Shown: positions 1 through 64,000 of the stretch, piece after piece
How the letters are laid out: the number at the start of each line of letters is the position of its first letter
Position numbering within the stretch: the first letter of the stretch is position 1
IMG/VR virus record: IMGVR_UViG_3300024331_000007
Coordinates: 96,001 to 160,000 of that record
Direction: 5' to 3' (one strand)
Length of the DNA stretch: 64,000 bases
Origin: a virus
Taxonomy: Duplodnaviria > Caudoviricetes
Program-made: the position numbers and the translations under genes
The notes under the pieces: model-generated
What the model saw: the letters and a program-made list of their open reading frames with translations, nothing else
Told to the model about the DNA's origin: nothing
Databases searched by the model: none

Positions 1-15
1 ATAGAAGTCAGTCAT
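1..15 (-). CDS. 5' end of a gene running off the left edge
   Basis: ATG at 15-13 just downstream of a minus-strand CATAAATA late box (21-28). Confidence 0.35.
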
Positions 16-74
16 GTCGATATTTATGAAAAATGGCACACGATCAAATCGTGCGCCATTTTGTAACTAAGTAA

Positions 75-292
75 TTATTTTGACTTTCGAGCTTTGACTC
101 TAATAGGTTCACCAATTACTGCTCCCCCTTCTTCTCGTTTGGTATAAAGAACTGCATCTCCTTTAGAATCGAACCATAAAATCCATTGTGGATTTTTGCA
201 GCCGGTTCAATATATCCTATAGTTCCCATGCCATTTTTTTCATTTCCATATTCCCCAATTTTAACACCAGATTTTCCTATTCCTATTTGCAT
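75..292 (-). CDS. small hypothetical protein, possibly split by a -1 frameshift in an A5 run
   Basis: GAGGAG SD then ATG at 292; the 0 frame stops at 116-118 (58 aa); a start-less -1 frame (NPQWILWFDSKGDAVLY...) runs to 75. Confidence 0.45.
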
Positions 293-350
293 TTTATTTC
301 TCCTCTTTATGTAGTGGTCGTTGTTACTCTACACAAATATCAATATATCT

Positions 351-770
351 TTAAAAACATCCGCCATCACTGTGTCTGTGGCGTCCCAATGCATAACTTT
401 CAACATGCATGAAGAAATCCAGAACTACCTCTTTGTTGGTGAGCCATTGTTCAAGATCAGATTCCCACGTTGTCCACCCCAAATTATCAACCATTTCTTC
501 GAGAAATTTCATTAAATCATAGGAATCAAAATGTCTGCATGATCTACTGAAGAATAGGAACGAGTCATTATGCTCGCATTTATGTAATCTCTGTAGAGCG
601 GCACGAGCCTCGTTGATAACTTCTATACCTTTCTCAGAAGCATGCCAAACCTTTTCTCCGTCATAAAAACCAACAAGAGTGTCAATGGCCAATCTTGCAG
701 TCAGCGCAATCCCCAAATAATCTGGACCTCTTCCACGAAAGCTCATATTATACCAGATGAAAACGAACAA
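351..770 (-). CDS. hypothetical protein
   Basis: 139-aa ORF co-oriented in a tight operon; likely start MSFRGRGP. Confidence 0.6.
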   Translation of the reverse strand: MFVFIWYNMSFRGRGPDYLGIALTARLAIDTLVGFYDGEKVWHASEKGIEVINEARAALQRLHKCEHNDSFLFFSRSCRHFDSYDLMKFLEEMVDNLGWTTWESDLEQWLTNKEVVLDFFMHVESYALGRHRHSDGGCF

Positions 771-1059
771 CAGTTACTGGAGATTTTCCAGTAATGTCTG
801 GGTAATGACGCATCATACCTTGGATAGCATCATCAACATCCTGAAATCCATCGTCCTGTAGAACCTCCAAAGGACAGGTTTCCAGAGTGTAATGCTTAAC
901 TGATTCAACAACTGCTGGATATCCAGCAATCGTGATATTCTCTGTGAAGTCGCGATATCCCTTACGAAGGGTCACGCGCTTCGATCCATCAAGAATACCA
1001 TCGATTAAATCATCTGCTAAACGTAGCGTTGTTTCCTGTATCGGTCTTAATTCTGCCAT
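748..1059 (-). CDS. ASCH/PUA-like domain protein
   Basis: LRLADDLIDGILDGSKRVTLRKG matches the ASCH GxKxxTxR motif. Confidence 0.75.
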   Translation of the reverse strand: MAELRPIQETTLRLADDLIDGILDGSKRVTLRKGYRDFTENITIAGYPAVVESVKHYTLETCPLEVLQDDGFQDVDDAIQGMMRHYPDITGKSPVTVVRFHLV

Positions 1060-1061
1060 AA

Positions 1062-1379
1062 TTACTCCAATAGCTTTGTAATTGCTTCTTCGATTTCGGT
1101 TTGGTCAACATATCCAACAATAGACTTGGCGAAATATCCGTTGTGAAAGAATAGCAATGCGGGAATACCTCGCACATCATAGTTTGACGGCGTAATAGGG
1201 TTGGTGTCAACATCCATCTTTGCAACCTTGACAGTTCCCTGATACTTGTTTGCAATGGCCTCTACTGTAGGGGCTATAGCTCTACAAGGACCGCACCAAG
1301 CGGCCCAAAAGTCCACCAATACCAATCCCTTTGCTTCCAATACCTCTTCCTTGAATGTTGCGTCAGTTAAATTCAGCAT
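1062..1379 (-). CDS. trxA: thioredoxin
   Basis: VLVDFWAAWCGPC active site, GIP cis-Pro loop, 105 aa. Confidence 0.95.
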   Translation of the reverse strand: MLNLTDATFKEEVLEAKGLVLVDFWAAWCGPCRAIAPTVEAIANKYQGTVKVAKMDVDTNPITPSNYDVRGIPALLFFHNGYFAKSIVGYVDQTEIEEAITKLLE

Positions 1380-1388
1380 AATTACCTC

Positions 1389-1574
1389 TTATTCTTGCGC
1401 GTACCTAGTTGGATAATCGTATTGTGGATTCTGCATCTGGCATGCGGCATTATTTGTATTACTATGCACCCAAATTAATGAGTCTGTTTCATCTCCCGAA
1501 ACACAATTTCCGTCGGGATGTATTACATTTCCAGTTGGCGAAAGATATGCTTCAGGATGTATTACTTCCCCCAC
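1389..1574 (-). CDS. hypothetical protein
   Basis: 61-aa co-oriented ORF with GGAAG/GGGG purine-rich SD. Confidence 0.5.
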   Translation of the reverse strand: MGEVIHPEAYLSPTGNVIHPDGNCVSGDETDSLIWVHSNTNNAACQMQNPQYDYPTRYAQE

Positions 1575-1602
1575 ATACTATACAAGTTGTCATAATGTCC
1601 TC

Positions 1603-2595
1603 TTAAAATCCTACCTTGTCTTGTTGTCCATCACCCTTGATTTTATGCTTCATTGTCTTGAGACGATCCAAAACAACATCATAGTCTTGGTCAAGGCAAC
1701 GAACTGCTGCTGTCATTTCGCGAAGGTGCGCAATGCTCAAGCCCTTAGTATCGGCAACCCATTTTTCAAGTTCTTCAATATCGCCGAGAATATGCTTGAG
1801 ATAAGTCTTGCGAGCTTCGGGAGAGGGCATATCAACCAAAATTCTTTCATCAAAACGGCTTGGACGATTAACAATACGTGCACCCAAACGATCAGGATAG
1901 TTGGTTGTGGCAAGCATAACGATTCTATCAACTTGATTCTCGCCATCCAGCAAAGCAAGCAAATCGTGCTCACCGAACTTCTCGATAATTTCGTCAATAT
2001 CTTCCATGATGCAGATAATGCGACGTTCTGGTTCAATACGACGCAATGCTTCTAATCCCATTGATGTGATCTTTGGGTGATCACACATAATAACAATGCC
2101 TCCGTTGTCCAACAAATACTTGTTGAGAAGCGTGATTGTGGCGGTTTTTCCGCTACCGGGAGGTCCAAATAAAAGGATACCTCTCTTGTATAGCAATCCG
2201 TGCTTACGATATCGTTCTTCCATGTCCCAAAATTTTGCCATTCCAGCCAATACCTTTTCGCTGGAACTATCAGGCAATTCCACCAACGAATCGGTGATTA
2301 CCTTGATCTTTTTGGCATAGAGTCCGTTGTCATCCCGATCAAACACATAAACACCGGGAGGAATTGATTCTCTGGTTACGCCAGCGGGACGAAATGTATC
2401 GTTCGCTCCTACTTGCCATTGGCGAAATTCAAAACTTGATTTACTTGATGCTGTGCACCCATCAATTTCATCCCAATCATTAGATGGGCTGGATAGGGTT
2501 TTCGCGTTCATTTCTCGTTGTCTGTCGCTGATTTCTGGTTCATTAACCAGCATATCGTTAAGAATCTCGTCGTCAGTTTTTCCATTTATCGTCAT
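1603..2595 (-). CDS. AAA+ ATPase (single module, BCS1/FtsH-ATPase-like)
   Basis: Walker A GPPGSGKT, Walker B MEDID, sensor TTNYP, SRH RPSRFD. Confidence 0.9.
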   Translation of the reverse strand: MTINGKTDDEILNDMLVNEPEISDRQREMNAKTLSSPSNDWDEIDGCTASSKSSFEFRQWQVGANDTFRPAGVTRESIPPGVYVFDRDDNGLYAKKIKVITDSLVELPDSSSEKVLAGMAKFWDMEERYRKHGLLYKRGILLFGPPGSGKTATITLLNKYLLDNGGIVIMCDHPKITSMGLEALRRIEPERRIICIMEDIDEIIEKFGEHDLLALLDGENQVDRIVMLATTNYPDRLGARIVNRPSRFDERILVDMPSPEARKTYLKHILGDIEELEKWVADTKGLSIAHLREMTAAVRCLDQDYDVVLDRLKTMKHKIKGDGQQDKVGF

Positions 2596-2599
2596 AGTT

Positions 2600-3052
2600 T
2601 TATAGTGACACGTCTTCCATGCCAGCCGTGCGTAATCTTACTACATGGCCGATCATAAAGTTTTTGGATTCAAGTCCTTTTAGAATGCCCAAATATCGAT
2701 TTCGAAGCAGGGCTACTTCGTTTATTAAACATTCGTAATCAACCACTTCCTGTTCGCCATCTGTGTACTTTTCAGCATCGCGACTGGTTAGTGCTCTATT
2801 ATAGCCTTCCATATATTGCTGGAAATGTTTGCGGCGAATCTTACGAAGCTGAATGTTCATATAGTTCAGAATCGCTTCGATTTCCTGTAATTGATTAAAT
2901 CGGTGTTCAGTAACACCGGGAAGATCAGCTAAATTTTTCTCAACATTGCCACGAATAGCTATTTCCTTCTTTGCCAATTCGAGTTCATGTTCATAGTAAT
3001 TAATGAAGTTTGGTATCTCGCCGAGATTTGCTACGATTTTATTATAAAACAT
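2600..3052 (-). CDS. uvsY: UvsY-like recombination mediator
   Basis: helical ~150 aa, C-terminal LLRNRYLGILKGLESKNFMIGHVVRLRTAGMED; near uvsX and gp32. Confidence 0.7.
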   Translation of the reverse strand: MFYNKIVANLGEIPNFINYYEHELELAKKEIAIRGNVEKNLADLPGVTEHRFNQLQEIEAILNYMNIQLRKIRRKHFQQYMEGYNRALTSRDAEKYTDGEQEVVDYECLINEVALLRNRYLGILKGLESKNFMIGHVVRLRTAGMEDVSL

Positions 3053-3054
3053 GA

Positions 3055-3309
3055 TTAGTCTTCGTACTCGTTATTGAAGTTGTCTTCGCCGTCCGTAAAA
3101 GCATCTTCCTCTTCAGAAATAGCTGCATAAGCCTCACCCAAATCACTATCAAGGTCTGCAATAGCTGCTTGTTCTTCTTTGCTTAATACTGAGGAAAGAT
3201 AGCTGAAAAGTTGCTCAGCGGCGGAAGCCTGATCCCTGCGTGGAATATAATCCACAAGCAATTGCCAACATTCTGTTATGAGTTCTGGTGTTTCCTTTGT
3301 CATTTTCAA
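3055..3309 (-). CDS. acidic hypothetical protein
   Basis: 84-aa ORF immediately upstream of uvsY. Confidence 0.65.
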   Translation of the reverse strand: MKMTKETPELITECWQLLVDYIPRRDQASAAEQLFSYLSSVLSKEEQAAIADLDSDLGEAYAAISEEEDAFTDGEDNFNNEYED

Positions 3310-3399
3310 TACCTTTTATTAGATGTTTTCTGTGGTATGTAGATTCATTATAATCCAGTGGATGTTGCCTGTAAAGCCTTTTTCGATAAATACAGTATT

Positions 3400-4077
3400 A
3401 TGCTTCTTGACGAACTCAGCAGACCGAAAATTGGAAAAGATATTGAATCGACGGCCTTTGATTACTTCAATCAGAGAAAAACTGCCACGTCCAGTGAACA
3501 AGCTGAAGCTATGCAACTCGCCCTTCTAAAGAAGCTAAAAGTAATGGGCTGGAAGAAGATTGGTGAAGGCACTTACAGCTATGTATTCGAGAACAGCGAG
3601 AAACCATATATTCTGAAAGTCAATAAGCGAGAAGATAAGGGTTTCATGGCATATGCTGAACTAATCAAGAAAAGCCGAAATCCTCATTTTCCTAAAATCA
3701 GTGACCGAAAATCTTTGGAAGTCGAAGATGTTGACGGTTACCGTCGAATCTTTCAAGTCTATCTAATCGAAAAGCTACGTGTGATGCCTGCAAGAGAAGC
3801 AATTGATGTTTCGTATGATCTGGAAAGAATCGTTCTGTACCCATATCACACATTGGAGCAGGTATTCACAAACTCTGTTAGAGGAGCGGTTGGAAACATT
3901 GGTGGAAAAGTTCCAGATTATCTTCGTCGTAATCCTCTTTTAGTTACTGCCTGTCAAATTGTTGGCAGGCACATGAAAACTTTTGGCATGCGTTCCGATC
4001 TTCACGAAGAAAACATTATGGAACGCGCTGATGGAACAACTGTTATTACTGACCCTTATGCAACGATTGCAGGCTAA
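3400..4077 (+). CDS. atypical protein-kinase-like protein 1
   Basis: IGEGTYSYVF Gly-loop, YILKVN Lys, DLHEENIM catalytic loop, ITDP; ATG 3400 follows GATAAATA. Confidence 0.75.
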   Translation: MLLDELSRPKIGKDIESTAFDYFNQRKTATSSEQAEAMQLALLKKLKVMGWKKIGEGTYSYVFENSEKPYILKVNKREDKGFMAYAELIKKSRNPHFPKISDRKSLEVEDVDGYRRIFQVYLIEKLRVMPAREAIDVSYDLERIVLYPYHTLEQVFTNSVRGAVGNIGGKVPDYLRRNPLLVTACQIVGRHMKTFGMRSDLHEENIMERADGTTVITDPYATIAG

Positions 4078-4079
4078 CT

Positions 4080-4757
4080 ATGTTTCTGAATGAACTCACA
4101 AAATCGTATCCACTGGACCCGCAAGCTATAGATGCGGCTAAGACGTTTTACAAAAAGATACCTGATTTGCCAGTAAAAAATGGTAAGGTTGATGACGACG
4201 CCATTGACTATGAAGCGGATTTCGAGCTAGTTCGTAAAATGAAAGCACTCGGTTGGACTGAATCTCATACTGAGGGCTGGTACAGTACTGTATTTGTAAA
4301 ACCTTCCGAACCTTATGTTCTAAAAATTAATAAGCGTGTTGATCGTCCGTATGCTTGGTTTGCTCTGCTGGCTTCCAAATTTCCAAATGAACATTTTCCT
4401 AAAATTGGTAATGCAAAGATCATTAAAGTTCAAACAATGAATTATCGAATTTATGCAATTGAAAAGCTATCACCATTCCAAGACAAACTTGATGCCAAGT
4501 ATATTGCTGGATTTTGCAAATGGTCAGTTAAAACACAAGACGATCTGCAATATCAATTGAACTACGGTAAGCAAGTTGAAGAAAGTGTTGCTGGTTTGCG
4601 TGGTCAAACTGCTGGTCTAATTTCAGCATGTCAGATTCTCAAAAAATATGGAAGTGGTTTTCATATTGACATACACAGTAACAACATTATGCTTCGCGGC
4701 AGAACCAGTGTCATCACTGATCCATTCACACCTATTGAAGATGCTTTGGATAGTTAA
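4080..4757 (+). CDS. atypical protein-kinase-like protein 2 (paralog)
   Basis: EGWYSTVF, YVLKIN, HFPKI, YAIEKL, DIHSNNIM, ITDP. Confidence 0.75.
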   Translation: MFLNELTKSYPLDPQAIDAAKTFYKKIPDLPVKNGKVDDDAIDYEADFELVRKMKALGWTESHTEGWYSTVFVKPSEPYVLKINKRVDRPYAWFALLASKFPNEHFPKIGNAKIIKVQTMNYRIYAIEKLSPFQDKLDAKYIAGFCKWSVKTQDDLQYQLNYGKQVEESVAGLRGQTAGLISACQILKKYGSGFHIDIHSNNIMLRGRTSVITDPFTPIEDALDS

Positions 4758-4963
4758 CGAACAAAGAACTTAGGTATTGAACCGTGATACCTACCGCTGA
4801 ATCCATACCTGTCTAACTTTGAAAAATTATCGGACTTGACGCTGTACAGTAATGTTATATTCCTTTCTGCAATTTCTAAAAGGTAGAAACATTTTGGATT
4901 TGGAATCCCAGCCCTCCAATTTTGGGTTAACTGTGCTCTGAAAATATGTCGATAGTTTCTCAT
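4754..4963 (-). CDS. hypothetical protein
   Basis: 69-aa ORF downstream of uvsX. Confidence 0.45.
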   Translation of the reverse strand: MRNYRHIFRAQLTQNWRAGIPNPKCFYLLEIAERNITLLYSVKSDNFSKLDRYGFSGRYHGSIPKFFVR

Positions 4964-4976
4964 AGTAATTGGAGGC

Positions 4977-4996
4977 GGCGGGAAGACTGTCCCGCC
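4977..4996 (-). other. GC-rich hairpin after uvsX
   Basis: GGCGGGA-6nt-TCCCGCC; no U tract, so terminator status is uncertain. Confidence 0.5.
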
Positions 4997-5008
4997 ACAG
5001 GTTATTTG

Positions 5009-6067
5009 TTATTCCGCGACAATTGCAGATACTGGCGCAACAATGATCTTTTCCTCGTCAAATTCCTTCATAATCTTGTCAAGGATTCCGTCTTTGTTGG
5101 TGAGATATTCTTTACGCCAATACTTGTGCGCTTCACCGTTTACGTCAGTGTATACATAACGATTGCCTTCTTTCACAATCGTCTTGTATTGTTCGAACAA
5201 CTCAAAGAGTCCAGAATAAGGGTCCATTCCAGTTGCATATGGAATCCTTACTTCCATTGTTTCAAAAGGCTTGTTGTATCGCGACTTCATAATCTTGCAA
5301 CCAGCGCGAATACCCAAAACTTCTGATCCCTTGACTCCCTCTTCGTCTTCCTTCAATTTCAATGGCTTCATTGCAACTACGATACTGCTTGCAAAAACGA
5401 AGCCTGAACCACCGCTGACAATTGCATCTGGATTGTATGGGTCTTGGCTTGCATATGTGTGATTCGTCGCAACCAAACCTATATTCAATTCTCCAAACAT
5501 ATTGACGCAATTGGTAACAAGAGCCTTCAACTGCTTGGCCTTGATACCCATATCGCCCTTCATGTTGCCAGATTCGAATTGTTCAACGCTTGTGGGCGAG
5601 AGAAGCATACCCAAACTATCCACAACGAATAGAACGAGTGGTCTTTCCTCTTCTGGAATTTCTTTGTACTCCTTGACGAAATCGCTGACTAGCTTGGCAA
5701 CATCATTTGTCATTGACATGCTAAGTTTAAGCATTTTTTCTTCGCTCGTATCAACACCGAATGCCTGTAGCCAAGGCTCGTCCAAGGCGTTTTCGGTATC
5801 AACAAGGATAACAAAGATACCCAAATCCTGTGCGTTCTTTACAATGTTTCCACTGACGATCAAACTCTTTCCTGATGCTGGTTCTCCTGCGAAAACTGTT
5901 ACCTTTCCAAGAGGAACGCCAGCGTCAAAGCGTCCAGAGATTCGATAGTTCAGTGCGTAATTACCAGTCGAAATCCAAACATCTGGATCGTGGAAACCAA
6001 TGCTAATTCCGTCAATACTTTTTGTAATGGTACGTCTAAATTTTGAAACATCAAACGGCTTCGCCAT
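5009..6067 (-). CDS. uvsX: RecA/UvsX-like recombinase
   Basis: ISTGNYALN, Walker A GEPASGKS, VDTENALD, VVDSLG, SGGSGFVFASS. Confidence 0.93.
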   Translation of the reverse strand: MAKPFDVSKFRRTITKSIDGISIGFHDPDVWISTGNYALNYRISGRFDAGVPLGKVTVFAGEPASGKSLIVSGNIVKNAQDLGIFVILVDTENALDEPWLQAFGVDTSEEKMLKLSMSMTNDVAKLVSDFVKEYKEIPEEERPLVLFVVDSLGMLLSPTSVEQFESGNMKGDMGIKAKQLKALVTNCVNMFGELNIGLVATNHTYASQDPYNPDAIVSGGSGFVFASSIVVAMKPLKLKEDEEGVKGSEVLGIRAGCKIMKSRYNKPFETMEVRIPYATGMDPYSGLFELFEQYKTIVKEGNRYVYTDVNGEAHKYWRKEYLTNKDGILDKIMKEFDEEKIIVAPVSAIVAE

Positions 6068-6097
6068 ATTATTTCTCCGAATATAATGTAATGTATG

Positions 6098-6125
6098 AAC
6101 GAAGCCGCATTGCTGCGGCCTCGTT
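6098..6125 (-). other. 12-bp stem with GCAA tetraloop between gp32 and uvsX
   Basis: AACGAGGCCGCA-GCAA-TGCGGCTTCGTT on minus; terminator or stabilizing stem. Confidence 0.6.
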
Positions 6126-6139
6126 ATTTGTGGTATGGT

Positions 6140-7153
6140 TTATGCCTTTGATTCAGCTTTTGCTTCTGCTGTTTTCTTACCGCGCTGCTTAATCATCTCA
6201 AGGATCGCGCTGGCAGACTTGTTCTCACCTGCTGGAGCAGCAACAGATTCCGTTTCAGCGTGAGAAGTTTCCTTCTTGCTTGCTTCGGTCTTTGTTTCTG
6301 TCTGAGTCGAATCGGTTGTACCTTCCTTCTCAGTTCTTGCTCCCGCTGGGCGATAGAAGCTACCCCAACGTTCCTGATCGTAAGCTTCACCATTGACTGA
6401 TGCTGCAAACATTTCACGAATGATGTTAAGTTCTTCTTCGGATGGCTTCTTGCCAAGGAAGTCGCTGAGATTGCTCAGACCGTGCTTCTCGATGGCAGCA
6501 AGTTCGTCCTGTGTAAGAGCAGATTCGCGGCGAGCATAAGAGCTAATACCGTAATCTGCATACTGGCCCTTTGTTGACTTTGTGATACGGAAGTCAGAAC
6601 CTGCCTCGTAATCGCAAGGAAGATTAATCATTTCTGCATCCATCAAACCAGCCTTGACCAAGTTATAAAGCTGCTTGTTCAAGCTGAAACGACGAATTGG
6701 ATTCTCAGGAACGGAATCTTCTTGGACTGCGCTCTTACGAACGAATCCCTGCATAATGTATTGTGGCTTCTTCCAGTAAATGTTGGCCTTTTGAGTAAGA
6801 GCCTCATCACCGCTTGCCTTGGCTTCCTTGTACCATGCGCGAACTTCACTGAGGATAGGGCATCCCTGTGGATATAGTTCACGACCAAACATTTCAACGC
6901 AAGGTACGCTGACTGTTACTTGTTTGGTTTCGCCGCCCTTGATACCGTTGAATGGCAGCTTGATCTGGAGTTTTTCAACCCAGAAAAATGTGTTGTCTTG
7001 ATTGCCGTCAGGAAGGAAACGGAGTTCAGAAGTTGTGTCGGGTTTCGCATTCCAGAATGGAAAAAATGCGTTGTCGAAGTTTTGACCTTTATTTTTTTCT
7101 GCTTGAGCTAATCTCGCACGAATGGCTTGAAGTGTGCTATTAGGGTTTCCCAT
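6140..7153 (-). CDS. T4 gp32-like single-stranded DNA-binding protein
   Basis: LRFLPDGNQDNTFFWVE, VPCVEMFG..CPIL, DYEAGSDFRITK, YADYGISSYARRESAL. Confidence 0.85.
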   Translation of the reverse strand: MGNPNSTLQAIRARLAQAEKNKGQNFDNAFFPFWNAKPDTTSELRFLPDGNQDNTFFWVEKLQIKLPFNGIKGGETKQVTVSVPCVEMFGRELYPQGCPILSEVRAWYKEAKASGDEALTQKANIYWKKPQYIMQGFVRKSAVQEDSVPENPIRRFSLNKQLYNLVKAGLMDAEMINLPCDYEAGSDFRITKSTKGQYADYGISSYARRESALTQDELAAIEKHGLSNLSDFLGKKPSEEELNIIREMFAASVNGEAYDQERWGSFYRPAGARTEKEGTTDSTQTETKTEASKKETSHAETESVAAPAGENKSASAILEMIKQRGKKTAEAKAESKA

Positions 7154-7340
7154 GATGATTCTCCATATATACCATGTAATTTAATTAGTGTGACCATGAT
7201 TGTACTGCTTCCATGTTTGTCACTCTTTATCAAGAGTAACATTGTATTTAGTCTGAGTCAACGAGTTTTTTGGTTGAAAACGAAAAATAATTTTGTACTC
7301 GGTAAACGAAAACTTCAAAGCTAAATACTTGACGTAACAA

Positions 7341-7721
7341 ATGCAGTCCACGAGTCGCCAAACTCTGACTGCCCTATCGGTCTGGGAGGACCAACAGCAC
7401 ATGCGTATTTACTTCTCTAATTTCCTAAACGCTGTTTCTGGAACAGCGTCGGCTGGCGTTCCTGTAGATATTGAAGGTTATTACTCAGAACTCATAAATG
7501 GTTGCAATACTAAATTCCAGCCGTTTCATCGTGCTATATTTTACTCAACCAACAACGGAAATGCCGCACCTGAATGCACGTTGGTTGTTCAATATTATGG
7601 TAGCGAAGATGATAAATTGCAATCCAAAAATTTGACTGGCAATGTCATTTTTAGTGGATCATCGTGCGAAGACATCCGTCAAAAATTTTTGAACCAAGCC
7701 TTAGAAAACCTTACAAAATGA
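7341..7721 (+). CDS. late hypothetical protein
   Basis: 126-aa ORF preceded by GCTAAATA (7320-7327). Confidence 0.65.
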   Translation: MQSTSRQTLTALSVWEDQQHMRIYFSNFLNAVSGTASAGVPVDIEGYYSELINGCNTKFQPFHRAIFYSTNNGNAAPECTLVVQYYGSEDDKLQSKNLTGNVIFSGSSCEDIRQKFLNQALENLTK

Positions 7722-8306
7722 ACATTTACTACATTTACGCATATCTTCGTAAAGTTCAAACACTACATGGAGAAGCTGGAACCCCCTTATTACATCGGCA
7801 AGGGGTGTGGTCCTAGAATGTATGTGAATCATTCGGATTGCGGCGGAAAAATACCCAAAGATCGTCGTTTCATTTTGAAGATTTTTGAGAACTGCTCTGA
7901 AAATCAAGCGTTTGAGCTAGAACGAGCGTTGATAAAGATATTCGGTAGGATCGACATTGGAACTGGGTGTCTTCGTAATCTTACGGATGGTGGAACTGGC
8001 TCTAGTGGTAAAATCATCACCGAGGAATCTCGTAAACGAATGTCAATTGGGCAGAGTAGGAGAACTGAATACCCAAAAGGTTTGCCAGTATCGGAAGAAA
8101 GAAGACAAGCTCAAAGAGAAAAGATGACTGGCAAACCAGCATGGAATAAAGGAAAATCTTGGTCTAAAGAGACTAGACAAAAGTTATCAGATTCCCATAT
8201 GGGTAAGACTAGCCCAAGAAAAGGTGTTACCTTATCTGTTGAAACCAAAAGAAAAATTTCAGAATCCCTTAAAAAGAGAAACCAAATTATCACCACTGCG
8301 ACATAG
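7718..8306 (+). pseudogene. GIY-YIG/NUMOD3 endonuclease split by a +1 frameshift (pseudogene, programmed shift or assembly indel)
   Basis: ATGA-coupled start gives MNIYYIYAYLRK...GEAGTP; the +1 frame continues YYIGKG...LRNLTDGG and NUMOD3-like repeats; break at C5 run 7782-7786. Confidence 0.75.
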
Positions 8307-10875
8307 AATCTATTCCGCTTGCGTCATTTGGCATAGCAATTGAACGAACACCGCGAGGTTGAAGTTTTGGTACTTCCTTACCTGCATCATCAACATCTCT
8401 TTCTGGTGTACTCAGCAACGAAAAGGGACTCAATTTGCCAGTTGTATTTTCGTGCTTTTCAATTTCTGCTGGCTTACGAAACTTTGTACCAAGATGCACA
8501 TTTGTCCAAGTTAAAGGACCTGACCATCCAGTTGAAGATGGTACATCAGCTTCTAATAGTCCAGATTCCTGTAATAGGTCATCAATAATACCCTTGCTTT
8601 CTGGAAGTTCTTTTTCATTGTTCTTAGCTGAAATTCGTCTGAGTTCTTCACGAAATTCTGGATTACCCATGAAGAACGCTTCAAAGAACGAACGAGAACC
8701 AAATCCCTTATCTTTGAACTGACCATTTCGAGTAATTATCCAGCCGAGTTTCTTGTTTTCGGCAGGCCCAAAGATAACTGAGAAGTACGACTTTTTCCAA
8801 ATCTGATTGTCTGGATTGTTGACAATTCTCTCAAAGTCTAAATCTTTCAACAACTTTTCCATAATCAACTTGTCTTGATTTGCTTTGGCTTCCTTGCCTT
8901 TAAAACCAAACAGTTCAGTTAATTGGCTTTCTTTTACGGGACGATTTTTCATAAAATTAGTGTGAGCTTTAGATAGTTTTCCGTCGGTATCAAACATTGG
9001 CTCCCATTGATACTCGTCTGTGGTATCCTGTTCTTCATTATCTTCAAAATCATCCATATCTTGAAAATCTTCATTTAGTGATTCGCCTAAATATGCTTTC
9101 GCCATCAAATGACCCTTATAGAAATCATCCGTGGCAAGCGTTTTAACGTAGTCTTCAAAGCTGCCATTTCCAAATTCCGATGTGTCGTAGCCTTTTGAAT
9201 CTGGTTCAACAACATACTTCTGCCAAAGATCAGTGAGATATTGTTTCAATTCTTCGGGCGACTTTCCTTCTGGTTTGTCGTATCCTCTGGCAGCAAAGTC
9301 TTTTGCCTTGGCGTCCCGTTCATATTTTGCCAGATACTTCTGAAATTCTGGATCGTTGTCCAATTCATTGTTTTCAACGATCTTCTTGAGTCTGCTCATT
9401 TCAGATTCAAGATTCATCTGTCCTGTGCCTCTAATTTCATCAGAGGTAGGAATGGAGCCGTTCATACCTCCATACTCAAAAGGGCGGTAATCCTCAGCAT
9501 CTTCCTTGGCTTGGTGAATTAATGTTAAGTCTTCCTCACCAGCAATCTTTCCAGCGTCTTCTTGTTCTCGACGTGCGCTATTTCCGCTGTATCCGCATAT
9601 GTCACAGCCTTCTCCGCCACAAGAAATACATTGCTCGCCTGTGAATTTTTCAGGTGTGTCTTCAATATCTTCATTTACTTCGCCAGTTACTGCATTTCTA
9701 TCTGAATCTTCAGCACGTTTCCAATTATAATCTTCCTGTCCCAATTCTATAGCTTTTTGTTCTTCTGGTGTCAATTCTTCTTCATTATCAACGCCGCCGT
9801 CCATAATAACATCTTGGCCTTCGCCTTGACCATTGGCAGCATTAACCCACTTTTCAAATTCGTCCTGTTCTTTTACCTTGCCATGTGAACGATAGGCTCT
9901 CATAACATGTGGAAGCGCAAGCTGGCTCTCTTCATCCAGAGATTCACCATCAAACGCATCTTCGAACACTTCATCATCAGCTTCTAATTCTCCAGCGGTT
10001 CCAGTCAAAGCTGGGCTGTTCTTGGCATATCCACCCTTTGAAGAAAGGCTTGCCAAAGTCTTCTTGATTTCGAGGTAACGCTCTCTTGTAGCAGCGAGGA
10101 TCGAAGAAACGTAAGGCTTCGAAGCAGATTCAGACTTCTTCTGCTTATGATAAAACTTGTTCAGGGAAACCATTTCTTCGACAAGCTGGCAAATGTCACG
10201 GCCAACATTATCGTATGGAGTTCCGCCATTTTCAATGTGACGAGCCATAGCACGAGCCGCTACAAGGTTCTTGAATGGCAATAGGAAACGTTCATTCTTG
10301 GCATTGACCAAATAAATTCTGGCAATGCGGCGGCTTCGGCTGCCGCGAACTTCGGGATCAACTTTTGTGGTGTGCTTAATGACGATCTTGATTGGCTCGC
10401 CGTCCAGTTTTTGGTGGCTTGTCTTAGCTGTGCCGTCAATAGGCAAAAACGTGCCTTCAAACATAGGCAAAATGTCTTCAGTGACAAGTTTCAAATCTTT
10501 TTCGACATCGCGACGATTAATCTGACTCTTGTTAATGTTTCGAACATCAAAACCGAGTAAATGCATTTTAGCGAACTGGCGAATATCTTGTAGGAAGGCA
10601 TACCATTCTGTGCGAGTCTCTGTATCGGAGTCGCCCAAGTCCTGACCAAAATAGATTTTAAGGGAGTTTGCGCTCTCGCTGTCGTCCAACAATGAGACAA
10701 CCACAGTGCCTTTATTTTCCCCTTTTTTATTAACGAAGTTGAACGAAAAGACCTTTATTTCACCGGGATCGTCGGTGAAATGACCAGCTTCATCAACCGA
10801 ATCGGCTATGTCAAAGCGATCTTTTAGAAGGTTAATCAAGTCTGAGCTACAATTCTCGACGGGAAGTGGGCACAT
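8290..10875 (-). CDS. large acidic, probably virion/head-associated protein
   Basis: 861 aa; co-transcribed from late box at 11623; acidic low-complexity centre with many (L/I)xE sites; similarity to jumbo myophage proteins is from recall. Confidence 0.6.
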   Translation of the reverse strand: MCPLPVENCSSDLINLLKDRFDIADSVDEAGHFTDDPGEIKVFSFNFVNKKGENKGTVVVSLLDDSESANSLKIYFGQDLGDSDTETRTEWYAFLQDIRQFAKMHLLGFDVRNINKSQINRRDVEKDLKLVTEDILPMFEGTFLPIDGTAKTSHQKLDGEPIKIVIKHTTKVDPEVRGSRSRRIARIYLVNAKNERFLLPFKNLVAARAMARHIENGGTPYDNVGRDICQLVEEMVSLNKFYHKQKKSESASKPYVSSILAATRERYLEIKKTLASLSSKGGYAKNSPALTGTAGELEADDEVFEDAFDGESLDEESQLALPHVMRAYRSHGKVKEQDEFEKWVNAANGQGEGQDVIMDGGVDNEEELTPEEQKAIELGQEDYNWKRAEDSDRNAVTGEVNEDIEDTPEKFTGEQCISCGGEGCDICGYSGNSARREQEDAGKIAGEEDLTLIHQAKEDAEDYRPFEYGGMNGSIPTSDEIRGTGQMNLESEMSRLKKIVENNELDNDPEFQKYLAKYERDAKAKDFAARGYDKPEGKSPEELKQYLTDLWQKYVVEPDSKGYDTSEFGNGSFEDYVKTLATDDFYKGHLMAKAYLGESLNEDFQDMDDFEDNEEQDTTDEYQWEPMFDTDGKLSKAHTNFMKNRPVKESQLTELFGFKGKEAKANQDKLIMEKLLKDLDFERIVNNPDNQIWKKSYFSVIFGPAENKKLGWIITRNGQFKDKGFGSRSFFEAFFMGNPEFREELRRISAKNNEKELPESKGIIDDLLQESGLLEADVPSSTGWSGPLTWTNVHLGTKFRKPAEIEKHENTTGKLSPFSLLSTPERDVDDAGKEVPKLQPRGVRSIAMPNDASGIDSMSQW

Positions 10876-10876
10876 T

Positions 10877-11617
10877 TTAGTTTTTCTCCAGTTTTTTAGA
10901 CTCGTAGAATTTCTTACGCGAATCCAATATTTTCTTTCTAACTTCGGCAGTCCATTTTTTCCCTATATGCGCCACAGCAATTTTGTTGCGTGCTTCTAAT
11001 GAATGTGTTTTACCATACATAGAATTTTTGGAACCAGTGGTGGCATTACTAATTTTTATTTTAAATTCTTCAGTTCGTGTTTTTCCAATTTGGGACTTTG
11101 ACATTTTGGCTTTAGATTCATCTGAAAAGATTCTACCTGTCATTAATTTTCGCATCTTATTTTTATGCTCAGTAGTATGTTTCTTTCCAGCATGACCGAA
11201 TGTTCCTTTTTGACCCATTCGTGACTCGGACATTCTTTTTCTGCTTTCTTTACTAAAAACCTGCTTGGTTCTTGCTTTTCGTATTTTTTCTTTAGTTTCT
11301 TCCGATAATTTGCCTTTTCCTTGCGCCTTAGATGATATGTTATAACCAAACGTTTTATTTGTTGTGTCAAACTTCGTGATATACAGTTCTTCAATCTCAT
11401 TCAATTTATCTGACGATTCAATATTAGTTTCAATTACTTCAAATACGAAAGCATTTACACCATGTTTGCGTATGGAATTATAAAGTGGAAAAGCCGATCC
11501 ATTACGAGCAAAATAGCAGTGTTTATTCCATCGTCTACTAGCGGGTTCTTGGATAGTTTGACCGATGTACTTCTTTCCATTGGTCAAATTCGTTATCTGG
11601 TAGATTGAGCCATTCAT
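10877..11617 (-). CDS. GIY-YIG homing endonuclease with NUMOD3 repeats
   Basis: SIYQITNLTNGKKYIGQT, GYN, repeats HTTEHKNKMR / NSMYGKTHS; CTAAATA just upstream. Confidence 0.9.
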   Translation of the reverse strand: MNGSIYQITNLTNGKKYIGQTIQEPASRRWNKHCYFARNGSAFPLYNSIRKHGVNAFVFEVIETNIESSDKLNEIEELYITKFDTTNKTFGYNISSKAQGKGKLSEETKEKIRKARTKQVFSKESRKRMSESRMGQKGTFGHAGKKHTTEHKNKMRKLMTGRIFSDESKAKMSKSQIGKTRTEEFKIKISNATTGSKNSMYGKTHSLEARNKIAVAHIGKKWTAEVRKKILDSRKKFYESKKLEKN

Positions 11618-11641
11618 AACAGTATTTAGTACAAAAAGACA

Positions 11642-11756
11642 ATGGACGGGTTTTTGGGCCAACCCGTCCATCTAAGACTATTTGATCTTACCAAGCTGTA
11701 TAATTCAGCGCCCTCATAAGATAATGGACGGAGTTTTAAACAATCTCTCCGTCCAT
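11642..11756. repeat. two related inverted repeats with ATGGACGG...CCGTCCAT arms
   Basis: ATGGACGGGTT/AACCCGTCCAT (11642-11671) and ATGGACGGAG/CTCCGTCCAT (11724-11756). Confidence 0.8.
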
Positions 11757-11822
11757 CCTGAAACAAATTGGTTTTGAAACCGAATAACATCTTCGGTAGT
11801 AAAGTACGCTTACTATTAAGTA

Positions 11823-12296
11823 TTATTTGTGTCCATTGTGACCGTCTTGATGACCACCACCGTGGAATCCGTTGTTTCCTCCGTGAAAACCTTCACCATG
11901 ACCCTGACTTCTGTGTTCGTCGCGGGGATGATTAAATCCTCGTGGTGCGGGAGCGTGATTCCAGATGTGAGAATGATCCCATCTGTCGCGATCACGCCAT
12001 CCATAATGTGAATGGCACCATCTATCATAACCGCGTCCGTGCCAGTGGTAACCATACCAAGGTCCAACTCCGATGAAAAATCCATCGATAAACCAGTCAG
12101 AACTATAGTATCCATATGGAACGCAGTCGTATGGATAATATGGATAATAACCCCATTGGCACACTGGCTCAACGTATACCGGTGTTTCAACAACTGGACC
12201 TACGCCTACCCCAACGCCAACGCTGACTTGTGCCTTGGCAACCGTTAGACCACCGAGCATAATCATCAACAATATTAGGTACTTTGCGTATTTCAT
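11823..12296 (-). CDS. secreted Tyr/Pro-rich, Gly/His-tailed protein
   Basis: signal peptide ending AKA-Q, VSVGVGVG, PVCQWGYYPYYPYDCVPYGYY, GH-rich tail. Confidence 0.75.
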   Translation of the reverse strand: MKYAKYLILLMIMLGGLTVAKAQVSVGVGVGVGPVVETPVYVEPVCQWGYYPYYPYDCVPYGYYSSDWFIDGFFIGVGPWYGYHWHGRGYDRWCHSHYGWRDRDRWDHSHIWNHAPAPRGFNHPRDEHRSQGHGEGFHGGNNGFHGGGHQDGHNGHK

Positions 12297-12308
12297 TATT
12301 TCCTCCGT

Positions 12309-12779
12309 TTATACAGCATGGCCTATAAGTGCTGGAGAAAGATGAACCATTTCTGGTGTAACCTTATAAACGAAATCTGGTTCAACATTCAGCAGGCTCA
12401 AACCACCTTTTAAGCAACATGCTGTTACAAATTCGCTGCAAATCCATTCATCACTATTATGCCATGATGTATGGGCGGCGATTCCCAAAATAGTCGAAAA
12501 ATCATATGATTTGCCAATTTGTGAGTGGGCAAATGTTAAAATTGCCTCTTCTGTGGCATCATCGACGGGGATAGCATATACCCTCTGTCTTTTAATCTTG
12601 CTTGGCTTAATGTAATCCACAGCACGTATTTTAATACCACCAACGGCGCGAGCACCCAAAAAAGTACCATCGGGAAGTACAAATTCAACATGTGACCAAA
12701 GACTTCCGCCTTGGAACCATGATACCGCACCTGAAATTACATCAGTTTCGGTTACAAATCTCAGTTTTATAACGCCCAT
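12309..12779 (-). CDS. permuted papain-like (NlpC/P60, YiiX-like) amidase
   Basis: His (WSHVEF) precedes YDF and Cys (WICSEFV), the permuted order. Confidence 0.75.
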   Translation of the reverse strand: MGVIKLRFVTETDVISGAVSWFQGGSLWSHVEFVLPDGTFLGARAVGGIKIRAVDYIKPSKIKRQRVYAIPVDDATEEAILTFAHSQIGKSYDFSTILGIAAHTSWHNSDEWICSEFVTACCLKGGLSLLNVEPDFVYKVTPEMVHLSPALIGHAV

Positions 12780-12829
12780 AACTCTCTCCTAGTATAGACA
12801 CCATTTCAGTTGAAAAGGTGCGCTAATAT

Positions 12830-13036
12830 TTAGGAGTCGAGTAGTCTTTCAGCTAGACTTTTGGCATAATCGGCAAGGAATTTGTTGGAATATATTGACT
12901 TTTCATCAGTAGCTTTGTGTTTTTCTAAGTCCTTCAGGATATGTTCGATAGTTCCGGGTGTAACTTCGTCACGTATTAGTGTATATAAAAACGGTATAAG
13001 ATAATTGTCGGGCATTTGGTTTCCTTTTACGTCCAT
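12830..13036 (-). CDS. hypothetical protein
   Basis: 68-aa operonic ORF. Confidence 0.55.
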   Translation of the reverse strand: MDVKGNQMPDNYLIPFLYTLIRDEVTPGTIEHILKDLEKHKATDEKSIYSNKFLADYAKSLAERLLDS

Positions 13037-13875
13037 AGTTTGTGACGAACTTTGATGAGGCGAATCATCATTGATTCTTCCTCTTTTTCGTACTGTTTTT
13101 CAAGTTTGCTGAGGAGTTTATGGGCTTTATCGCCTTGTTTTTTCAATTCTTCTGAATAATTATCCCCATCAAGTACTGCCCACATAATCGTATGTTTGTC
13201 ATTCGTCTTTTCAGATGCGATTCGACGCTTTTCTTCGCAGTAATCATGAAATCCAGACACCTTCATTGGATCAGGGCGATTTGGATAAATGTCCTTCCAC
13301 CAAATATAGAGGGCGAGAACTTCCTTAGCTTTAATTGCTTGATCGGTTGGTGTTCCATACTTCGGATCGTTCTTGTCATAGCAACCATAATCTTCGTTGT
13401 GGACCAGAGCCATTTGCCATTTGAGATTTTCGATTCCAGCTTCGCGACTTCTCCAGTGCATGAATGGAAGTTTGTAACGGAATGGAACTTTGTAGTTTTC
13501 ATTATGCCAGAAAATTTCAGCGGCAAGTTCAATTTCAACGAAATCTACAAGAGTATCAAACATGCAATATAGGAAGCGATTGTCAACGTCTCTCCATTGT
13601 CCTCGTTTCAAATGTTCTTTGTGCGCGACAAGAGCATGAGTTTGCGATACAAATCGATTATCAAGGTAGCATCTGGCATCATGAAATTTGGTTGGAATAT
13701 AGCTCACAACTGCTTGAATACTATTCAATGCAGAATCAGCCAGCCAAAACCTGAATGGATGCGCGGCTTTAGCCTCAATGCGCCAGTTGGCCCATTCCGC
13801 ACCAGTGCCGCTGGCTGGTTTGTTAACTCCGCGAATCCAATTTGCAAATTTACTACTTGACCAATATCTTCCCAT
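13027..13875 (-). CDS. conserved phage hypothetical protein
   Basis: Trp-rich ~280-aa ORF (YWSSSKFANWIRG...LIKVRHKLWT). Confidence 0.7.
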   Translation of the reverse strand: MGRYWSSSKFANWIRGVNKPASGTGAEWANWRIEAKAAHPFRFWLADSALNSIQAVVSYIPTKFHDARCYLDNRFVSQTHALVAHKEHLKRGQWRDVDNRFLYCMFDTLVDFVEIELAAEIFWHNENYKVPFRYKLPFMHWRSREAGIENLKWQMALVHNEDYGCYDKNDPKYGTPTDQAIKAKEVLALYIWWKDIYPNRPDPMKVSGFHDYCEEKRRIASEKTNDKHTIMWAVLDGDNYSEELKKQGDKAHKLLSKLEKQYEKEEESMMIRLIKVRHKLWT

Positions 13876-14011
13876 TTTCTTTCCTCTTGTCACGCCTATA
13901 ACAAATCAACATGATTTGAATAAAACAATACACTGCCCCGGCAATTATGAAGCCAGCAAAGCCAAAAGTCAGAGCCAGCAATATTGTTAAATCCCACAAG
14001 GTTGTGGTCAT
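13853..14011 (-). CDS. small membrane protein (52 aa, not in ORF track)
   Basis: ATGA-coupled to the RNA ligase stop; MTTTLWDLTILLALTFGFAGFIIAGAVYCF... Confidence 0.5.
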   Translation of the reverse strand: MTTTLWDLTILLALTFGFAGFIIAGAVYCFIQIMLICYRRDKRKENGKILVK

Positions 14012-15348
14012 AGTTGTTCAGCTTCTTGCGTTTCCATATCAAGAACCCCAGCATCGTTCTTTTTGGTTTCGTCTTCAAGGAATTTGAAATTCTTGAGTTT
14101 GAAGGAATCACATTCGTCCAGACGATCAATACGTACCACAACACCCTCCGCTGGAACTTCTTTGTTGTTGAACGGACACATCTGATCGTAGACGTAACGA
14201 GTCTCCAGTTTGTTCATAAACTCATCCCGCCATCTCGCAAGGCCATCTTCGCCCCATGACGATACATTTGGTGCCCAACCTAAAAATAGAGAAACGGGTC
14301 CATAGAACAATTCATGCATCATTTGAAGCCCGTATTTATTGCAAAATTCTCTCACTTGTGGAACAGAAAGTTCAAGTGTTTTTCCGTCCACATTTGTAGT
14401 CTTAACACGATAAACGATAAACTTGTGTTCGCCCTTGGCACAACCATAATGATATGGGCGTCCACCAGATGCAGCTTGAATCGCTCCCCCGTCTGGTTTG
14501 TAACCAACAATCTCTCCATAGACAGTGTAGCTTGCTGGAATCTTGTCTTCAATCTCCTTCGCAACAACACCCCAAACATCTTCGCCAAACTTTCCTCCCA
14601 CGCTTTTAACAACCTTGCGTGAACTATACGCGAACTTGTATGTTGCCTCTTCGAGATGCGCTCCGCATTTCTTCATCAACTTTGAAATCCAGCACAGGTT
14701 TCTGTTGACAAGTAGCTTTCCGTAAATGGCAGAAGTTCCATGCCACTTATCGCTGATGCTTACATAGTCAGTTGGTTGAATTTTATGGATATTCTTACGA
14801 AGATTGTCAGTATCAAAATGAAATTTGAATTGTCCATCTACGATACTGTTCTTCAAAGAAAGCGCCTTGGAATTAACATTGCCACTAGAAGAACCACTCT
14901 TCCCAACAATATACTTTTGACAAATATCATGTCCGTCTATCTTATCAAAGGCATCTCCTACCTTCAGTGGAATGCTTCGTCCGTCATTGTGACCAAATAC
15001 ATATTCCAAGCTGCTCAAAGGAATCCAGAACCCCTCGCTCTTAACCCTGAGAAACTTTGCACACTTTATTCTGCGATGCGTTTCTAAATATCCAGTTTTT
15101 GATGAATCTATGTTACCCATTTCGGCACGACGATATAGATTGTTTGCAGACACAAACTCATGACTGAGTTGGGTTTCAACTGGAAAGAAAAGGCCGAGTT
15201 CTCCAGATTGAGCATCTTTATGGACAATTACGTTATTGCCAAAAATGATAGCAGACTTGATACGATCTGCTTTCGGAATCTGGACAAATTCTTTAAGTGA
15301 CACAATTGTAGCACAGTAATTTTTGTTTTTTGGTTCTTCAAGATTCAT
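14008..15348 (-). CDS. RNA ligase, Rnl2/DRB0094-like with N-terminal OB-like domain
   Basis: IPKADRIK N-terminus, motif I SDKWHGTS, VYGEIVG, EGVVVR, FKLK. Confidence 0.8.
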   Translation of the reverse strand: MNLEEPKNKNYCATIVSLKEFVQIPKADRIKSAIIFGNNVIVHKDAQSGELGLFFPVETQLSHEFVSANNLYRRAEMGNIDSSKTGYLETHRRIKCAKFLRVKSEGFWIPLSSLEYVFGHNDGRSIPLKVGDAFDKIDGHDICQKYIVGKSGSSSGNVNSKALSLKNSIVDGQFKFHFDTDNLRKNIHKIQPTDYVSISDKWHGTSAIYGKLLVNRNLCWISKLMKKCGAHLEEATYKFAYSSRKVVKSVGGKFGEDVWGVVAKEIEDKIPASYTVYGEIVGYKPDGGAIQAASGGRPYHYGCAKGEHKFIVYRVKTTNVDGKTLELSVPQVREFCNKYGLQMMHELFYGPVSLFLGWAPNVSSWGEDGLARWRDEFMNKLETRYVYDQMCPFNNKEVPAEGVVVRIDRLDECDSFKLKNFKFLEDETKKNDAGVLDMETQEAEQL

Positions 15349-15403
15349 GCGACACCTTTTCTGTAATTGTAGCAAATTTCCGAATGATTTGCAATAGGTT
15401 TAG

Positions 15404-15479
15404 GATAAATACAAATGCGATTCGCGGTGCTGAAACACCCAATCGCTCTATCAAGGTCTTGGAGGACCGACAGCATATG
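15404..15479 (+). promoter_or_regulatory. late box plus conserved two-hairpin leader, copy 1
   Basis: GATAAATA; GCGATT-CGC-GGTG-6nt-CACC-C-AATCGC; GGTC-ttggag-GACC; CAGC-ATATG. Confidence 0.75.
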
Positions 15480-16085
15480 GCTATTTACCTAGAACAAGAT
15501 TCAGAATTTATTCCTACTTGGTTATATGTAAAGCAACATAATCAAACTGGATTAAAATATTTCGGTCAAACCAAATCAGACAACCCATATACTTACAAAG
15601 GTTCAGGAAAATATTGGCTACGGCATCTATCGGTGCATGGAAATGATATATCCACAATTTGGTGTTATCGTTTCACCAACAAACAAAATTTGGTTGATTT
15701 TGCCACTAGATTCTCAACACAAAATAATATTGAAAAGTCTAAAGAGTGGGCAAATCTAATGAACGAAAATGGTCTTGGTGGGTTTTCTAGTGCATCAAAA
15801 CAAAAGGCACTGTCACCAAAAAGTAGAGCAAAGGCTGTTAAAACTAGATTGACCAAATTGAAATGTGGGAAGATTTATCTCAACACCGCACAATACATTC
15901 TAATCGATCCTGTGGGTAATAAAACTGTTTTGGTTGGAAGATCAAACTTAAATAAATGGTGCAACGATAGGGGATTCACGAGAGGCGTTGTCGAATGGAT
16001 ACTTTTAACTCAGAAGCCAACATCTCGTGGTAAATTGAAAGGTTGGACAATTACCTGTCGCTCGGCCCGTTGTGACTGGATTTGA
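15477..16085 (+). CDS. GIY-YIG (Seg-like) endonuclease
   Basis: TWLYVKQHNQTGLKYFGQT, YKGSGKYW, WANL..ENG. Confidence 0.85.
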   Translation: MAIYLEQDSEFIPTWLYVKQHNQTGLKYFGQTKSDNPYTYKGSGKYWLRHLSVHGNDISTIWCYRFTNKQNLVDFATRFSTQNNIEKSKEWANLMNENGLGGFSSASKQKALSPKSRAKAVKTRLTKLKCGKIYLNTAQYILIDPVGNKTVLVGRSNLNKWCNDRGFTRGVVEWILLTQKPTSRGKLKGWTITCRSARCDWI

Positions 16086-16137
16086 GATACGGTAAAGTCG
16101 CTAAATACAACGTATCATCATTCTATATGGGTATGCA

Positions 16138-16596
16138 ATGAATATTAGAGAAATCAAAAATATAGCATCTCGATCAGCCATTGTAATCAAAGGTGATCCC
16201 GAAGATATTGAAGAAAATGATAATGCTGATGCGTTTTACAATGACATAAGAGATTTTTTGCAAGAACTCAATTTTTCAGTAAGTTTTGATGCTGGTTTGG
16301 AACACACATCACCAAAAACCGCCGATCTTTGGATCGGTCACAGTCGAGGAGCAGATCGTCTTAGATTTGCCTCTCCCGGTATTTGTTTGATTGGTCTAAA
16401 CACGCCCCAAGCCGCCGAAGGAGATGATTTTCCGATCATCAACAATGTTCGTGATCCTCTATCTCATATGAAATATGTAAATGGAAAGCTGGAAGATACG
16501 GAATCGGAGAAATTGAATGACCGATGGCACTATCTTTTTACAAATGTAATGAAAAAGAGATTAAAAGAAATTTTGATTCAACGAGAATTACTTTGA
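16138..16596 (+). CDS. late protein with GxSxG motif (minimal alpha/beta-hydrolase-like)
   Basis: DLWIGHSRGADRL; CTAAATA at 16101; starts MNIREI. Confidence 0.5.
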   Translation: MNIREIKNIASRSAIVIKGDPEDIEENDNADAFYNDIRDFLQELNFSVSFDAGLEHTSPKTADLWIGHSRGADRLRFASPGICLIGLNTPQAAEGDDFPIINNVRDPLSHMKYVNGKLEDTESEKLNDRWHYLFTNVMKKRLKEILIQRELL

Positions 16597-16851
16597 TTTG
16601 TATGCCTCTGAAAATCTTCGAAAGCAAAAACTCTGTTTCCCCCACCTTGTTTGAATACAAGGATTTCCTTTTATTTCTCCGCAAGTAGGACAATTTACCA
16701 GCAATGGATCAGCCTTAAATTCTTCATCTGTTGGAGTCCAGTTCATATGATGGTCTGGAAATGTATCAAAATGTCCTTGTTGTACTTCTGAAAAACAAGT
16801 CGGACACCACTCGCCGCTTTTTCTAAATTCTTCTTCGGAATTATATATCAT
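16588..16851 (-). CDS. Cys-motif hypothetical protein
   Basis: CPTC and CPTC...C motifs; ATG 16851. Confidence 0.55.
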   Translation of the reverse strand: MIYNSEEEFRKSGEWCPTCFSEVQQGHFDTFPDHHMNWTPTDEEFKADPLLVNCPTCGEIKGNPCIQTRWGKQSFCFRRFSEAYKSK

Positions 16852-16981
16852 GGTCAACTCTCTTCTGTTCACATAAACAACATTCTTTAGAACGATCATA
16901 GCACGAACAATGGTATCCCATATCACTCTTTGGGCATGTTTTGTGAACGCTGTATTCCGCCGATAGTTCTTCGTCGCCCAT
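16841..16981 (-). CDS. small Cys-rich protein (46 aa, not in ORF track)
   Basis: MGDEELSAEYSVHKTCPKSDMGYHCSCYDRSKECCLCEQK... Confidence 0.4.
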   Translation of the reverse strand: MGDEELSAEYSVHKTCPKSDMGYHCSCYDRSKECCLCEQKRVDHDI

Positions 16982-17013
16982 AAAATCAGCGAGTTGTGAT
17001 TCTTTCAGTGACA

Positions 17014-17889
17014 TTAGAAATTATCGCATTCTCCTCTCACTGGAATAACTTTGACTCCATTTTTTCTCCAACAATCACGGATGACAATTGGACGGTCATC
17101 AATAGCCAAAAAAATCTGTTCTTTTGGCATCTTAGCAAGTATATCAGATTTCACATTTACATCTGGACGGCTGTCGCTACCGCGTCTCATGAACAAATAA
17201 TCATATGGTATGGCATATTTATCCAGCCAAGAAATTGTCAAAGTTTGGTAAGTATCTGGACGACCGGAAACTATACATATAGTATAATCCTTTGCTAATT
17301 CCTTTACCCATTGTATCACAAAGTCGATTGGAGAATCGTCCCCCATTGCCAAAAAATATGCATACCAATTTTTCTTTTCGCTTTGTAAGAAATGTTCACG
17401 ATGAGTTCCATCGCAAAGAGTGCCATCCAAATCACAAATAACGATTGGCTTGTTTCCAAAATTTATCATGCCAGCATTCAAAGCCATTCCATGAATAACC
17501 GCCTTGCCGATTGGCTTTGGGCGCTTTGAGTCGCGATCAACACACGTTGCAAGATCAGTCTTCGTATCTTCAATTTCAAACTGAACACAACTATTGATAT
17601 TAATACCGACATTGTTTGAAAATTGTCTCCACATATCCTCGTGCTTTTGAGTCAGATTTGTGTCGTCAATGACCGGTGTTAGTTTGTTTCTGAGAAGAAC
17701 TTCTGCAATAGCTCTCTCGATTTGTACAATTATCTCTTCGCGCTTGCCTGACCAAACATTGTCAAACACCATCGCACGTAGATCGTCACGATTGATACGT
17801 CCAGCGTTTCCACTGTCCTTTACGAATTGCTTTGCGAAGGTGCTCTTTCCGCTTCCCGGCAAGCCCTTCATCATTTTTACTTTTGGCAT
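17014..17889 (-). CDS. pseT: polynucleotide 5'-kinase/3'-phosphatase
   Basis: GLPGSGKST, INRDDLR, DDTN kinase domain; DLDGT...SGR...RPD...DDR HAD domain. Confidence 0.92.
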   Translation of the reverse strand: MPKVKMMKGLPGSGKSTFAKQFVKDSGNAGRINRDDLRAMVFDNVWSGKREEIIVQIERAIAEVLLRNKLTPVIDDTNLTQKHEDMWRQFSNNVGININSCVQFEIEDTKTDLATCVDRDSKRPKPIGKAVIHGMALNAGMINFGNKPIVICDLDGTLCDGTHREHFLQSEKKNWYAYFLAMGDDSPIDFVIQWVKELAKDYTICIVSGRPDTYQTLTISWLDKYAIPYDYLFMRRGSDSRPDVNVKSDILAKMPKEQIFLAIDDRPIVIRDCWRKNGVKVIPVRGECDNF

Positions 17890-18060
17890 TTATTTTCCGT
17901 ACCTTTTTGCTGCTTTCCAAGCAGCCAGTTCTGTTTTTCCAGTTCCAATGTCCTGACCATCCCTACCCGGAAAATCACATATTCTAAATGTTCCGTCCAT
18001 CTCATAACAATACGAGCATGGAAGAATCTTTTTTACCTTTTGCTTATATGACAGTTTCAC
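17890..18060 (-). CDS. small hypothetical protein (56 aa, not in ORF track)
   Basis: GTGA-coupled start; stop abuts the pseT start. Confidence 0.4.
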   Translation of the reverse strand: MKLSYKQKVKKILPCSYCYEMDGTFRICDFPGRDGQDIGTGKTELAAWKAAKRYGK

Positions 18061-18377
18061 TTTTGCTGGGCCTTGATTACAAGTTTCGCAACCGATACTG
18101 CCAGAGATGCAAAAAGATTTTCGTCTCCTGCCCCCTCACGGACCCTAACTCGAAATTCAGGAGGAATCATTTCAAGGATTCCAATGAGTTCCTTTTTAGT
18201 TTCGCTTTCCTGTCCGTCTTTTACGGCTTCAATCGACGCTGTCTTTGGTTTATCCTTGCAAGAATCGCAAATTTCATACTGGACAGTTTTGTTTGGGTCA
18301 GGACAACGACATTGTGTGATGGTCGTTCCGCACTCGCTACATTTGGTAATGAAGTGGCTCATAAAACTCCTACTCAA
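18057..18377 (-). CDS. hypothetical Zn-ribbon protein
   Basis: CSECG..QCRC...CDSC. Confidence 0.55.
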   Translation of the reverse strand: MSRSFMSHFITKCSECGTTITQCRCPDPNKTVQYEICDSCKDKPKTASIEAVKDGQESETKKELIGILEMIPPEFRVRVREGAGDENLFASLAVSVAKLVIKAQQK

Positions 18378-19503
18378 TAATGTGTGGGATGAACTGACTT
18401 GTATTGCCAGTCACTAGTGAAGCATCCTCACGAATGCCCATGCCAGCGGATTCTCCGTCAACAACCCAACTACCAATCACAGGATACCGATTGTCAAACT
18501 TCGGAAGAGAAGCCAAGCCTTGATAAACAAATGGCGCATCATAGTCACCTTCCGTTTCCGTTGTAGTAATTCCGTGCTCCACAACCTTGATGTTTGCTCC
18601 CTCTCGTGAAATGAAAGGCTTGCGAACATATGATAGATTGTGTCCAACAAAATAGTTCTCGTCAAAATATGCGGGTAACAAGAGTTCATCATTTGGGTAC
18701 ATTTCCCACAGTACCGCAAGCAATGCCTTGTTTGACCACATCATCTTCCACGCGGGTTCGATGAACGCACAGGCAGAGTTTGGAATGAACTTACCAAATT
18801 CGTCCTGAATCAGATTCTCCCACGGATAGAGTTTGAACAATGTACGAATTTGTTCATTGTCCAGATCAACCAAATCTCCAGTATTGGCATCATGCCCAAT
18901 GTCAGGAATTGCAATTGTTCGTACATCTACTCCAGCCTGTCTCGCAGTTTCCGCAAGATACGCGATTGTCATACCGTCTTCGCGATTCTCCAGTGCTGCA
19001 AAATGAATTGGTGTTTCCTGAATGTATTCGTTAATGTCTTTCCACTTTGCAACAAGCCTTTCATGCAAAGAGTTGAACTGGTCATTGTTTGCAAAACGAT
19101 CCTGTAGCCAATACCACTGAATAACAGAAGCCTCCAGCAAACTTGTCGGGGTATCAGCATTGTATTCCAACAGCTTAATGTTTGTTCCATCATAGGCCAA
19201 ATCAAATCGACCATATATTGCTGGTGGCTCAGTTTCCCATGTATGACGAATCAAACTTTCAGCTAACGGTCCAATACCCATCTTCGAAAATAGATTATTG
19301 TCGATAATGTATTGGCCTGCTGCGAGGCACATTTCCTGTAAACGATTGGTTGCGTTTTCCAGACGAGTTATTTCAGGCATGGAGAAAGAGTAATAGGCGC
19401 TCTCATTCCAATAAATTCCATCGTCAGTTGTGTGATAAAGCAAACCTTGTGACTCAACCGTTGATTCCCAATTGCTACGTGGAGAAATACTAATCCTCTT
19501 CAT
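18370..19503 (-). CDS. glutathionylspermidine synthase-like ATP-grasp protein (YgiC/YjfC family)
   Basis: YGRFDLAYDG, KLLEYNADTPTSLLEA, FKLYPWE, SNKALL, KPFISREGANI. Confidence 0.93.
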   Translation of the reverse strand: MKRISISPRSNWESTVESQGLLYHTTDDGIYWNESAYYSFSMPEITRLENATNRLQEMCLAAGQYIIDNNLFSKMGIGPLAESLIRHTWETEPPAIYGRFDLAYDGTNIKLLEYNADTPTSLLEASVIQWYWLQDRFANNDQFNSLHERLVAKWKDINEYIQETPIHFAALENREDGMTIAYLAETARQAGVDVRTIAIPDIGHDANTGDLVDLDNEQIRTLFKLYPWENLIQDEFGKFIPNSACAFIEPAWKMMWSNKALLAVLWEMYPNDELLLPAYFDENYFVGHNLSYVRKPFISREGANIKVVEHGITTTETEGDYDAPFVYQGLASLPKFDNRYPVIGSWVVDGESAGMGIREDASLVTGNTSQFIPHIIE

Positions 19504-19654
19504 CCGTGTCCTCAATCTCTCTTAGATGTTCACACAGTCCCAATTCACGAAACATTATGCGCGAATAGTTGTTTGGCAAATCAATTGCTTCGCCTTTTCG
19601 CAATTTATCGTAGTCTTCCAAGGTAATTACTGCAATATCACCTGCTTGTCGCAT
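19490..19654 (-). CDS. small hypothetical protein (54 aa, not in ORF track)
   Basis: TAATG-coupled to the upstream lipoprotein; MRQAGDIAVITLEDY... Confidence 0.4.
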   Translation of the reverse strand: MRQAGDIAVITLEDYDKLRKGEAIDLPNNYSRIMFRELGLCEHLREIEDTDEED

Positions 19655-20082
19655 TATTCGCCGCCACTACTGCTGTGACCACCGCTGAACGAACTGCCAA
19701 ATCCGCCCCTTGAAACCGAAGAATACGAACGTGCGCTGCCATATGAACGGATCGTGCTGCCTGTGGACGAATATGGTGAAACGTATATCACAGAAGGACT
19801 CACTGGACGGTATCCGCCGCCATACACATAACCGGGACGACTATTGAATGTTCCGCCGAAAACGTAGTGATAGATTAAAATGTCGCGGAGCAAATGATCG
19901 TCATTTGGATTTTGGCCATTGGCCGTCTGTGGCTGGGCCTGACAAAATCGGTCATCAACAATTTGGTTGTTCTTGTCAACGCAAGATTTTACGTCTTGCT
20001 GCTTATCATCGTCACATCCAATCATGGACGCGGCGGCTGCTAGGGCGAGAGCGCCCAAAATAACTGACTTTGATTTCTTCAT
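19654..20082 (-). CDS. DUF1190 (YgiB/YjfM)-like lipoprotein
   Basis: lipobox-like SMIG-C, C-terminal SVSRGGFGSS; next to the GSP synthase. Confidence 0.75.
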   Translation of the reverse strand: MKKSKSVILGALALAAAASMIGCDDDKQQDVKSCVDKNNQIVDDRFCQAQPQTANGQNPNDDHLLRDILIYHYVFGGTFNSRPGYVYGGGYRPVSPSVIYVSPYSSTGSTIRSYGSARSYSSVSRGGFGSSFSGGHSSSGGE

Positions 20083-20083
20083 T

Positions 20084-20272
20084 TTATTTCCTTTGCTTGA
20101 GTTTAACTATGTGAGGAATAATTATATTTTCTACCCAATCAGTAACCCATTTGGGGTCTGGTAATTCCATTATGTTACGACAACATCTATCGCACATAAA
20201 AAGTTTAGTATCTATATGTTGATGGGTTTTCTCTCTACCGCACAAAATACAAGATTCGTCAAAAGGTGTCAT
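20084..20272 (-). CDS. small Zn-finger hypothetical protein
   Basis: CILCG...CDRC. Confidence 0.5.
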   Translation of the reverse strand: MTPFDESCILCGREKTHQHIDTKLFMCDRCCRNIMELPDPKWVTDWVENIIIPHIVKLKQRK

Positions 20273-20278
20273 ATATAA

Positions 20279-20608
20279 CTATCTTACTAGATTTTGAGTC
20301 AGAAGTCCACCAAGAAAATGTAAAAGTTTGGTATACATTCCGCCTGCGTACAACCAAAATACAAGTCCAATGAAAAAGATAATGACTGACATTTTAAGTG
20401 GCATTGCAAATTTTGGTGTCTCTTGAGGATATAGAGGCATGTTAACTCGTTTCGTAAAGAAAAATAGTATGAAACCAATCAACAGAAGTAGGATTGAAAA
20501 TATTTGATCCTCAGTCCGTACTGGAGTGTAACTCTCCAGTATCAGGCCAAGGATCATGAAAAAAGATGCTGCGAGAAATGTTGGAATATGAATTGTATGT
20601 TTCATCAC
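20279..20608 (-). CDS. membrane protein (3 TM)
   Basis: three hydrophobic segments. Confidence 0.65.
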   Translation of the reverse strand: MMKHTIHIPTFLAASFFMILGLILESYTPVRTEDQIFSILLLLIGFILFFFTKRVNMPLYPQETPKFAMPLKMSVIIFFIGLVFWLYAGGMYTKLLHFLGGLLTQNLVR

Positions 20609-20635
20609 ATTTCTCGCAGGTTATGAAAGTTTGGT

Positions 20636-22033
20636 TTAGAAGTCCGATCCACCGCCGCTGTCAAAGCTGCTGCTGGAATCGTCACTGAAACTGCTGGAAT
20701 CGTCTTGGAAACTAGCCTGTGAATCGTTACTATCCTGATAGTTGCTCGAATCGTCTTGGAAACTAGCCTGTGAATCATCACGAGATGGTTCCGAATACGA
20801 AGGTGATGTATATGCTGGTTCACGATATACTGGTTCAGAATAAGATGGTCGAGACAACGCTTCTCCAAGAAGAACACCAGTCAGCAAGCCGCTTGAATCA
20901 TCGTGATAATGGTCTTCGTGGATAATGGTTGTGGAACCCTGTTGTACTGGAGTCGAACTGTAGGACGGGGTTGGAGCATAGTTCGGCTCACGGAACGAAG
21001 GAGTTTCAACTTCGGGCGCGGACTCTTCAGCAACAGAACCATATGAAGCATTCTTTGCTGCCTTTTTACGAGCCTTCTTCGTAGCTGAATCGCCCTCAGT
21101 TGAGATTCCCTTGAGTTCACGGAGAATGCTGTTGTACTGAGATGAAATATTCTCGTAAGCTTCTTTGCTCAGCGTGTTGTCAGATGGATCATATTGCAGA
21201 GAACCACTTAGATTTGCAAACTCAGAAGCAAGTCCGTCCAATTCAGCCTGTGACGCGGATACCTTCACACCCAAAGCAGCCTTCTCTCTGAGAGCATCGG
21301 TTAGACGCGCAAGCAAGCTAGTGACAGCATTCCGAGCGGAAATTGCATCAAGCTGGGCAAGTTTATTTGCCCTATGGATGCGACCATAATAGATAACCAG
21401 CCAAACAATTCCGCCAATGAACACAAGACCAAGTAACAGTTTCAAAAATGTGAAAAATCCAGACAAATCTGTCGGTTTCGAGTTCTTGATAATGACAGTT
21501 TGCGACCCACTTTTTTGGGCAGGCAAAGATGCAGTCTGCACGGCAGAAATTCTCTGTGTTGCCTGACGGATGCCGTTCGCAAGACCTAAACCAAAATTAC
21601 CAGAAGCAAGAAATGGACCAACTGAGTTTTTCTTAATCTCTGCCCTAACATTAAAGTTCAGAGATGTATTCTGATAATTTGGGCCGGGATAAATCCCAAT
21701 AAGGTGCTTGGGCGTCATTGAAACCATGAAAACAAGAATGTTGCCCTTAAGTCCACCCGCCCGATTTTGCCACGAATTGCAGGACTTTTGCATACGACTA
21801 AGGAAGTTTTCTTGAGTATCGTTTGCAGAAAGGTTGTAGGTGATAACATGCGCGTCAACTGACTCGCGTTCAAGTGCTGGCAAAGCTGTCTGAATCTGAT
21901 TAATATCAGACGGACTAAGAATCTTTGCAGCATCAACGACTGACGCATTGCAATCTACCGTCTGTGCCAACATTGGCACAGACGATAGGGCAATAAGAGC
22001 AACAAGCGAAAAAATCTTCTTCATAAGTTTCAA
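20636..22033 (-). CDS. TPM (DUF477) domain membrane protein with Ser/Asp-rich tail
   Basis: signal peptide, VVDAAKILS..D, NILVFMVS, single TM, coiled coil, SSSFDSGGGSDF end. Confidence 0.75.
   Translation of the reverse strand: MKLMKKIFSLVALIALSSVPMLAQTVDCNASVVDAAKILSPSDINQIQTALPALERESVDAHVITYNLSANDTQENFLSRMQKSCNSWQNRAGGLKGNILVFMVSMTPKHLIGIYPGPNYQNTSLNFNVRAEIKKNSVGPFLASGNFGLGLANGIRQATQRISAVQTASLPAQKSGSQTVIIKNSKPTDLSGFFTFLKLLLGLVFIGGIVWLVIYYGRIHRANKLAQLDAISARNAVTSLLARLTDALREKAALGVKVSASQAELDGLASEFANLSGSLQYDPSDNTLSKEAYENISSQYNSILRELKGISTEGDSATKKARKKAAKNASYGSVAEESAPEVETPSFREPNYAPTPSYSSTPVQQGSTTIIHEDHYHDDSSGLLTGVLLGEALSRPSYSEPVYREPAYTSPSYSEPSRDDSQASFQDDSSNYQDSNDSQASFQDDSSSFSDDSSSSFDSGGGSDF
20697..20776. 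repeat. 29-nt direct repeat within the TPM protein tail
   Basis: GAATCGTCTTGGAAACTAGCCTGTGAATC at 20697 and 20748 (DSQASFQDDS x2). Confidence 0.85.
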
Positions 22034-22062
22034 AACTCTCTTTCTTGAGGTTTGGTTAGAGG

Positions 22063-22725
22063 TTACTTGATGGATGCCAACAGAGCATCAACGTCAGCGC
22101 TGTTTGTCTCTTCCTGTGCTGGCAGAGTTGAAACTGCTGAATCAAACTTCGCGCTGGCAACATCGTTACGTGCTTGCATGCGCTGAGTAATGTTGTCGAT
22201 TGAATGCGTGTCGGCTGTGTTCAACATCGAACCCATCGAAGAGATAGCATGTGCCGCTGCTTCCTTAGACTTGCTATCACGATCAAGGCGCTCAAGTTCG
22301 TGAACACGAAGAACAAGTTGATCGTGCTGATTTTCAAGACGCTGCTTGATGTTTTGCATCTGTGCAACAGTCTGAGACTGTGAAGCAATCTGGCTGTCGT
22401 AAGAGGTTGATTGTGAAATTTCAGTGAGAACAAGCGATGCCTTCGAACGAGCCAGATCAGCCGCATTTGCATCGGTACTCTGCTTCAAGCGAGAGATGGT
22501 TGCCTTGTCGGTTTCAATCTTCGCATCGAGTTCGGCCTTTTCCCGCTTCATTGTGCGAAGTGCGCCGTCCTGTACTGCAACGTCTGTTGCATAGTGAGTC
22601 AATTCCGCTTCAATGTCGCGAACCTGTTGGCGAACGGCTGAAGGGGAGTTAAGGTCAATAACCTTGTCGAGAAGATCATTGATGTTGCCGCGAACTGTGA
22701 GACTTGCCTTTGAGAAGATACTCAT
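22063..22725 (-). CDS. PspA/IM30 family protein
   Basis: MSIFSKASLTVRGNINDLLDK..D....VRQQVRDIE amphipathic start, long coiled coil, VDALLASIK end. Confidence 0.8.
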   Translation of the reverse strand: MSIFSKASLTVRGNINDLLDKVIDLNSPSAVRQQVRDIEAELTHYATDVAVQDGALRTMKREKAELDAKIETDKATISRLKQSTDANAADLARSKASLVLTEISQSTSYDSQIASQSQTVAQMQNIKQRLENQHDQLVLRVHELERLDRDSKSKEAAAHAISSMGSMLNTADTHSIDNITQRMQARNDVASAKFDSAVSTLPAQEETNSADVDALLASIK

Positions 22726-22763
22726 ATGTTTTGTTTCCTTTTCCTTAGAATTTGGTTATGCCA

Positions 22764-22868
22764 TTACTGGCGATTCTTGTTCTGTAGGTGAATCACAATG
22801 TTGCCAACAATTCCAATAATTGCCAGCACAGCTATGATACCCAATAATGCCTTATCTGTAGGATTCAT
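22764..22868 (-). CDS. single-TM micro-protein upstream of pspA-like gene (34 aa)
   Basis: AAGGA SD; MNPTDKALLGIIAVLAIIGIVGNIVIHLQNKNRQ. Confidence 0.5.
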   Translation of the reverse strand: MNPTDKALLGIIAVLAIIGIVGNIVIHLQNKNRQ

Positions 22869-22880
22869 AATGATCCTTTC

Positions 22881-24455
22881 TTAGCCCAAAAGTGTCTTGC
22901 GCATTCCAGCAAGAGTTACAGTGTTGAAGACTTTTCCATCCCTGAATCTCAGAACATATTCTCCAAGATCATCGAGGTTTGGAAGACGATCAACCAACTC
23001 GTATCCGATTTCTGGATTTACAGCCTTCAGGAATCCACGCGCCGATTTCTTCACGCCGCCCTTGTCAGTCTTTGGGTCTTTGAAGAGTTCAACCAATTCT
23101 CCATCAACCACAATAGCTGTTGCCTTGACTGCATTTCCAAAACTGTCGCGACTGTTGAACTGGTATGTGAAAGAACCAACCCCCAACACAACGTTACCGC
23201 TTGCAAAACCCTTGTTATACAGACCTTCAAGAATTTCCGCTGCTCTCTGGAGCGTGATGCTGTCTCCGTAGATCAGGCCGATGTGAGAATCCAAAAGTTT
23301 GAAACCCTTGTCCGTTGTAGTTCCGCCAAAGATTTCCCACAAGCATTCAATTGCTCCCTTGTACTCCGGGCTTCCAACTGGTGCGTCAGGATCGCCAACG
23401 ATGATCTTCACTGGATCGCCGCTATCGGGACGGATAACCACCTTGCCTTCGCGACTCATGATTACATCCTTGAGTTCGACGCAAACCTTTGTCACAACTG
23501 CCCAAAAGTCATAGGTATCTGCAACGTAGCTTATGATTCCATCAGGCTGAACTTCCGAGAACATGCGCTTTGCGCTCATCACTTCAGCATGATACAGATA
23601 TTCATCTTCCGTCAAATCAGGGAAAGCGTTTTTCAATGCTTCCTTAGAATCTTCGCGGAGTTTCTTCATTTCCTTGACGAACTTGAGGATTTGCGCGGAG
23701 CTAACGGCATGCTCACTTGCGCGAACGGACCCGCCAACCAATTCATTGTCGGAATCAGCGAAGTAATAATCTTCAAGATAATCAATGGCCGATTCGGTAT
23801 CGGTTCCAGTGAAACTCAACAGGTGAGCCGATCCAGAACGCGCCCCGTCTTCGATTCCAGACATGCCGCGATTTTCAAAACCGTGTGCTTGCCACTGAAC
23901 AAATTCCTTCGAAGAACCTGTGAGTTCGGCGTACTTGTCAAGCAACTTACGATATTCGTATGCAATAGTTGCGTTTGTGAGTGGCTTCCAAAGCTGAGTG
24001 CTAACAGCCGTCTCAATAAAGTTTACAAGCCAGTAGAAGTCTGGAAGTGTATTGAACCATACACAAACCGGGACGCGCATGTTAACACGAGCGCCTTCAG
24101 GAAGGGAGAAATATGCCAACGGCAAATATCCAAGATCGTGCAAAGCAGCAATGCGATGGGCGCTGACCTTTCCCTTGCCCAATGCGTTATCCATTCGGCG
24201 CTGATAGTGGCGAACTGCTTTTTCCTTTGGAAGATCGAAGAACGATTCGTTCCACAACTCAACCAAATATTCCATTACAACTGCGCCTTGGTGACCGTAG
24301 TTGACGACCTTATCGTCAAAAGACGGAAGCATGTTTGCCCATTTGCTAGAACGCGGGGTCATGTTCGAAAAGACGAGCGTCGTACCGCTTGGGTACATAT
24401 CCGCGTGCCCATCTTTGTAAAAATCCTTGCTGGTTGTTGCTCTTGGCTTAAACAT
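22881..24455 (-). CDS. nadV: NAMPT-like protein (NadV / NARP1 Namat-like)
   Basis: DFYKDGH, FSNMTPR, HGFENRG, SEHAV, ADTYD, IRPDSGDP, LIYGDSIT, KKSARG. Confidence 0.92.
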   Translation of the reverse strand: MFKPRATTSKDFYKDGHADMYPSGTTLVFSNMTPRSSKWANMLPSFDDKVVNYGHQGAVVMEYLVELWNESFFDLPKEKAVRHYQRRMDNALGKGKVSAHRIAALHDLGYLPLAYFSLPEGARVNMRVPVCVWFNTLPDFYWLVNFIETAVSTQLWKPLTNATIAYEYRKLLDKYAELTGSSKEFVQWQAHGFENRGMSGIEDGARSGSAHLLSFTGTDTESAIDYLEDYYFADSDNELVGGSVRASEHAVSSAQILKFVKEMKKLREDSKEALKNAFPDLTEDEYLYHAEVMSAKRMFSEVQPDGIISYVADTYDFWAVVTKVCVELKDVIMSREGKVVIRPDSGDPVKIIVGDPDAPVGSPEYKGAIECLWEIFGGTTTDKGFKLLDSHIGLIYGDSITLQRAAEILEGLYNKGFASGNVVLGVGSFTYQFNSRDSFGNAVKATAIVVDGELVELFKDPKTDKGGVKKSARGFLKAVNPEIGYELVDRLPNLDDLGEYVLRFRDGKVFNTVTLAGMRKTLLG

Positions 24456-24526
24456 ATTCAAATCCTCTCATTACTGCAATTGTTTTACATCAGCTTCCTT
24501 GCAATCTTCCGCAAGTTCATCGCCAT

Positions 24527-24721
24527 TTATTTTTCGCCTACATACAAAGCCTTTCTTTGAATGTAAGTATTTGGGGCATTGTCATTGATTTTGTCTACTG
24601 CTGCCAAAGCTCGTTCTTTTGTTGAAAAGGTTATTTCGATTGTTGATGCAACAATGCTGCTCAATCCGCCTGTTGCATATGTCGTAATCAAAACACTGTG
24701 GTCTGGTGAATATGAAGACAT
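24527..24721 (-). CDS. hypothetical protein
   Basis: 64-aa ORF between the Prs-like and NAMPT-like genes. Confidence 0.55.
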   Translation of the reverse strand: MSSYSPDHSVLITTYATGGLSSIVASTIEITFSTKERALAAVDKINDNAPNTYIQRKALYVGEK

Positions 24722-24722
24722 A

Positions 24723-25610
24723 TTAAACTCTCACAATCGTAAGGTTTGGGTTAGTTGTGTCAACGTTGGGGAACGGATTAGCTGTGTAGATGTGCTTGAT
24801 TCCCGCTTCAGTGATTACGGCAAGACCCTTCGAAAAGATTCCGTGGGTGACGTAAAGTTCAATTCTTGGTTCAGTAACACCGACTCTGTTACTGAATGCT
24901 GTTACTTCAAAAGTGATTGCCTTTGCCAATTCAGTGAACGTTCGTCCACCATCGCAAATGTCGTCAACAATCAAAAATGTTTTTGTGTAATGTTCTGCTG
25001 GAATGTGAATCTGTGTCCCAGTGATTTCTCCGTTCTTCGGATCGCGAATTTTGCTGGCAGTAATCATGGGAAGATTGAATTTCTTCGCAACCTTGCCAAC
25101 CTTCTTCATTGCTCCAGCATCAGGAGATACAAGAATATATTGCTCTGCTGTTCCATTGACTTCGCGATAGCGATTGCGGCCAAGAACGTTTCCAAGGAAC
25201 GTCTCAGGCCCAATGTTGTGAACGCGATTGACGAGAGCAAGCGAAACATCACTGTGAACATCCCAAAGTTCAACAGAGTCAAAGTTGAGACTGTTGATAA
25301 TGTCGGCAATAGGACGAACGCCCAATGCTTCTCCTTCGGCACACACTCTATCCTGCCTTGCGTAAGGAAGATAGGGGCAAACGAGATTCAATTTGACATT
25401 TGGTTCGATGCGACGAAACGCATCCACGAGCATAACTAATTCCAGAACCTTATCGGAATCAGTAAGATTGGCAGTGATTGTGACGGTGTTGTGTTCAGTT
25501 TTCCAGCTTGTGATTCGAACGTGGATTTCCCCGCCGCTGAACTTCAACATTGTGTATTCGGGTAAACTTCCAACCTGCTTATGAGGAATCGATGCGTAAA
25601 TTTTAAACAT
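24723..25610 (-). CDS. prs: ribose-phosphate pyrophosphokinase-like protein (NARP1 Adps-like)
   Basis: FSGGE, YLPYARQDR, VSPDAGA, IVDDICDGGRTF, YVTHGIFS. Confidence 0.9.
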   Translation of the reverse strand: MFKIYASIPHKQVGSLPEYTMLKFSGGEIHVRITSWKTEHNTVTITANLTDSDKVLELVMLVDAFRRIEPNVKLNLVCPYLPYARQDRVCAEGEALGVRPIADIINSLNFDSVELWDVHSDVSLALVNRVHNIGPETFLGNVLGRNRYREVNGTAEQYILVSPDAGAMKKVGKVAKKFNLPMITASKIRDPKNGEITGTQIHIPAEHYTKTFLIVDDICDGGRTFTELAKAITFEVTAFSNRVGVTEPRIELYVTHGIFSKGLAVITEAGIKHIYTANPFPNVDTTNPNLTIVRV

Positions 25611-25622
25611 TTCGCCCTTTCG

Positions 25623-25802
25623 TTACTTTCCTGCCCACATCAAGTATAGCACATAAACGATGACGCCTTGCAAAATAAACTCGCCAGTAGCACGAGCGGG
25701 ATTCGATGTTATGCTAAAGCCACATTTGTAAAAGTACTCCCATCGACCATAAAAGATCATTGCCATGAATAACGTTGCAGAGAAATGTAGTGCAAAAACC
25801 AT
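25623..25802 (-). CDS. small membrane protein (59 aa, not in ORF track)
   Basis: TAATG-coupled; two hydrophobic stretches. Confidence 0.45.
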   Translation of the reverse strand: MVFALHFSATLFMAMIFYGRWEYFYKCGFSITSNPARATGEFILQGVIVYVLYLMWAGK

Positions 25803-26083
25803 TACTTCTCGAATCCAAGAGCAACTTTCTCTTCATGCGACAACTTGTTCAATGCAGACTTGCGAAGTTCCGATGTTACCTCGTCGCTGTATTCAGCAAA
25901 TGATTCGAAAATAGTCAGCGATTTCTTCTGTACATCTCCATCGCCGATCCCCATAGTTCCTCTGCCGTTTGCCGCTCTGTTGGCATCAATATGATGAGTG
26001 AAATATGCCACATGTAGCATCGGTCCACGGCCTTCGATATTGTCGGCGTTTTCCAGAACTTCGTAAACATCAAAGCGTTTCAT
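25802..26083 (-). CDS. hypothetical protein
   Basis: 93 aa; GAAAGGGA SD. Confidence 0.65.
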   Translation of the reverse strand: MKRFDVYEVLENADNIEGRGPMLHVAYFTHHIDANRAANGRGTMGIGDGDVQKKSLTIFESFAEYSDEVTSELRKSALNKLSHEEKVALGFEK

Positions 26084-26146
26084 ATTTCCCTTTCACTGTA
26101 TTCAGTATACGTTCGATTTTAAAGTTTGGCAAGTAAAAACCAAATT

Positions 26147-26521
26147 TTAGATTTTATTTACAGTTGGTGTTCTAACTTCTCGATTTTCAGATATTTCCCA
26201 AAGTTCATCTACGTTGTAATGAGGCTGATAGATAGCGCGACCTTTATACAGAAACCACTCGCGAGTCCGATGCTCCATTGACGTGATTGCACATTTGAAA
26301 GCAGTTGCAACTATTTCGCTTTTGCTCATCTCGGGTGATAGAAACCAGCGGCGAGTATGTTGCAATTCAATAGCACCTGTAATAGTGTCGGCTTCCAAAT
26401 ATGTTGCGGCCAAATATACGGCTTTGGTTGTGTTTGATTCAACAACGACAAATGTATAATCCTGAAAATTGCATTCAGAGACAATTTCTTTCGCTGTCTG
26501 AATCCAGTTTTGATTTTCCAT
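26147..26521 (-). CDS. conserved phage hypothetical protein
   Basis: TRRWFLSPEMSKSEIVATAFKCAITSMEHRTREWFLYKG..IYQPH. Confidence 0.65.
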   Translation of the reverse strand: MENQNWIQTAKEIVSECNFQDYTFVVVESNTTKAVYLAATYLEADTITGAIELQHTRRWFLSPEMSKSEIVATAFKCAITSMEHRTREWFLYKGRAIYQPHYNVDELWEISENREVRTPTVNKI

Positions 26522-26529
26522 AACAACTC

Positions 26530-28702
26530 CTACCAATACTTGTGAATGAAATGTGCAAGGATAATTATTCCACCGACAAGCATAGATGTGCAAAAAGCAA
26601 ACCACAATATTGCCATTGTTCGCAGAATATTTGTTTCAAGGAAAAGAGCATCGCAAATCTTTTCGAGGAATGACCGCTTAAAAAATCGACGGTCAATTGC
26701 AGGACGACTATTAGTGTTGTTAAACATTAGTCGTCCACCTTGTAGAATGCCGCGACGTTTTCAAATTCATCAACACTCAGGTTAATGTCCGTGAAACAAC
26801 GATCTTTCAATGCCAGAGCGACGTATTCAATCTTTTCAAGTTGATAAAGCCAATTGGAATAACGTTCTTTGGCGTATCTAAGATCGTAGGAGGAGTCCAT
26901 AAGATTTTCGGCGCGGTTTATAACGTCCTCTTCAGTTGGCGTCACGAGAGGTCCGAAAATCCAATACTTTTTTCGTGGCGTTCTAAACCTATCATAGACT
27001 TCTTCTGTGGATTCTTTACGCTTCTTTTCGATGTATTCACGAGTGTCAGCGATTGATTCCAGAACCTTGTCCAGAATAAACTTGTTTGCCATTATATCCC
27101 TTCCTTCAAACGAAAATATTGATCCGCTCCCAATGGTCTTCCAAGCAGCTTTTCCTGTAGGAAATATGCCGCCTCAGACAACTTTTGAGCAGACTCAAAC
27201 TTGTTCTGTTTTACAGCATTGATGATGTGAGTTTTGTATCGCGCTATATTGCGCTTTTGCTGATTGCGCACAATAAGCATTTCCTCTTTTGAGAATGGAA
27301 CAAAGAACTTTTCGAGGAAGGAAGTGCGAGCCGCCGAGGATTGCTGTCCGCTGTGTCCACCAGTTACGAACGCGACATACTGACCGAATCGAGTGTACAA
27401 GCCATGATAGCTAGCAACAACGATGCCATCATGAGCCTTGACTCGTTCGATAATTTCTTTTTGTAATTTTGTCATTTTCTCTTCCGAGTACTCAGCATGG
27501 CAATGCCCGTTCCGTAAAGATCGGCGTTATGGTCAAACTGCATATCTTCAATTTCCTCAACAAGTTTTTCACGATCTTTGGCGTTTTTACGAGCCACTGC
27601 ACGAACGGCTTTCCGTTCATGTTGTGCAGCTAATGTTGCAAACTCCATAATAGCACGAATTGCCGCCTTATTCCACGGTTCGGGGAAACGATGTAAAGAA
27701 TGCTTCTGAATTAACTGTTTCACGAGTTTGTTTTTAGTTGGCATCGTTTTTACCCTTTGAAATTTCACCTTTTGCAATAAGGTCGTCTAATTTTTTCCAC
27801 GTCGCCAAATACCATCTAATAGTGATTGGACGATTTCCAGCCATCGTTCGAAGACTCGCGATTGATCGAATTAATCGAATGCGAGTAATAATATCAGATA
27901 GTGACATCAGTTTCCCTTCAGAATTTCTTCCACTGCGTTTAGCTTGGATTCAATGTACTTTTCAATTCATTACCAAAAAACCTCAACAAGATAAAGCCCC
28001 TCAGGGATAAGATCACGATTTACAAGATCAGTAAAAATGATGTGGGCTAAATAATCGCCGCATCCCACCTTTACAAATTCATCCAAACATTTTTGCTCAT
28101 ATAATGACAGTTCCTGCTTTCGTCCGATGAATTTAGATTCGCTGTCATTACTCAATCCCTGATCCGAAACAATCTGAAATTTATGGCCGTAAATGTGGGA
28201 TACAAAATTATCGAAGTCTTTGTAATCAACTGATCGAATTGTTTGTATTACAAAAGGTAATTGCGTCATTATTTTGTACCTTCTTTCAAAATTTTCACAT
28301 AAAGATCGCTGGCAGTTGAGCATAAAATTCTGGACGCATCTTTCAAACCGTTTTCGTACCAAAACCGCCGATTGTCCATTAGTTGATAATGTGCGCGAAG
28401 AAAAAACTTTCGAATCTCCGAAAGAGATGAGTTGGAAATAATTTCATCCATTAGCTCAAATCCTCCATAATCAGACTCGTGCAACCAGCAGCCTCGGCTA
28501 GTTCATATGCCTCGAAGCGGAAAAAATCTTCTCTCGGCCTTCCGTAGTGGTAAACCTTGTTTTCCTTCAGCCACGCCTGATACCGCGTTATGCGGCCTTC
28601 AAAATCGGGAGTCGTGTAGCATTGTGGATATTGAAACTCGTATGGAAGGTCCGCATCCGTCAACAGTTTGATTGACTCAACAAGATCGACACGATAGGCC
28701 AT
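26530..28702 (-). CDS. run of small hypothetical genes (26530-26727, 26727-27092, 27092-27475, 27472-27777, 27970-28362, 28269-28484, 28451-28702)
   Basis: co-oriented, mostly stop/start-coupled ORFs of 65-130 aa with no recognisable motifs. Confidence 0.55.
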
Positions 28703-28719
28703 TTCAGTATCCTTTCCAG

Positions 28720-29154
28720 TTAGCTAATGAGATGAGTGATGAAATGCGAGATGCCGATGGCAAGCAAGGTGGCGAAAAAGCTAATGATTCCCGCTGCCAT
28801 AAAAGTTGCTTTTACTTCGCGAGCAACAATTTCTTTATCATTGCTGCGCAACTTTTCTCTATCGACCACTGTGCCACAAATCACCATCGTAAGCACGCCA
28901 TAAAAACCAATCCAGCCTAAAAATTCGTAGATCATCAATTACTCCTTATCCATTCGTCCGAAAAAATATGCTGTACATACACCAGCGGCAAAAAAGTACA
29001 TGTCGTCAAACCACGTAATAAAAGAATGATTGGTTTGAAAAACATAAATGGCAATGCCAAGTCCAGCGCCAATGATTATACTAATTGCTGTTCTGGCTCT
29101 CATGGTTACCGAGCCTTTCGTTTGGATGGTACTGGCGCAAGCGAATTTGTGCAA
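28720..29154 (-). CDS. two small 2-TM membrane proteins (28720-28938, 28939-29154)
   Basis: hydrophobic hairpins. Confidence 0.55.
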
Positions 29155-29642
29155 ACCATGCCGATGAATTTACCAGCGGAAACACTGCCAACATAGCACA
29201 TTCCCATCGTATTAGCCTTGGGAGCGCCGTGCACGTTGATAACGCGCACGATAGCGCCTTCGCCAAGGCCATTCACCGGGGGATTAAGAACGTCGAAAAG
29301 AACAGGGCTGTAGGAGTAAATCGAATTGACGCGAACCCTGCGATTTGACATTCGTTTATTCCTCTCACCAACAAATATAGTATACCAAACTTCATCATTG
29401 AAGTCAAGGGCAAAGTTTGGTTTTGGCCGATATTTGGCCCCTGCGCTTGTGTTGATGGACATGTATTTGCCGTTTTCATCCTTGTTAAAACATCCACCAA
29501 AAATCTTTACATTGTGAAGCTCTTTCCAGCCATCAACTTGATCTTTTAACTCTAGTGCTTTTCTTTGCTTGACTTCCCAAATATGAGAATGGGCGTTTTG
29601 AAATGCCGTAGGAATTTCGTCCATGTAAACTATGTGACTCAT
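29106..29642 (-). CDS. hypothetical protein with C-terminal small beta domain
   Basis: VRVINVHGAPKANTMGMCYV; ATGA-coupled. Confidence 0.6.
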   Translation of the reverse strand: MSHIVYMDEIPTAFQNAHSHIWEVKQRKALELKDQVDGWKELHNVKIFGGCFNKDENGKYMSINTSAGAKYRPKPNFALDFNDEVWYTIFVGERNKRMSNRRVRVNSIYSYSPVLFDVLNPPVNGLGEGAIVRVINVHGAPKANTMGMCYVGSVSAGKFIGMVCTNSLAPVPSKRKAR

Positions 29643-30365
29643 GACCACTCCAGCATGAACAGTACATATTCAGATTTGCTTTTAAATGTGAAAGTGAGTA
29701 TATCAGTCCCCCAAACTGCATTAACTTTGATACCGAAATGTTCCATCCATTTTTGGCAGGCAAAATTCAAAGACTCCTGCGCCGATTGACTATCTTGTTT
29801 ATATTTTTTGGGGATGGTTGAAAGATAATCATTTGCCTTCATAAATGCGCTTCCCATCGTTTGAACATCAACTGTTAATGACTCGTCATTCATGACCACT
29901 CCAACATGTACAAAACATAATCTTCTTTGCTATCAAACACGATGTATCCATAACGCTCGTTTTTCTTTCCTTTGTTTTTATGAACAAGAATAGCACGAAA
30001 AGCGTCATGATATCTTTGATTCAATTCTTCCTGTGTCATTAGTATAAGTGTATCTGCTCCAAATAACGATTCCCATGCATTCAAGTGGGCTGAATAGATG
30101 GCATCAAATCTCGCTCGATATTTTTTCATGTCCACTCCAATGTCGTTAAAACAAATGATTCCTTGTTTTCAAATTCAAGGTAGTACCATCCTTGTCCGCG
30201 TTCATCATCTATTGTTAAAAGCCTAGCGTTGCATTTATCCTTGAAAAATTTAACAAGGGTGTCATCGTCGTAATTAAATGAGAACTCGTATCGGCAAGCG
30301 TCAATAACATGACACCATACCTCGGGTATATCAGTTACCTTTACGAGTTGTTTTAGATGTCCCAT
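29639..30365 (-). CDS. three tandem paralogs of the 'F.SK..Y.LF.LEWS' family (29639-29893, 29890-30129, 30126-30365)
   Basis: shared C-termini FKSKSEYVLFMLEWS / FDSKEDYVLYMLEWS / FENKESFVLTTLEWT. Confidence 0.8.
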
Positions 30366-31375
30366 TTAATTTCGTACCAATGACGCATCCACCCCGCCAA
30401 CCAAGAATCCATTTGTAATGATAGTTCAGGACTCTTTTTTGGGAGAGGAGAATTGGCTTCAATCGTCTTCAACACATCAAGTCTTTCATTGAGGATATCG
30501 ATGACATTGTTATATGGCAACTGTCCATTCTTGATTTGCAGAAGAAAATCAACATATTCTGACGAGAATGGAAATTCCAGATTCTTTCTGGTCAGTAACG
30601 CAATTCCTTCATCGACGACCCGCAAAGCATGCATTGTTGCTTTCCAGTCAACGTTATCGATAGAAGCAGCATCTGCGCGACTTCCATATTTGTCAAGATG
30701 TTCCTGAACAACCTTGAGGCTCGTTTCAAACGTGCTGGTGTAAGGCAGAACCTTTTCCAATAGTTTGATGCAAGGCTTCATATTTCTATGATGGTCAACG
30801 GCATACTCGGTGATCTGAAAATATTTTGGAAACTTTTCAGCAACTACAGACGCCTTCATCAAGAATGGCGGCAGATAATCCAACGGTCTAGCTCCCTTAG
30901 TTGAATTACTGATTGCTTCCTTAAACAGATTCTCAGCAGCACGAACAGCATTCAGCCGTTCGCCCTTGAAAGAGTACAGAGAAGCCTGATTCACAGCATA
31001 TCCAACTAAAGCTGCCATGTTGGATGTAAGGAATCTATTCCTCAATTCTCGGCAGAAGCCTAGAAACAGAGGATCGTGCAAAACCTGATCGGCTTTAGTA
31101 AACTCAACAGCATATGCCAATTCCAAGGCATACGTTTGACCACCCAAAAAGTCATAAGCAAAAACCTGCACAGGAATGAACTCTTCATCCATGTCCTCGG
31201 CAGAGTTGCGGGTATTCTTTTCAGTGTTTGTCTTTTTGACAATATTCTGGATTCGCTTGCCGACAAGAATGTCATTCAAATCAGGCAAAACAACATGCTT
31301 CAAGTCCACGTCAGACGTTGGGGTCTGCGTTCCATATAGAAACGATCCATATCTAGTTGTAAATAGTTTTCTCAT
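30353..31375 (-). CDS. DNA-polymerase-beta-superfamily nucleotidyltransferase (RlaP-like)
   Basis: YGSFLYGTQTPTSDVDLK (GS...DxD); WKATMHALR. Confidence 0.8.
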   Translation of the reverse strand: MRKLFTTRYGSFLYGTQTPTSDVDLKHVVLPDLNDILVGKRIQNIVKKTNTEKNTRNSAEDMDEEFIPVQVFAYDFLGGQTYALELAYAVEFTKADQVLHDPLFLGFCRELRNRFLTSNMAALVGYAVNQASLYSFKGERLNAVRAAENLFKEAISNSTKGARPLDYLPPFLMKASVVAEKFPKYFQITEYAVDHHRNMKPCIKLLEKVLPYTSTFETSLKVVQEHLDKYGSRADAASIDNVDWKATMHALRVVDEGIALLTRKNLEFPFSSEYVDFLLQIKNGQLPYNNVIDILNERLDVLKTIEANSPLPKKSPELSLQMDSWLAGWMRHWYEIKWDI

Positions 31376-31384
31376 GTTGCTCCC

Positions 31385-31413
31385 ATTTTAGCAGAAACGC
31401 CATAAAGAGTCAA
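31385..31413 (-). promoter_or_regulatory. sigma70-type early promoter
   Basis: TTGACT-17-TAAAAT upstream of the nucleotidyltransferase. Confidence 0.65.
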
Positions 31414-31430
31414 CCGAAACAACGAAGGGG

Positions 31431-31853
31431 TTAAATCTGAGGTTTTAAAGGGGTTTCGTTGGGTTCTTCGGGTGGTTTCGCAGAGGGGGCATCGCTCATA
31501 ACCTGAGGATTATATCCGTGAAAACCAGTGTATGGAAGTGCTTTTTCAGTAGTGAGCAATTCCTGCTCTTTTTTGATCAATGTTTGTTTCAGTGCAATAT
31601 CTTCGCGTTTTTGCTTTTCCTGATTATCCAACAGTCGATTAATTAACTCTTGCTTTTGTTGCGATATATCAACTTCAGAAGTCAAAACTCGAATTGCATT
31701 TGCTTGGATTTTCTCATTTGATTCAATAGAGTCAAATCTTTTTTCCAATGTCAATTGCTGCTTAACAACATATCCAACGCTGCTTGCCAGTGCAACTAAA
31801 ATAGATGCTATACTGGCCGCTGTTGCCAAACGATTTTTCAAGTCTGCTTTCAT
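31431..31853 (-). CDS. N-terminally anchored coiled-coil protein
   Basis: TM 10-30, coiled coil, Pro-rich end. Confidence 0.6.
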   Translation of the reverse strand: MKADLKNRLATAASIASILVALASSVGYVVKQQLTLEKRFDSIESNEKIQANAIRVLTSEVDISQQKQELINRLLDNQEKQKREDIALKQTLIKKEQELLTTEKALPYTGFHGYNPQVMSDAPSAKPPEEPNETPLKPQI

Positions 31854-32812
31854 GATTGGTTTTCGTGTTGCTTTATTTTCGTCATTGCGTCTTCGGCCAG
31901 TTTAGGTAAATCATGCCATGACCAAAATCCATTTTCTTTCGGCCCTTTGTGCAATGCATTCGCCGTTTCTGTGAGAAGTTGAGCCAATCTATTACGAATT
32001 TTATCCTCTTCCTCAAGATCAGATTGTCGTTCAAATGCCTGTTCTTCAAGTCTAGTAATTCTATCAATGAGCATGGCAACTCCAATTACTGGAAGTAGCA
32101 TGCTGTATTGATTTTTCTCATTCAACTCCATGACTTCCTTAGCCAATCCTTTAAGATCGTCGGGAATGTTCATGGTTGCAAAATCAGCAATGTTTAGGTA
32201 GCCGTTGTCACCGTTCATTTGCAACCTCTGCAAGGTTCTCGCTTAATGTTTACGTGAAGTTTGGCTTGGTTTTCGTCAATATCTGGATGTTGCTTAAAAT
32301 AAGCTTTAACTTTTTCGTCCGTTTGGCGCAACTCCTCAATACTACTTGCTTCATACAAATAAGTATTGTTGACAAAGACTTCAAATTTGAGTGCAGACAT
32401 AATTCTCCTACTTCCACATATCGGCAAGCGTAGTATGTAAAATTGCCAATGCCTCACGACGAGCTTCGACATACATGAGTCCGCGAGCCACAGCGTCGTT
32501 GGGTCCAGTTTTATCAGTTAATCTTTCGTCGGGCAAATTTCCACCCAAACGTGCAATACTACGAAGCGTCCGTTCCAGTTCCTTGATTCTTTCTTCCTTC
32601 TTTTCGAGTGACATATTTTCCTTTTTGATATCCTTGTAGGTTTCTGACAACGTTCCGTTTCTTTCAGCCTGACGCATGATTTCTTTTTCTTTATCCGTCA
32701 ACTTTCTTAAGAGCAACGAACTAAAAGGCCAGATTGAAAATACTCCAAATTTGGTTGAGAATGCAACTAAATTGTTGCTCACATATTTTCTTGCCATGTA
32801 TTCTTCTCTCAT
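31850..32812 (-). CDS. hypothetical genes (31850-32233, ~32215-32472, 32408-32812)
   Basis: coupled ORFs without recognisable motifs. Confidence 0.5.
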
Positions 32813-34519
32813 ATAGTTACTCGGACTCCTGTGTGGCGTCGTATGTATCCGCCATAACCATCATCTGAAGATGACGAAGAATCATCCTCTAACATTTTGA
32901 GCATGAGTAATTGATCTTGTTCTTTCTGAGATAATGGTCGCCACGCAAAATGTTTGCCGCGATGGGCCACAATGGTTACGATCAGACCGTTTACACCAGC
33001 AATCAAAGAAGCAAGTATCGTCCAGACCTCACCTTTTTCATGCTCCAACGTAGTTCTGAAATGATGATTGTATTCTCCCATCAGAAAAAACCAATTGATA
33101 AAGGAACACATAAACCATACATATAAAAATTGCTGTTGAGTGATATGAATATGCATTATTCTTCCAACTTTCGCAGCATTAATCGCTGCTCAATTTCGCT
33201 GTGTGTTTCTGGTCGCCACGCCCAATGTTTGAAACATCCTGTCAATAGTAAAGGTAGTGTGGCAGCGGGTCCAAAAATAACACATAAGACAACCAAAACT
33301 CTATCTCGAAAAAATGGTTCGTTGTCAGTGGTGTAGCTCCTGAGGAATCCGCTGACCATCCCCCAATTAAGAGTATCACATATTATCCACATAACCAAAA
33401 ATAAAATAACGGAGTGATGCATTGAACCTCTCAATCTGCGTAGTACTCAAGAGTTTCAAGCATATCCCACCCGTCTTTCTTACTTTTGCCCCAGAATCGT
33501 CGGGTCCAATGCTTAAAACCAAACTGTTGAAATGTTGCAATGAATGCCGCAGGGCCAAGAACCAAATCAAACAGGATGAATAAAATATCTGTTTTGAGTT
33601 TTCGTGAACGCGGATGCTTCCATGTCATATAACCATCTTGAAAACCCCATGCGGCAAAACCAAACGCCAACCAACATGATGCCAGTATGTAATAAACAAT
33701 GTGTGTCATGATTCCAACTTGTCTAAGAACCTACGTCCTTTTGAATTGTATTTCCAAAAACCAAATTTGGATTTTATACCGTGTTTATGATCCTCTATCA
33801 TTATTTCCAAAACAACCCACCATGACAATAGTCCACATATAATCATAAGGCCGAGAGCGTCTTTGTCTGGACCATCCAGAGTCAATAGATTTTTCGGCTC
33901 TCCGTCCCATAATGAAAACCAACAAAATAGCCACGCACTAAAACCAAACATCAGCCAAATTAGCCCAAAGCCAATGAAAAGTGAAATACAATAGAGTACC
34001 TCTCGCATCATGACTCCAGTTTTTCTAGGAATCTTTGCCCTTTTGATTTGTGTTTGTTTTTCCAGTTCGGCAATAACATATTGCCCTCTTTCAGCATCAT
34101 CGATGTTGTTACCAACCCACAAACTATACACGCAAGGGAACAACACCAAAGCTCGCGTTCTATTTTACCATTTTCGAAATAGGAGGTAAACAACAGCAGA
34201 ATATATGTAATAAGACCACACGTAAACCAACATACGAGGAATGCCAAAACAATCTGAGCAAATGTCATAATTCAAACTTTCTGAGAACGTGCTCGTTTTT
34301 GCTTTGATACATTGTTCGATCTGCAATAAATCGGAATAGACCAATGATCAATAGCAATGGACCCACTACAAATATTTGAGGAATGAATCGAGAAATGTTC
34401 ACCCAAACAACTTTCATATTCACGCCGGGATTTTTTAATCTCTGCATCAGGACGCCGAGAAGGATCGCTGCAAATCCAGAACCAACCCACCAGAATAAAA
34501 ACCATGCACCTGTTTTCAT
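32809..34519 (-). CDS. array of six small 2-TM membrane proteins (32809-33156, 33156-33434, 33431-33709, 33706-34011, 34008-34268, 34265-34519)
   Basis: each has two hydrophobic segments and a basic tail; shared KH(F/W)AWRP and RFL(D/E)KLES motifs. Confidence 0.75.
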
Positions 34520-34539
34520 GATTCCAACTTTCTCACAAA

Positions 34540-35928
34540 TTACCCTTTCGCTATAGACCCCAACAATGACTTCAACAAGTCTTTCTTATTCTCTGTCGTT
34601 CCTCCGATTGACACTGTATCTGAGGACGATGCTTCTTTTTTGTTTCGAATCTTTGCCAGCATATTGCTTCCAGTCATTGTTGCCTCATCAACTGGTGCCT
34701 GTGTTGAATTTGTTATTCGAAGAGAATTTACATCGAAGTCCAAATCAACTTTGCTTCCAACCCCGCTACTGTTACGAGTCTTCATAAATTGCAATTGAAT
34801 TGCGCCACGTTCCTTCATACTGCGGCTAGTGAAAATTCCAAACACATTATCAGCAGTGAACAGTTTTGAAATACCACCAGCAATTGATCCTGATGAAAAC
34901 TCCAACTCGTCAAAACCACTGCGATTCAATTGGGATGCTGTAGCCAGTAGTGCTCTTTGTTCGATTGCAAAATTTCTCAACTCTTCACAAACCAGCTTGT
35001 CCTTTGTGAATACGTCAGCAACATCAATTTTTGCCCCACTTGGCATAATCAAATCCAAGTAATCAAGGCAAACAAAGTCTGCTTTGAAATCTTCCTGAAT
35101 CGCCAGTTCTTTAATGTACGCCTTGATCTGATTTACTGTACTCTGTGACGGCAGATACTTAATTTTTAGTCGGCCATACTTCTTTTCAGCCATCTTAATC
35201 CTGAGTTCAACATCGTCAATATTCTTGTAAATATCCTTGCTGCAAACACCTGTTACCATGCTGTCCAATCGCATTGCAACAAGGTCTTGACTCAATTCGA
35301 ATGTGATGTAAATTCCATTGAGTCCTGACTCGATCCAATTCAGAGCCAGATTTTGCAGGAACAAACTCTTTCCAGTTCCAGACGCTCCAACAAAAATATT
35401 CAGTTCGCCGCGATTTGATCCACCGTACAACTTCTCGTCAATGTCTTTCCAACCAGTGCTAATCTGACCATTGCTGTTTTTTAAACGCATCAAACGACCT
35501 CGCGGATCACTGAAATATTCAATACCTAAATCTCGCGTAAGGCTTACTTGAACTGCGTCTTTAATTAGCTTTTCAACTGTGTCAAATTCGCCCTTCACTA
35601 ACAGATCGGCGCTTTCTACAATTGCTCTTTCCAATTCTTCGCGCTTAGTAAATTGCTCAAAGTTATCCAGAAACCATTCTTCATGCCCTTCTCGAATATC
35701 GCTAATCAATTCAAGATTCGTATTCGCAACAGCATTCACTTGTTGAACAGTTGGAATAGTGTTGTGAGTCTGAACATGTTCCTGAATAAATTTTGCTGCT
35801 TTGTATAGGCTTCTATCGAAATTCTGCGGATTGTAGATGTTCTGAATGCGTGTGTATAGATTTCCGCTACTGAGTAAAAAATTAAGAAAGACTTCTTGTA
35901 CTTCTGGTCTTGTTTTTTCTGATGACAT
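34540..35928 (-). CDS. replicative helicase, T4 gp41/DnaB-like
   Basis: ISTGWKDID, GASGTGKS, ITFELS, CLDYLDL, TASQLNR, KTRNS. Confidence 0.93.
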   Translation of the reverse strand: MSSEKTRPEVQEVFLNFLLSSGNLYTRIQNIYNPQNFDRSLYKAAKFIQEHVQTHNTIPTVQQVNAVANTNLELISDIREGHEEWFLDNFEQFTKREELERAIVESADLLVKGEFDTVEKLIKDAVQVSLTRDLGIEYFSDPRGRLMRLKNSNGQISTGWKDIDEKLYGGSNRGELNIFVGASGTGKSLFLQNLALNWIESGLNGIYITFELSQDLVAMRLDSMVTGVCSKDIYKNIDDVELRIKMAEKKYGRLKIKYLPSQSTVNQIKAYIKELAIQEDFKADFVCLDYLDLIMPSGAKIDVADVFTKDKLVCEELRNFAIEQRALLATASQLNRSGFDELEFSSGSIAGGISKLFTADNVFGIFTSRSMKERGAIQLQFMKTRNSSGVGSKVDLDFDVNSLRITNSTQAPVDEATMTGSNMLAKIRNKKEASSSDTVSIGGTTENKKDLLKSLLGSIAKG

Positions 35929-36016
35929 GTATTACTGCCGCCTTGAGTATAATGTAAAGGTACTCTTTTATATAGTCCTTTCAAGTATACTTCTACGCAG
36001 TGTAAACAGTCAATGA

Positions 36017-36175
36017 TTACTTCGCGGGTTTCTTTCCTAGCTTGTATGATGCAAACAATTTCTTTCTTCGGTTCTCTTGCCAAACACGATAAAAAGATCG
36101 CAGCAACAAGATCAAACTACAAATTCCGACTGCTAGGGAAGTGAATTGAAAAATTTGGTACAAGGTAATATGCAT
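36017..36175 (-). CDS. single-TM small protein (52 aa, not in ORF track)
   Basis: MHITLYQIFQFTSLAVGICSLILLLRSFY...basic tail. Confidence 0.45.
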   Translation of the reverse strand: MHITLYQIFQFTSLAVGICSLILLLRSFYRVWQENRRKKLFASYKLGKKPAK

Positions 36176-36256
36176 AGTGTTCACCATGATAGCAAAAATT
36201 CAACAGAAGTGCAACCAAAATTTATCTTGATTGCTTTGAAGCCTTTAGTCGCTGCA

Positions 36257-36988
36257 TCAATAATTTCTGTTTGGTCTTAAACAGCACGGTATTGTTTTCA
36301 TTCCTTTATTCCACGGAACCCTTCCACGCATTTTATTTTTAGTTTCTTCGGAATGGCGTTTTCCAAGATGAGAATTGGACATCTTTTTCTTTGATTCTTT
36401 GGATGCTTTGTTACCTAAATTATTTTGACTACCTATCAACGAAGAAGAGATTTTCTTTTTAGTTTCGACGGAAACTAAATGACCAGTTAGAGTGTTTCTA
36501 ATTTTCTGTTTGGTTGTATTTGACGGTGGTGTTCGTAGCAAAGTGGCTGTTCTAATTTTATTTTTAGTCGCTACTGCTTTGTCTTTTCCATATATTTCTT
36601 CATAGGAACGTCCCTTGTTCCTGCCACACTGGACGGCTGACATTTTCTTTTTAGTTTCTTCAGAATGAAACTTATTTTTGAATTTTGCTTTACCAAACCG
36701 ATGACTTTTATTGAGTAGCAAAGGATTGCACCAAGATTCAAAAATTTTGAACTGTTCAAAATTGTATGCATCATCTCCGGTATTAAACTCAGCCAATATT
36801 ATCCAATCATATTCATCAAAGTTGTTGCGAACAATATTACACGATGTTCGATACATTGGAAGATCAATGTCAGACGGCACATTTAGTTTTACATTCTTTT
36901 CTCTATAACCGATGTAAAATTGTTTTGTAATTTTGTGGATACACAGATATACATATGGACGAACTTGCGATGATTTATAAATATTCAT
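36257..36988 (-). CDS. GIY-YIG/NUMOD3 endonuclease between primase and helicase
   Basis: PYVYLCIHKITKQFYIGYR; HSEETKKKMS repeats. Confidence 0.88.
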   Translation of the reverse strand: MNIYKSSQVRPYVYLCIHKITKQFYIGYREKNVKLNVPSDIDLPMYRTSCNIVRNNFDEYDWIILAEFNTGDDAYNFEQFKIFESWCNPLLLNKSHRFGKAKFKNKFHSEETKKKMSAVQCGRNKGRSYEEIYGKDKAVATKNKIRTATLLRTPPSNTTKQKIRNTLTGHLVSVETKKKISSSLIGSQNNLGNKASKESKKKMSNSHLGKRHSEETKNKMRGRVPWNKGMKTIPCCLRPNRNY

Positions 36989-37053
36989 GCTGTTGCTCCA
37001 ATAAGCGATAGGGTAGTTGGGGAGGCCAATCCCGCGAACTACATCTATTTATA
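36986..37053 (-). promoter_or_regulatory. late box plus conserved two-hairpin leader, copy 2
   Basis: TATAAATA overlapping the primase stop; GTAGTT-CGC-GGGA-6nt-TCCC-C-AACTAC; GCT-tattgg-AGC; CAGC-ATG. Confidence 0.75.
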
Positions 37054-38070
37054 AGGGTTCCTAAATTGTTGCTGTACCCTTATCAGAGCCGCGTTATCGG
37101 TTGCATTTTTTAGCAAATGAGTAACACAAAATAACGAACCATATTTTACATATGCCGCATTTATGTCTTTGACATCCCATTGTGGTATACTCACACTCCA
37201 CCCATTATCAATAGCGGTATCAATTACACTATTATTTCGTATCACTTTTCCATTTTTATCTATTTTGGGTTTATTTAGCCCAGCCTTGTCAAGATCGGGA
37301 ACAACAATGATTTTCTTTTGAAGATCGCAAATCATTTCCGTTTGCTCGTCGCTAATTTCGTTGTGCATGACGGATAAACATTTCACACTTAGCGCATCCA
37401 GTAATCCTTCAGTGACAAATACCCATTCATGCTCTGGTTGAACATATTCCATACCAAACACAAATTCACAGGTCTTTCTCATGATATATCGCATCCTCTC
37501 GGCTGGATTGATCGAGCGAGCAGAATAGCCGATGATTGTATCGTGAAGAATGAATGGCAGAATTACGCGGGAACGATATACAAGATCAGGAGAAACAAGA
37601 AATGGAAAATCGGCGGGTGTAAAACCGCGAGTCTTCAAAAAGTTAACATGTGCTGGATACTTTGAAATATCATTTTCCAACAGCGTGCAATCTTTGGGCA
37701 TTTCAATTGCTTTAATGTCACGGCGTACAATTGCCCTCGGTTCAAACCCAGCTTCTTTTGCTGCGCGTAGACTTTCCAACTTGAGTTGACTAATCGTACT
37801 TTCGTCTACATTTAACCATTTAAGAAGATTGATAAACTTTGGATACAGTGGCTTGCCCGGTGTATATGAAGCTGTAGCGCCACAATTAAAACAATGAAAA
37901 CTACATGATCCTGCTGCGTTATCGAATTTCATTCCGCCACGCCCGCGTTTGTCTGGACTTTGACCGCGATGTTCACAGCACGGAGCATTACGAGACAGCC
38001 AGCCGCTTGGAGAGGTTTTAACTCTGCCGCGATGCCAATAATCGTATGCTGTTTGGGCGATAATGTTCAT
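37045..38070 (-). CDS. DNA primase, T4 gp61-like
   Basis: Zn finger CC..HCFNC, RVILPF, TOPRIM VTEGLLDAL / PDLD / KDIN. Confidence 0.9.
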   Translation of the reverse strand: MNIIAQTAYDYWHRGRVKTSPSGWLSRNAPCCEHRGQSPDKRGRGGMKFDNAAGSCSFHCFNCGATASYTPGKPLYPKFINLLKWLNVDESTISQLKLESLRAAKEAGFEPRAIVRRDIKAIEMPKDCTLLENDISKYPAHVNFLKTRGFTPADFPFLVSPDLVYRSRVILPFILHDTIIGYSARSINPAERMRYIMRKTCEFVFGMEYVQPEHEWVFVTEGLLDALSVKCLSVMHNEISDEQTEMICDLQKKIIVVPDLDKAGLNKPKIDKNGKVIRNNSVIDTAIDNGWSVSIPQWDVKDINAAYVKYGSLFCVTHLLKNATDNAALIRVQQQFRNPYK

Positions 38071-38145
38071 TCTTGTGAGTATAGCACAAAAAACAGGTCG
38101 CGTCCACAACGAACAGCGACCCACCCAAACTGAAAAAGTCAATTA

Positions 38146-38979
38146 CTAAATACGGATGTTGCCCCCGCTAATGTAAGTCGCGACATTGGATGGGCTTAGG
38201 TTTCCAGAACGAGAAGGATCAATGGAATCCAGAACGAAACGAATTTGGGCAAAGCTGCCCGAAACAGATTGAAACACCAAACCAGCGGCATTTGCATAAA
38301 AAGTTGACGATACATTCGCCCAATCGGTGGGCAATGGAATTGAAACCATTGTTCCCTGAGCGACGATGTTTCCAGTATAGAGAACCAAATTTGCGCAAAG
38401 AGTTGCCAGAGTGCTGTTCATTGGTCTGTTTGTTAGATCGATTGGATTGCTAGTAACGCCCACATCAACAACATCCAAAAATGTTACTGGTGTTGGATCG
38501 GGATATGCAAGAACTGGACCTTTTGCCAGCGTTGTTGTTAAACGAGAACCAAAGTTGTCATTGATGTAAATTGGATAAATGTTAAGATTTGCGTCAGTTC
38601 CAGTCAGCGCAATTTCATACATACCAAAATCCAACGGTGCTAGTTCGCTGGGCGTAAACACGATTTCAACTACTCCATTCGTCGAGTCAATAGATGTGGC
38701 GTTTGCAGTAATCAGTTCATTCTGGGTGTTTGGCTCGAACAAGCCGCACTGAATTGCAACATTACTGTTGGCAAGATTGATGCGCTTCTGGTCTGAATTT
38801 AGACACTGAATCTTGATCGGATTGTTGACACCTGAATAGAGAACTAGCGGAGTACTATACACGGTTCGGACCTCATTATAGCCTACGACTCCAATACCAC
38901 TTGTTGCATCGGAGATGCCGACAATGTAGGCTAATATCTTGGTTTGACGGCCTTCAAAATAGGCTTTTACGGTCTGCAT
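38146..38979 (-). CDS. late, probably structural beta-rich protein
   Basis: CTAAATA 6 nt upstream; YSTPLVLYSGVNNPIKIQCLNSDQKRINL. Confidence 0.6.
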   Translation of the reverse strand: MQTVKAYFEGRQTKILAYIVGISDATSGIGVVGYNEVRTVYSTPLVLYSGVNNPIKIQCLNSDQKRINLANSNVAIQCGLFEPNTQNELITANATSIDSTNGVVEIVFTPSELAPLDFGMYEIALTGTDANLNIYPIYINDNFGSRLTTTLAKGPVLAYPDPTPVTFLDVVDVGVTSNPIDLTNRPMNSTLATLCANLVLYTGNIVAQGTMVSIPLPTDWANVSSTFYANAAGLVFQSVSGSFAQIRFVLDSIDPSRSGNLSPSNVATYISGGNIRI

Positions 38980-38984
38980 ACCTA

Positions 38985-39003
38985 TATTTAGCTTTTATAA
39001 ATA
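38985..39003. promoter_or_regulatory. back-to-back divergent late boxes
   Basis: CTAAATA on minus (38985-38991) and TATAAATA on plus (38996-39003). Confidence 0.7.
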
Positions 39004-39036
39004 CTTTCGGCAATCAAAACATTCTAAAGGGAAAAC

Positions 39037-39417
39037 ATGACAAGCAAGCTCTATCAAACACTTTCGGAAAAATTTCCATTCATTTCAGTCATACTTTACG
39101 GGGATTCTCAGGACGAGTATGTTGGTATCATCCAAAACGCGGACAATATCATTACCAGCATCTACGATTTCGGTCTTTTGAAGTCCGACGAAGAAAAACA
39201 CCTGTTCCTCGAATTGGGCGAAAAATGGTACTACGAGTCCAATCGTCAATTGCCCATCAACATCTATTTGAAGGATGAATGGCAGTCTTTTGACAAGGTT
39301 TTCAAGACTTTTATCACAAAGGAACTTCAAGTAATTCACGGACCATCCACAAGCCTATCGGCGCTCTCTCAGAAGAAAAAACGCCGGTCGATTATGGTTG
39401 TGAAGAAGTTGAGCTAA
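39037..39417 (+). CDS. late conserved hypothetical protein
   Basis: EYVGIIQN...LELGEKWYYESNRQLPINIYLK. Confidence 0.7.
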   Translation: MTSKLYQTLSEKFPFISVILYGDSQDEYVGIIQNADNIITSIYDFGLLKSDEEKHLFLELGEKWYYESNRQLPINIYLKDEWQSFDKVFKTFITKELQVIHGPSTSLSALSQKKKRRSIMVVKKLS

Positions 39418-40991
39418 TTTTCGTACATTGACGAGCTACGAGTTTCATGTCGAGTTTTTCGGCCTAGATGATTGTTTTTTTGAATGTAAACCAACTTGTT
39501 CAGAAGATCGGGATGCGTTCTCATCAAAATTTTCTTCTGTTTTCGCAATCTGGAATCCATTCTCAGAGGCTTATCATATGCAAACTGCCACGTTGAAAAA
39601 TTCCTGATTGGATAGTAACCATCATCCACAATTGTACCAACGAAGTTCATCTTTTCAGAAAATTTCTTGTTCGGTTGAGAAAGGCGGATAATATTCATTG
39701 TCTCAATCGCCTGATTAAATGCCGGGGCTTCGTTTTGTAAAATGTTTCTTGTGAATCGATGCTTGTCATTATGTGCTGATCCGCTAACCACATTGGTTCG
39801 CTCGGCCATCTTTTCCATTTTGTTTAGATTCGTTTTGTTTGCTGGAAGGATGACAACAGAATACGAATCAACTCGTTCATTATTTTTACCAGTTCTCGCG
39901 CTAAGCTGTCTGTTATACTGTTCGGCTGTTATTCTTCCAGCAGCCAATTCAAATACTTCAGGCAAAGCGTATACTTTTACGAAATGTCCCCTTTTATCAT
40001 AGTGGGCCACGCGCAGAAATGCCTGAGCCATGCTATTGTAGCACGAAGTTTCTGAACGATAATCATGCCAAAAATAAAGCAGGTTGTGAAACCCAACCTC
40101 AGTTGAACGACTACATGTTCTATCAATTACAAGCAACGTCAATACGCCAACCTTTGCATCTGGCGCGTCATCTTCCCACTCGTATGCTGTGGTTTTGTCG
40201 ATAAATTTGCATCGTATTCCAAGATTGTGTAATTCTTGAATCACAGCATGGTTGTTTTTGAGTTTAATACGATCTTGACTTCCGCCAATGTCTCGTAGAA
40301 CTGAAATAATTTTTCCAGTTTTCTTTCCGTTTCGAACCCAATCTTTGCAAATGTCAAGACCATGCGGAGTTAATCCATCATTGTCATAAAACTGTTCAGG
40401 CGCAGTTACAAGTTTTTTGTCTAGGAACCATTCTGCTCCGCGATATGATGATGGCGGTAAGAATGGTCGAGGAGCGGGGAAATTTTTGGAGAACTCTCTA
40501 CAATAAATTAGTTCTTCATTTGTGGCTGAATAATATCTGAATCGAACCAATTCGCCTAGTTTTTCTGTCTTCCGATAAAATGTTCCCAGACATTGTTTCT
40601 TGGCAGTTCCGTAATCGCTTTCGTCAATATGCACGTAGCAAAGAATGCCAGATGAAACTTTAGCCTTAATTTTTGCAACCTGAATCGAAATTTTGTCCAT
40701 CGAAGACACGATCAATGGTGTGATTCCATAGCTTTCCATTTCTTCAATTTGCTTCTTAGTATCTTTGCGCTGGAGAGCAGTTACATAAAAATGATGACAT
40801 TTGGCAAAATTTCTAGGTCTTGCCTTCGTAAACAACGATGCAATTTCAACCATGATTCTTTTGCCCGATTTGACTGGAGCTAGGATAGCCTCGTGTCTAT
40901 TGGCCGTCGCTATATATTTTGTCGTGTGGTCGTACAATTCAAAACGATTTGTTTTAAAATACAAAAGATCATGAAGATTTTGAGAACTCAT
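39414..40991 (-). CDS. divergent SF2 helicase-like protein
   Basis: APVKSGKR (I), HIDESDYG (II), YSAT (III), AQAFLRV (VI-like). Confidence 0.55.
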   Translation of the reverse strand: MSSQNLHDLLYFKTNRFELYDHTTKYIATANRHEAILAPVKSGKRIMVEIASLFTKARPRNFAKCHHFYVTALQRKDTKKQIEEMESYGITPLIVSSMDKISIQVAKIKAKVSSGILCYVHIDESDYGTAKKQCLGTFYRKTEKLGELVRFRYYSATNEELIYCREFSKNFPAPRPFLPPSSYRGAEWFLDKKLVTAPEQFYDNDGLTPHGLDICKDWVRNGKKTGKIISVLRDIGGSQDRIKLKNNHAVIQELHNLGIRCKFIDKTTAYEWEDDAPDAKVGVLTLLVIDRTCSRSTEVGFHNLLYFWHDYRSETSCYNSMAQAFLRVAHYDKRGHFVKVYALPEVFELAAGRITAEQYNRQLSARTGKNNERVDSYSVVILPANKTNLNKMEKMAERTNVVSGSAHNDKHRFTRNILQNEAPAFNQAIETMNIIRLSQPNKKFSEKMNFVGTIVDDGYYPIRNFSTWQFAYDKPLRMDSRLRKQKKILMRTHPDLLNKLVYIQKNNHLGRKTRHETRSSSMYEN

Positions 40992-41043
40992 CGAATATCT
41001 TTCCTTTCATGTATGGCAATTTTAAGTATACACCCAATCACAA

Positions 41044-41583
41044 CTATTGTATATCAAAATTTTGGTTTAGGCCATCAATCTCTTGATCAATTTGATTTAT
41101 CTCTTCAATGGCCTTTTTCACGGCTCCGCTTAAATCTGTATCCACAAAGTCACGAATGATCGTCATGATTTCATCTACGGCATCGGGAGGATTCCAAACT
41201 TTCAAAACAACATTGTCATCTTCGCCATTACCATCTGGAACATCCAAACGCGGAAGGTTCGGCAACACCGCTAGAATTTGCCAAATCTTGTCTTCCACTT
41301 CTTTGAGAGCCTGTTTTTGAATTGGAACCTCGACCTTAATTATAGCCGCCTCATTCAAAAATGGTTCAATTGGTTGCTTGGCTCTCTTTGCCATCGCAAT
41401 GTCTTCGCTGATGACATTCAGGCGAGCAAGATTGATTTCCAGAGCAGCAATCAAAATCTTTCGATGCGCATTCAAATCCAACACTTCGTCAATCTTGTCT
41501 TCAGGCTTCGTTTTGTCATGGCGCAATGCAAGTCTGCGCTTGTACTCTTCGGGATTCGCTTCGATTTCTTTTATATCATGCAT
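41044..41583 (-). CDS. stand-alone seryl-tRNA synthetase N-terminal arm with no catalytic domain
   Basis: MHDIKEIEANPE..., coiled coil, LPNLPRLDVPDGNGEDDNVVLKVWNPP, then an unrelated helix. Confidence 0.8.
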   Translation of the reverse strand: MHDIKEIEANPEEYKRRLALRHDKTKPEDKIDEVLDLNAHRKILIAALEINLARLNVISEDIAMAKRAKQPIEPFLNEAAIIKVEVPIQKQALKEVEDKIWQILAVLPNLPRLDVPDGNGEDDNVVLKVWNPPDAVDEIMTIIRDFVDTDLSGAVKKAIEEINQIDQEIDGLNQNFDIQ

Positions 41584-42070
41584 ATTGCACCAACTTTACT
41601 AGCATTTTTACAGAATCAGTTGGACATTCAATGTGATCCAGTGCATGAATGTCACCTTGTACCGCTGCCATTTGCACTTCTTCACATGGCCTCTTGATGT
41701 ATTTGATAATTGTTGGTTGTTCTGTCACTGCCGCTATTTGCGCTTCAACACAAGCATATGGCATGTACGCAATTGCATACGGAGCACAACTGACAGCAAA
41801 AAGTTGCATTTCTTTTCCAACGGGTGTCATATATTCCAGAACTGACAAATCGCGATCAATCGCATATCGCTGAACATCTTTGTGTGGACTTTTGATGAAT
41901 CGAATGTTTCGCTGATTCTTTTTTACCGCCGCCATTTGAACGGGCAACTTTGGATTTCGAATCAGCTTCAAACGAAACGGTTGTTCGAGCACAGCCGCAA
42001 TCTGTTCCTCGACTGTTTCCATGCGAGGAACTTTTTCATACGTTTCTGTGCTGAACAATTTTCTTGCCAT
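41576..42070 (-). CDS. helical-repeat protein (DUF4116-like)
   Basis: ~22-aa repeats QxAAV......I.YIK.P. Confidence 0.7.
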   Translation of the reverse strand: MARKLFSTETYEKVPRMETVEEQIAAVLEQPFRLKLIRNPKLPVQMAAVKKNQRNIRFIKSPHKDVQRYAIDRDLSVLEYMTPVGKEMQLFAVSCAPYAIAYMPYACVEAQIAAVTEQPTIIKYIKRPCEEVQMAAVQGDIHALDHIECPTDSVKMLVKLVQYA

Positions 42071-42527
42071 TACGACCACTCCATTAAAAATAAAACATAT
42101 GCTGCTTTACTTTTAAACTTGATAAACGTGTATCCCTCGCCGATAACGTCAGATCGAATCAGAGTTGCATTATATCTGTCTTTGTATCTCTGATTAATCT
42201 CTTTCCAAGACAATCTCGCCGAATCCCCGTTGACAACAGCTACCCATGCTTTAGTATGAGCGGCATATATGTCTTCGATTTTAACAGTTACACTCACAAC
42301 CACTCCAACAGAAAAAGCATGTATTCCGATTCTGATTTGAAAACAACCTCTCGGTATCCACTTTTATCAGCTATCAATGTTACGTTGTATCTCTGATTAA
42401 AAAAATTTTCAATGCCTTCGCTGATAATATCTGGACATGATGTTTGAAAATCTAAAACGGCAACATCCCATGCTTTGCCTAATGGCTTGTGTACTCCCCA
42501 ATCTGCTTTTACCGTGTAACTCATCAT
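42070..42527 (-). CDS. two more 'LEWS' family paralogs (42070-42297, 42294-42527)
   Basis: FKSKAAYVLFLMEWS / FKSESEYMLFLLEWL. Confidence 0.8.
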
Positions 42528-42534
42528 TGCCTAT

Positions 42535-42816
42535 CTATTCCGCTAGCTTAGCTAGCATTGCAATTTCGTCAGTTGGATTCTTGATATAGTGAATGGCTTT
42601 TCCATCTTGATTCACCGCTGAAGATTGTGCCTCTGGAGATGGAGTCTCAATGTATTGAATATAGAGAGGGTGTCCATCCAATGCCGCCAACTCTTCATCG
42701 ACTGACGGGCGTTTAATGTATCGAATTGTTGATGGTTCTTCGGCAATCGCAGCAAGGCGGCTTCGCTTTGTCATGCACATCAACGTCAAACGAATTACAT
42801 TCGGCATTATTTCCAT
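42535..42816 (-). CDS. helical-repeat protein (DUF4116-like), paralog
   Basis: IRYIKRPS..EELAA / AQSSAVNQDGKAIHYIKNP. Confidence 0.7.
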   Translation of the reverse strand: MEIMPNVIRLTLMCMTKRSRLAAIAEEPSTIRYIKRPSVDEELAALDGHPLYIQYIETPSPEAQSSAVNQDGKAIHYIKNPTDEIAMLAKLAE

Positions 42817-42824
42817 AGGAACTC

Positions 42825-43386
42825 CTAAACTGTTAGTAGGTGCATCATGATTTCATCTTGTTCTGCTTTTTCAATGTCTTCAACCTGCATCCAAAATGGG
42901 GTATAACCATCATGAACAGCGACCCAAACACCGCCATACTGATTTTCAATTTCATCGGGCGATTTGCCTTTATACTGTTCCAAACTTATGAAAGTGTCAT
43001 AGTTTGGATGTTTGCCAATACTTAAAATTTTCACGATGTATTTCTGCCCACCCCGAAACATTCTGACGTATTCGCCAACCTCGAAAGTCTCTTCCATTTG
43101 ACACTCGCTATCAGTTTCCATTTTCGTGAAGTTTTCCAATAACTCCATGATTTGACGCAATCTGCAATTTCAATTCTTTTGGGTCAAACTTTTTTCCATC
43201 TGTGATAGCAATAAGAATTGAATTTGTTTTGCGAAGATTTGTGACTAAAACATTTTGAAGATCGCGAGTCAAGGTAGCCTTTTCCCGATAAATTCTTTCA
43301 GTTTGGGCCATTAGTTCCGCTTTGATTTCCGCAAATCTCTCAGGAGATGCGGAGCGAATTTCTTCAAATGTATCTCTTATATCCAT
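42825..43386 (-). CDS. two hypothetical genes (42825-43160, 43111-43386)
   Basis: coupled ORFs; the first has an SH3-like FEVGEYVR motif. Confidence 0.55.
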
Positions 43387-43453
43387 ATCTTTTCCTTTCA
43401 AATGCTTCAAAACTTTGGGATGGCGATTTTCTAGCCATCCCAACACTTGCCAA

Positions 43454-44563
43454 TTATTCTCCGTATGCCAGCGGATTGCCCATCAGGGACATCTTCGCAA
43501 CATCGGACCACTCTTCATAATCCTCGTTGAAGGTCTTCACCAGTCCAGCCAGCTTGATAACTGTGCGGAGTGAAAGTTCGTTGAAGCCCTTGGCATTCTC
43601 GCGAAGGAACTCCATGATTTCCTTGCCAGCCTTCTTTGAAAGGTTGAACTGATCCAACATTCCATGATTCTTCACAAGGTCTTCGATGCGAAGCATCTTC
43701 TCACGGAAAGTATGCACAGTCAAATCAAGAAAATGCGCACGAGACATGAGAGCGGAGAGGTGACCACGAAGACGCTCACCGCGAACCTTGCGGAAGTTGA
43801 TGTTTGAAATGAAGATCACGCTTCCTTTAAACTCATAACTGTTAGGAATGTCTTCCTTCGTTAAGGTATGAGAAGCAACATTCCAATAAATCATACGTTT
43901 CGCTGAAGTGTCCAGCGCCGCCTTCAGGATGTTCAACGCGGTTTCGTCTGTAAAAACCATGTCGCAATCGTCCAGAACCAGAACGTCATTGTCGTTGCTA
44001 AACTCATGCAGCTTCATGTACAGACCAATCGGAGTCATGGCACCCGACACAATCTCGTAACGTTTAGGTGTATCTTCAAACTGATCAATCATGCCAGCTT
44101 CACCAAGAGTCTTTTCGACGCCGAAAGTCTTTCCAACTCCCGGTGCTCCAGTGACGAACAGAGCGCGAATATCTCCGCGACGTGCGCCGAGTGTGAGCTT
44201 GTTCAGAACTGAAAAACGCTTGTTTACGCGAACTACAATCTGCTCGTCGGTTTCGGTGGTTTCAACATCAGGAATCGAATCATCTTCCAGAAGAGAAACA
44301 GCGGCAGTTGTGGAAGATGCAGCGGCATTGCGACGAGCAATGGGAGACTTCTTAACGGGATTGAACTCGCCGTTAATCGTAAAATCCTTCTCAGAGCGAA
44401 CCTTGATGCGAGCCTTTGGACGGCCATACAACTTCATGCCGTCAACAGTTACGAAACCTTCGCCAGTCTTTGCGCCGACTTTGTAGCCTTCAAGAATGGT
44501 AAAGGTCTGATTCTTGATGTTCTGTCCGCGAGACTTGCCACGATTAATGGTTACTGTCGCCAT
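43454..44563 (-). CDS. AAA+/P-loop ATPase with N-terminal beta domain
   Basis: GAPGVGKT, VLDDCD, LKAALD, FISN, SRAHFLDL. Confidence 0.8.
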   Translation of the reverse strand: MATVTINRGKSRGQNIKNQTFTILEGYKVGAKTGEGFVTVDGMKLYGRPKARIKVRSEKDFTINGEFNPVKKSPIARRNAAASSTTAAVSLLEDDSIPDVETTETDEQIVVRVNKRFSVLNKLTLGARRGDIRALFVTGAPGVGKTFGVEKTLGEAGMIDQFEDTPKRYEIVSGAMTPIGLYMKLHEFSNDNDVLVLDDCDMVFTDETALNILKAALDTSAKRMIYWNVASHTLTKEDIPNSYEFKGSVIFISNINFRKVRGERLRGHLSALMSRAHFLDLTVHTFREKMLRIEDLVKNHGMLDQFNLSKKAGKEIMEFLRENAKGFNELSLRTVIKLAGLVKTFNEDYEEWSDVAKMSLMGNPLAYGE

Positions 44564-44678
44564 TGGTCGTTTTCCCTTTCGATACTGTGTGATTTTGACT
44601 TCGTTTCGGGAGCTTGTTTGCCTCTCCCCATCAACATGTATAGAATATCAAAGTTGATGGCAAAAGTCAACCAAATTT

Positions 44679-44885
44679 TCAGTTAGTTGTGGAAATTTTC
44701 GGATTTTCCATCTTCCAAAGCGAAGAAAGTAGAGGACTTACTGGCGTAATAGCCGGGTCATCGATAAAGCCAAAGATCGTTGAATTGTACGTTTTGACCG
44801 TGATTTGTTTGCGACGGCGAATATCAATAACCATTCCCCGTTTTCCCCACGGTTGAACGTCAACCACGCTGCCAACTGTAATCAT
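44679..44885 (-). CDS. small SH3-like hypothetical protein
   Basis: AAAGGA SD; ITVGSVVDVQPWGKRG. Confidence 0.6.
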   Translation of the reverse strand: MITVGSVVDVQPWGKRGMVIDIRRRKQITVKTYNSTIFGFIDDPAITPVSPLLSSLWKMENPKISTTN

Positions 44886-44975
44886 CGCATTCCTTTCGAC
44901 TACCTACATAGGATAGCAAAGTTAAGGCTAAAAGTCAACCAAATTTTTAGATTTTAACCCCTCAAAATGAATGGT

Positions 44976-45155
44976 TTAGCCAACTCTATACTGCCCGAAA
45001 TGATAATGAAGATCGGAAATTGCGACCTCTTCAGCCTCGGTCATAAACTCAGCATCGGCAACCCGTTCTACCAGTGCATTAAAATCCTCAAACATATCGT
45101 CTGGGATCATATAGATACGGCCATCGTCGTCCATCACTCGGATTTGCTTTTCCAT
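44976..45155 (-). CDS. acidic small protein (59 aa, not in ORF track)
   Basis: AAGGAG SD; MEKQIRVMDDDGRIYMIPDD...; has its own promoter. Confidence 0.65.
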   Translation of the reverse strand: MEKQIRVMDDDGRIYMIPDDMFEDFNALVERVADAEFMTEAEEVAISDLHYHFGQYRVG

Positions 45156-45207
45156 CGAATCTCCTTGCCAATGTATTTATAATAGCAAACTTTGGTGGAA
45201 AGGTCAA

Positions 45208-45235
45208 ATGAAAAGCCCGAATCATCTTCGGGCTT
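45208..45235 (-). terminator. intrinsic terminator
   Basis: AAGCCCGA-7nt-TCGGGCTT followed by TTCATTT. Confidence 0.7.
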
Positions 45236-45721
45236 CTCATTAAATCAAATTGGTGTTTTCTCATAAATTCAAAGTTAAGTTAAACTGAGGCTTACATATG
45301 GATACCCTCTCTCGGTTAACTGCGTTCAGGCTATGGCCTCTTTGCTACGTTCTAAAACCTTATGTAATGACTATAGCAAACCTCGATCAGAATGTCAACC
45401 AAAAAGTTTAGCCTTCCAAATAAGCAAACACCGAAAGGCAAAGAATGAAAAGCACAACCGCAATTGGAATACTGAAGTACATTGAAATTTCAACCATTGG
45501 CGGAATGAGCAAACCCAATCCAACAGATACGATAGCAAACATCAGATAGTTGAATAAATTGGATTCTCTCGGCATCGGTTCCTTTCAATTCTAGGCCAGT
45601 ATACCAAACTTTTATTCCTTTGTCAAGGCAAGGATGCCGAAAACCCCTTAAATCGCCAAAAACGTCAAAAACAGCTTTTTTGCGCTAATAGAATCAACAA
45701 CTTACAGACGCACTTTTTGGG

Positions 45722-46813
45722 TTAAAGGTCCAACATGTGATCTAATGCCACATGCGCCCAATACTTCACCACGTCGCGAACCTTGATTTGATTTACAACA
45801 TTTCCAGAGACAAGATTCTCAAGTGCCCATGCCAAATGTTGTGGAGTGATTCGATACATTGTTGTGCAGAGGCAACCTTGCTCAGTCAGATTGAAAATCG
45901 TCTTTCCAAGTGGAGCGTACTTTTTCGCAAGACGATTCACAAGATGAATTTCGGTTCCGATTGCAAACTCTGTTCCAACAGGAGCAGCATCAACAATCTT
46001 GATGAGGCTTTCTGTCGAACCAACGGCATCTGCTTTCTGGCAAACTTCCCATTTGCATTCTGGATGAACAATCACTTTGATGTTTGGATGAGCAGCACGA
46101 ACATCATCAACGTGACTCGCAAGGAATCTCTGGTGAACGGCACAATGTCCTTTCCACAAAAGAATTTTACTGTGGTCATAATCAGCTTTACTCAAACTAC
46201 CCTGTAGCGCCCACGGATCATACACAGACATTTCATTCAAGGGAATGCCCATATTGTATCCAGTATTACGTCCAAGATGCTGATCTGGCAGAAATAAAAT
46301 TCGCTTTGCTTGCTTGAATGCCCACTCGAAAGCACGTTGCGCATTCGAAGAAGTACAAACCAACCCTCCGTGCTCACCCACAAATGCTTTGATAGCAGCC
46401 GTCGAGTTCATATATGTAATCGGAAGTGTTTCATCTGCCAGATGAAGCTTTTCCAATGTTTCCCAACACGCTTCAACTTGAGAAATTTCTGCCATATCAG
46501 CCATCGAACATCCAGCGTTTAAATCTGGAAGAATAACAATTTGGTCATGGCCCAAAATATCTGCGCTCTCAGCCATAAAATGAACGCCACAATAAACAAT
46601 GTACTTCGCATTTGTTTTCGCGCCATCTTTGGCGAGTTTAAAACTGTCACCTGTGAAGTCCGCAAACTTGATTACTTCGTCGCGCTGATAATGATGCCCC
46701 AAAATGACAACAGAATTACCCAGCGTCTTTCGAGCCGCAGCGATTCTATCGTCCATTGTATTATCGGGGTATTGCAGGTAATTTTCCAGTGTGCAAACTT
46801 GACCAGTTGCCAT
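45722..46813 (-). CDS. nadA: quinolinate synthase A
   Basis: ILGHHYQR, CGVHFMAE, AGCSMA, TYMNS, PDQHLG, WKGHCAVH, VHPEC, GTEIH, CTTM. Confidence 0.96.
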   Translation of the reverse strand: MATGQVCTLENYLQYPDNTMDDRIAAARKTLGNSVVILGHHYQRDEVIKFADFTGDSFKLAKDGAKTNAKYIVYCGVHFMAESADILGHDQIVILPDLNAGCSMADMAEISQVEACWETLEKLHLADETLPITYMNSTAAIKAFVGEHGGLVCTSSNAQRAFEWAFKQAKRILFLPDQHLGRNTGYNMGIPLNEMSVYDPWALQGSLSKADYDHSKILLWKGHCAVHQRFLASHVDDVRAAHPNIKVIVHPECKWEVCQKADAVGSTESLIKIVDAAPVGTEFAIGTEIHLVNRLAKKYAPLGKTIFNLTEQGCLCTTMYRITPQHLAWALENLVSGNVVNQIKVRDVVKYWAHVALDHMLDL

Positions 46814-46832
46814 GTCTCAACCTCTCATTCAC

Positions 46833-46861
46833 AGTATATCAAAAATGACTGAAATGGTCAA
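46833..46861 (-). promoter_or_regulatory. sigma70-type promoter of nadA
   Basis: TTGACC-17-TATACT. Confidence 0.7.
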
Positions 46862-47202
46862 TTCTGGCGTATCTCTACTTCTTTCAAGTCTTTGAGTTGA
46901 TCGTAAACTTCTGGAGCTACGTTGATACAACCCATTGTTACACCCTGTCTCTTTTTTGGGTCATCGCTTGCAAGCCTTTCGGCACGGTGTTGTGTGGGAT
47001 TACGCAACCACACACGATGAATTGCAAATGCATAGTTTTCTGTTTCTTTGAAAACCAACACGTCGCCGCCATATCCCAATTGTTTGGTCAACATATGGCG
47101 TACCTCAAAAACACCTGTCGGCGTTTTGCTTCCTACCAAAGCGTGATGGCAATGGCCTTGGAAGCAGATTAACGCCGACGAGAGAATTACAAGAGCAGTC
47201 AT
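46858..47202 (-). CDS. L,D-transpeptidase catalytic (YkuD-like) domain protein
   Basis: VG..TPTGVF, AIHRVW, VTMGCINV (His...Cys). Confidence 0.75.
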   Translation of the reverse strand: MTALVILSSALICFQGHCHHALVGSKTPTGVFEVRHMLTKQLGYGGDVLVFKETENYAFAIHRVWLRNPTQHRAERLASDDPKKRQGVTMGCINVAPEVYDQLKDLKEVEIRQN

Positions 47203-48141
47203 TTACTCACTGATCTTCTTTGTTTCGGTTGGTGTTACGGTAATAGCAGGTGTTACTGTAACTGCTGGAGCAGGTGCAGGAGTTGCTGCTGGTGTTGGAA
47301 CAACGATGATAGCTGGTGTGTTATTAACTGGTGCTGGAGCAGGTGCAGGAGTTGGCTCAGGAACCATTGCGAGGCAATCTTCCAAAGTCAGCTTGGCACG
47401 TTTTGCTGCGTCCGTTGAGCAAAGCAACTTTGCAGCCGCAGTGAAGTTATGCAAGAGAGCAAATTCACGCGCTGTTTCGCGAGTATCGCAACCCTTGTCA
47501 ATCTTGCCGCCGCCCAGCGATGCGCCGAAGAATGGCGAGGAAGCACCCGCTGAATAACTCTTCACGCATGGAGCAGAAGGAATTGCATCAGGAGCATATG
47601 CCATTGGAGTCTGACGAACTTCGTTGTAGGATGAGCTAACAGATGTGCTGTTACCTGAACCTGTGCTGTTGTTTGAAGATGCAGCAGAGCCACCCTGTCC
47701 ACCTGTCGCAGAAGCGTTACCGCCTGTTGCTGAAGATGAAGAGTTTCCGCTGTTGCTGACTCCCGACTTGCTGGAGCTAGAACTTGAGCTAGTATTTGTG
47801 TTGTTGTTCGTGGAATTTCCAGAGTCAGTTACGTTACCGCCCTGTCCAATTCCAATTCCAATTCCGACACCAACACCTGTTCCTTCGCCGCCGTTTCCGC
47901 CCTGTCCACCTTGACCGCCATTGCCTCCCTGACCACCATTACCTCCGTTGCCAGTTCCGCCGTTACCTCCGCCGTTGTTACCACCCTTATGACAGCTTGG
48001 ATCGCTCTTACCGCTGGAGTGATACTTGTTTCCCTTGCCACAATCTGTTCCGCTTCCAGTCGTATCAGCAAGCATAGAAACTGGGAATGCTGAGAGAGCA
48101 AGAGCAAAAACTGAGAGTGCCATAATCTTTGTGAATTTCAT
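47203..48141 (-). CDS. secreted Gly/Asn/Ser-rich protein with Cys domain and Pro/Ala tail
   Basis: signal peptide, GGNGGQ repeats, PSAPCVKSYSAG...CDTRE, PAPA linker. Confidence 0.7.
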   Translation of the reverse strand: MKFTKIMALSVFALALSAFPVSMLADTTGSGTDCGKGNKYHSSGKSDPSCHKGGNNGGGNGGTGNGGNGGQGGNGGQGGQGGNGGEGTGVGVGIGIGIGQGGNVTDSGNSTNNNTNTSSSSSSSKSGVSNSGNSSSSATGGNASATGGQGGSAASSNNSTGSGNSTSVSSSYNEVRQTPMAYAPDAIPSAPCVKSYSAGASSPFFGASLGGGKIDKGCDTRETAREFALLHNFTAAAKLLCSTDAAKRAKLTLEDCLAMVPEPTPAPAPAPVNNTPAIIVVPTPAATPAPAPAVTVTPAITVTPTETKKISE

Positions 48142-48216
48142 ATTTTAGTTCCTTTCATTTCTTGGTTTGGGTTATTTGTTAATAGCTGTAGCCTTAACTT
48201 TATTAGCTACAGAAGT

Positions 48217-48759
48217 TTATCGAACTCTGTACGTGGCTGTACTTGAGGGGGTTTCTTTGAACGTAATTGCACTAAGCCACGCGGTTCCGTTTGTCTTTTC
48301 TAAAACTATCGGAGAAAGAATCTCAAAAAAATGCTTTGCAAGATATTCTGAAGTCGGTGCTCCTCTGATAATGTATGTCTTACCAAAGTTCGACTGTCCT
48401 GCCCAAAAACTTTTGTGATTAACTGAATCAACAACATCATTATACCAATCAGTAAAGATATGATATGGTTGGCGTGTTAATTTCTCATCATATGCCATGT
48501 TGATAAACTTTGTATCGTGCAATGAAAGTATAATTCCATGATCACACAAAGCATCAACATGATCCATTAAGATTTGTTTAAGAAATCCATAATCCAAAAT
48601 CATGTCAGTTTGAGGACCATCTTCGATTAAATCACCTGTTAACTCCGCGATGATCGTTCCGCGATGTCCGTGCAGGTTTTTACATTTTGATTCGTGCTTT
48701 GGTACTCGATGTGCGTAATCAAAATCTATTTCTTTGGATATTGACTTCTCTTCAATCAT
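48217..48759 (-). CDS. queD: 6-carboxy-tetrahydropterin synthase
   Basis: FDYAHR...CKNLHGH, DHG, PTSEYLA, ETP. Confidence 0.88.
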   Translation of the reverse strand: MIEEKSISKEIDFDYAHRVPKHESKCKNLHGHRGTIIAELTGDLIEDGPQTDMILDYGFLKQILMDHVDALCDHGIILSLHDTKFINMAYDEKLTRQPYHIFTDWYNDVVDSVNHKSFWAGQSNFGKTYIIRGAPTSEYLAKHFFEILSPIVLEKTNGTAWLSAITFKETPSSTATYRVR

Positions 48760-48811
48760 ATTTCCTTCGTAACAGGTTTGAGTATAGTGTGACTGTTATC
48801 ACATGTCAAAA

Positions 48812-49390
48812 TTATTTTTTGGCTGATCGGTTACGAGTGTGTGACCTAATGGTAATCAACATTTCGTTATGAAGATCAGCGAGAGCGCCAGCATCATTTT
48901 CAGCATCGTGCGGTCTGCCACGAAATTTCAATCCAACGGATTCCAATGCTTCTGATAGCGGCAACTTGTATTTCTGGTTGTATGCACTTCGCCACAAAAT
49001 ACCAAAATCCAAAATGCCATTAATTGACCACGGATTAGGACAGGAATATTTTGCGCAATGTTCGGAGATTGGTTCGTAATCGCTTCCCCACGCATATGTA
49101 ATTTTGGTTTGCGGAGCGAACTCTTTCTTAATTGTTCGCATAACTTCTGGAAAGTAGTGGCCCTCATCAATTATTTTTGAACGAGTGATTCCTGTCAGTT
49201 TTGTGCAATAGTCGCTGACCTCAAAATGCTTACTTTGGGGTCTGACGAAATAACTTTTTCGGCGTATGATCTTGAGCGTTTCGGATTCAACTTCTACGAT
49301 GCCCAATTGTATAATGTGGTTTGTTTGACCATGTGGACAGTCTCCGTTCTCCCAACAAAGCATCTCTGCATCCAAAAACTGTATTTTCAT
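48812..49390 (-). CDS. DEDDh 3'-5' exonuclease (ERI/KapD-like)
   Basis: FLDAE, IIQLG, LTGIT, AWGSD, HDAENDA. Confidence 0.85.
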   Translation of the reverse strand: MKIQFLDAEMLCWENGDCPHGQTNHIIQLGIVEVESETLKIIRRKSYFVRPQSKHFEVSDYCTKLTGITRSKIIDEGHYFPEVMRTIKKEFAPQTKITYAWGSDYEPISEHCAKYSCPNPWSINGILDFGILWRSAYNQKYKLPLSEALESVGLKFRGRPHDAENDAGALADLHNEMLITIRSHTRNRSAKK

Positions 49391-49430
49391 AATTATTCTT
49401 TCTGCCAGTGGCGTATTACTTGAAGTATAA

Positions 49431-49502
49431 CATAAATACAAATGCGATTCGCGGTGTTGAAGCACCCAATCGCCCTAACGCTATTATGGAGCGCCAGCTA
49501 TG
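49431..49502 (+). promoter_or_regulatory. late box plus conserved two-hairpin leader, copy 3
   Basis: CATAAATA; GCGATT-CGC-GGTG-6nt-CACC-C-AATCGC; CGCT-attatgg-AGCG; CAGC-TATG. Confidence 0.75.
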
Positions 49503-50162
49503 GATATTTACTCCGCAAAATTTTCCCAAGACAAAAAATTTTATGTTTACGAATATCTTCGCGCACATAAATCAAAATATGGTGATATTGGAAGTCCCTA
49601 CTATGTAGGTAAAGGAACTGGTAGTAGAGCGTTTTCAAACGATCATACCACCAAACCGCCAAAAGACAAAAACAATATTCGTGTTTCAAGTTTGATGAAC
49701 GAAGCTGACGCTTTTCAAAACGAAATGTTCAAAATTATGTTGTCGGGCCGTATTGATCTTGGAACTGGTTGCTTACGAAATAGGACTGACGGCGGCGAAG
49801 GTTCGTCTGGAGCAATTCGTACTCAAGATACAATTCGTAAATGCGTAGAAGTTAGAAAACGAAACAATTCTTACAAACGAACTAAAGAAGCAGACAAAAA
49901 AGCCAATGCAACAAAATTTAAAAATGGAACTCATCGTCGTAGCAAAGACTCTCTTATAAAACAAATCAATACTAGGCGAGAAAAAGGTAACTTGAATACC
50001 TGTACTCTTGAAAGTAGAAGAAAATCAGTAGAAACACGAAAAGCAAATGGAACTCTCGGTCGCACCAAGGAATCTATAGCAAAAGGTCTTGCCACACGAA
50101 TATCAAAATATGGCCCATTTGCAAAACCAAAGTTTGAATTGTATTTGCCTTGTATTCTTTAA
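49500..50162 (+). CDS. GIY-YIG endonuclease adjacent to the tmRNA gene
   Basis: FYVYEYLR...PYYVGKG, LRNRTDGGEG, basic repeats. Confidence 0.85.
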   Translation: MDIYSAKFSQDKKFYVYEYLRAHKSKYGDIGSPYYVGKGTGSRAFSNDHTTKPPKDKNNIRVSSLMNEADAFQNEMFKIMLSGRIDLGTGCLRNRTDGGEGSSGAIRTQDTIRKCVEVRKRNNSYKRTKEADKKANATKFKNGTHRRSKDSLIKQINTRREKGNLNTCTLESRRKSVETRKANGTLGRTKESIAKGLATRISKYGPFAKPKFELYLPCIL

Positions 50163-50164
50163 CA

Positions 50165-50480
50165 AGGAACAAGGCTAAAACCTCGGAGTAGTTTTTAGGC
50201 TACTGGCACCGCTACGCGGTTGAGAGCAACTGTGTAAGTTGCAATCTCGGCATTGCGGCCACTGTTGTTCACAGCAATTATAGTTTCCATTCCCTTAACG
50301 TCAGGCTTGGTACTCGGTTCGTAACTAACGCTATATTTGACCCGTCGAAACCTTGGCACCCACATTTGAAAAACGTAATACATAAATTGGTGTAGGTGGC
50401 GGGAATCGAACCCGCGTCCGAATCAGTATAACGTGAGTCTCTCTCACACGAACGTCATTCGCAAAAACATCTTTACGAAT
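50165..50480 (-). ncRNA. ssrA: circularly permuted (two-piece) tmRNA
   Basis: acceptor piece ends GCGGG-TTCGATT-CCCGC-CACCTAC-A-CCA at 50388; after a 24-nt spacer the coding piece starts GTGGGTG-CCAAGGTTTCGAC-GGG at 50363; G3.U70; resume context TATAATT-GCT; tag frame 50275-50195; outer ends approximate. Confidence 0.88.
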
Positions 50481-50482
50481 GT

Positions 50483-51018
50483 TTAGGACTTTTCAGTCCT
50501 GAGCTTCGATGCGGCCTTCACTAAATCCGCATCATATGTCACATGAAACTTTACTTCAAAATCTTCAACCTTCTTTCCAGTCTTCCCATCTAAAACTTGA
50601 GTCCGTTTCAAAGTGCTATTCAACTTTCCATCGCACTTTGTATTCTTTTTCTTCAACTCGTCAATGAAATTGAGAGCCTCAGAACATTTCGCAAAATCTT
50701 TTACAGTGAGGTTCATTAGTTTGAATACCTACGTGAACCTTTCCGATCAGTCAACCACTCCAGATTCACACGCTTCGCAGTTTCAGTATTCTCACCAGCA
50801 TCAACAAGTTTGTTCCAGACAGTCGCAAAATTTCGTGCGGCATCTTCAGGAACGTCAGCAGCAATAAACTGTCCAGTCACACCGTCAAAAACATCAACAG
50901 TGTCCATTAGCGCGTTTGGGTTTTGCGCAGGAACCAAAATTACGTGATTTCCAGCTTCGCGCAACTTTTCTGTGATTGCTTCATCAAACCATTTCGTCAT
51001 TTCGTTCCTACTTTCCAT
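50483..51018 (-). CDS. two hypothetical genes (50483-50716, 50716-51018)
   Basis: TAATG-coupled; both contain V(L/F)DG(K/V)TG. Confidence 0.6.
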
Positions 51019-51024
51019 TCATAG

Positions 51025-51582
51025 TTAGTTCGATTGCAAATTCCTTTTATATGGTCTTCGTAGCATATATTCTTTTACTTCTTTGCTTGCCCAATCTGGT
51101 TGAGAATCAAGGTCAACCAATAATCTGTTATGTCCAGCACAAATTTCACCCCTGTAATTATTCGGATTTATTTTCTGACCATCATGGTAATGATCCGAAT
51201 TGAGACGATTTGATTGAACTAAACAATTCGGAAATTGACAAACCCGCATCGCTCCCATTGCTTTGATTTCTTCTACTGTAAAACTTCCCTTCAAAAATCG
51301 ATCAAATCGAACATTACCACATTCTTTACATATAAATTTTTGCCTTCCGTGTTCACATATTTGTGATCCTTTACATTTCTTACAATGGCTTTTTCGCTTT
51401 CCGTGTTCACATATTCCAGCGCCACAACATTCCTTACATTGATATTTTAATCTGTTATGTTCACATATTCCCGAGCCATTACATAACCTACATCTAGTTC
51501 TTTGTTTTTTGTGTTCACATAAACCAGAACCATCACATTCTTTACATCGATCTTTACGTCTTCCATGTTTACAAGTAGTCAT
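51025..51582 (-). CDS. CEH zinc-repeat protein fused to an Endonuclease VII-like domain
   Basis: five 18-aa C(E/K)H....CK.C.G..I repeats, then C...C...SDHYH...RGEICAGHNRLL. Confidence 0.75.
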   Translation of the reverse strand: MTTCKHGRRKDRCKECDGSGLCEHKKQRTRCRLCNGSGICEHNRLKYQCKECCGAGICEHGKRKSHCKKCKGSQICEHGRQKFICKECGNVRFDRFLKGSFTVEEIKAMGAMRVCQFPNCLVQSNRLNSDHYHDGQKINPNNYRGEICAGHNRLLVDLDSQPDWASKEVKEYMLRRPYKRNLQSN

Positions 51583-51644
51583 GATGTTCCATTTTCAGTA
51601 TACAGCTATTTATTGCCGTTGTCAAGGTCAGTTATGACCAAAGT

Positions 51645-53591
51645 TTACATTTCCAGAGAAAGTAACACAGCCCTTTCTTTTGAAAGCTTTACAATCTGTG
51701 CAGAATTTTTTGAGATTGATTTGGATCGTTTTCCAGTTGAAAGACTCACTGATTTTTCGTTGATTTTAGTGATTCGCCCAACTTGAAGATTGGTGTAGTT
51801 AAAAGTTGCGTATGCAACCCAATCTCCAATAGTCAACTCTTCGCCAAGAAAATCTTTATATTTGGTTGGCAACACTGGTTTCGGTGGAGCAATAGTTTTT
51901 CTCGCTCTTTTGTCTGCTTTGTTTGCCTCAATAACTTTGGCGATGATTTCATCTTTTTCAGGAGATAGAATGATTACATTCTGCGTTTTTCTCCCCTCTT
52001 CAATAACGAAAATTACTTTGTTTCCAGCAGGATGGGCGTAAATCACTGTGCTGTCATTTGAATCTGGAGAGACTACATAATTGTTTGCCACTAGAAGTTT
52101 ACGAATCGAATCTTCTTTGAAGGAAAGCAAATTAGCAAGACGAGAGTAACGAACATCTCCAAATGTCCCTGAAACTAGATTTGTAACGGTAAACGTCGGA
52201 TCATAATTTGTGATGAGGTATAACTTTGTTGTCTTACATTTTGGACATGTGTACCTAGTAGTTTCAAGTTGATTCCACGAACCCCGCATAACATATGCAG
52301 TATATTCAGATGAAAATGTATGTCTGTATGGGCAACGCAATAATCCAAAAGCCATATGTTTATCCTTGTATGAACATTTGCAACATTGCTTGTTCATCTG
52401 TGAGTCGTATGATTTGTGTTGGCATCTTTTTAATAACGGTTTTCCTAGTTCTAACTCTTATGTGAACGCTTGTTCTGGTCAATTTTTCAACTTTGCCTAA
52501 AATAATTTTTCCATTATATGTGCCGCCATAACCTCTTATGTATCCTGTGCTATATGTTGTGGCAACCCAATCTGAAGGTTTTAGTTCGTTTCCGATGGCG
52601 TCTTTAACGACAACCTTTTTACCTTCTACCAATTCTGTCGGAACTTTGAAAACTTGTGCTGAGGTTTTTGTAATTGTTCGGCTTTTTCCATTGGGTAAAA
52701 CCACAACGCTATTTGTGTTAAAATCAACAACCTTTCCAAAAATAGATTTTCCCGTTGCTGTCTTATAAAAAGCAACCCAATCGTTGATCTGTATTTCCGA
52801 TCCAACACAATCTGTCATCATTGCTCCAATGCCATGAGCAAAGATTGCTCTGGCGTAAGTAAAAATATTTGTTCGGAAGTTTTGTACGGCAATACAATCT
52901 TTCCCTTTTGAATTTTCGCACCGATGAGCATTTGATCATCAGTATGCCACGAATTTTCTTTGAATTTCTCAATTGCCGTCACACGGCCAAACGACAAACT
53001 TTTAGTTCCCCACGCACAAACCCAGCATCCAACTGTTACATCATTTCCTCTTGCATCTTTCATTGAAGCAATCTTTGGCTTGGGTTTCGGTGCTGGTTCT
53101 GCCGCCTTGGCTGCTTTATCCACCTTCGCACATTCAATCAGTTTCGGGAATAATAGATCATCGGAGCAATGCAAGCCAATATACATTTCCGTTGTTTTGC
53201 GCTTCCGTGAGAACTTGAAAAGTACATATTCTTTCAGTTCGTTTTCCAAAATGATTTCAGTTTGTCCTGTTTTAGTTGGCGCGAATCCGTTTGCCTCCAA
53301 TGTATCCAGCAAAGAATCCTTTTTATAATTGCCATACGTGGATGAACCATAATTGTAGAACAATTCCTTAGCAAAGGTAACAACAATCATTTTTTTGAAT
53401 GTCAAGGCAGGATGAACATAATTAGCCAAAACTTTCGCATGTATGTTTGCGCAGTTTGGACATTTGGCAGTGAAACTATCTTTCGATGAAATCCAAAGAT
53501 GTTTGCAACCATATGTACATTCGTAGAGACTATGAATCTCTTTCTTCGTATTTGAATTTTGAAATGGAGTTCGAACTAGAATCGCTGGCAT
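51645..53591 (-). CDS. three genes sharing an SH3/KOW-like domain (51645-52397, 52360-52821, 52818-53591)
   Basis: four copies of KD..G.E...(G/N/S)DWVA...G(K/R)(I/V)...Q(I/V)..L..EQ. Confidence 0.75.
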
Positions 53592-53830
53592 TAGTCAAAA
53601 TCCTCATCGTCCCAAATTTTGCTGTTTCCATTGAAATGCTTGGAATCAGGATACAGAACAATTTCTTCCTCTTCATCCAACACGTCCCGCCACGTCTTTT
53701 TGTAACGGGATGGGCGTTGGTTCTTAGGAGTAATCACGAAGGATGCTTTGGGTGTACCAACACGATCACGCGCATTGCTCTTAACTGCGGAGACTTTGCT
53801 GAACGTCTGCTTTTTTCTTGACTTCGCCAT
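53591..53830 (-). CDS. small basic protein with acidic tail
   Basis: AAAGGGA SD; MAKSRKKQTFSKVSAVKSNARDRVGTPK. Confidence 0.65.
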   Translation of the reverse strand: MAKSRKKQTFSKVSAVKSNARDRVGTPKASFVITPKNQRPSRYKKTWRDVLDEEEEIVLYPDSKHFNGNSKIWDDEDFD

Positions 53831-53993
53831 AGTTCCCTTTCTTAGCAACCGTGAAATAAAACAAGGACAATGAAAACCCACGCAAAGACAGTCCAACGAT
53901 AATCCTTGTTGGCCTCATACTCATTACGAGGATTGCGTCTGCGATGACCGAAGTACGCAATAACAAAGATGATGAAAATCAGAGTCAGCATGT

Positions 53994-54656
53994 TTACCTT
54001 TCTTCGTCCAAATTGATTTCGTCCATACGTCGAACATCAAATTCGTTCAGACAGATGAATCGAGTGCCATTGAGATTCTTCATCCACGAAAAATGCCAAT
54101 GCCCAAAAAACCATATCTTCGGTTGATACGCTTCGAACATTGCCGATAACGCCTGTCCAGTGCGAGTCGGTTTTACTGACTCTTCTCGGTACGATCCATA
54201 ATTGCCAATGTTGAAACGAGTTAAAATCCACTGAGTTGCTTGATTAGGACCATCATGAGTAATCACAACATCGGGCTTGTATTCCAAATACAAATCAAAC
54301 GCTTCGCCCAATTCCTTGATAGTCAATTCCTCTTCAGGCCACCAAGAAATACCCTCGACTCGCATAGCACGATCAATGCTCCATGCGCCACTCAGATAAA
54401 AAACTCTGTGCCCGTCAATCTCAGCCGTTCCATAGTCACCCAAATAGTTTGGATGCGCACGACAGAAAGCAGGAGCATCATGATTCCCGCGAATAAATTT
54501 CATTTGCTTCGGAAAATCTGGGCTCTGAGATTTTGGAAACCCCAACCCCAAATCACCGACTTGAACAACAGTTTCATCTGGAAACTGTGCTTTCAACCGT
54601 TTCAATTCCTTTCTGAATCGATCCAACATTCCGTGTACATCGCCAACCAAAATCAT
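53994..54656 (-). CDS. calcineurin-like metallophosphoesterase
   Basis: GDVHG, GDLG, GNHD, SIDR, THDGP, FGHWH. Confidence 0.9.
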   Translation of the reverse strand: MILVGDVHGMLDRFRKELKRLKAQFPDETVVQVGDLGLGFPKSQSPDFPKQMKFIRGNHDAPAFCRAHPNYLGDYGTAEIDGHRVFYLSGAWSIDRAMRVEGISWWPEEELTIKELGEAFDLYLEYKPDVVITHDGPNQATQWILTRFNIGNYGSYREESVKPTRTGQALSAMFEAYQPKIWFFGHWHFSWMKNLNGTRFICLNEFDVRRMDEINLDEER

Positions 54657-54673
54657 AGTATGCTCCAGCCTCT

Positions 54674-54702
54674 AGTATATCAAAACAAAAGAGTTGCGTC
54701 AA
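54674..54702 (-). promoter_or_regulatory. sigma70-type promoter
   Basis: TTGACG-17-TATACT. Confidence 0.7.
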
Positions 54703-54757
54703 TAAAAACACAAAACCCTAAACCTATGAAAATACAGGGCTTAGGGTTTTGTTTTTT
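54703..54757. terminator. bidirectional terminator-like inverted repeat
   Basis: CAAAACCCTAA...TTAGGGTTTTG with A and T tracts on either side. Confidence 0.65.
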
Positions 54758-54766
54758 GGTAGAGAG

Positions 54767-55072
54767 CTACTCGCCAAAAACTATTGGATTTGTCTCAATG
54801 ATTGGTGCATCTTCGGGTGTTGGGACTGCTCCGCGTTTGTAATGTAACTTTCCTTGTCTCAATTCTTCCAGTGCAATCTTTGCAAAACGATGTGGAGGAA
54901 TTTCAATTCGCTTGAAAGGATTAAACTCTGAACCAACATTGCCCACTCCCTTGCGAATCGGCGCTCCATTCATTAATTGCCGGGTGCGATGCATAATAAC
55001 CTGAGCAAGTTGAAAGCGACTTCCTACTATTTCTTGATGCTGTTGAATTGTATTTGCGTCTTTTGATAACAT
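54767..55072 (-). CDS. rpoZ: RNA polymerase omega subunit homolog
   Basis: EIVGSRFQLAQVIMHRTRQL and AKIALEELRQGKL match omega K.GNRFDLV..AARRARQ / IALREI.EG. Confidence 0.75.
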   Translation of the reverse strand: MLSKDANTIQQHQEIVGSRFQLAQVIMHRTRQLMNGAPIRKGVGNVGSEFNPFKRIEIPPHRFAKIALEELRQGKLHYKRGAVPTPEDAPIIETNPIVFGE

Positions 55073-55085
55073 TGGACCCTCAAAA

Positions 55086-55337
55086 TCATTCGTTAGTTGC
55101 TGTTGTGGTTTCTTTCTCGTCTGTTTCTTGACCAGCATCATATCCTTTATTAAAGGCTTCTCGAATCTGACTGGTCAAATATGCGCTTACCATAATGACT
55201 GACATCATCGTAATTGTGTTGTATATTTTCGACACTATGATAACTGCACATAGAAATGCCGCAATCCAATTGTGAGTGTACAGGATGCCGCATTCCAAAA
55301 CAAATAAAGCGAGAAGTTGTGGTATGGATTTGTGCAT
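55086..55337 (-). CDS. small membrane protein
   Basis: hydrophobic N-terminal two thirds. Confidence 0.55.
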   Translation of the reverse strand: MHKSIPQLLALFVLECGILYTHNWIAAFLCAVIIVSKIYNTITMMSVIMVSAYLTSQIREAFNKGYDAGQETDEKETTTATNE

Positions 55338-55587
55338 GGTGGGGACAAAAACTCTATCATGCCATCAAGCATCTAAGTTTGGATATTTGTCAATTTCTTC
55401 AAGCAGCTTATTATACTTGTCCATTGCTGCTGTTTCTTGCCCAGACATTTTTCCCCGTTTCCATTTGGAGTGAAACGATACTACTGGACTGCGACTTCTA
55501 TGCCTTTAGGCTCCATCGCAGTCCATAAAACAATTTGGTGTTAATACTCTCTAAGTTTGTTTCAATCACTTATTAATTTCAGTTAGT

Positions 55588-56064
55588 TTACTTCTTCGCC
55601 GCAATCACCGCCGCTGCCTGAGCAGCCGCCTTCGCACGGATCGAACCACCCCGAGCAGTGCTGACGATTGTCTTCACGATGCTCTCTTGCGCTGGCGTTT
55701 CAGTTGTGTTTGGATTTGCCTTTGTGCTAGTCGCGGTAGACTTCACAAGGTTCTTTGTGGCAGGACGGCCACGCTTTGCAGGTACAGCCGTGCCATTTAG
55801 CTTGGCAACTTGCTTATTAATGTAAGCGGCCTTCTCATCAAGAGACGCGAGATTGACGCCTTCTGGCTTTACTTCCTTGAGATACGCAATTGCTTCCAGC
55901 TTTGTCATAGGCTTTGGCAATGAAACAAGCACAAATTCCTTATGACCGGCCTTTGTCATAACTGCTGGACGCGCATCAGGATCGTTGGCAAACCGCGCCT
56001 TGTAGACACCGTTGGGGTCTGCGCTTGAGCCAGCATATTTGAATGTGCGATTGTCAATGTTCAT
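55588..56064 (-). CDS. conserved phage protein with Lys/Ala/Thr-rich histone-like tail
   Basis: KARFAND...AGH...LPKPMTKLEA; KRGRP AT-hook-like motif. Confidence 0.7.
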   Translation of the reverse strand: MNIDNRTFKYAGSSADPNGVYKARFANDPDARPAVMTKAGHKEFVLVSLPKPMTKLEAIAYLKEVKPEGVNLASLDEKAAYINKQVAKLNGTAVPAKRGRPATKNLVKSTATSTKANPNTTETPAQESIVKTIVSTARGGSIRAKAAAQAAAVIAAKK

Positions 56065-56210
56065 AGTTTTCATTTCCTTTGTTAGGCTTTGCCTAACGTT
56101 ATGTGAGCAACTTTGTTGTCTCACGGTTGAATTTTGCATCTCGAACCAATCAGTCGTTGGATCGGTGCGCGTAGCTTTGGTATCAGAATAGCATTATGAA
56201 GTACCAAATG

Positions 56211-56510
56211 TCAAGAGTTTTTTCCGATTGTTACTGAAATAGTCTTAGTTCTTTGTTTTGAGGCATCTACAGAGTCTCTTTTTTCCAGCCGATAGTTAAG
56301 TTCAAACATTAGCTTGTTTTTGTACAATTCCAGAGCAAAATCCATCGCCCAACCCACTAAAGCGGCACTCCAATAGATGATTATACAGACCAAAGTGAAT
56401 CGAAACCATCCATCGTGGGGAGTTTTCGTGAACTCGGCGGTCTGAATCAGCCAGCCCGTCATTAAAAGCATGTACCAATGTTCTTTTAGAAAACGCCAAA
56501 CTTTTGACAT
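56211..56510 (-). CDS. membrane protein
   Basis: two TM segments; own promoter TTGACA-18-TATACT at 56531-56560. Confidence 0.6.
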   Translation of the reverse strand: MSKVWRFLKEHWYMLLMTGWLIQTAEFTKTPHDGWFRFTLVCIIIYWSAALVGWAMDFALELYKNKLMFELNYRLEKRDSVDASKQRTKTISVTIGKNS

Positions 56511-56650
56511 TTGTGTTCCTTCCTGTTGCCAGTATATCAAATTCTGGTGTTCCGTGTCAACCCCAAAGTTTGACAATAAACAATTCAAACTCTCAACTTT
56601 GACACTTCGATAAATATAGAAGCCGCATAAATACAGCAGAGGGATCGTTA

Positions 56651-57067
56651 ATGCCAATTAAACAGACTTCAAAAATCCAAGTTCGTTCGGGACTTCAGCA
56701 AAACTTGCCACAACTGGCAAAAGGCGAATTAGGTTGGGCCGTTGATACGCAGCGTCTGTACATCGGCAATGGCAATGTTTCTGATGGCGCTCCATTTCAA
56801 GGAAACACTGAAATTATCACTGTCGTTTCTAGCCCGTCAACACCTATCAACATTCCCGTTTCTGGCACTTTTCAGCAAACACCTGATGGTATTCGTACTG
56901 TATTCACAACAACTGGAAACGTGGCACCAGAACCTAATACGATGATTGTTTGGGTTAATTTTCCCCTCGTACCGGGCATTGGTTTTACAACTACTGGTTC
57001 TCAGGTTACCTTCACAACCGCACCGGGAGCTACAGACAACCTCTTCTGGCAAGGTTGGATTTCATAA
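56651..57067 (+). CDS. virion protein with Mtd-N/hyaluronidase-N-like motif
   Basis: LPQLAKGELGWAVDTQRLYIGNG; two late boxes at 56609 and 56626. Confidence 0.7.
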   Translation: MPIKQTSKIQVRSGLQQNLPQLAKGELGWAVDTQRLYIGNGNVSDGAPFQGNTEIITVVSSPSTPINIPVSGTFQQTPDGIRTVFTTTGNVAPEPNTMIVWVNFPLVPGIGFTTTGSQVTFTTAPGATDNLFWQGWIS

Positions 57068-57083
57068 AGAAAAAGGATGGCGA

Positions 57084-58205
57084 TTACTCGCCATCCACAC
57101 GGAATACAGAATCGCCCGAAGGTTCAACCATTTTCCAAATCATTGTATCAATCTTTTTGCCGTCCAACAAACCAAACAAAAGACCTGAATACTTACGATT
57201 TTGTTCCATCGTGAAGTACTCCGCCATCTTCTTACGTGATTCCTTGTAAGGTGTAAATGGGTCAAGTTGAGGGCGATTCACGTAGATCACGTTCACTGCG
57301 TTGTAAATCGCTTCATACTTTTCCGTCAAGGACAAAACAACACCCTTAACCCACGTCTTAAACGTATCAGGCATACGCGCATCTGAAAGCCAACCGTTTA
57401 CGGTTTCCATCTGTCCGTCACGCAACAATTCCCACACAGAACGAACGTTCAAACCCGTCAGAATCTTGTGAAGACGAACATACTCATCAAACTTGACCTT
57501 AACTTTCAGGCCAGTTGAAGGATACGTCAAAACATAACCTTCACGATTCTTGTCATTCTCGGCAAGTGACTCGGAAAGCGTCTTACGATATTCCTTGACG
57601 ACTTCCAAACCCATCGCACGACAATAATCCTTCACATTTGAACGCGAAGCCTCCACACCAGTTTCGATATTCACCGCTCCCAAAATTACCAGACCTTCAA
57701 AATCATAGTCCACGACAATTTTGTTCTCGGAATAAATTACTTCCGAAACAAGCGTATAATCCTTCAGCAACGTCAACGAAGGATATCGCGAACGCAACCA
57801 ATTCGTAGCCCATTCCGCTTGTTCTGAATGGAAAGCACCGCGAGTTGCAACGTGATTTAAACCATCCCACGCGAACATCGTACCCATTGAACCATCCAAC
57901 TTCTCAAGGAAAATTGCCTGTTCCTTCGGCAAGTTTTTCTCTAACGTTTCGGGGTGACGATCATCATTCAGATTCCAAAACTTTGCAAATGGACGCGCAA
58001 CAACCTCATTGTTGTCCATGCAATACACAAGACCGCGAGACAAATTCATCTCGTTACCCCAAATCAGCTTAGGGTCGTACTGTGCTTGCGGCGTATAATT
58101 CAACACTGCCAGAGGATACTGACGGTGAATTTTACGCGAGATGTAGCCTTCGTGAATCAAACGATTCAAGTTCTCCACATCCATGATTTGTGACAACTGA
58201 ATCAT
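57084..58205 (-). CDS. RNA ligase, T4 Rnl1-like
   Basis: RGLV, RPFAKFWN, motif I EKLDGS, EVIY, EGYV, KVKFDEY. Confidence 0.88.
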   Translation of the reverse strand: MIQLSQIMDVENLNRLIHEGYISRKIHRQYPLAVLNYTPQAQYDPKLIWGNEMNLSRGLVYCMDNNEVVARPFAKFWNLNDDRHPETLEKNLPKEQAIFLEKLDGSMGTMFAWDGLNHVATRGAFHSEQAEWATNWLRSRYPSLTLLKDYTLVSEVIYSENKIVVDYDFEGLVILGAVNIETGVEASRSNVKDYCRAMGLEVVKEYRKTLSESLAENDKNREGYVLTYPSTGLKVKVKFDEYVRLHKILTGLNVRSVWELLRDGQMETVNGWLSDARMPDTFKTWVKGVVLSLTEKYEAIYNAVNVIYVNRPQLDPFTPYKESRKKMAEYFTMEQNRKYSGLLFGLLDGKKIDTMIWKMVEPSGDSVFRVDGE

Positions 58206-58945
58206 TATATTTCCTTATCTTTTCCATTTGGCGTCAATTGACGAACATAATTAAGCTGAGTCGTCTGATTGCCCTTGTTCTTGATGCGTCCCGAAATGTT
58301 GTACGTGTTGCCCTTCGTCCAATTCTTTTTGTCAAAGAAAAACACAACACGATTTCCAAGTACGTTATTTACAAGTGCGTTTACCGCTGTCGAATTGAAG
58401 CGATCCTTGTAAATTGCATCGATGACAGTTATATTCAGATGGACCGTTTCACCGAGATGATTGTCCAGCGGAATGCTCTCATTCGTTGCGTTGCTGAGTG
58501 CTTCGCGCTCTTTGTTGCGCTGAATGTTGCGCTCATAGATCGAAGGAAGCGAAGCAATGAGCATAATCATTGGCCCTGCTTCGGGAACTCCCTCAGTTGT
58601 AGCAGCCTCAACAGCAGCCTTGATAAAATCCTTCGCTGTGCCTTCAAACACAAGCGTAATCATGCTGCAAAAATATTCGCGGACCTGTTCGCCTCGTACA
58701 TAATCTTCAGGAGTAATATCAGAACGGTCTGACGCAAGCATGACCTTAATCATGGAACCGTTTGGAAGTTTTGTTGCGTTCGGATCAGTTTTCGGAGGAT
58801 TCGGATTCGCGTAACTGCCACGAAAATTTTGCGTGTTTGTGCGTTTCACATATTCCCCGTTGATTCTCTGGGCAGCAACCGCAGCCGCGAACACATCAGC
58901 GCGATTGTAAAACTTTGGCTCTACGTTTTCGTCAACCGTTTTCAT
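58205..58945 (-). CDS. conserved phage protein with C-terminal OB-like region
   Basis: AVAAQRINGEYVK; TTQLNYVR end. Confidence 0.65.
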   Translation of the reverse strand: MKTVDENVEPKFYNRADVFAAAVAAQRINGEYVKRTNTQNFRGSYANPNPPKTDPNATKLPNGSMIKVMLASDRSDITPEDYVRGEQVREYFCSMITLVFEGTAKDFIKAAVEAATTEGVPEAGPMIMLIASLPSIYERNIQRNKEREALSNATNESIPLDNHLGETVHLNITVIDAIYKDRFNSTAVNALVNNVLGNRVVFFFDKKNWTKGNTYNISGRIKNKGNQTTQLNYVRQLTPNGKDKEI

Positions 58946-58959
58946 TACCTTTTCTCCAA

Positions 58960-59566
58960 TTAAGAGCAAAACCACGCTTCTTTGTTGCAGTCACCGTTGA
59001 ACGACTTGATTTCCGTTACCATCCTGCGAACATCTTTCGCAGTGTACGTTACCATTTCATGAGTTGAACCTGTATATGTTATGTCTTTTTCGCGCAACCG
59101 TTTTATGTACGGAGTCTGGGTTGCTCGCATCAACCAAGTTCCAAGACGTTCACATGCAGCGCGTGAATCACGCACAAGAAAAGTGTAATCATAATGCGTT
59201 CCTGAGAAATGCGCCAATGTATTGATCGGCGTTTTCATATACGTCAAAGGTCCGATAAACTCTTTCATTACCTTTTCTCCCATAAATTTGTCATAGTTCA
59301 CAATTCTGTTCATCTTCTATGACTTCATCAAGTTCACGAAACTTTTGAGGTAAAACGCCATCAAAAGCATCAATTACGCTTTCTGGAAGAGTAACATTTT
59401 GAAAGTTAATATCAAACGAATGAAGGATATGGCGAATTACATCTTCGGCCAACCCAGCAGTTCGCATGGTTCCATCTACATACAGGGCATATATATCGCC
59501 CTCCAAAGTATGCACAACTTTGACATCAGAACTGCGAAGAATCATCTTATACCCCTTCAACAACAT
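58960..59566 (-). CDS. two hypothetical genes (58960-59268, 59291-59566)
   Basis: SD-preceded ORFs; promoter TTGACT-17-TATACT at 59571-59599. Confidence 0.6.
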
Positions 59567-59640
59567 ATCCAGTATACCAAACTCGCTGAATTAAGTCAAG
59601 TATATAAACACTATTGATTTTAAAGGGTTTAGAGACAGAA

Positions 59641-59665
59641 AGAGCGGGGCGCTTTGGCCTCGCTC
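59641..59665 (-). terminator. GC hairpin after the HTH gene
   Basis: GAGCGAGG...CCCCGCTC-TTCTGTCTC on minus. Confidence 0.5.
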
Positions 59666-59689
59666 AATCGATTTGACAAAAACTAAAAG

Positions 59690-59938
59690 TTATGCCTTTG
59701 TGTAGCTGACTTCTGAACCCCATCTGTCACGGCGACTCACGCTATACTTGTTCAAACCATCGCGGGTCTTTTCGACGCGAACGTTCAAACCAGCTTGACG
59801 AAGTTCGGACATACGTGCTCTCAGGTTACCGATACCAAACTGGCTCTTTGCCTGACGAGCAGTGAGAGTGCGACCTGTTCCACGAAGATAATCATGGAGG
59901 AACACATTCTGCGTTGTGTTAATGTTTGTAAATGCCAT
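59690..59938 (-). CDS. winged HTH DNA-binding protein
   Basis: LTARQAKSQFGIGNLRARMSELRQAG; AAGGAG SD; promoter at 59991-60020. Confidence 0.75.
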   Translation of the reverse strand: MAFTNINTTQNVFLHDYLRGTGRTLTARQAKSQFGIGNLRARMSELRQAGLNVRVEKTRDGLNKYSVSRRDRWGSEVSYTKA

Positions 59939-60056
59939 ATAGTCTAATTCTCCTTATCAAGCAAATGGCTTGATTTTTGTAATTGTTACCAGTATACTGC
60001 ATCTTTTAAAAACGAGTCAAGCTAAATATTAACATCACGAAATACAGGAGCGTTTT

Positions 60057-60395
60057 ATGCCATATGCTATTATAGGAACTTTGGTGTTTTTGGCGTTGCT
60101 CGGTGGAATTATCTTTTACGCCATTCAACAGGCAAAGAAACAGGATCAGGAAGAATTAAAGTCTTCCGCTGAATTTGCCGAAGCTTGTACTTTTAAGGAA
60201 CCTGAAATTGCAGAGGAAGCTGTCAAGATTGAATTGGCAATGGAACCAAAAGTTTCCAAAAAACCTGCCAAAATGAAGGCAAAGAAAAAGTCCAAGAAAC
60301 CTGTTAAGAAAGAAGTTATCGTAACTGAAACTTTTGAATTTCCGACCGTTGCTCCAAAGCCACGCAAACCACGAGCAAAGAAACCTACTGTTTAA
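60057..60395 (+). CDS. late membrane-anchored Lys-rich protein
   Basis: N-terminal TM; CAGGAG SD; GCTAAATA at 60021. Confidence 0.7.
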   Translation: MPYAIIGTLVFLALLGGIIFYAIQQAKKQDQEELKSSAEFAEACTFKEPEIAEEAVKIELAMEPKVSKKPAKMKAKKKSKKPVKKEVIVTETFEFPTVAPKPRKPRAKKPTV

Positions 60396-60567
60396 CAGCG
60401 TTTTTCGCTATTATAATACATAGAAGTCGGTCAATATATTCATCGACTGTTTCGTAAGGCGGTTGAATCTTGCAATTAGGATCGCCGCCTTCAAGGTCGC
60501 ATTCACATCCTGCTTCATATCCATGTCCAGCAGTTCTACGCCACAATTCTTTCGGAACTTCTATCAT
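60385..60567 (-). CDS. hypothetical protein
   Basis: ATGA-coupled to clpS. Confidence 0.5.
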   Translation of the reverse strand: MIEVPKELWRRTAGHGYEAGCECDLEGGDPNCKIQPPYETVDEYIDRLLCIIIAKNAVKQ

Positions 60568-60878
60568 TCCGCGTCTTCCTTGATTTCTGCGACCAAGGGA
60601 AAAGACTCAGCGCGAGCCTTTACAATAACCAAATCTCGCAAATGAGAAGCAAGCTCTTTTGTAAGACTATTCACGACTTCGCCCTGTCCGACAGAATCAA
60701 TTCGAGAGGTTATGGCCGCAGCAGCATCATATGGGTGACCAAAAACCTCCATTATAACGCGCACAACAAACTCCGCGCTGGTTACTTCGTCATTAAACAA
60801 AACAACGCTGTAGCGAGGTGGGCGCTTGAGGTCGGTTTCAACTTTTACTTTGGTTAGAATATCGCATGCAGTTGTCAT
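60564..60878 (-). CDS. clpS: ClpS-like protease adaptor
   Basis: PPRYSVVLFNDEVTSAEFVVRVIMEVF...G...A. Confidence 0.85.
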   Translation of the reverse strand: MTTACDILTKVKVETDLKRPPRYSVVLFNDEVTSAEFVVRVIMEVFGHPYDAAAAITSRIDSVGQGEVVNSLTKELASHLRDLVIVKARAESFPLVAEIKEDAE

Positions 60879-60890
60879 ACTTCAACAATA

Positions 60891-62141
60891 CTACGATTTA
60901 GTCTTTTTGGCAACCGATTTTTTCTCAAATATTTCGATTTTTGGTATTTCCTTTTTATCTACACAGTTGCCGTGAAAAGTAACTTTGGCCACTCTTCGCT
61001 TTTGGTACTCTGGAATAATGTATAAATGTGGTAACATGATGGCGTCACAAATAGATCGAAGACCTCGAACTCCAGTTTTTTCAGTTTTTGCTTGATGTGC
61101 AACTCTTTCCAAAAAGTCGTTGGTAAATTCCAAATCTATCCCATCCACGTTAAAGTAGAATTTGTATTCAGCTAGAATGTTGTTCTTTGCATTAGTAAGA
61201 ACTTCCAAGAGTTCAACTTCAGTTAGCTCTTTTGTGTGGGTTTTCATTGGAAATCTCCCCACAAATTCTGGAATCATACCAAACTCTACGAAATCTTCAG
61301 TGACATATTCGGCATCAAGATTTTGGGTAGCTGCAACTGCGGCATCTCCGAAGCCAAGTCCCTTCTTTTTCTTTAATCGAGTAGTCACAATGTCCGTCAT
61401 TCCGATGAACGCACCACCACAAATGAATAACATATTCGAAGTATTAACTTCCACTACCTTTGGCGCTCTTTTTGAGTCTGGATTTAACGTAACTGGTATG
61501 ACCGTTCCTTCAACCATCTTCAATAATGCAGACTGGATGCCTGATACTTTAGCTTCCGATGCAGTGGCGCGATTCTTCGTAGTGATCTTGTCAATTTCAT
61601 CTATGAACACAATACCATTTTCGGCTGCATTGATGTCACCATTAGCTTCCATTAGCAAGCGTGTGATGATAGTATCAACATTTTGACCAATATATCCAGC
61701 TTCAGTAAGAGTTGTGGCATCTACAGCTATGAAAGGAACATCCAGAAACTTTGCAACGGTACTCACCAGCAGGCTTTTTCCACTTCCACTCGGCCCGGTA
61801 ATCATTAAGTTACTCTTATTCAGATCACTTCCTTCGTGTTCGTAGAGCATCCTCTTATAATGATTTACCACGCTGACGCAAATAGCCATTTTTGCCGTCT
61901 CTTGGCCGATCACAAACTGGTCCATGAACTCTCTAATCTTTATACTATTGAGTTGTTCAACCAATTGCTTCTTTTCTGCCACTTGCGAAGGAACAATCTC
62001 AGACGCAGGGGTGCTCTTGAGCAGGCCGTTGAACAGGATTATGCATTTGTCGCATATCGAGTAGTCACCGCTTACGACCATCTTGAGGCTCTCACCTCTA
62101 CTTTTTTTGCAGAAAGTACATTTGATGGGATTTTTAGTCAT
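60891..62141 (-). CDS. clpX: ClpX ATPase
   Basis: C4 Zn domain, VIGQETAK, GPSGSGKS, TEAGYIG, DEIDK, LFICGGAF, LGF loop, TGVRGLR. Confidence 0.95.
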   Translation of the reverse strand: MTKNPIKCTFCKKSRGESLKMVVSGDYSICDKCIILFNGLLKSTPASEIVPSQVAEKKQLVEQLNSIKIREFMDQFVIGQETAKMAICVSVVNHYKRMLYEHEGSDLNKSNLMITGPSGSGKSLLVSTVAKFLDVPFIAVDATTLTEAGYIGQNVDTIITRLLMEANGDINAAENGIVFIDEIDKITTKNRATASEAKVSGIQSALLKMVEGTVIPVTLNPDSKRAPKVVEVNTSNMLFICGGAFIGMTDIVTTRLKKKKGLGFGDAAVAATQNLDAEYVTEDFVEFGMIPEFVGRFPMKTHTKELTEVELLEVLTNAKNNILAEYKFYFNVDGIDLEFTNDFLERVAHQAKTEKTGVRGLRSICDAIMLPHLYIIPEYQKRRVAKVTFHGNCVDKKEIPKIEIFEKKSVAKKTKS

Positions 62142-62143
62142 TG

Positions 62144-62341
62144 TTAGGCTGATTTGTGTTTCTTAGTTTTGAAAAGGCTTTTGAATGAGAAATGATTGTA
62201 TCTATGAGCATATACCAACCACAAAATAGAAGCAGCACAAGTCAAAAACAATAAAGCTCTGTACTCGTCATATGAGACGCACAGAACAACAAACAGGAAA
62301 AAGACAAGCATTGGAAATTGCTTTACGGTTGCTCGTATCAT
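62144..62341 (-). CDS. small 2-TM protein
   Basis: two hydrophobic segments. Confidence 0.55.
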   Translation of the reverse strand: MIRATVKQFPMLVFFLFVVLCVSYDEYRALLFLTCAASILWLVYAHRYNHFSFKSLFKTKKHKSA

Positions 62342-62405
62342 TGCTACTTCCTATTACGAAGATTGTTACCACTCAATGATACTATTTATGAAAACTGTGC
62401 GAATT

Positions 62406-62951
62406 TTAGGGTTTCAATTTGGCTTTGCGCCTAATAGCGCGGAAGGTAGCCCTTCTAGCCTTTTTGACGGCCTTTTCAATGCGGTGTTCCTTGCGAACAG
62501 AGGACCATTTGTAGGAAAAACGCTTTCTAATGTAGTTCAGGGTATGAAATACTGGCTCATTCCCATTTATTCCATCCGAAACAACCAACAAACCAACACA
62601 TTCTGCTTTTGGCGCAAAATCTTTTACCTCGTAATAGATATTTGCTGCTGTTTCGCCAGATTCAACGAAGTCATCAACTATAACATAGCGTTTTGACTTT
62701 GAAAATCCCTCGACTCTGGATACGCTGTGAGATGTTGCCTCTCTTTTGCGAACCATTATAAGGTTTTTCTTGAGTTTTGTGGCAATAATAGGCGCAATGA
62801 TAGCTCCGCTCATTCCACGGAATGCAATGGAGTCAAAATTTTTCTTTGGAAGTATTCGGATGGCGTTATTGATTAGATGGCGCAGTTTCAGCGGAGTTAA
62901 AAGATACGCCAAATAAGGTGAAACAATATTATGAACCGGGCGTCTGGGCAT
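62406..62951 (-). CDS. type I phosphoribosyltransferase
   Basis: IAFRGMSG; PRPP loop VIVDDFVESGET. Confidence 0.8.
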   Translation of the reverse strand: MPRRPVHNIVSPYLAYLLTPLKLRHLINNAIRILPKKNFDSIAFRGMSGAIIAPIIATKLKKNLIMVRKREATSHSVSRVEGFSKSKRYVIVDDFVESGETAANIYYEVKDFAPKAECVGLLVVSDGINGNEPVFHTLNYIRKRFSYKWSSVRKEHRIEKAVKKARRATFRAIRRKAKLKP

Positions 62952-62954
62952 GCG

Positions 62955-63698
62955 TTACTTTAATTTAACCAACACGGCTGTTGAATTATCATCTCGCTGA
63001 ATATTCGCCATTGCTTTCACTAAGTCTTCCGCATCAGCACCCTTTTCAATAAAATCTACAACAATTGGAAGGGTATCTCCAGCAATATGAGACGGGTCCA
63101 TAAGACCATCGGAACAGATTAGAATCCAACTGTTCTCGTTCACAGGAATGTGAAAGATTTCAGGTTCACGTAGGAGAACTCGATTTAAATCCCTATCTCC
63201 CAATGCGCGACTCATTTGAAGTCCCGGTCCATCAATTTGCCATTTGTCAAATAGGTAACCGTTGACGCTTATTTTGCCGCCACGCGCTTCGGCTGCTTGA
63301 GCTTCCGCCAAATTTGTTCGAACATTGTGTTCTGGAGACTTCCAGATTTGTCCGTTCGCATCCTTTATGATAACTGGACTATCGCCCAAAACTGCAATAT
63401 GAGCAACGTTATCCTTCAACCACACGATGCTTGCTGAGGAACCACAGGTATGATCGTTTGTTAACGATGCTAATTTGTTATAAATTTGAAGTAGTGTTGA
63501 ATCTGGGTCTTTCTTTGTTTCTTTAGAAAGTGAATGAAACTCGCGAGGTGCTGCCGACGATGCAATTTCTGCTACCCATTTACCGCCGTGTCCGTCGAAC
63601 ACGCCAAGAAGAACTCCAACTGTTTTCGTTATTTTGAAAAAGGATCGGTCTTCTTGGTATGCTCTACGATTTTGTGCTGAAAATTGTGTTACTTCCAT
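62955..63698 (-). CDS. PP2C/PPM-family phosphatase
   Basis: RAYQED, GVFDGHGG, VLGDS, MSRALGD, CSDGL, DNST. Confidence 0.92.
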   Translation of the reverse strand: MEVTQFSAQNRRAYQEDRSFFKITKTVGVLLGVFDGHGGKWVAEIASSAAPREFHSLSKETKKDPDSTLLQIYNKLASLTNDHTCGSSASIVWLKDNVAHIAVLGDSPVIIKDANGQIWKSPEHNVRTNLAEAQAAEARGGKISVNGYLFDKWQIDGPGLQMSRALGDRDLNRVLLREPEIFHIPVNENSWILICSDGLMDPSHIAGDTLPIVVDFIEKGADAEDLVKAMANIQRDDNSTAVLVKLK

Positions 63699-64000
63699 GA
63701 TGAACTACTTTCTATGTGAATTGCCTGTTTAACTGGTAGTACGATACTACTAATTGATATTTTATGTATTGGGGCAATGTGGTCTAGTTTCTTATGTCAA
63801 GTCAATGTCAAGTATCTCCAAATATTTGTGCCATTGCACATGCGTTTGAAACTTTTTGATGTTAATCTTTAATCGAGTGTTCGAAGTATTTAGTTTGTTG
63901 TTGCCTTCTGCTTAATTATCTCGGCCATATTAAGAGAATCCGAGATAAGTTGCGTGATTCGGCCCATATCGCTTGGATAATCATACGGTGGAGGGGCAAG

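What the first reader, a model, noticed from the sequence alone, without database searches (positions are those of the whole stretch)
41044..41583. Stand-alone SerRS tRNA-binding arm with no catalytic domain
About 135 residues follow bacterial SerRS from MxDIK.I..NPE through the coiled coil to PNLP..DVPDG.GEDDNV...W..P, exactly up to the catalytic-domain boundary. An unrelated acidic helix follows, and both alternative frames stop at once. Known: this arm recognises the long variable arm of tRNA-Ser/Sec. Inference: it may be a tRNA-Ser binder or protector (for example against anticodon nucleases), a dominant-negative, or a decoy for SerRS-targeting defences. It is intact and coupled within an operon.
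Basis: partly seen in the sequence, partly recalled or inferred. Interest (0 to 1): 0.72.

Follow-up and report, generated by a model that had tools for sequence, protein, structure and literature searches.

The report
Phage stand-alone SerRS tRNA-binding arm
A 360-kb soil phage carries an intact small gene for only the tRNA-gripping arm of seryl-tRNA synthetase, with no enzyme part anywhere in the record; similar arm-only genes arose separately in other giant phages, so it is probably a working serine-tRNA binder of untested role.

Summary
Window 41044-41583 (minus strand) is a 179-residue ORF. Residues 1-134 are a full SerRS N-terminal arm (Pfam PF02403, 62.9 bits, E 4e-17). The predicted fold superposes on solved SerRS arms. 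Residues 135-176 form a new acidic helix. The 360-kb phage record holds no class II catalytic core and no serS remnant in any frame.

The gene looks functional:
- It starts at the SerRS M1 and overlaps the upstream stop by 8 nt.
- It keeps 76% of the conserved arm columns; real SerRS arms keep 79%.
- Arm and tail both use phage-typical codons.

It has no orthologue. It lies in a variable island that the closest relatives lack, so dN/dS cannot be measured on it.

An unrelated clade of arm-only genes exists in other large phages, including 405-435 kb contigs, with dN/dS of 0.17-0.28. The tree favours separate origins. This scan also noted an arm-only gene in another phage (e1-5345455).

[quoted passage not shown] I rate it a new variant of a known kind, of moderate interest.

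The parts
41044..41583 (-). Whole gene: 179-aa stand-alone SerRS arm protein (ATG at 41583-41581, TAA at 41046-41044)
   Evidence: ORF list. Pfam PF02403, E 4e-17. In-frame codon score 0.33 bits/codon against -0.8 in the shifted frames; the phage's long ORFs score 0.25 +/- 0.11.
41182..41583 (-). Residues 1-134: SerRS N-terminal domain (two short helices, coiled-coil arm, conserved PNLP..DVP.G..E.DN..W linker)
   Evidence: PDB alignments cover 2-134. The AF2 model has pLDDT 90, and Foldseek's top 35 hits are all SerRS, with 125 columns at rmsd 1.6-2.5 A. All 7 columns that are at least 90% conserved are kept, and 76% of those at least 70% conserved.
41266..41505 (-). Residues 27-106: antiparallel coiled coil, the part that contacts the tRNA long variable arm and elbow in SerRS
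   Evidence: AF2 helices 27-67 and 73-106, pLDDT 97-98. Role of the arm from PMC3711452. Net charge -3 with 11 K+R: the net charge is within the range of real arms, and 11 K+R is the lowest in the set (median 14).
41047..41181 (-). Residues 135-179: new acidic C-terminal helix, not SerRS-derived
   Evidence: AF2 helix 135-176, pLDDT 74-94. Net charge -8. Codon score 0.30, like phage genes. No SerRS match in any frame. Similarity to the tails of the other phage clade is not significant (hhalign E 0.15).
41576..42079 (-). Upstream 167-aa repeat protein; its TGA overlaps the arm gene's ATG by 8 nt
   Evidence: Matches phrog_17056 and phrog_5925, both of unknown function.
39414..40991 (-). Downstream 525-aa gene, 52 nt after the arm gene's stop; a diverged SF2 (ResIII/DEAD-like) helicase, as a lead only
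   Evidence: No Pfam or PHROG hit. ESM Atlas feature and structure neighbours carry ResIII/DEAD/Helicase_C.
39418..43453 (-). Variable accessory island holding the arm gene, between the conserved AAA gene (43454-44563) and the conserved 126-aa and 277-aa genes (39037-39417 +, 38146-38979 -)
   Evidence: Relatives L102, L103 and L105 have flanking genes 60-80% identical and keep the order AAA ... g277-primase-DnaB. They hold only 1.1-1.3 kb there (a homing-endonuclease-like gene or a repeat gene), with no arm and no 525-aa gene.

Best explanation
The gene encodes a non-catalytic protein made of the complete tRNA-binding arm of a bacterial-type seryl-tRNA synthetase plus a new 42-residue acidic helix. 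It was captured from a cellular serS, cut at the domain boundary, and kept as an accessory gene in a variable island of a ~360-kb soil phage. That phage encodes 51 tRNAs (two of them tRNA-Ser), a tmRNA and three RNA-ligase-family proteins, but no aminoacyl-tRNA synthetase core.

Shown:
- domain identity and predicted fold;
- absence of any catalytic partner in the record;
- intact and coupled reading frame;
- conservation of the arm's key positions;
- phage-like codon usage in both arm and tail;
- existence of separately derived arm-only genes under purifying selection in other giant phages.

Inferred:
- The protein still clamps the long variable arm and elbow of tRNA-Ser-type tRNAs, as the arm does within SerRS.
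- The acidic helix supplies a new contact or regulatory surface.
- The biological role is to hold or shield tRNA-Ser, host or phage, during infection, most plausibly against tRNA-Ser-directed host nucleases. This would act beside the phage's tRNA-replacement and RNA-ligase repair tools.

My odds are about 0.6 that it is a functional tRNA-Ser-type binder of some kind, and about 0.25-0.3 that shielding from defence nucleases is the role.
For: Domain and fold.

No catalytic core or serS remnant:
- PF00587, PF00152, PF13393 and PF01409 are all absent from the record.
- A SerRS HMM run with all filters off on every six-frame ORF finds only the arm.
- The three frames past the boundary show nothing.

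Signs of function:
- The start is the SerRS M1, and an 8-nt ATGCATGA overlap couples it to the upstream gene.
- 7 of 7 near-invariant columns and 76% of the columns at least 70% conserved are kept. Real SerRS arms keep 79% on average, range 62-96%.
- The best identity to any of 1.84 billion representative proteins is only 35-41% over the matched stretch, yet the 179 codons are open.
- Codon score is 0.34 for the arm and 0.30 for the tail, against 0.25 +/- 0.11 for the phage's long ORFs.

Recurrence:
- A six-member clade of arm-plus-helical-tail proteins sits inside phage-like contigs, including 405-435 kb contigs. One lies about 3 kb from RNA ligase, CCA-adding enzyme and PTH2.
- That clade is monophyletic at 100/98 and has dN/dS of 0.17-0.28.
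- The query falls elsewhere in the tree; 0 of 200 bootstrap trees unite them.

Phage context: 51 tRNAs including tRNA-Ser GGA and UGA, a tmRNA and three RNA-ligase-family genes.

Literature:
- The coiled-coil N-domain is what binds the extra arm and outer corner of the tRNA, and a crystal state exists in which only the N-domain holds the tRNA (PMC3711452).
- A type I-A retron HNH nuclease depletes all four E. coli tRNA-Ser species, and phage T5 tRNA-Ser does not escape it (PMC12475279).
Against: - No tRNA binding was tested or modelled.
- The gene is a singleton. The 5.8-billion-cluster collection, the 1.84-billion representative set, and IMG/VR and JGI contigs hold no orthologue. Selection on this gene itself therefore cannot be measured.
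- The three relatives that span the interval lack it, as does a complete 347-kb relative. It is dispensable for the lineage and could be recent cargo.
- Part of the column conservation may date from before the truncation.
- An isolated monomeric arm may bind tRNA only weakly, since in SerRS the arm works within a dimer. The protein is acidic overall (pI 4.6) and has the fewest K+R in its coiled coil of the set compared.
- The arm grips the variable arm and elbow, not the anticodon loop, so it would not obviously block anticodon-loop nucleases.
- The gene's neighbours are replication genes and small genes of unknown function, not tRNA genes.
Confidence: 0.4

Rival explanations
1. Adaptor model. 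The arm selects tRNA-Ser-type tRNAs and the new acidic helix recruits another phage or host enzyme (modification, repair or processing). The protein would then be a substrate-selection factor rather than a shield.
For: SerRS itself acts as the tRNA-Ser selection factor for the methyltransferase METTL6, and the two jointly hold the long variable arm (10.1101/2023.12.05.570192; PDB 8p7b and 8p7d also appear). The added confident helix 135-176 is a plausible docking element. The other phage clade also ends in a long terminal helix, 163-210. One clade member lies near RNA ligase, CCA-adding enzyme and PTH2. This phage has three RNA-ligase-family genes.
Against: No partner has been identified. The neighbours are a repeat protein and a helicase-like protein with no tRNA link. 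The tails of the two lineages are not demonstrably homologous.
Confidence: 0.15
2. Non-functional debris. A serS fragment was picked up by illegitimate recombination in a hypervariable, endonuclease-rich region, is still open by chance, and is on its way to loss.
For: It is a singleton with no orthologues. It lies in an island that is replaced by other cargo in relatives. It is absent from a complete 347-kb relative. The genome is rich in homing endonucleases. No RNA evidence is available.
Against: The fragment begins exactly at the SerRS M1 and ends at the domain boundary. It is translationally coupled to the upstream gene. The key columns are kept as well as in real enzymes, and codon usage in both arm and tail matches the phage. 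The identity of at most 35-41% to any sampled SerRS, with no stop in 179 codons, argues for long constraint. The tail folds as a confident amphipathic helix. Arm-only genes in other phages are under purifying selection.
Confidence: 0.15
3. Non-tRNA role. The coiled coil has been re-used as a structural or protein-binding module, for example binding a host or phage protein, and no longer binds tRNA.
For: Long coiled coils are versatile protein-binding elements. The protein is acidic overall (pI 4.6) and has the lowest K+R count in the coiled coil of the set compared. Most members of the other phage clade have deleted the conserved linker. A Seryl_tRNA_N-annotated accessory cluster is reported next to type XI-like retrons, so the domain occurs outside translation (PMC13712802).
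Against: Positions nearly invariant in real SerRS arms (R41, N56, the PNLP..G..N linker) are all retained. The coiled-coil net charge of -3 lies within the range of real arms, -6 to +3.
Confidence: 0.12
4. Competitive inhibitor. The free arm sequesters host tRNA-Ser (or tRNA-Sec) away from host SerRS, lowering seryl-tRNA supply as a host-takeover or regulatory device.
For: The arm is the determinant that SerRS uses to select its tRNAs (PMC3711452). The phage carries its own tRNA-Ser genes with unusual features that might escape binding: a 96-nt GGA species with a 7-bp variable stem, and a UGA species with A73 and a poorly paired variable region.
Against: The phage has no SerRS of its own, so it depends on host charging of tRNA-Ser and general inhibition would hurt it. 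A monomeric arm is unlikely to out-compete dimeric SerRS. The dimer interface (catalytic domain) is absent, so a classical dominant-negative heterodimer is not possible.
Confidence: 0.1

Closest known systems
N-terminal tRNA-binding arm of bacterial-type seryl-tRNA synthetase (Pfam PF02403; e.g. PDB 6r1n, 2dq3, 6r1m, 1sry)
   Same: Homologous over residues 1-134, with the same two short helices, ~100-A-type antiparallel coiled coil and conserved linker. The near-invariant positions are kept.
   Different: There is no class II catalytic domain and therefore no dimer interface and no aminoacylation. A 42-residue acidic helix is appended instead.
Arm-only 'MLDR' proteins of other giant phages
   Same: These are stand-alone SerRS arms of 192-227 aa in phage-like contigs, followed by helical tails that end in a long helix. 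P0110 is cut at the same point, just after the W of the linker.
   Different: Arm identity is only 29-39%, no better than to bacterial SerRS. The tails are not significantly alike. The tree places the query with Bacteriovoracaceae-type SerRS arms (91/81) and never with this clade in 200 bootstrap trees, although an AU test on a larger set did not reject one origin (p 0.73). Genome contexts are not syntenic.
Free-standing tRNA-binding modules derived from or shared with synthetases: PylSn (the separate N-terminal tRNA-binding protein of bacterial PylRS), Trbp111/Arc1p-type domains, and the stand-alone LysRS-type KTSC domain protein of jumbo phages
   Same: A synthetase-associated RNA-binding module encoded as its own small protein. 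The KTSC case is reported in jumbo phages and proposed to support phage translation (PMC7824862). PylSn and Trbp111 are recalled from knowledge and were not re-read.
   Different: The folds and families are unrelated. PylSn works with a separately encoded catalytic subunit, whereas no catalytic partner exists in this phage record.
SLIMP and other non-canonical SerRS paralogues (SerRS2, amino acid:carrier-protein ligases)
   Same: SLIMP is a non-catalytic SerRS relative that still binds tRNA-Ser (review PMC9437257).
   Different: SLIMP keeps the whole two-domain body and dimerises with SerRS. The aa:CP ligases are the mirror image, a catalytic core without the arm. The review lists no arm-only form.

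Membership tests
Seryl-tRNA synthetase (class IIa aaRS, EC 6.1.1.11) | N-terminal coiled-coil tRNA-binding arm | tested here: met
   PF02403 at 62.9 bits against a cut-off of 28.2. The fold superposes on SerRS arms at rmsd 1.6-2.5 A over 125 columns.
Seryl-tRNA synthetase (class IIa aaRS, EC 6.1.1.11) | Class II catalytic core with motifs 1-3 (PF00587) in the same protein or genome | tested here: not met
   PF00587 is absent from the 360-kb record. A SerRS HMM with filters off finds only positions 1-132. Nothing is found in any frame after the boundary. The record is about 90% complete, so a distant piece in the missing part is not strictly excluded.
Pfam Seryl_tRNA_N domain family (PF02403) | Score above the gathering threshold over the full profile | tested here: met
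   Profile positions 1-108 of 108 are matched at E 4e-17. The genome scan gives one copy only.
   In the careful tree the clade is supported at 100/98 and the query lies elsewhere, with 0 of 200 bootstrap trees uniting them. The AU test does not reject one origin (p 0.73), so the result is not decisive.
   hhalign of the query tail against the clade tails aligns 13 columns (KAIEEINQIDQEI to AAMERIRLLDAEF) at E 0.15, probability 0.4%.
Split synthetase with a separate tRNA-binding subunit (PylSn/PylSc type) | A separately encoded catalytic subunit in the same genome | tested here: not met
   No class II core of the PF00587, PF00152, PF13393 or PF01409 families, and no MazG-linked mini-core context.
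tRNA-binding protein (functional class) | Specific binding to tRNA-Ser-type tRNAs | not testable with these tools
   This needs EMSA, anisotropy or a protein-RNA structure. Only residue conservation and charge were examined.
Phage anti-defence protein (functional class) | Relieves a defined host defence | not testable with these tools
   The only support is circumstantial: location in a variable accessory island and a published tRNA-Ser-cleaving retron (PMC12475279).

The most novel reading that the evidence does not exclude
Giant phages have repeatedly cut the tRNA-gripping arm out of seryl-tRNA synthetase, at least twice independently, to make a protein clamp that covers the long variable arm shared by all tRNA-Ser species. 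This would protect them from tRNA-Ser-directed immune nucleases such as the type I-A retron HNH. It would be a third, protein-based counter to tRNA-targeting immunity, beside tRNA replacement and RNA-ligase repair.
Probability: 0.2. Interest if true: 0.8.

Novelty: new variant of a known kind. Interest (0 to 1): 0.55.

Why it matters
tRNAs are now recognised as a main battleground between bacteria and phages. The known phage answers are spare tRNAs and RNA repair. A retron nuclease that removes every tRNA-Ser, and is not evaded by phage tRNA-Ser, has been published (PMC12475279), but no phage answer to it is known.

An arm-only SerRS protein is a ready-made, shape-specific clamp for exactly the feature that all tRNA-Ser species share. 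If it binds and shields them, it defines a new class of counter-defence and gives a small tool for capturing type-2 tRNAs.

Even without that role, the repeated domestication of a synthetase's tRNA-binding arm adds a missing entry to the catalogue of SerRS-derived proteins. That catalogue so far holds whole paralogues and arm-less cores, but no arm-only form (PMC9437257).

Tried and rejected
1. Split gene or catalytic partner in trans. Rejected: no PF00587, PF00152, PF13393, PF01409 or MazG in the record, nothing with my own SerRS HMM, and nothing in the other frames.
2. Stop-codon read-through, prompted by the genome's suppressor tRNAs (CTA x2, TTA). Rejected: the TAA is followed by further stops and no SerRS-like sequence, and code 11 already gives 86% ORF coverage.
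3. Orthologue hunt.
- The near-length word search found only the protein itself plus a broken bacterial SerRS.
- In the exhaustive search, the short hits I inspected are contig-end or frameshifted SerRS pieces.
- IMG/VR and JGI contig scans gave no close relative.
4. tblastn against deposited phages. The 10 hits are ~30-35% identical SerRS-like stretches in unannotated 'phage' records of Staphylococcus, Listeria and Enterococcus, which look like host SerRS and were not pursued.
5. Neighbour-based search for relatives failed with the 525-aa and AAA proteins but succeeded with DnaB.
6. Microdiversity and expression. No RNA holder was listed. A second soil study holds four short identical pieces, so there are no variants to count.
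7. Homodimer prediction for the protein gave no verdict. It is not evidence either way.
8. Tail homology to the other clade is not significant.
9. P0177 (80 aa, on a 105-kb contig) turned out to be a broken bacterial serS, not a stand-alone arm. P0073 (145 aa) is an arm-only ORF 65-74% identical to real SerRS fragments, but it sits on a 1-kb contig with only a weak phage-like neighbour.
10. Donor inference. The nearest full-length relatives are Bacteriovoracaceae SerRS, but identity to them is only ~35%. That is too weak to name a donor or a host.
11. ESM Atlas clusters of ~150-aa 'N-domain proteins' are bacterial and look like fragments. No large viral cluster was found.
12. The records holding the other phage clade are not available for whole-record searches, so I could not check whether those phages lack a catalytic core.

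Full report
**What is there.** The finding lies on the minus strand. The ORF at 41044-41583 encodes 179 residues.
- Pfam's Seryl_tRNA_N model matches residues 1-111 over its whole length (62.9 bits, cut-off 28.2, E 4e-17).
- phmmer against PDB aligns residues 2-134 with residues 2-131 of S. aureus SerRS and 2-134 of Aquifex SerRS. Nothing matches beyond that point.
- In an alignment with 29 SerRS arms the protein keeps every invariant or near-invariant position: M1, D3, R41, N56, P108, N109, P116, G118, N124.
- An AlphaFold2 model (mean pLDDT 90) gives helices 4-9 and 11-19, the antiparallel coiled coil 27-67/73-106, a loop at 107-134, and a single long helix at 135-176.
- Foldseek's top 35 PDB hits are all SerRS, aligned only over the arm (125 columns, rmsd 1.6-2.5 A).
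- The tail has net charge -8 and the whole protein has pI 4.6.
- After the TAA there are further stops, and none of the three frames downstream of the boundary resembles SerRS.
- The ATG overlaps the TGA of the upstream 167-aa gene by 8 nt (ATGCATGA). The next gene starts 52 nt after the stop.

**The genome.** The window is part of a 359,890-bp IMG/VR virus record from soil, estimated about 90% complete.
- It carries 51 tRNA genes and a tmRNA. The tRNAs include tRNA-Ser(GGA), 96 nt with a 7-bp variable stem, and tRNA-Ser(UGA), as well as three suppressor-type tRNAs.
- It has three RNA-ligase-family genes.
- Earlier notes of this scan report a phage RNase P RNA, an amber-gated Pth-like gene and many homing endonucleases in the same genome.
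- No class II synthetase core is present. PF00587, PF00152, PF13393 and PF01409 all give nothing, while the controls ring in 14 of 14 genomes.
- A SerRS HMM run with all filters off on every six-frame ORF of 50 aa or more finds only the arm, HMM positions 1-132.
- There is no MazG and no CCA-adding enzyme.

The arm is thus not half of a split synthetase within the sequence held.

**Is it a working gene?** Direct orthologues do not exist in what can be searched.
- The near-length search of 5.8 billion clusters returns only the protein itself and a broken alphaproteobacterial-looking SerRS.
- The exhaustive search of 1.84 billion representatives gives 814 hits, all to the arm. None exceeds 35-41% identity over its matched stretch, and the short hits I inspected are contig-end or frameshifted SerRS pieces.
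- IMG/VR and JGI contig scans add nothing close.
- A second soil study holds the same phage, but only as four identical short pieces.

Indirect tests all point to constraint:
- The protein keeps 7 of 7 columns that are at least 90% conserved and 76% of those at least 70% conserved. The 29 real SerRS arms score a mean of 79% on the same leave-one-out measure, range 62-96%.
- The coding frame scores 0.33 bits per codon with a codon table trained on the phage's 87 long ORFs, which themselves score 0.25 +/- 0.11. The shifted frames score -0.8. Arm (0.34) and tail (0.30) score alike.
- The ORF starts exactly at the SerRS initiator methionine (only 4 open codons lie upstream), ends at the domain boundary, and is coupled to the upstream gene.

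One caveat applies. Some of the column conservation may have been inherited from the time when the sequence was still part of an enzyme.

**Where it sits.** Using the nearby DnaB-like helicase I found 368 related phage loci. The four closest have DnaB 71-85% identical.
- Three of them (L102, L103, L105) span the interval. They keep the order AAA-ATPase ... 277-aa gene - primase - DnaB with 60-80% identical proteins.
- Between the AAA gene and the 277-aa gene they hold only 1.1-1.3 kb: a homing-endonuclease-like gene or a repeat gene, plus a conserved 126-aa gene on the other strand.
- This phage holds about 4 kb there: six small genes, the arm gene and a 525-aa helicase-like gene.
- None of the 80 loci encodes an arm.
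- A complete 347-kb relative and four partial ones have no PF02403 match anywhere.

The arm gene is therefore lineage-specific cargo in a variable accessory island. That fits an accessory or host-specific function, but it also fits transient debris.

**Arm-only genes elsewhere.** Among the weaker hits, two proteins (P0150, P0110) had non-SerRS helical tails. A profile search then recovered a six-member set: P0150, P0152, P0153, P0154, P0158 and P0110, 192-227 aa, all starting MLDR.
- They are complete genes inside phage-like contigs full of small unannotated genes. The contigs include two of 405-435 kb. One 17.5-kb contig has the gene about 3 kb from RNA ligase, a CCA-adding enzyme, PTH2, SSB and a chaperonin.
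- Pairwise dN/dS is 0.17-0.28, with dS near saturation.
- The AlphaFold2 model of P0154 has the same arm followed by helices that end in a long helix, 163-210.
- Most members have deleted the conserved linker. P0110 keeps it and ends the SerRS part at the same W-D/N-P point as the query.

The relationship to the query looks independent.
- Arm identity is 29-39%.
- The tails align only over 13 columns at E 0.15.
- The contexts share no synteny.
- In a careful 55-row tree the clade is supported at 100/98, while the query is sister (91/81) to arms of Bacteriovoracaceae-type SerRS. No bootstrap tree of 200 unites them.
- An AU test on a 153-row set did not reject a single origin (p 0.73), so separate origin is favoured but not proven.
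- A third candidate, P0073 (145 aa, cut at the same boundary, 65-74% identical to real SerRS fragments), sits on a 1-kb contig and remains uncertain.
I could not inspect it.

**How it most likely works.** In canonical SerRS the coiled coil binds the stem of the long extra arm and the outer corner (D and T loops) of tRNA-Ser and tRNA-Sec, through backbone contacts. A crystal state exists in which only the N-terminal domain holds the tRNA (PMC3711452). The phage protein keeps that module intact, so the simplest inference is that it still recognises long-variable-arm tRNAs of the serine type.

What it does with them is open. I rank the options as follows.
- First, a shield or holder of tRNA-Ser during infection. 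A type I-A retron HNH nuclease has been shown to deplete all four E. coli tRNA-Ser species and to cut phage T5 tRNA-Ser as well, so spare tRNAs are not a sufficient answer (PMC12475279). This phage otherwise invests heavily in tRNA supply and repair.
- Second, an adaptor that presents tRNA-Ser to a partner through the new helix, as SerRS does for METTL6 (10.1101/2023.12.05.570192).
- Less likely, an inhibitor of host charging. The phage depends on host SerRS, and the dimer interface needed for a dominant-negative is missing.
- Less likely, a re-used coiled coil with no tRNA role.
- Less likely, debris.

The points against binding are the acidic character of the protein, the low count of basic residues in the coiled coil (11, against a median of 14), and the loss of the dimeric context. 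The homodimer prediction gave no verdict and is not used.

**Comparison with what is known.** The protein is a member of the Seryl_tRNA_N domain family. It is not a seryl-tRNA synthetase, because the defining catalytic core was tested for and is absent. A review of synthetase paralogues lists SerRS2, SLIMP and the arm-less amino acid:carrier-protein ligases, but no arm-only form (PMC9437257). A comparative study of jumbo phages mentions a stand-alone LysRS-type KTSC RNA-binding domain protein but no SerRS arm (PMC7824862). Full-text searches for the Pfam name found only incidental mentions, one of them a Seryl_tRNA_N-annotated accessory cluster beside type XI-like retrons (PMC13712802). Free-standing tRNA-binding modules related to synthetases are a known kind (PylSn, Trbp111, KTSC). 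I therefore rate this a new variant of a known kind, not categorically new.

**Verdict.** I put interest at 0.55. The finding is a clean and apparently undescribed domain architecture that recurs in giant phages, with a directly testable link to tRNA-Ser-targeting immunity. This particular gene is a singleton, with no expression data and no measured tRNA binding.

Noticed in passing
window 50104-50480 (-): ARAGORN calls a phage-encoded tmRNA with a 26-residue tag peptide (AVNNSGRNAEIATYTVALNRVAVPVA), about 8.5 kb upstream of the arm gene on the same strand.
   Followed up: no
window 45722-49465 (-): An auxiliary gene run: quinolinate synthase NadA (E 1e-98), a QueD/PTPS-like protein and an RNase T-type exonuclease.
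   Followed up: no
window 41576-42079 and 42535-42816 (-): Two proteins built of ~22-residue repeats (pattern P..E.Q.AAV...P..I.YI) match phrog_17056 and phrog_5925, both of unknown function. Relatives L102 and L105 carry longer arrays of the same repeat.
   Followed up: partly
window 42070-42303 and 42294-42527 (-): Two overlapping tandem 77-aa paralogues ending ...F.S...Y.LFL.EW; weak relatives occur in L103 and L105.
   Followed up: no
G000:C1:14185-14262 and 24352-25279 (outside the window): ARAGORN reports a tRNA with a four-base anticodon (cacg), two CTA (amber) suppressor-type tRNAs and one TTA (ochre) suppressor-type tRNA in the tRNA block. The standard code still gives 86% coverage by long ORFs.
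   Followed up: partly
G000:C1:11096-11191 and 34093-34179 (outside the window): The phage tRNA-Ser(GGA) is 96 nt with a 7-bp variable stem and G73. The tRNA-Ser(UGA) has A73 and an A-rich variable region that ARAGORN draws unpaired, which is unusual for a bacterial-type tRNA-Ser.
   Followed up: no
window 39414-40991 (-); L101 2-1831: The 525-aa gene after the arm is a diverged SF2 helicase-like protein whose nearest ESM Atlas clusters are labelled mostly Nucleocytoviricota. The closest relative, L101, carries a different SF2 helicase at the same position.
   Followed up: partly
L104 319-3227; L105 10001-12909: In two close relatives the DnaB-like helicase match is interrupted by about 1.5 kb between residues 337 and 338, suggesting an intein, intron or endonuclease insertion. 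In this window a NUMOD3 endonuclease gene (36257-36988) sits between primase and DnaB.
   Followed up: no
window 14119-14562 and 57513-57914 (-); G000:C1:193680-194132: Three RNA-ligase-family (PF09414) genes in one phage genome, two of them inside this window.
   Followed up: no
window 39037-39417 (+): A 126-aa ORF on the opposite strand, inside an otherwise minus-strand block, is conserved in relatives L101, L103 and L105, so it is a real divergently oriented gene.
   Followed up: partly

What the first reader, a model, noticed from the sequence alone, without database searches (positions are those of the whole stretch)
50165..50480. Phage-encoded, circularly permuted (two-piece) tmRNA hidden behind a spurious 62-aa ORF
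Seen on minus: a T-arm + CACCTAC-A-CCA 3' end (to 50388) lies upstream of the 5' end GTGGGTG-CCAAGGTTTCGAC-GGG (from 50363), with a 24-nt AT-rich spacer between. The ends form G1-C72, U2-A71, G3.U70, G-C, G-C, U-A, G-C with A73. GGGTCA..TATAGCGT pairs with ACGTTATA.TGATTC (P2). TATAATT-GCT matches the WAUARNY-GCN resume consensus. Known: this permuted layout occurs in Alphaproteobacteria, some Betaproteobacteria and some marine cyanobacteria, while the phage tmRNAs I know are one-piece. Inference: this may be an independent permutation in a phage. U2-A71 replaces the usual G2-C71. I cannot tell whether it is already catalogued.
Basis: partly seen in the sequence, partly recalled or inferred. 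Interest (0 to 1): 0.9.

Follow-up and report, generated by a model that had tools for sequence, protein, structure and literature searches.

The report
Two-piece tmRNA gene in huge phage
A 360-kb uncultured soil phage carries a real, rearranged ("two-piece") gene for tmRNA, the RNA that rescues stalled ribosomes; such phage genes are already known, so this is a well-supported new member of a known kind and not a new invention.

Summary
ARAGORN calls a permuted tmRNA at 50104-50480 (-) with a 26-codon tag, AVNNSGRNAEIATYTVALNRVAVPVA*. Rfam RF04321 (tmRNA_permuted) scores 87.1 bits against a threshold of 47, E = 2.5e-15.

The window lies in a 359,890-bp IMG/VR virus record. That genome also has about 52 tRNAs and an RNase P RNA, but no SmpB, AlaRS or SspB.

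Five distinct related phage contigs carry a homologous permuted tmRNA at the same syntenic site. RNAalifold finds that 18 of 36 pairs keep pairing through changes on both sides. G3·U70, A73 and CCA never vary, and the tag frame stays open in all.

The 62-aa ORF is only the tag frame read upstream. Its single protein-level homologue matches just the tag.

The novelty claim fails. Two-piece phage tmRNAs are published (Buchholz 2022, PMC9004378). I found 48 more IMG/VR contigs with them, and this scan has notes on them in over 400 genomes. An independent permutation is not supported.

Modest new points:
- The body matches no alpha, beta or cyano model above threshold.
- The tags are long, with a conserved EIATY core.
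- The relatives have odd T-loops that ARAGORN misses.
- The two halves of the gene have different histories.

The parts
50147..50453 (-). Minimal extent of the permuted tmRNA gene, from the outer-helix 5' strand to the end of the post-tag pseudoknot. ARAGORN's wider call is 50104-50480.
   Evidence: ARAGORN; Rfam RF04321 at 50234-50453, 87.1 bits; helices mapped
50456..50481 (-). Leader hairpin CAUUCG/CGAAUG between the stop codon of the upstream ORF (50483-50485) and the tmRNA. It is either precursor leader or a 5' extension of the acceptor piece.
   Evidence: Sequence; MFE fold. Not conserved in the type II relatives
50448..50453 (-). Outer helix H1, 5' strand GUUCGU. It pairs with ACGAAC at 50317-50322.
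   Evidence: 6 of 6 sequences paired and 3 of 6 pairs compensatory (GUUCGU/ACGAAC, GAUUGU/ACAAUC, AAUAGU/ACUAUU)
50433..50447 (-). Local hairpin GUGAG-AGAGA-CUCAC in the acceptor piece.
   Evidence: Sequence; RNAalifold predicts a hairpin here in all relatives, with covarying stems
50420..50432 (-). P2, acceptor-piece strand. P2b is 50427-50432 and P2a (UGAUUC) is 50420-50425.
   Evidence: P2a: 6 of 6 paired, 2 pairs compensatory; RNAalifold pairs at columns 56-69/200-214
50399..50415 (-). T arm GCGGG-UUCGAUU-CCCGC with a canonical 7-nt T-loop.
   Evidence: stem 6 of 6 paired and 3 of 5 pairs compensatory across relatives
50388..50398 (-). Acceptor 3' strand CACCUAC (66-72), discriminator A73 and the encoded CCA. 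This is the 3' end of the acceptor piece.
50364..50387 (-). Intervening spacer of 24 nt, AU-rich, presumed to be excised. It contains no gene.
   Evidence: Spacers are 36-72 nt in relatives and vary in a 93%-identical relative
50357..50363 (-). Acceptor 5' strand GUGGGUG (1-7). This is the 5' end of the coding piece and the expected RNase P site before G1.
   Evidence: 7 of 7 pairs kept in 6 of 6 sequences, 4 compensatory, G3.U70 invariant; U2->G2 together with A71->C71 in run X3
50344..50356 (-). D-loop analogue CCAAGGUUUCGAC.
   Evidence: Rfam alignment; UUCGAC invariant in relatives
50328..50343 (-). P2, coding-piece strand (GGGUCA..UAUAGCGU).
50317..50322 (-). Outer helix H1, 3' strand ACGAAC.
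50287..50310 (-). Two-tier hairpin before the resume codon (CCA..CCU[GACGUUA]AGG..UGG), in the place of pseudoknot 1.
   Evidence: Read from the alignment. Equivalent stems are GGU..UCUC/GAGA..ACC in L058 and GUAU..CCGU/ACGG..AUGC in L060. My own reading, not formally scored.
50276..50282 (-). Resume signal UAUAAUU, immediately 5' of the resume codon.
   Evidence: ARAGORN resume consensus; conserved as UAUAAU(U/C) or CAUAGUU in relatives
50195..50275 (-). Tag reading frame from GCU to UAA: AVNNSGRNAEIATYTVALNRVAVPVA*.
   Evidence: frame open in all 6 relatives with lengths of 72-87 nt; 3 synonymous against 1 non-synonymous change versus L052
50147..50185 (-). Post-tag H-type pseudoknot. Stem 1 is CGAGG (50185-50181) with CCUUG (50167-50163). 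Stem 2 is GCCUUGU (50175-50169) with ACAAGGC (50153-50147). The third loop is A-rich.
   Evidence: The middle pair of stem 1 is A-U, U-A or G-C across relatives, and stem 2 differs in every lineage. The same design occurs in 21 of 26 other distinct phage permuted tmRNAs against 131 of 1040 shuffles
50195..50383 (-). Spurious 62-aa ORF: the tag frame read upstream through the tRNA-like domain and spacer.
   Evidence: No PHROG match. The only non-self protein hit aligns over just the tag plus 8 codons
50483..50716 (-). Upstream 77-aa ORF of unknown function. It is the conserved syntenic neighbour and its stop codon lies 2 nt before ARAGORN's tmRNA start.
   Evidence: Homologues 65-78% identical sit directly upstream of the tmRNA in L052, L053 and L054
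48812..49465 (-). RNase_T/DEDD exonuclease gene, the downstream syntenic marker of the locus. It is followed by QueD/PTPS at 48217-48759.
   Evidence: PHROG; Pfam and synteny in relatives

Best explanation
This is a functional, circularly permuted (two-piece) tmRNA gene of a roughly 360-kb uncultured soil phage. It belongs to a small clade of related phages that keep the gene at one syntenic site.

Inferred mechanism:
1. The gene is transcribed as one precursor, probably together with the small upstream ORFs.
2. RNase P cuts before G1 (50363). The phage encodes its own RNase P RNA. 3' trimming leaves the encoded CCA (50388), and the 24-nt spacer is discarded.
3. The acceptor piece (about 65-95 nt) and the coding piece (about 215 nt) stay together through the 7-bp acceptor stem, P2 and a 6-bp outer helix.
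4. Host AlaRS charges the RNA through G3.U70 and A73. Host SmpB and EF-Tu deliver it to stalled ribosomes.
5. Translation resumes at GCU (50275) and adds the 26-residue tag ending in VPVA.

The benefit to the phage is most likely to keep ribosomes free during infection and to mark the truncated proteins.

Shown: the sequence and structure features, their conservation and covariation, conservation of the tag frame, and the absence of phage SmpB and AlaRS. Inferred: transcription, processing into two pieces, charging, tagging and the fate of tagged proteins.
For: Detection:
- ARAGORN calls a permuted tmRNA.
- Rfam RF04321 scores 87.1 bits against a gathering score of 47, E = 2.5e-15, full model 1-213.
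- The MFE fold recovers the tRNA-like domain, z = -3.41.

Conservation:
- Homologous permuted tmRNAs (RF04321, 50.8-69.5 bits) lie at the same syntenic site in L052, L054, L056, L058/59/62 and L060. The order is small ORF, tmRNA, RNase_T, QueD, NadA.

Covariation:
- RNAalifold independently predicts the outer helix, P2, T stem and acceptor stem. 18 of 36 pairs are kept through changes on both sides.
- In the acceptor stem 4 of 7 pairs are compensatory and none is broken. G3.U70, A73 and CCA are invariant.
- A 93%-identical contig from another study switches U2-A71 to G2-C71.

Tag frame:
- The frame is open in all relatives, from a conserved resume signal to a conserved GCCUAA landmark. Lengths of 72-87 nt all differ by multiples of three.
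- There are 3 synonymous against 1 non-synonymous change versus L052.
- An in-frame AUG is not conserved.

Other:
- The post-tag pseudoknot covaries.
- The genome has about 52 tRNAs and an RNase P RNA of 118 bits.
- Phage two-piece tmRNAs are a documented class (PMC9004378; PMC11915505).
Against: - There are no expression or processing data.
- The host is unknown, so compatibility with host SmpB and AlaRS is untested.
- U2-A71 replaces G2-C71, which the phage's own three tRNA-Ala genes and all relatives keep. This may lower charging.
- The tag ends in PVA, not the usual LAA, and is unusually long, so whether it acts as a protease degron is uncertain.
- No clear pseudoknot 1 is present. A hairpin sits in its place.
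- One close relative (L055) has lost the tRNA-like domain, so the gene is dispensable in at least one lineage.
- The body matches no alpha, beta or cyano lineage model above threshold.
Confidence: 0.85

Rival explanations
1. The RNA is made but acts mainly as a decoy or inhibitor of host trans-translation. It would titrate host SmpB, AlaRS or EF-Tu, as proposed for the tRNA-domain-only molecule of mycobacteriophage DS6A. It would not act as a productive rescue and tagging RNA.
For: - The phage has no SmpB of its own.
- U2-A71 is non-canonical.
- Relatives have non-canonical T-loops of 7-10 nt that ARAGORN rejects.
- A precedent is cited in PMC4131195 and PMC11915505.
Against: - A pure decoy needs no message. 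Here the resume signal, the open tag frame with a synonymous-biased substitution pattern, and the post-tag pseudoknot are all conserved across the clade.
- G3.U70, A73 and CCA are invariant.
Confidence: 0.08
2. This clade descends from an independent, phage-borne permutation of a one-piece tmRNA. It would not derive from the alpha, beta or cyano permuted lineages.
For: - No lineage-specific model reaches threshold. Beta scores 56.6 against 84, over the tRNA-like domain only. The best model for L058 is alpha at 41.5 against 50.
- The tags are unlike those of the other 26 distinct phage permuted tmRNAs I collected.
- The U2-A71 permuted pattern and the resume motif gave no hit in 185,579 species genomes.
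Against: - The helix order matches the generic permuted consensus and the beta consensus.
- The post-tag pseudoknot design is shared with 21 of 26 other phage permuted tmRNAs.
- 5-6 of 20 other phage permuted tmRNAs are equally unassignable, so divergence alone explains the low scores.
- No one-piece relative with a homologous message half was found.
- Permuted tmRNAs are abundant in phages.
Confidence: 0.06
3. The 62-aa ORF, or a shorter 31-codon ORF starting at the in-frame AUG at 50290, is a real small protein gene, and the tmRNA resemblance is secondary.
For: - The ORF is open under table 11.
- An in-frame AUG with AAGGGA just upstream exists in the window, L052, L054 and L056.
Against: - No PHROG match.
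- Protein similarity to the only homologue covers just the tag plus 8 codons, and the N-terminal halves are unrelated.
- The in-frame AUG is absent in L058 and out of frame in L060.
- The upstream part of the ORF is the covarying tRNA-like domain.
Confidence: 0.01

Closest known systems
Phage-encoded two-piece tmRNAs of aquatic myophages (Methylophilales phage Melnitz and SAR11 myophages; Buchholz et al. 2022, PMC9004378)
   Same: Both are complete circularly permuted ssrA genes carried by a lytic-type phage, with the acceptor piece upstream of the coding piece, and are detected by ARAGORN as tmRNA*. Both presumably depend on host SmpB.
   Different: - Melnitz's gene is reported as alphaproteobacterial in type and coupled to a glutamine riboswitch. 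I found no riboswitch here.
- This gene is not assignable to alpha, beta or cyano.
- This phage comes from soil and is about 360 kb.
- The tag is 26 aa, against roughly 10-14.
Betaproteobacterial-type two-piece tmRNA (Rfam RF01850), the commonest type among the IMG/VR phage permuted tmRNAs I sampled (13 of 20)
   Same: - The order of helices is the same: outer helix, P2, T arm, acceptor with spacer, P2, outer helix.
- Both have a single hairpin before the resume codon.
- Both have a hairpin after the stop codon whose loop begins CCUUG and is A-rich.
- It is the best lineage model for the window.
   Different: - Only the tRNA-like domain aligns (model positions 76-171 of 331, 56.6 bits against a gathering score of 84).
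- The 5' extension and the terminal hairpin of the beta model do not align with the window.
- The tag is unrelated.
Caulobacter crescentus two-piece tmRNA (Keiler, Shapiro and Williams 2000, as cited in PMC9004378 and PMC11915505)
   Same: [quoted passage not shown]
   Different: The Caulobacter RNA is chromosomal, shown experimentally to work, and partnered by its own SmpB and SspB. Here the gene is phage-borne, untested, and the genome has no SmpB or SspB.
One-piece phage tmRNAs (mycobacteriophage cluster C such as Bxz1, Bacillus phage G; PMC4131195) and tmRNAs of huge phages (Al-Shayeb et al. 2020, PMC7162821)
   Same: A large phage with a big tRNA set also carries ssrA as part of a translation-support repertoire.
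   Different: Those genes have the standard order. Al-Shayeb et al. also report SmpB in their huge-phage genome set, which this phage lacks.

Membership tests
tmRNA, permuted (two-piece) form (Rfam RF04321) | Scores above the curated gathering threshold of the family covariance model over its full length | tested here: met
   87.1 bits against 47, model positions 1-213 of 213, E = 2.5e-15
tmRNA, permuted (two-piece) form (Rfam RF04321) | Permuted gene order: T arm, acceptor 3' strand and CCA lie upstream of the acceptor 5' strand, separated by an intervening segment | tested here: met
   CCA ends at 50388 and G1 is at 50363, with a 24-nt spacer
tmRNA, permuted (two-piece) form (Rfam RF04321) | tRNA-Ala-like acceptor stem: 7 bp with G3.U70 and discriminator A73 | tested here: met
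   GUGGGUG/CACCUAC-A-CCA. G3.U70 and A73 are invariant in 6 of 6 sequences, and 4 of 7 pairs are compensatory. G2-C71 is replaced by U2-A71 in the window only.
tmRNA, permuted (two-piece) form (Rfam RF04321) | Canonical T arm and D-loop analogue (GGUUCGAnUCC and GGUUUCGAC) | tested here: met
   GCGGG-UUCGAUU-CCCGC and CCAAGGUUUCGAC. Relatives deviate, with T-loops UUGCGAUAU, UAGCAUAG, UAUCGUAU and GGCAGCA.
tmRNA, permuted (two-piece) form (Rfam RF04321) | P2 helices joining the two pieces, supported by covariation | tested here: met
   P2a and the outer helix are paired in 6 of 6 sequences, with 2 and 3 compensatory pairs. RNAalifold agrees.
tmRNA, permuted (two-piece) form (Rfam RF04321) | Resume signal plus a short tag reading frame that starts with Ala (or Asp/Gly) and ends in a hydrophobic, Ala-rich C-terminus and a stop codon | tested here: met
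   UAUAAUU|GCU ... GCC UAA. The frame is conserved in 6 of 6 sequences. Atypical points: 26 residues long and ending PVA, not LAA.
tmRNA, permuted (two-piece) form (Rfam RF04321) | Pseudoknot 1 upstream of the resume codon | tested here: inconclusive
   A conserved two-tier hairpin occupies the position. I could not find a convincing second stem in the window (by inspection).
tmRNA, permuted (two-piece) form (Rfam RF04321) | Processing of the precursor into two RNAs, alanylation, and SmpB-dependent tagging | not testable with these tools
   No data on transcription, RNA ends or charging were available. The phage has no SmpB or AlaRS.
beta_tmRNA (RF01850) | Full-length match above the gathering score, including the lineage-specific 5' extension and 3' body | tested here: not met
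   56.6 bits against 84, with only model positions 76-171 of 331 aligned. 13 of 20 other phage permuted tmRNAs do meet it.
alpha_tmRNA (RF01849) and cyano_tmRNA (RF01851) | Match above the gathering score | tested here: not met
   No match at gathering threshold in the window. At the permissive threshold they scored below beta and were suppressed as clan overlaps. The relative L058 reaches alpha 41.5 against 50.

The most novel reading that the evidence does not exclude
The clade represents a phage-specific lineage of two-piece tmRNA. It would be either an independent permutation or one long separated from the bacterial alpha, beta and cyano lines. On this reading:
- The long, conserved tag (N-terminal AN(S/N)V, central EIATY, C-terminal VPVA, LVAA or VLA) serves a phage purpose other than the host's standard ClpXP degron.
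- The tRNA-like and message halves are exchanged as modules between phages.
Probability: 0.12. Interest if true: 0.6.

Novelty: new member of a known kind. Interest (0 to 1): 0.3.

Why it matters
The practical value is in annotation.
- A 62-aa "hypothetical protein" should be replaced by ssrA.
- The relatives of this gene are invisible to ARAGORN, which is the tool used by Pharokka and by the huge-phage survey (PMC7162821). Only the newer RF04321 model finds them, so tmRNAs in large soil phages are probably under-counted.

Biologically, it adds a soil huge-phage clade to a class described mainly from aquatic phages. It also shows a phage that carries about 52 tRNAs, RNase P RNA and tmRNA yet leaves SmpB and AlaRS to the host.

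The long conserved tag and the mosaic history of the two halves are small open questions. None of this overturns current understanding.

Tried and rejected
Searches that found nothing:
- blastn of 3 kb around the locus against 50,697 GenBank phages: no match.
- Relatives through the convergent 220-aa ORF: none. Through the 185-aa ORF: only two partial hits, not followed.
- Permuted-gene pattern with U2-A71: 0 hits in metagenome contigs and in genome contigs.
- Wobble-degenerate tag pattern in metagenomes: 0 hits.
- Resume-region pattern: 0 hits in viral and genome contigs.
- Message-half pattern (EIATY plus pseudoknot) in viral contigs: only L062, which is the same as L058, and a chance GC-rich hit, L063. 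So no one-piece relative was found.

Data that could not be obtained:
- Sequencing runs: no RNA holder listed, so expression could not be examined. Small-share runs mostly held only the universally conserved T arm of other organisms.
- Sharkady and Williams 2004 is not held in the library.

Ideas rejected:
- L002-L004 also have U2-A71, but the rest of the RNA is unrelated.
- L007/L033 as donor of the window's tRNA-like domain: similarity stops at the universally conserved core.
- My first, strict pseudoknot finder missed most cases. I replaced it with relaxed criteria plus shuffled controls.

I did not use the count of structure pairs, to avoid typing a long structure string. RNAalifold and my own script gave the pair counts.

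Full report
**1. Is it there?**

Yes. Read on the minus strand, the locus has these elements in order:
- a T arm GCGGG-UUCGAUU-CCCGC (50415-50399);
- the acceptor 3' strand CACCUAC, discriminator A and CCA (50398-50388);
- a 24-nt AU-rich spacer (50387-50364);
- the acceptor 5' strand GUGGGUG (50363-50357);
- CCAAGGUUUCGAC, then the P2 strands;
- a resume signal UAUAAUU, followed by GCU (50275) and a 26-codon frame ending in UAA (50197-50195).

ARAGORN makes a single call in the 64-kb window, a permuted tmRNA at 50104-50480 (-) with tag AVNNSGRNAEIATYTVALNRVAVPVA*. Infernal with Rfam 15 gives RF04321 tmRNA_permuted 87.1 bits (gathering score 47), E = 2.5e-15, over the full model. The minimum-energy fold of 50140-50485 recovers the tRNA-like domain and is more stable than all 100 shuffles (z = -3.41).

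**2. Context**

The window is bases 96001-160000 of a 359,890-bp IMG/VR virus record with CheckV completeness of about 90%. The window encodes a DnaB-type helicase, two RNA ligases, NAMPT, a virion structural protein, a QueD-like enzyme and a DEDD exonuclease.

The genome carries about 52 tRNA genes. It has no SmpB, no AlaRS, no SspB and no second tmRNA. The phage therefore supplies the RNA, and perhaps the enzyme that cuts its 5' end, but must use host SmpB, AlaRS and EF-Tu.

**3. Relatives and covariation**

Pattern scans for close relatives failed. Two indirect routes worked.

*The spurious ORF as a protein query.* The 62-aa ORF found one non-self protein, P0002. It aligns only over the tag and eight codons before it, and the N-terminal halves are unrelated. 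That is how an RNA gene behaves, not a protein.

*The flanking proteins.* The upstream 77-aa ORF and the downstream exonuclease led to contigs L052, L054, L056, L058/L059 (identical to IMG/VR L062) and L060. Each has an RF04321 hit of 50.8-69.5 bits at the same syntenic place.

*Pair counts.* On an alignment of the six tRNA-like domains, RNAalifold independently predicts the outer helix, a local hairpin, P2, the T stem and the acceptor stem. 18 of 36 pairs are kept through changes on both sides. My own count gives:

| Helix | Result |
|---|---|
| Acceptor stem | 7 of 7 pairs kept in 6 of 6 sequences, 4 compensatory; G3.U70, A73 and CCA invariant |
| T stem | 3 of 5 pairs compensatory |
| P2a | 2 of 6 pairs compensatory |
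| Outer helix | 3 of 6 pairs compensatory |

*A closer relative.* A 224-nt contig from a rhizosphere run of another study is about 93% identical across 50273-50480. It changes U2 to G2 together with A71 to C71. It also changes U6 to C6, probably together with A67 to G67.

The refutation test "no covariation in acceptor and P2" is therefore failed by the data, and the structure stands.

**4. The message half**

The tags in the clade are:

| Source | Tag |
|---|---|
| Window | AVNNSGRNAEIATYTVALNRVAVPVA |
| P0002 | AVNNNSGRNAEIATYTVALNRVAVPVA |
| L052 | ANSVTDGRNTEIATYTVALNRVAVPVA |
| L054 | ANSVNDGTDIHTYTMKVRELVAA |
| L056 | ANSVIDGVNEIATYQVRKPVYELVAA |
| L058 | AANRINGVNEIATYNVVRNQVNVPVLA |
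| L060 | DNTVASGVKEIATYAVRVSNPVRELVLA |

The distance between two conserved RNA landmarks, the resume signal and GCCUAA before the pseudoknot, is a multiple of three in all six sequences (72-87 nt). Window against L052 shows 3 synonymous and 1 non-synonymous change. An in-frame AUG exists in four sequences but is absent in L058 and out of frame in L060, so ordinary initiation is not what is conserved.

After the stop codon lies an H-type pseudoknot. The middle pair of stem 1 is A-U, U-A or G-C in different relatives, and stem 2 differs in every lineage. Before the resume codon I see a conserved two-tier hairpin and no clear pseudoknot 1. That is by inspection only.

**5. Is it new?**

- Buchholz et al. 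2022 (PMC9004378) describe the two-piece ssrA of phage Melnitz. They counted 53 two-piece forms among 133 unique phage tmRNAs.
- The 2025 tmRNA database paper (PMC11915505) lists 79 phage sequences and created RF04321.
- Huge phages with tmRNA were reported in PMC7162821.
- One pattern scan of IMG/VR returned 48 contigs with permuted tmRNAs, and ARAGORN called one in 45 of them. Several are from phages of 146-332 kb.
- This scan's own notes mention such genes in more than 400 genomes.

So the kind is known.

**6. Independent permutation?**

I could not support it. Lineage models give only beta_tmRNA 56.6 bits (below 84), restricted to the tRNA-like domain. But 5-6 of 20 other phage permuted tmRNAs are equally unassignable, while 13 are full-length beta type and 2 are alpha type.

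The beta consensus has the same order of helices, a single hairpin before the resume codon, and a post-stop hairpin whose loop starts CCUUG and is A-rich. A pseudoknot of this geometry follows the tag in 21 of 26 distinct phage permuted tmRNAs, against 131 of 1040 shuffles. No one-piece relative with a homologous message half was found. The simplest reading is a diverged member of the existing pool of permuted phage tmRNAs.

**7. What is mildly unusual**

- *U2-A71.* The window alone has it. The phage's three tRNA-Ala genes and all relatives keep G2-C71. L002-L004 show that U2-A71 also occurs in an unrelated phage tmRNA.
- *Odd T-loops in relatives.* They have 7-10 nt that depart from UUCGAnU, and ARAGORN finds none of them.
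- *Spacer hairpin.* The relatives' spacers (36-72 nt) hold a covarying hairpin with an (A/G)CGAA-type loop. The window's 24-nt spacer lacks it.
- *Mosaic history.* By flanking proteins L052 is the nearest relative (88% and 80% identity), and the message half agrees (86-93%). The acceptor piece, however, is closer to the more distant L058 (77% against 66%). This implies exchange of the tRNA-like module within the clade. The inference rests on few sequences.
- *Loss in one relative.* L055 keeps only the end of the tag frame and the pseudoknot, so the gene can be lost.

**8. Verdict**

This is a real, conserved, probably functional two-piece tmRNA of a huge soil phage. It is a new member of a known kind. 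Confidence in identity is high. Confidence in function is moderate, because nothing is known about expression, processing, charging or the host.

Noticed in passing
L052:3011-3229, L054:513-780, L056:969-1273, L058:2373-2613, L060:1856-2072: Related phages carry homologous permuted tmRNAs whose T-loops are non-canonical (UAGCAUAG, GGCAGCA, a 9-nt loop, UUGCGAUAU, UAUCGUAU). ARAGORN finds none of them and only Rfam RF04321 does, so ARAGORN-based phage annotation will miss this clade.
   Followed up: yes
L055:1-330: In a close relative (exonuclease 82% identical) only the last part of the tag frame and the post-tag pseudoknot remain. The tRNA-like domain and resume region are replaced by an ORF (L055:3-173). 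This is a decayed tmRNA.
   Followed up: partly
L052:3075-3114, L054:576-618, L058:2440-2475, L060:1921-1958: The excised spacers of the relatives contain a short hairpin with covarying stem and a conserved (A/G)CGAA(A/U)(C/A) loop just before the coding piece's 5' end. The window's 24-nt spacer lacks it, and L056 has a 72-nt spacer with extra hairpins. It may be a processing signal.
   Followed up: partly
window 50388-50453 versus 50147-50316: The two halves of the gene have different nearest relatives. The acceptor piece is closest to L058 (77%), while the message half is closest to L052 (86-93%), which is also the nearest by flanking proteins. This suggests module exchange between phages.
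   Followed up: partly
genome C1:24352-24428, 24878-24953, 25202-25279 and L069:2188-2265 (outside the window): ARAGORN lists two tRNAs with anticodon CUA, one with UUA (both stop-codon readers) and one tRNA with a four-base anticodon 'cacg'. All tag frames of the tmRNA clade end in UAA, which a UUA-anticodon tRNA could in principle read through.
   Followed up: no
L061:1501-2150 (genome C1:19454-20103): The phage encodes a bacterial type A RNase P RNA (118 bits, above the gathering score). This is the enzyme that should cut the 5' end of the tmRNA coding piece and of its roughly 52 tRNAs.
   Followed up: partly
L065:1501-1575 (genome C1:15848-15922): The phage tRNA-Ala(UGC) has the acceptor stem GGGCGCG/CGCGUCC, identical to the acceptor stem of the tmRNA in relative L054. 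All three phage tRNA-Ala genes keep G2-C71, unlike the window's tmRNA.
   Followed up: yes
window 49500-50162 (+): A convergent 220-aa ORF (PHROG 15526/10829, unknown function) ends 16 nt inside the 3' strand of the tmRNA's post-tag pseudoknot. L052 has a similar convergent ORF, while other relatives have same-strand small ORFs there.
   Followed up: no
window 14008-15375 and 57084-58205: There are two RNA ligase genes (PHROG 968 and PHROG 562), which fit the phage's heavy investment in tRNA and translation upkeep. NAMPT (22881-24461) and glutathionylspermidine synthase (18370-19515) also lie in the window.
   Followed up: no
window 50427-50577: A 151-nt contig from a 2025 freshwater metagenome run (X5) differs at only 3 positions, so a near-identical phage occurs outside soil.
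   Followed up: no
L007:6687-7034 and L033:3895-4242: Two other IMG/VR phages carry permuted tmRNAs with 24-residue tags that match no lineage model. They have a post-tag pseudoknot very like this clade's (loop CCCUAG.AAAG.AAA). They may belong to a wider group of long-tag phage tmRNAs.
   Followed up: partly

Follow-up and report, generated by a model that had tools for sequence, protein, structure and literature searches.

Two-piece tmRNAs are described by the Rfam family RF04321 (lineage models RF01849, alpha, and RF01850, beta), with a gene order of acceptor piece, CCA, spacer and coding piece. The intervening segment is excised during maturation, and the charged tmRNA contributes one extra N-terminal alanine to the mature tag. 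Phage-borne tmRNAs occur in large phages that carry ssrA without smpB, such as Bacillus phage G, cluster C mycobacteriophages (PMC4131195) and Sinorhizobium phage AP-J-162 (PMC11242549), SmpB being supplied by the host (PMC4131195). Besides its tmRNA, phage G has genes for ClpX, ClpP and a UAA-reading suppressor tRNA; its tag terminates in LQVA (PMC12484599). In E. coli, ssrA tags ending in LVA are degraded almost as fast as those ending in LAA (PMC3511798).

Recognition of such tags by ClpX is dominated by the Ala-Ala end, whose carboxylate terminus is bound in the E. coli enzyme by T199, V202, R228 and H230; the substitutions T199A, V202A and H230A raise KM strongly, and R228A reduces ssrA specificity (PMC7652416). 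In human mitochondrial ClpX both 199 and 230 are leucine, and ssrA substrates are not degraded (PMC7652416). Co-evolution of a tag with a different protease is known from Mycoplasma, where, according to PMC8403727 (citing Gur and Sauer 2008), ClpXP is absent and Lon reads a long, hydrophobic tag of 27 residues that has diverged from the ...LAA type.

A two-piece tmRNA with a long tag

The window analysed here is a 64,000-nt stretch (positions 96,001 to 160,000) of the 360-kb record IMGVR_UViG_3300024331_000007, a jumbo phage from soil (G000), which was compared with the sister phages G001 and G004. Like phage G, it has a tag ending in -VA and encodes ClpX, a ClpP-like protein in which Ser-His-Asp is retained, and a UAA-reading suppressor tRNA. 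A ClpA-like protein is also present; neither Lon nor FtsH was found among the phage-encoded proteins. The features discussed below are collected in the table.

Table. Features of the tmRNA and clpX region, with positions counted from the first nucleotide of the window.
Feature	Positions	Strand	Basis
Quinolinate synthase NadA (host marker)	45722..46813	(-)	Pfam, 330 bits
DnaQ/KapD-like 3'-5' exonuclease, directly downstream of tmRNA	48812..49465	(-)	NCBIfam, synteny
Two-piece (permuted) tmRNA gene, outer bounds	50104..50480	(-)	ARAGORN
tmRNA core	50234-50453	(-)	Rfam RF04321 tmRNA_permuted
Coding piece, 3' end approximate	50170..50363	(-)	Rfam match, sequence, covariation
Tag frame: resume codon GCT, 26 codons (AVNNSGRNAEIATYTVALNRVAVPVA), stop TAA	50195..50275	(-)	ARAGORN, sister-phage comparison
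24-nt intervening segment, CCA end to 5' end of coding piece	50364..50387	(-)	Sequence, Rfam alignment
Acceptor piece (3' half of tRNA-like domain): T-arm (GCGGG/CCCGC), 3' acceptor strand CACCUAC, then encoded ACCA	50388..50453	(-)	Rfam match, sequence
Two small conserved ORFs (100 aa, 77 aa), directly upstream of tmRNA	50483..51018	(-)	Synteny
T4 Rnl1-type RNA ligase, between clpX and tmRNA	57084..58205	(-)	Pfam, synteny
clpS-like adaptor gene, immediately downstream of clpX	60564..60878	(-)	Pfam ClpS, 65 bits
clpX (416 aa, P0001)	60891..62141	(-)	NCBIfam equivalogs, alignment to E. coli ClpX
ClpP-docking tripeptide L262-G263-F264 (E. coli IGF)	61350..61358	(-)	Alignment
RKH-loop equivalent T218-P227 (TLNPDSKRAP)	61461..61490	(-)	Alignment
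Pore-2 loop N190-Q203 (NRATASEAKVSGIQ)	61533..61574	(-)	HMMER and MAFFT alignments
Pore-1 loop G149-Y150-I151-G152	61686..61697	(-)	Alignment to E. coli GYVG
C4 zinc-binding N-domain (C8, C11, C30, C33)	62043..62120	(-)	Pfam zf-C4_ClpX

A first-pass annotation of this DNA had proposed a phage tmRNA and quoted a 26-residue tag ending in PVA. Both are borne out, since ARAGORN calls the gene and predicts the identical tag, and RF04321 matches over its full length (model positions 1-213) with 87.1 bits against a cut-off of 47. The gene is circularly permuted, a detail absent from that annotation: as in other two-piece tmRNAs, the 3' strand of the acceptor, with its encoded CCA, lies upstream of the 5' strand. 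The coding piece holds the 5' acceptor strand GUGGGUG, helix 2, the pseudoknot region, the tag frame and a downstream hairpin, and acceptor pairing begins with G1-C, U2-A and G3-U70. The 24-nt segment between the pieces would be excised. A 32-nt T-arm/acceptor string of this gene is also found in another phage contig, G003.

Across the three phages, compensatory changes affect 22 of the 65 predicted tmRNA pairs. All seven acceptor pairs and all five T-arm pairs are kept with such changes, helix 2 also covaries, and G3:U70 is invariant. Judged by this helix covariation and by conservation of the tag peptide, the tmRNA signal exceeds chance. Because SmpB was not found in the 360-kb phage record, the tmRNA must rely on host SmpB.

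The tag frame resembles that of other two-piece tmRNAs in its alanine resume codon, terminal stop and non-polar C-terminus, but is longer than usual. It is open and ends in TAA in all three phages, with 27 codons in G001 and 23 in G004, whereas tags in the other phages compared here and in the probable host have 9-14 codons. Over their 23-27 residues the three tags share E(I/V)..Y...VPV(x)A, the sister tags ending in Val-Leu-Ala and Val-Met-Ala and that of G000 in Pro-Val-Ala. Between G000 and G001, codons 1-9 comprise 2 identical, no synonymous and 7 non-synonymous positions, and codons 10-27 comprise 5 identical, 7 synonymous and 5 non-synonymous ones. As read from these alignments, the E(I/V)..Y core and the VPV(x)A end are kept by peptide-level selection, which implies that some reader exists. 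The description of the tag end as non-canonical holds in part: the ssrA-type motif for ClpX, Ala-Ala after a hydrophobic residue, is missing from the VPVA terminus, but a C-terminal -VA is within the known range, occurring in phage G and in three phages with tags ending in LMVA.

The first 13 codons resemble an ordinary A-x-N...E-I-A-A tag. When the phage tmRNA is forced into an end-to-end alignment with the Rfam model, the terminal GCN-GCN-UAA of the model is placed on GCA-ACU-UAC, and the stop falls on UAC in both G000 and G001. This alignment makes it probable that the tag was lengthened when the old stop became a tyrosine codon, with readthrough to the next stop. No phage protein ends with a tag-like VPVA motif, and there is thus no sign of wider use of this degron.

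Position and flanking genes of the tmRNA are conserved among the long-tag phages, the 100-aa and 77-aa ORFs forming the left edge of the slot and the exonuclease its right edge. In all three, tmRNA and clpX share a strand, with the tmRNA 10-11 kb downstream. The RNA ligase, which served as synteny anchor for fetching relatives, is accompanied in the tmRNA block by a phosphoesterase, and this neighbourhood suggests a role in repair of the translation apparatus.

The phage ClpX and its equivalents of the ssrA-reading loops

The phage ClpX passes the NCBIfam equivalogs NF003745 (402 vs 359 bits) and TIGR00382 (371.2 vs 370.75 bits) and its alignment with E. coli ClpX 8e91 spans the proteins from end to end (HMMER, E 3e-93). 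Its identity to the ClpX of any cultured phage does not exceed 41%. It shares with the E. coli protein the family, domain order, zinc finger, pore-1 tyrosine and type of docking loop. The zinc-binding domain scores 32.5 bits against 27 with PF06689, and its four cysteines are invariant in two alignments. The Walker A and B motifs, arginine finger and sensor 2 are conserved (GPSGSGKS, DEID, GRFP, RGLR and GYIG in alignment with E. coli), pore-1 differs only by isoleucine for V154, and GLGF at residues 261-264 would provide an IGF-type docking loop. Matches of the adjacent clpS-like gene to NCBIfam ClpS models are below cut-off.

The two loops that in E. coli read the ssrA end are different. The motifs quoted earlier for this protein (GYIG, GLGF, TLNPDSKRAP and ATASEAKVSGIQ) are all found in the alignments, and pore-2 lacks 2-3 residues relative to the canonical NPSITRDVSGEGVQ. 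The aligners (HMMER, MAFFT) differ at two positions, matching E. coli T199 with A194 or E196 and V202 with A197 or V199. In the RKH loop, R228 is replaced by S223 and H230 by R225, while K229 is kept as K224. Four of six ssrA-reading positions are therefore changed (T199, V202, R228 and H230), with V202 retained under one aligner, and the E. coli-type set of these four residues is not present. The phage enzyme thus resembles human mitochondrial ClpX, in which motor and ClpP docking are kept, the T199 and H230 equivalents are lost and ssrA is not degraded (PMC7652416); the human protein belongs to a separate lineage with leucine replacements, whereas the phage ClpX is nearer to bacterial ClpX overall. 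Its residues make it probable that the phage ClpX leaves host ALAA-tagged proteins alone and serves other clients.

Within the crown clade of phages with derived loops, pore-2 follows the pattern [NT]R.[ST]..(D/E)..[KR][VI][SA]G[IV]QS. This non-random composition favours a retained, possibly new, function over decay. The RKH-equivalent loop is considerably variable inside the derived-loop clade.

Tag and loops among relatives and in the probable host

Each of the three phages with the long VPV(x)A tag also has the derived ClpX loops. Nine other phages with both ClpX and tmRNA all have canonical loops and short tags ending in AA or VA. Canonical loops go with the LMVA tags of three phages and, in our alignment, with the 13-residue tag of phage G.

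Acidobacteriaceae are probably the host family, as suggested by the phage NadA, which is 68-75% identical to NadA of this family and whose best 80 genome matches all fall within it. Unlike the phage, the family has a one-piece tmRNA, with the tag ANDNLALAA, and its ClpX is canonical, with RKH and ITRDVSGEGVQQ loops.

Derived-loop ClpX sequences form one clade with 100/100 support on a long branch, so the association reflects a single evolutionary event and not covariation. Two deeper members of this clade, G006 and G054, retain the flanking genes of the slot, but with small ORFs and no tmRNA between them; neither a permuted nor a one-piece tmRNA was found on their contigs (196 kb and 125 kb), which are only 53-59% complete. 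The loops changed a single time, at the root of the clade, and its deeper members lack a tmRNA at the slot; the change therefore preceded the tmRNA or was independent of it. Other phage ClpX lineages have lost the RKH motif as well, on contigs that show no tmRNA.

The first-pass annotation had proposed that tag and unfoldase may have co-diverged, and had named loop changes in relatives lacking a tmRNA as an observation against this. Co-occurrence (3/3 against 0/9) and the canonical host pair agree with co-divergence, but they concern one clade only, and G006 and G054 provide in part, given their incomplete contigs, the contrary observation. A matched pair would change jointly on independent occasions, and its reader would never occur without the tag; neither pattern is seen in this set, which includes the incomplete G006 and G054 contigs.

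Explanations and their meaning

The reading towards which we lean, from comparison of the sequences, is that tag and ClpX represent distinct specialisations that arose separately within a single jumbo-phage lineage, and are not shown to be matched. A functional two-piece tmRNA would rescue ribosomes stalled during infection, using SmpB and presumably also AlaRS and EF-Tu of the host, while the block with RNA ligase and phosphoesterase may repair damaged translation apparatus. Rescued products would receive the 26(+1)-residue tag. Its likeliest reader would be an AAA+ protease accepting non-polar C-termini; candidates are host ClpXP, ClpAP, Lon and FtsH, and the phage ClpA-like protein or ClpX with the ClpP-like protease. 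The phage ClpX, with its motor, zinc finger, pore-1 tyrosine and docking loop, would serve other clients, its loops having been altered before the tmRNA was present or without need of it.

A private tag-reader pair is a possible arrangement that the comparison does not support. We consider it unlikely that the phage tag and ClpX pore loops form a matched degron-reader pair, with the phage ClpX and a ClpP selectively removing phage-tagged proteins while host ClpXP keeps ALAA. The joint occurrence of long tag and derived loops would fit such a pair, as would the ANDNLALAA tag and fully canonical loops of the probable host, selection on the C-terminal two-thirds of the tag, the unfolding and ClpP-docking features of the phage ClpX and the conserved placement of the tmRNA downstream of clpX. 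There is also the Mycoplasma precedent (PMC8403727), although Lon is the reader there, whereas this phage has ClpX and encodes no Lon or FtsH. Against the pair stand the single origin of the association, the derived loops of G006 and G054 with no tmRNA at the slot or on their incomplete contigs, the variability of the RKH-equivalent loop, the non-AA tags of phage G and the LMVA phages, which came without loop changes, and the lack of phage proteins ending in a VPVA-like motif. An orthogonal channel, with host ClpXP reading the VPV(x)A tag poorly and the remodelled phage ClpX reading it specifically, is rather unlikely; if it were true, the phage and not the host would decide the fate of rescued proteins.

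Decidedly unlikely, in our judgement, is rescue without host-directed destruction, in which the phage tmRNA competes with that of the host, ClpX is unrelated to the tag, and host SspB/ClpXP reads the tag poorly, so that the host protease is spared or general proteases act slowly. The tag does lack the Ala-Ala terminus on which recognition by ClpX chiefly depends (PMC7652416) and, after position 3, the host ANDN head; its N-terminal third evolves freely, and the deeper relatives retain ClpX without a tmRNA. However, the conserved E(I/V)..Y and VPV(x)A imply a specific reader, and a hydrophobic end plus alanine is degron-like, LVA being degraded well in E. coli (PMC3511798). That the tmRNA is a functionless, decaying relic, its long frame an accident of the lost stop, is very improbable: a tyrosine codon does occupy the canonical stop position, ARAGORN misses the genes of G001 and G004, and G004 barely exceeds the Rfam cut-off (48.6 vs 47 bits), but the acceptor and T-arm pairs and G3:U70 are maintained in three phages, the extended frame stays open to its TAA with synonymous substitutions, and the locus keeps its position and neighbours.

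Both tmRNAs and ClpX genes have been described in phages before, but to our knowledge nobody has shown what role either plays in infection. The NadA match links a clade of 360-kb phages to Acidobacteriaceae, and we know of few characterised phages of the Acidobacteria, a soil phylum. This lineage offers a clean test case, in which the ALAA tag and RKH/pore-2 ClpX of the probable host face a second tmRNA and ClpX from the phage. The tag itself, with its probable origin by stop-codon loss, would illustrate how a degron can be extended. If tag and ClpX are matched, nature would have produced an orthogonal degron-unfoldase pair based on ClpX, of interest to phage biology and to synthetic biology, which currently depends on the Lon system of Mesoplasma. 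In the unmatched case, the ClpX clade would be a natural experiment in rebuilding the ClpX entrance.

A two-piece tmRNA with a long tag

ARAGORN detected a single tmRNA in the window, and the tag that it reads is identical to the one that the first-pass annotation had described as non-canonical. The permuted-tmRNA model RF04321 of Rfam was matched over its full length (87.1 bits; cut-off, 47), which identifies the molecule as a two-piece tmRNA. The tags of the sister phages G001 and G004, read from sequence, are AANRINGVNEIATYNVVRNQVNVPVLA and ANSVNDGTEVYTHSVKIRVPVMA, respectively. Across these three tmRNAs, all acceptor and T-arm pairs are preserved through compensatory changes, and the G3:U70 pair is invariant. 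When tag codons 10-27 of the phage under study (G000) were compared with those of G001, 5 were identical, 7 synonymous and 5 non-synonymous, against 2, 0 and 7 for codons 1-9. This synonymous bias indicates that the C-terminal two-thirds of the tag, E(I/V)..Y ... VPV(x)A, is selected as a peptide. We conclude with high confidence that the tmRNA is functional and that recognition of its tag occurs at the peptide level. When contigs from four DNA runs were compared with the locus, a second soil sample yielded identical pieces, and pile-ups occurred on the conserved T-arm.

In G000 the terminal GCN-GCN-UAA of the Rfam model falls on GCA-ACU-UAC, and in G001 it falls on GCA-ACC-UAC; the first 13 tag codons have the length and appearance of an ordinary A-x-N...IAA tag. 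From this forced alignment we infer that the tag was probably lengthened when a former stop codon turned into a tyrosine codon. All three long tag frames end with UAA. The IMG/VR source record (359,890 bp, 41% G+C, an estimated ~90% complete), whose bases 96001-160000 form the window, contains 52 tRNA genes, including two CUA (amber) and one UUA (ochre) suppressors at G000:C1:24352-25279, outside the window. An active ochre suppressor could lengthen the tag; the peptides resulting from read-through past the UAA show no conservation between phages. In Bacillus phage G, a UUA suppressor likewise accompanies a tmRNA and ClpXP (PMC12484599).

A 32-nt string covering the T-arm and the 3' acceptor strand is identical to L006 2648-2679 on contig G003, an otherwise unrelated-looking phage with the tag ANDQEYRIAA. 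G001 and G004 differ from G000 in their T-arm, which has a 9-nt loop. The shared string arose either by convergence on the consensus or because the tRNA-like domain was exchanged. Other jumbo-phage tmRNAs (L099 and L104; G041 and G014) pass the cut-off of the betaproteobacterial two-piece model RF01850 and have ANDxx[FY]ALAA tags; the two-piece tmRNAs of this ClpX-bearing phage group seem to derive from at least two bacterial lineages.

Features of the tmRNA-clpX region and related genes, in window coordinates
Feature	Coordinates	Strand	Description
NAPRTase-family gene	22881-24461		
RNA-ligase-family gene	14008-15375		
nadA	45722-46813		
DnaQ/KapD-like exonuclease gene			after tmRNA
tmRNA	50104-50480	minus	
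Tag frame	50275-50195	minus	resume codon GCU 50275-50273, 26 sense codons, UAA 50197-50195
Coding piece	begins at 50363	minus	begins GUGGGUG; U2-A and G3:U70 (alanine identity) among the stem pairs
Spacer	24 nt	minus	between acceptor and coding pieces
Acceptor piece	ends at 50388	minus	first in order; ends ...CACCUAC-ACCA
T-arm and 3' acceptor strand string	50388-50419		32 nt
Calcineurin-like phosphoesterase (metallophosphoesterase) gene	53994-54656		between clpX and tmRNA
T4 Rnl1-type RNA ligase gene	57084-58205		between clpX and tmRNA
clpS-like gene	60564-60878		directly after clpX
clpX	60891-62141	minus	
PP2C phosphatase and phosphoribosyltransferase genes			precede clpX

The phage ClpX, its gene surroundings and the probable host

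The ClpX has 416 residues, with an AAA_2 domain and a zinc finger of the ClpX kind. It scores above both NCBIfam equivalog cut-offs for ClpX and aligns over residues 6-401 with E. coli ClpX 8e91 (E 3e-93). It retains Walker A and B, the arginine finger, sensor 2, pore-1 (GYIG) and the ClpP-docking loop (GLGF). The reported retention of the latter two loops is thus borne out, and alignment to E. coli ClpX also confirmed the replacements quoted for the pore-2 and RKH regions. Cryo-EM and mutants of the E. coli ClpXP-ssrA complex showed that the Ala-Ala carboxylate end is held by the side chains of six residues, Y153, V154, T199, V202, R228 and H230 (PMC7652416). The corresponding residues in the phage enzyme are Y and I for the first two, A194 (HMMER) or E196 (MAFFT) for T199, A197 or V199 for V202, S223 for R228 and R225 for H230. 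Mutations T199A, V202A and H230A steeply raise the KM of E. coli ClpX, and R228A reduces ssrA specificity while turning the enzyme toward an N-terminal degron (PMC7652416). By analogy with these mutants and by homology to human ClpX, the phage protein would be active as an unfoldase and has probably ceased to recognise ALAA-type tags.

Other phage genes encode a ClpA-like protein of 769 residues and a divergent ClpP-like protein (G000 179995-180411 region) in which Ser, His and Asp are retained; SmpB, SspB, Lon and FtsH (the last two looked for as protease domains) are not encoded. The ClpP-like gene lies ~22 kb from clpX and is far more divergent (98 bits) than the well-conserved ClpP (215 bits) of the related phage G006 (L169, G006:C1:87262-87810), located 5.6 kb from the clpX of that phage. 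Across this jumbo-phage group a clpS-like gene is adjacent to, or within a few kb of, clpX (in the window and also at L011, L005, L018 and L004), sometimes with an HSP20 gene in between. ClpS is the adaptor of ClpA in bacteria, and the ClpA-like gene is ~165 kb distant from the clpX/clpS-like pair. This pairing of ClpX and ClpS genes is unusual, and N-degrons might be delivered to this ClpX.

The two RNA-ligase-family genes and the calcineurin-like phosphoesterase gene lie in a co-directional block shared with the tmRNA. This set resembles a module for RNA repair and ribosome rescue, by analogy with the one that T4 has against host anticodon nucleases. No function was obtained from PHROGs or NCBIfam for the small ORFs adjoining the tmRNA. 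When all phage ORFs were scanned for C-termini resembling the tag (PV.A or E..Y...VPV), only a spurious ORF overlying the tmRNA was found, so no built-in degron mimicry is seen in the phage.

NAD-synthesis genes (NadA and a NAPRTase-family gene) are carried by the phage. The phage NadA shares 68-75% identity with the enzymes of Terracidiphilus, Telmatobacter and other Acidobacteriaceae, and its best 80 genome matches all belong to this family. The host is probably a member of the Acidobacteriaceae, judging from this probable host-derived gene. Five genomes from this family carry a one-piece tmRNA with the tag ANDNLALAA or ANNNFALAA, one being read by ARAGORN as ARKTKVANDNLALAA. These tags differ from that of the phage, which is therefore no duplicate of the host tag. 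The host-family ClpX has GYVG, NPSITRDVSGEGVQQ, PPQGGRKHP and LGF in 4 of the 5 genomes; a full ClpX match was not found in the fifth (G056). An infected cell would contain a canonical and a deviant pair together, which is the strongest point for the proposal that the phage tag and ClpX form a private, co-diverged pair.

Distribution of tags and loops among related phages

When the phage collection was searched with the 12-kb region for near-identical DNA, nothing matched. The close relatives are the IMG/VR contigs G001 and G004 (ClpX 68% and 71% identical). They share the gene order of the window, and their permuted tmRNA has the same flanking genes and lies 10-11 kb downstream of clpX. None of these flanking genes is shared with distant tmRNA-bearing phages. 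The tag-coding core pattern occurred at six IMG/VR loci, with a tmRNA only in the G001 contig; the other five had no Rfam match and were rejected. A profile search of IMG/VR yielded 80 ClpX-bearing contigs, of which 50 were searched for a tmRNA. The contigs of two ClpX representatives, P0002 and P0005 (5.6 and 11.5 kb), are too short to reach the tmRNA site. A permuted tmRNA above cut-off was present in 9 of the 50; together with G001, G002 and the window, this makes twelve phages that carry both genes.

In the three phages with a long VPV(x)A tag, pore-1 reads GYIG, the pore-2 loop is shortened (...[KR]V[SA]G[IV]QSALLK) and RKH is missing. The other nine have GYVG, ITRDVSGEGVQQ and RKH or KKH, and their tags are ANDxx[FY]ALAA, ADENLALAA, AANDDAYLMAA or ANDxQFLMVA; ClpX loops are near-canonical also in the LMVA-tag phages. 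Tag and loop state are thus perfectly split, 3 versus 9. In a maximum-likelihood tree, however, all derived-loop ClpX proteins fall into one clade on a long branch (100/100 support), so the split reflects a single event rather than repeated covariation.

Deeper members of this clade are the G005-type phages (ClpX 57% identical), G054 (54%) and G006 (50%, on a very long branch of 2.1 substitutions per site), for which regions downstream of the RNA ligase gene were fetched by a metagenome scan and from genome regions. In G006, homologues of the two genes that flank the tmRNA site are separated by 1.1 kb, a stretch filled by three closely spaced ORFs; in G054 the distance is 1.35 kb, with small ORFs and no tmRNA-like sequence. 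Rfam, nhmmer and ARAGORN found no permuted or one-piece tmRNA on the G006 (196 kb) and G054 (125 kb) contigs, which are 53% and 59% complete. Clearly, the derived ClpX occurs without a tmRNA at the conserved site. The first-pass annotation had named loop changes in relatives without a tmRNA as evidence against its proposal; such relatives exist as far as this site is concerned, and for the genomes as a whole the result extends to these partial contigs.

The same three methods detected no tmRNA in G005 and its relatives, but their contigs end or rearrange before the site, which makes the absence uninformative; a weak match in this group was a tRNA cluster. In G005, synteny is lost 4.7 kb beyond the RNA ligase gene and the genes of the site are absent from the contig; the IMG/VR contigs of this type are shorter than a 292-kb metagenome contig. 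Outside the clade, RKH has disappeared more than once among phage ClpX lineages with no tmRNA on their contigs, e.g., L029 and L038 (contigs of 215 and 246 kb).

Possible roles of the remodelled ClpX and the long tag

Phage tmRNAs are already known (PMC4131195, PMC11242549, PMC12484599), and phage ClpX genes are widespread, with 297 matching phage records. In the literature searched, we found neither a clade-wide 23-27-residue tag ending in VPV(x)A on a two-piece tmRNA in phages whose probable host family has a one-piece tmRNA, nor a ClpX clade whose pore-2/RKH entrance has been rebuilt. The tag of Bacillus phage G is AKLNITNNELQVA (PMC12484599), and in our alignment its ClpX has textbook loops, unlike the ClpX studied here. 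In E. coli, LacI carrying an ssrA variant ending in LVA has a half-life of ~13 min, versus ~8 min with LAA (PMC3511798); a -VA end is therefore in itself no barrier to canonical proteases. The known precedent for a tag that changes its reader is the 27-residue Mycoplasma tag read by Lon (PMC8403727).

It is more likely that remodelling of the ClpX entrance came first and served other clients; ClpS is its constant neighbour, and R228A shifts E. coli ClpX to an N-terminal degron (PMC7652416). The long-tag tmRNA would then have been either gained in the crown group or lost from the deeper branches. That the phage tag and ClpX are a matched pair is possible but appears unlikely, being unsupported by the distribution in relatives. 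Candidate readers of VPV(x)A are host ClpXP, ClpAP, Lon or FtsH, or the ClpA-like or ClpX protein of the phage.
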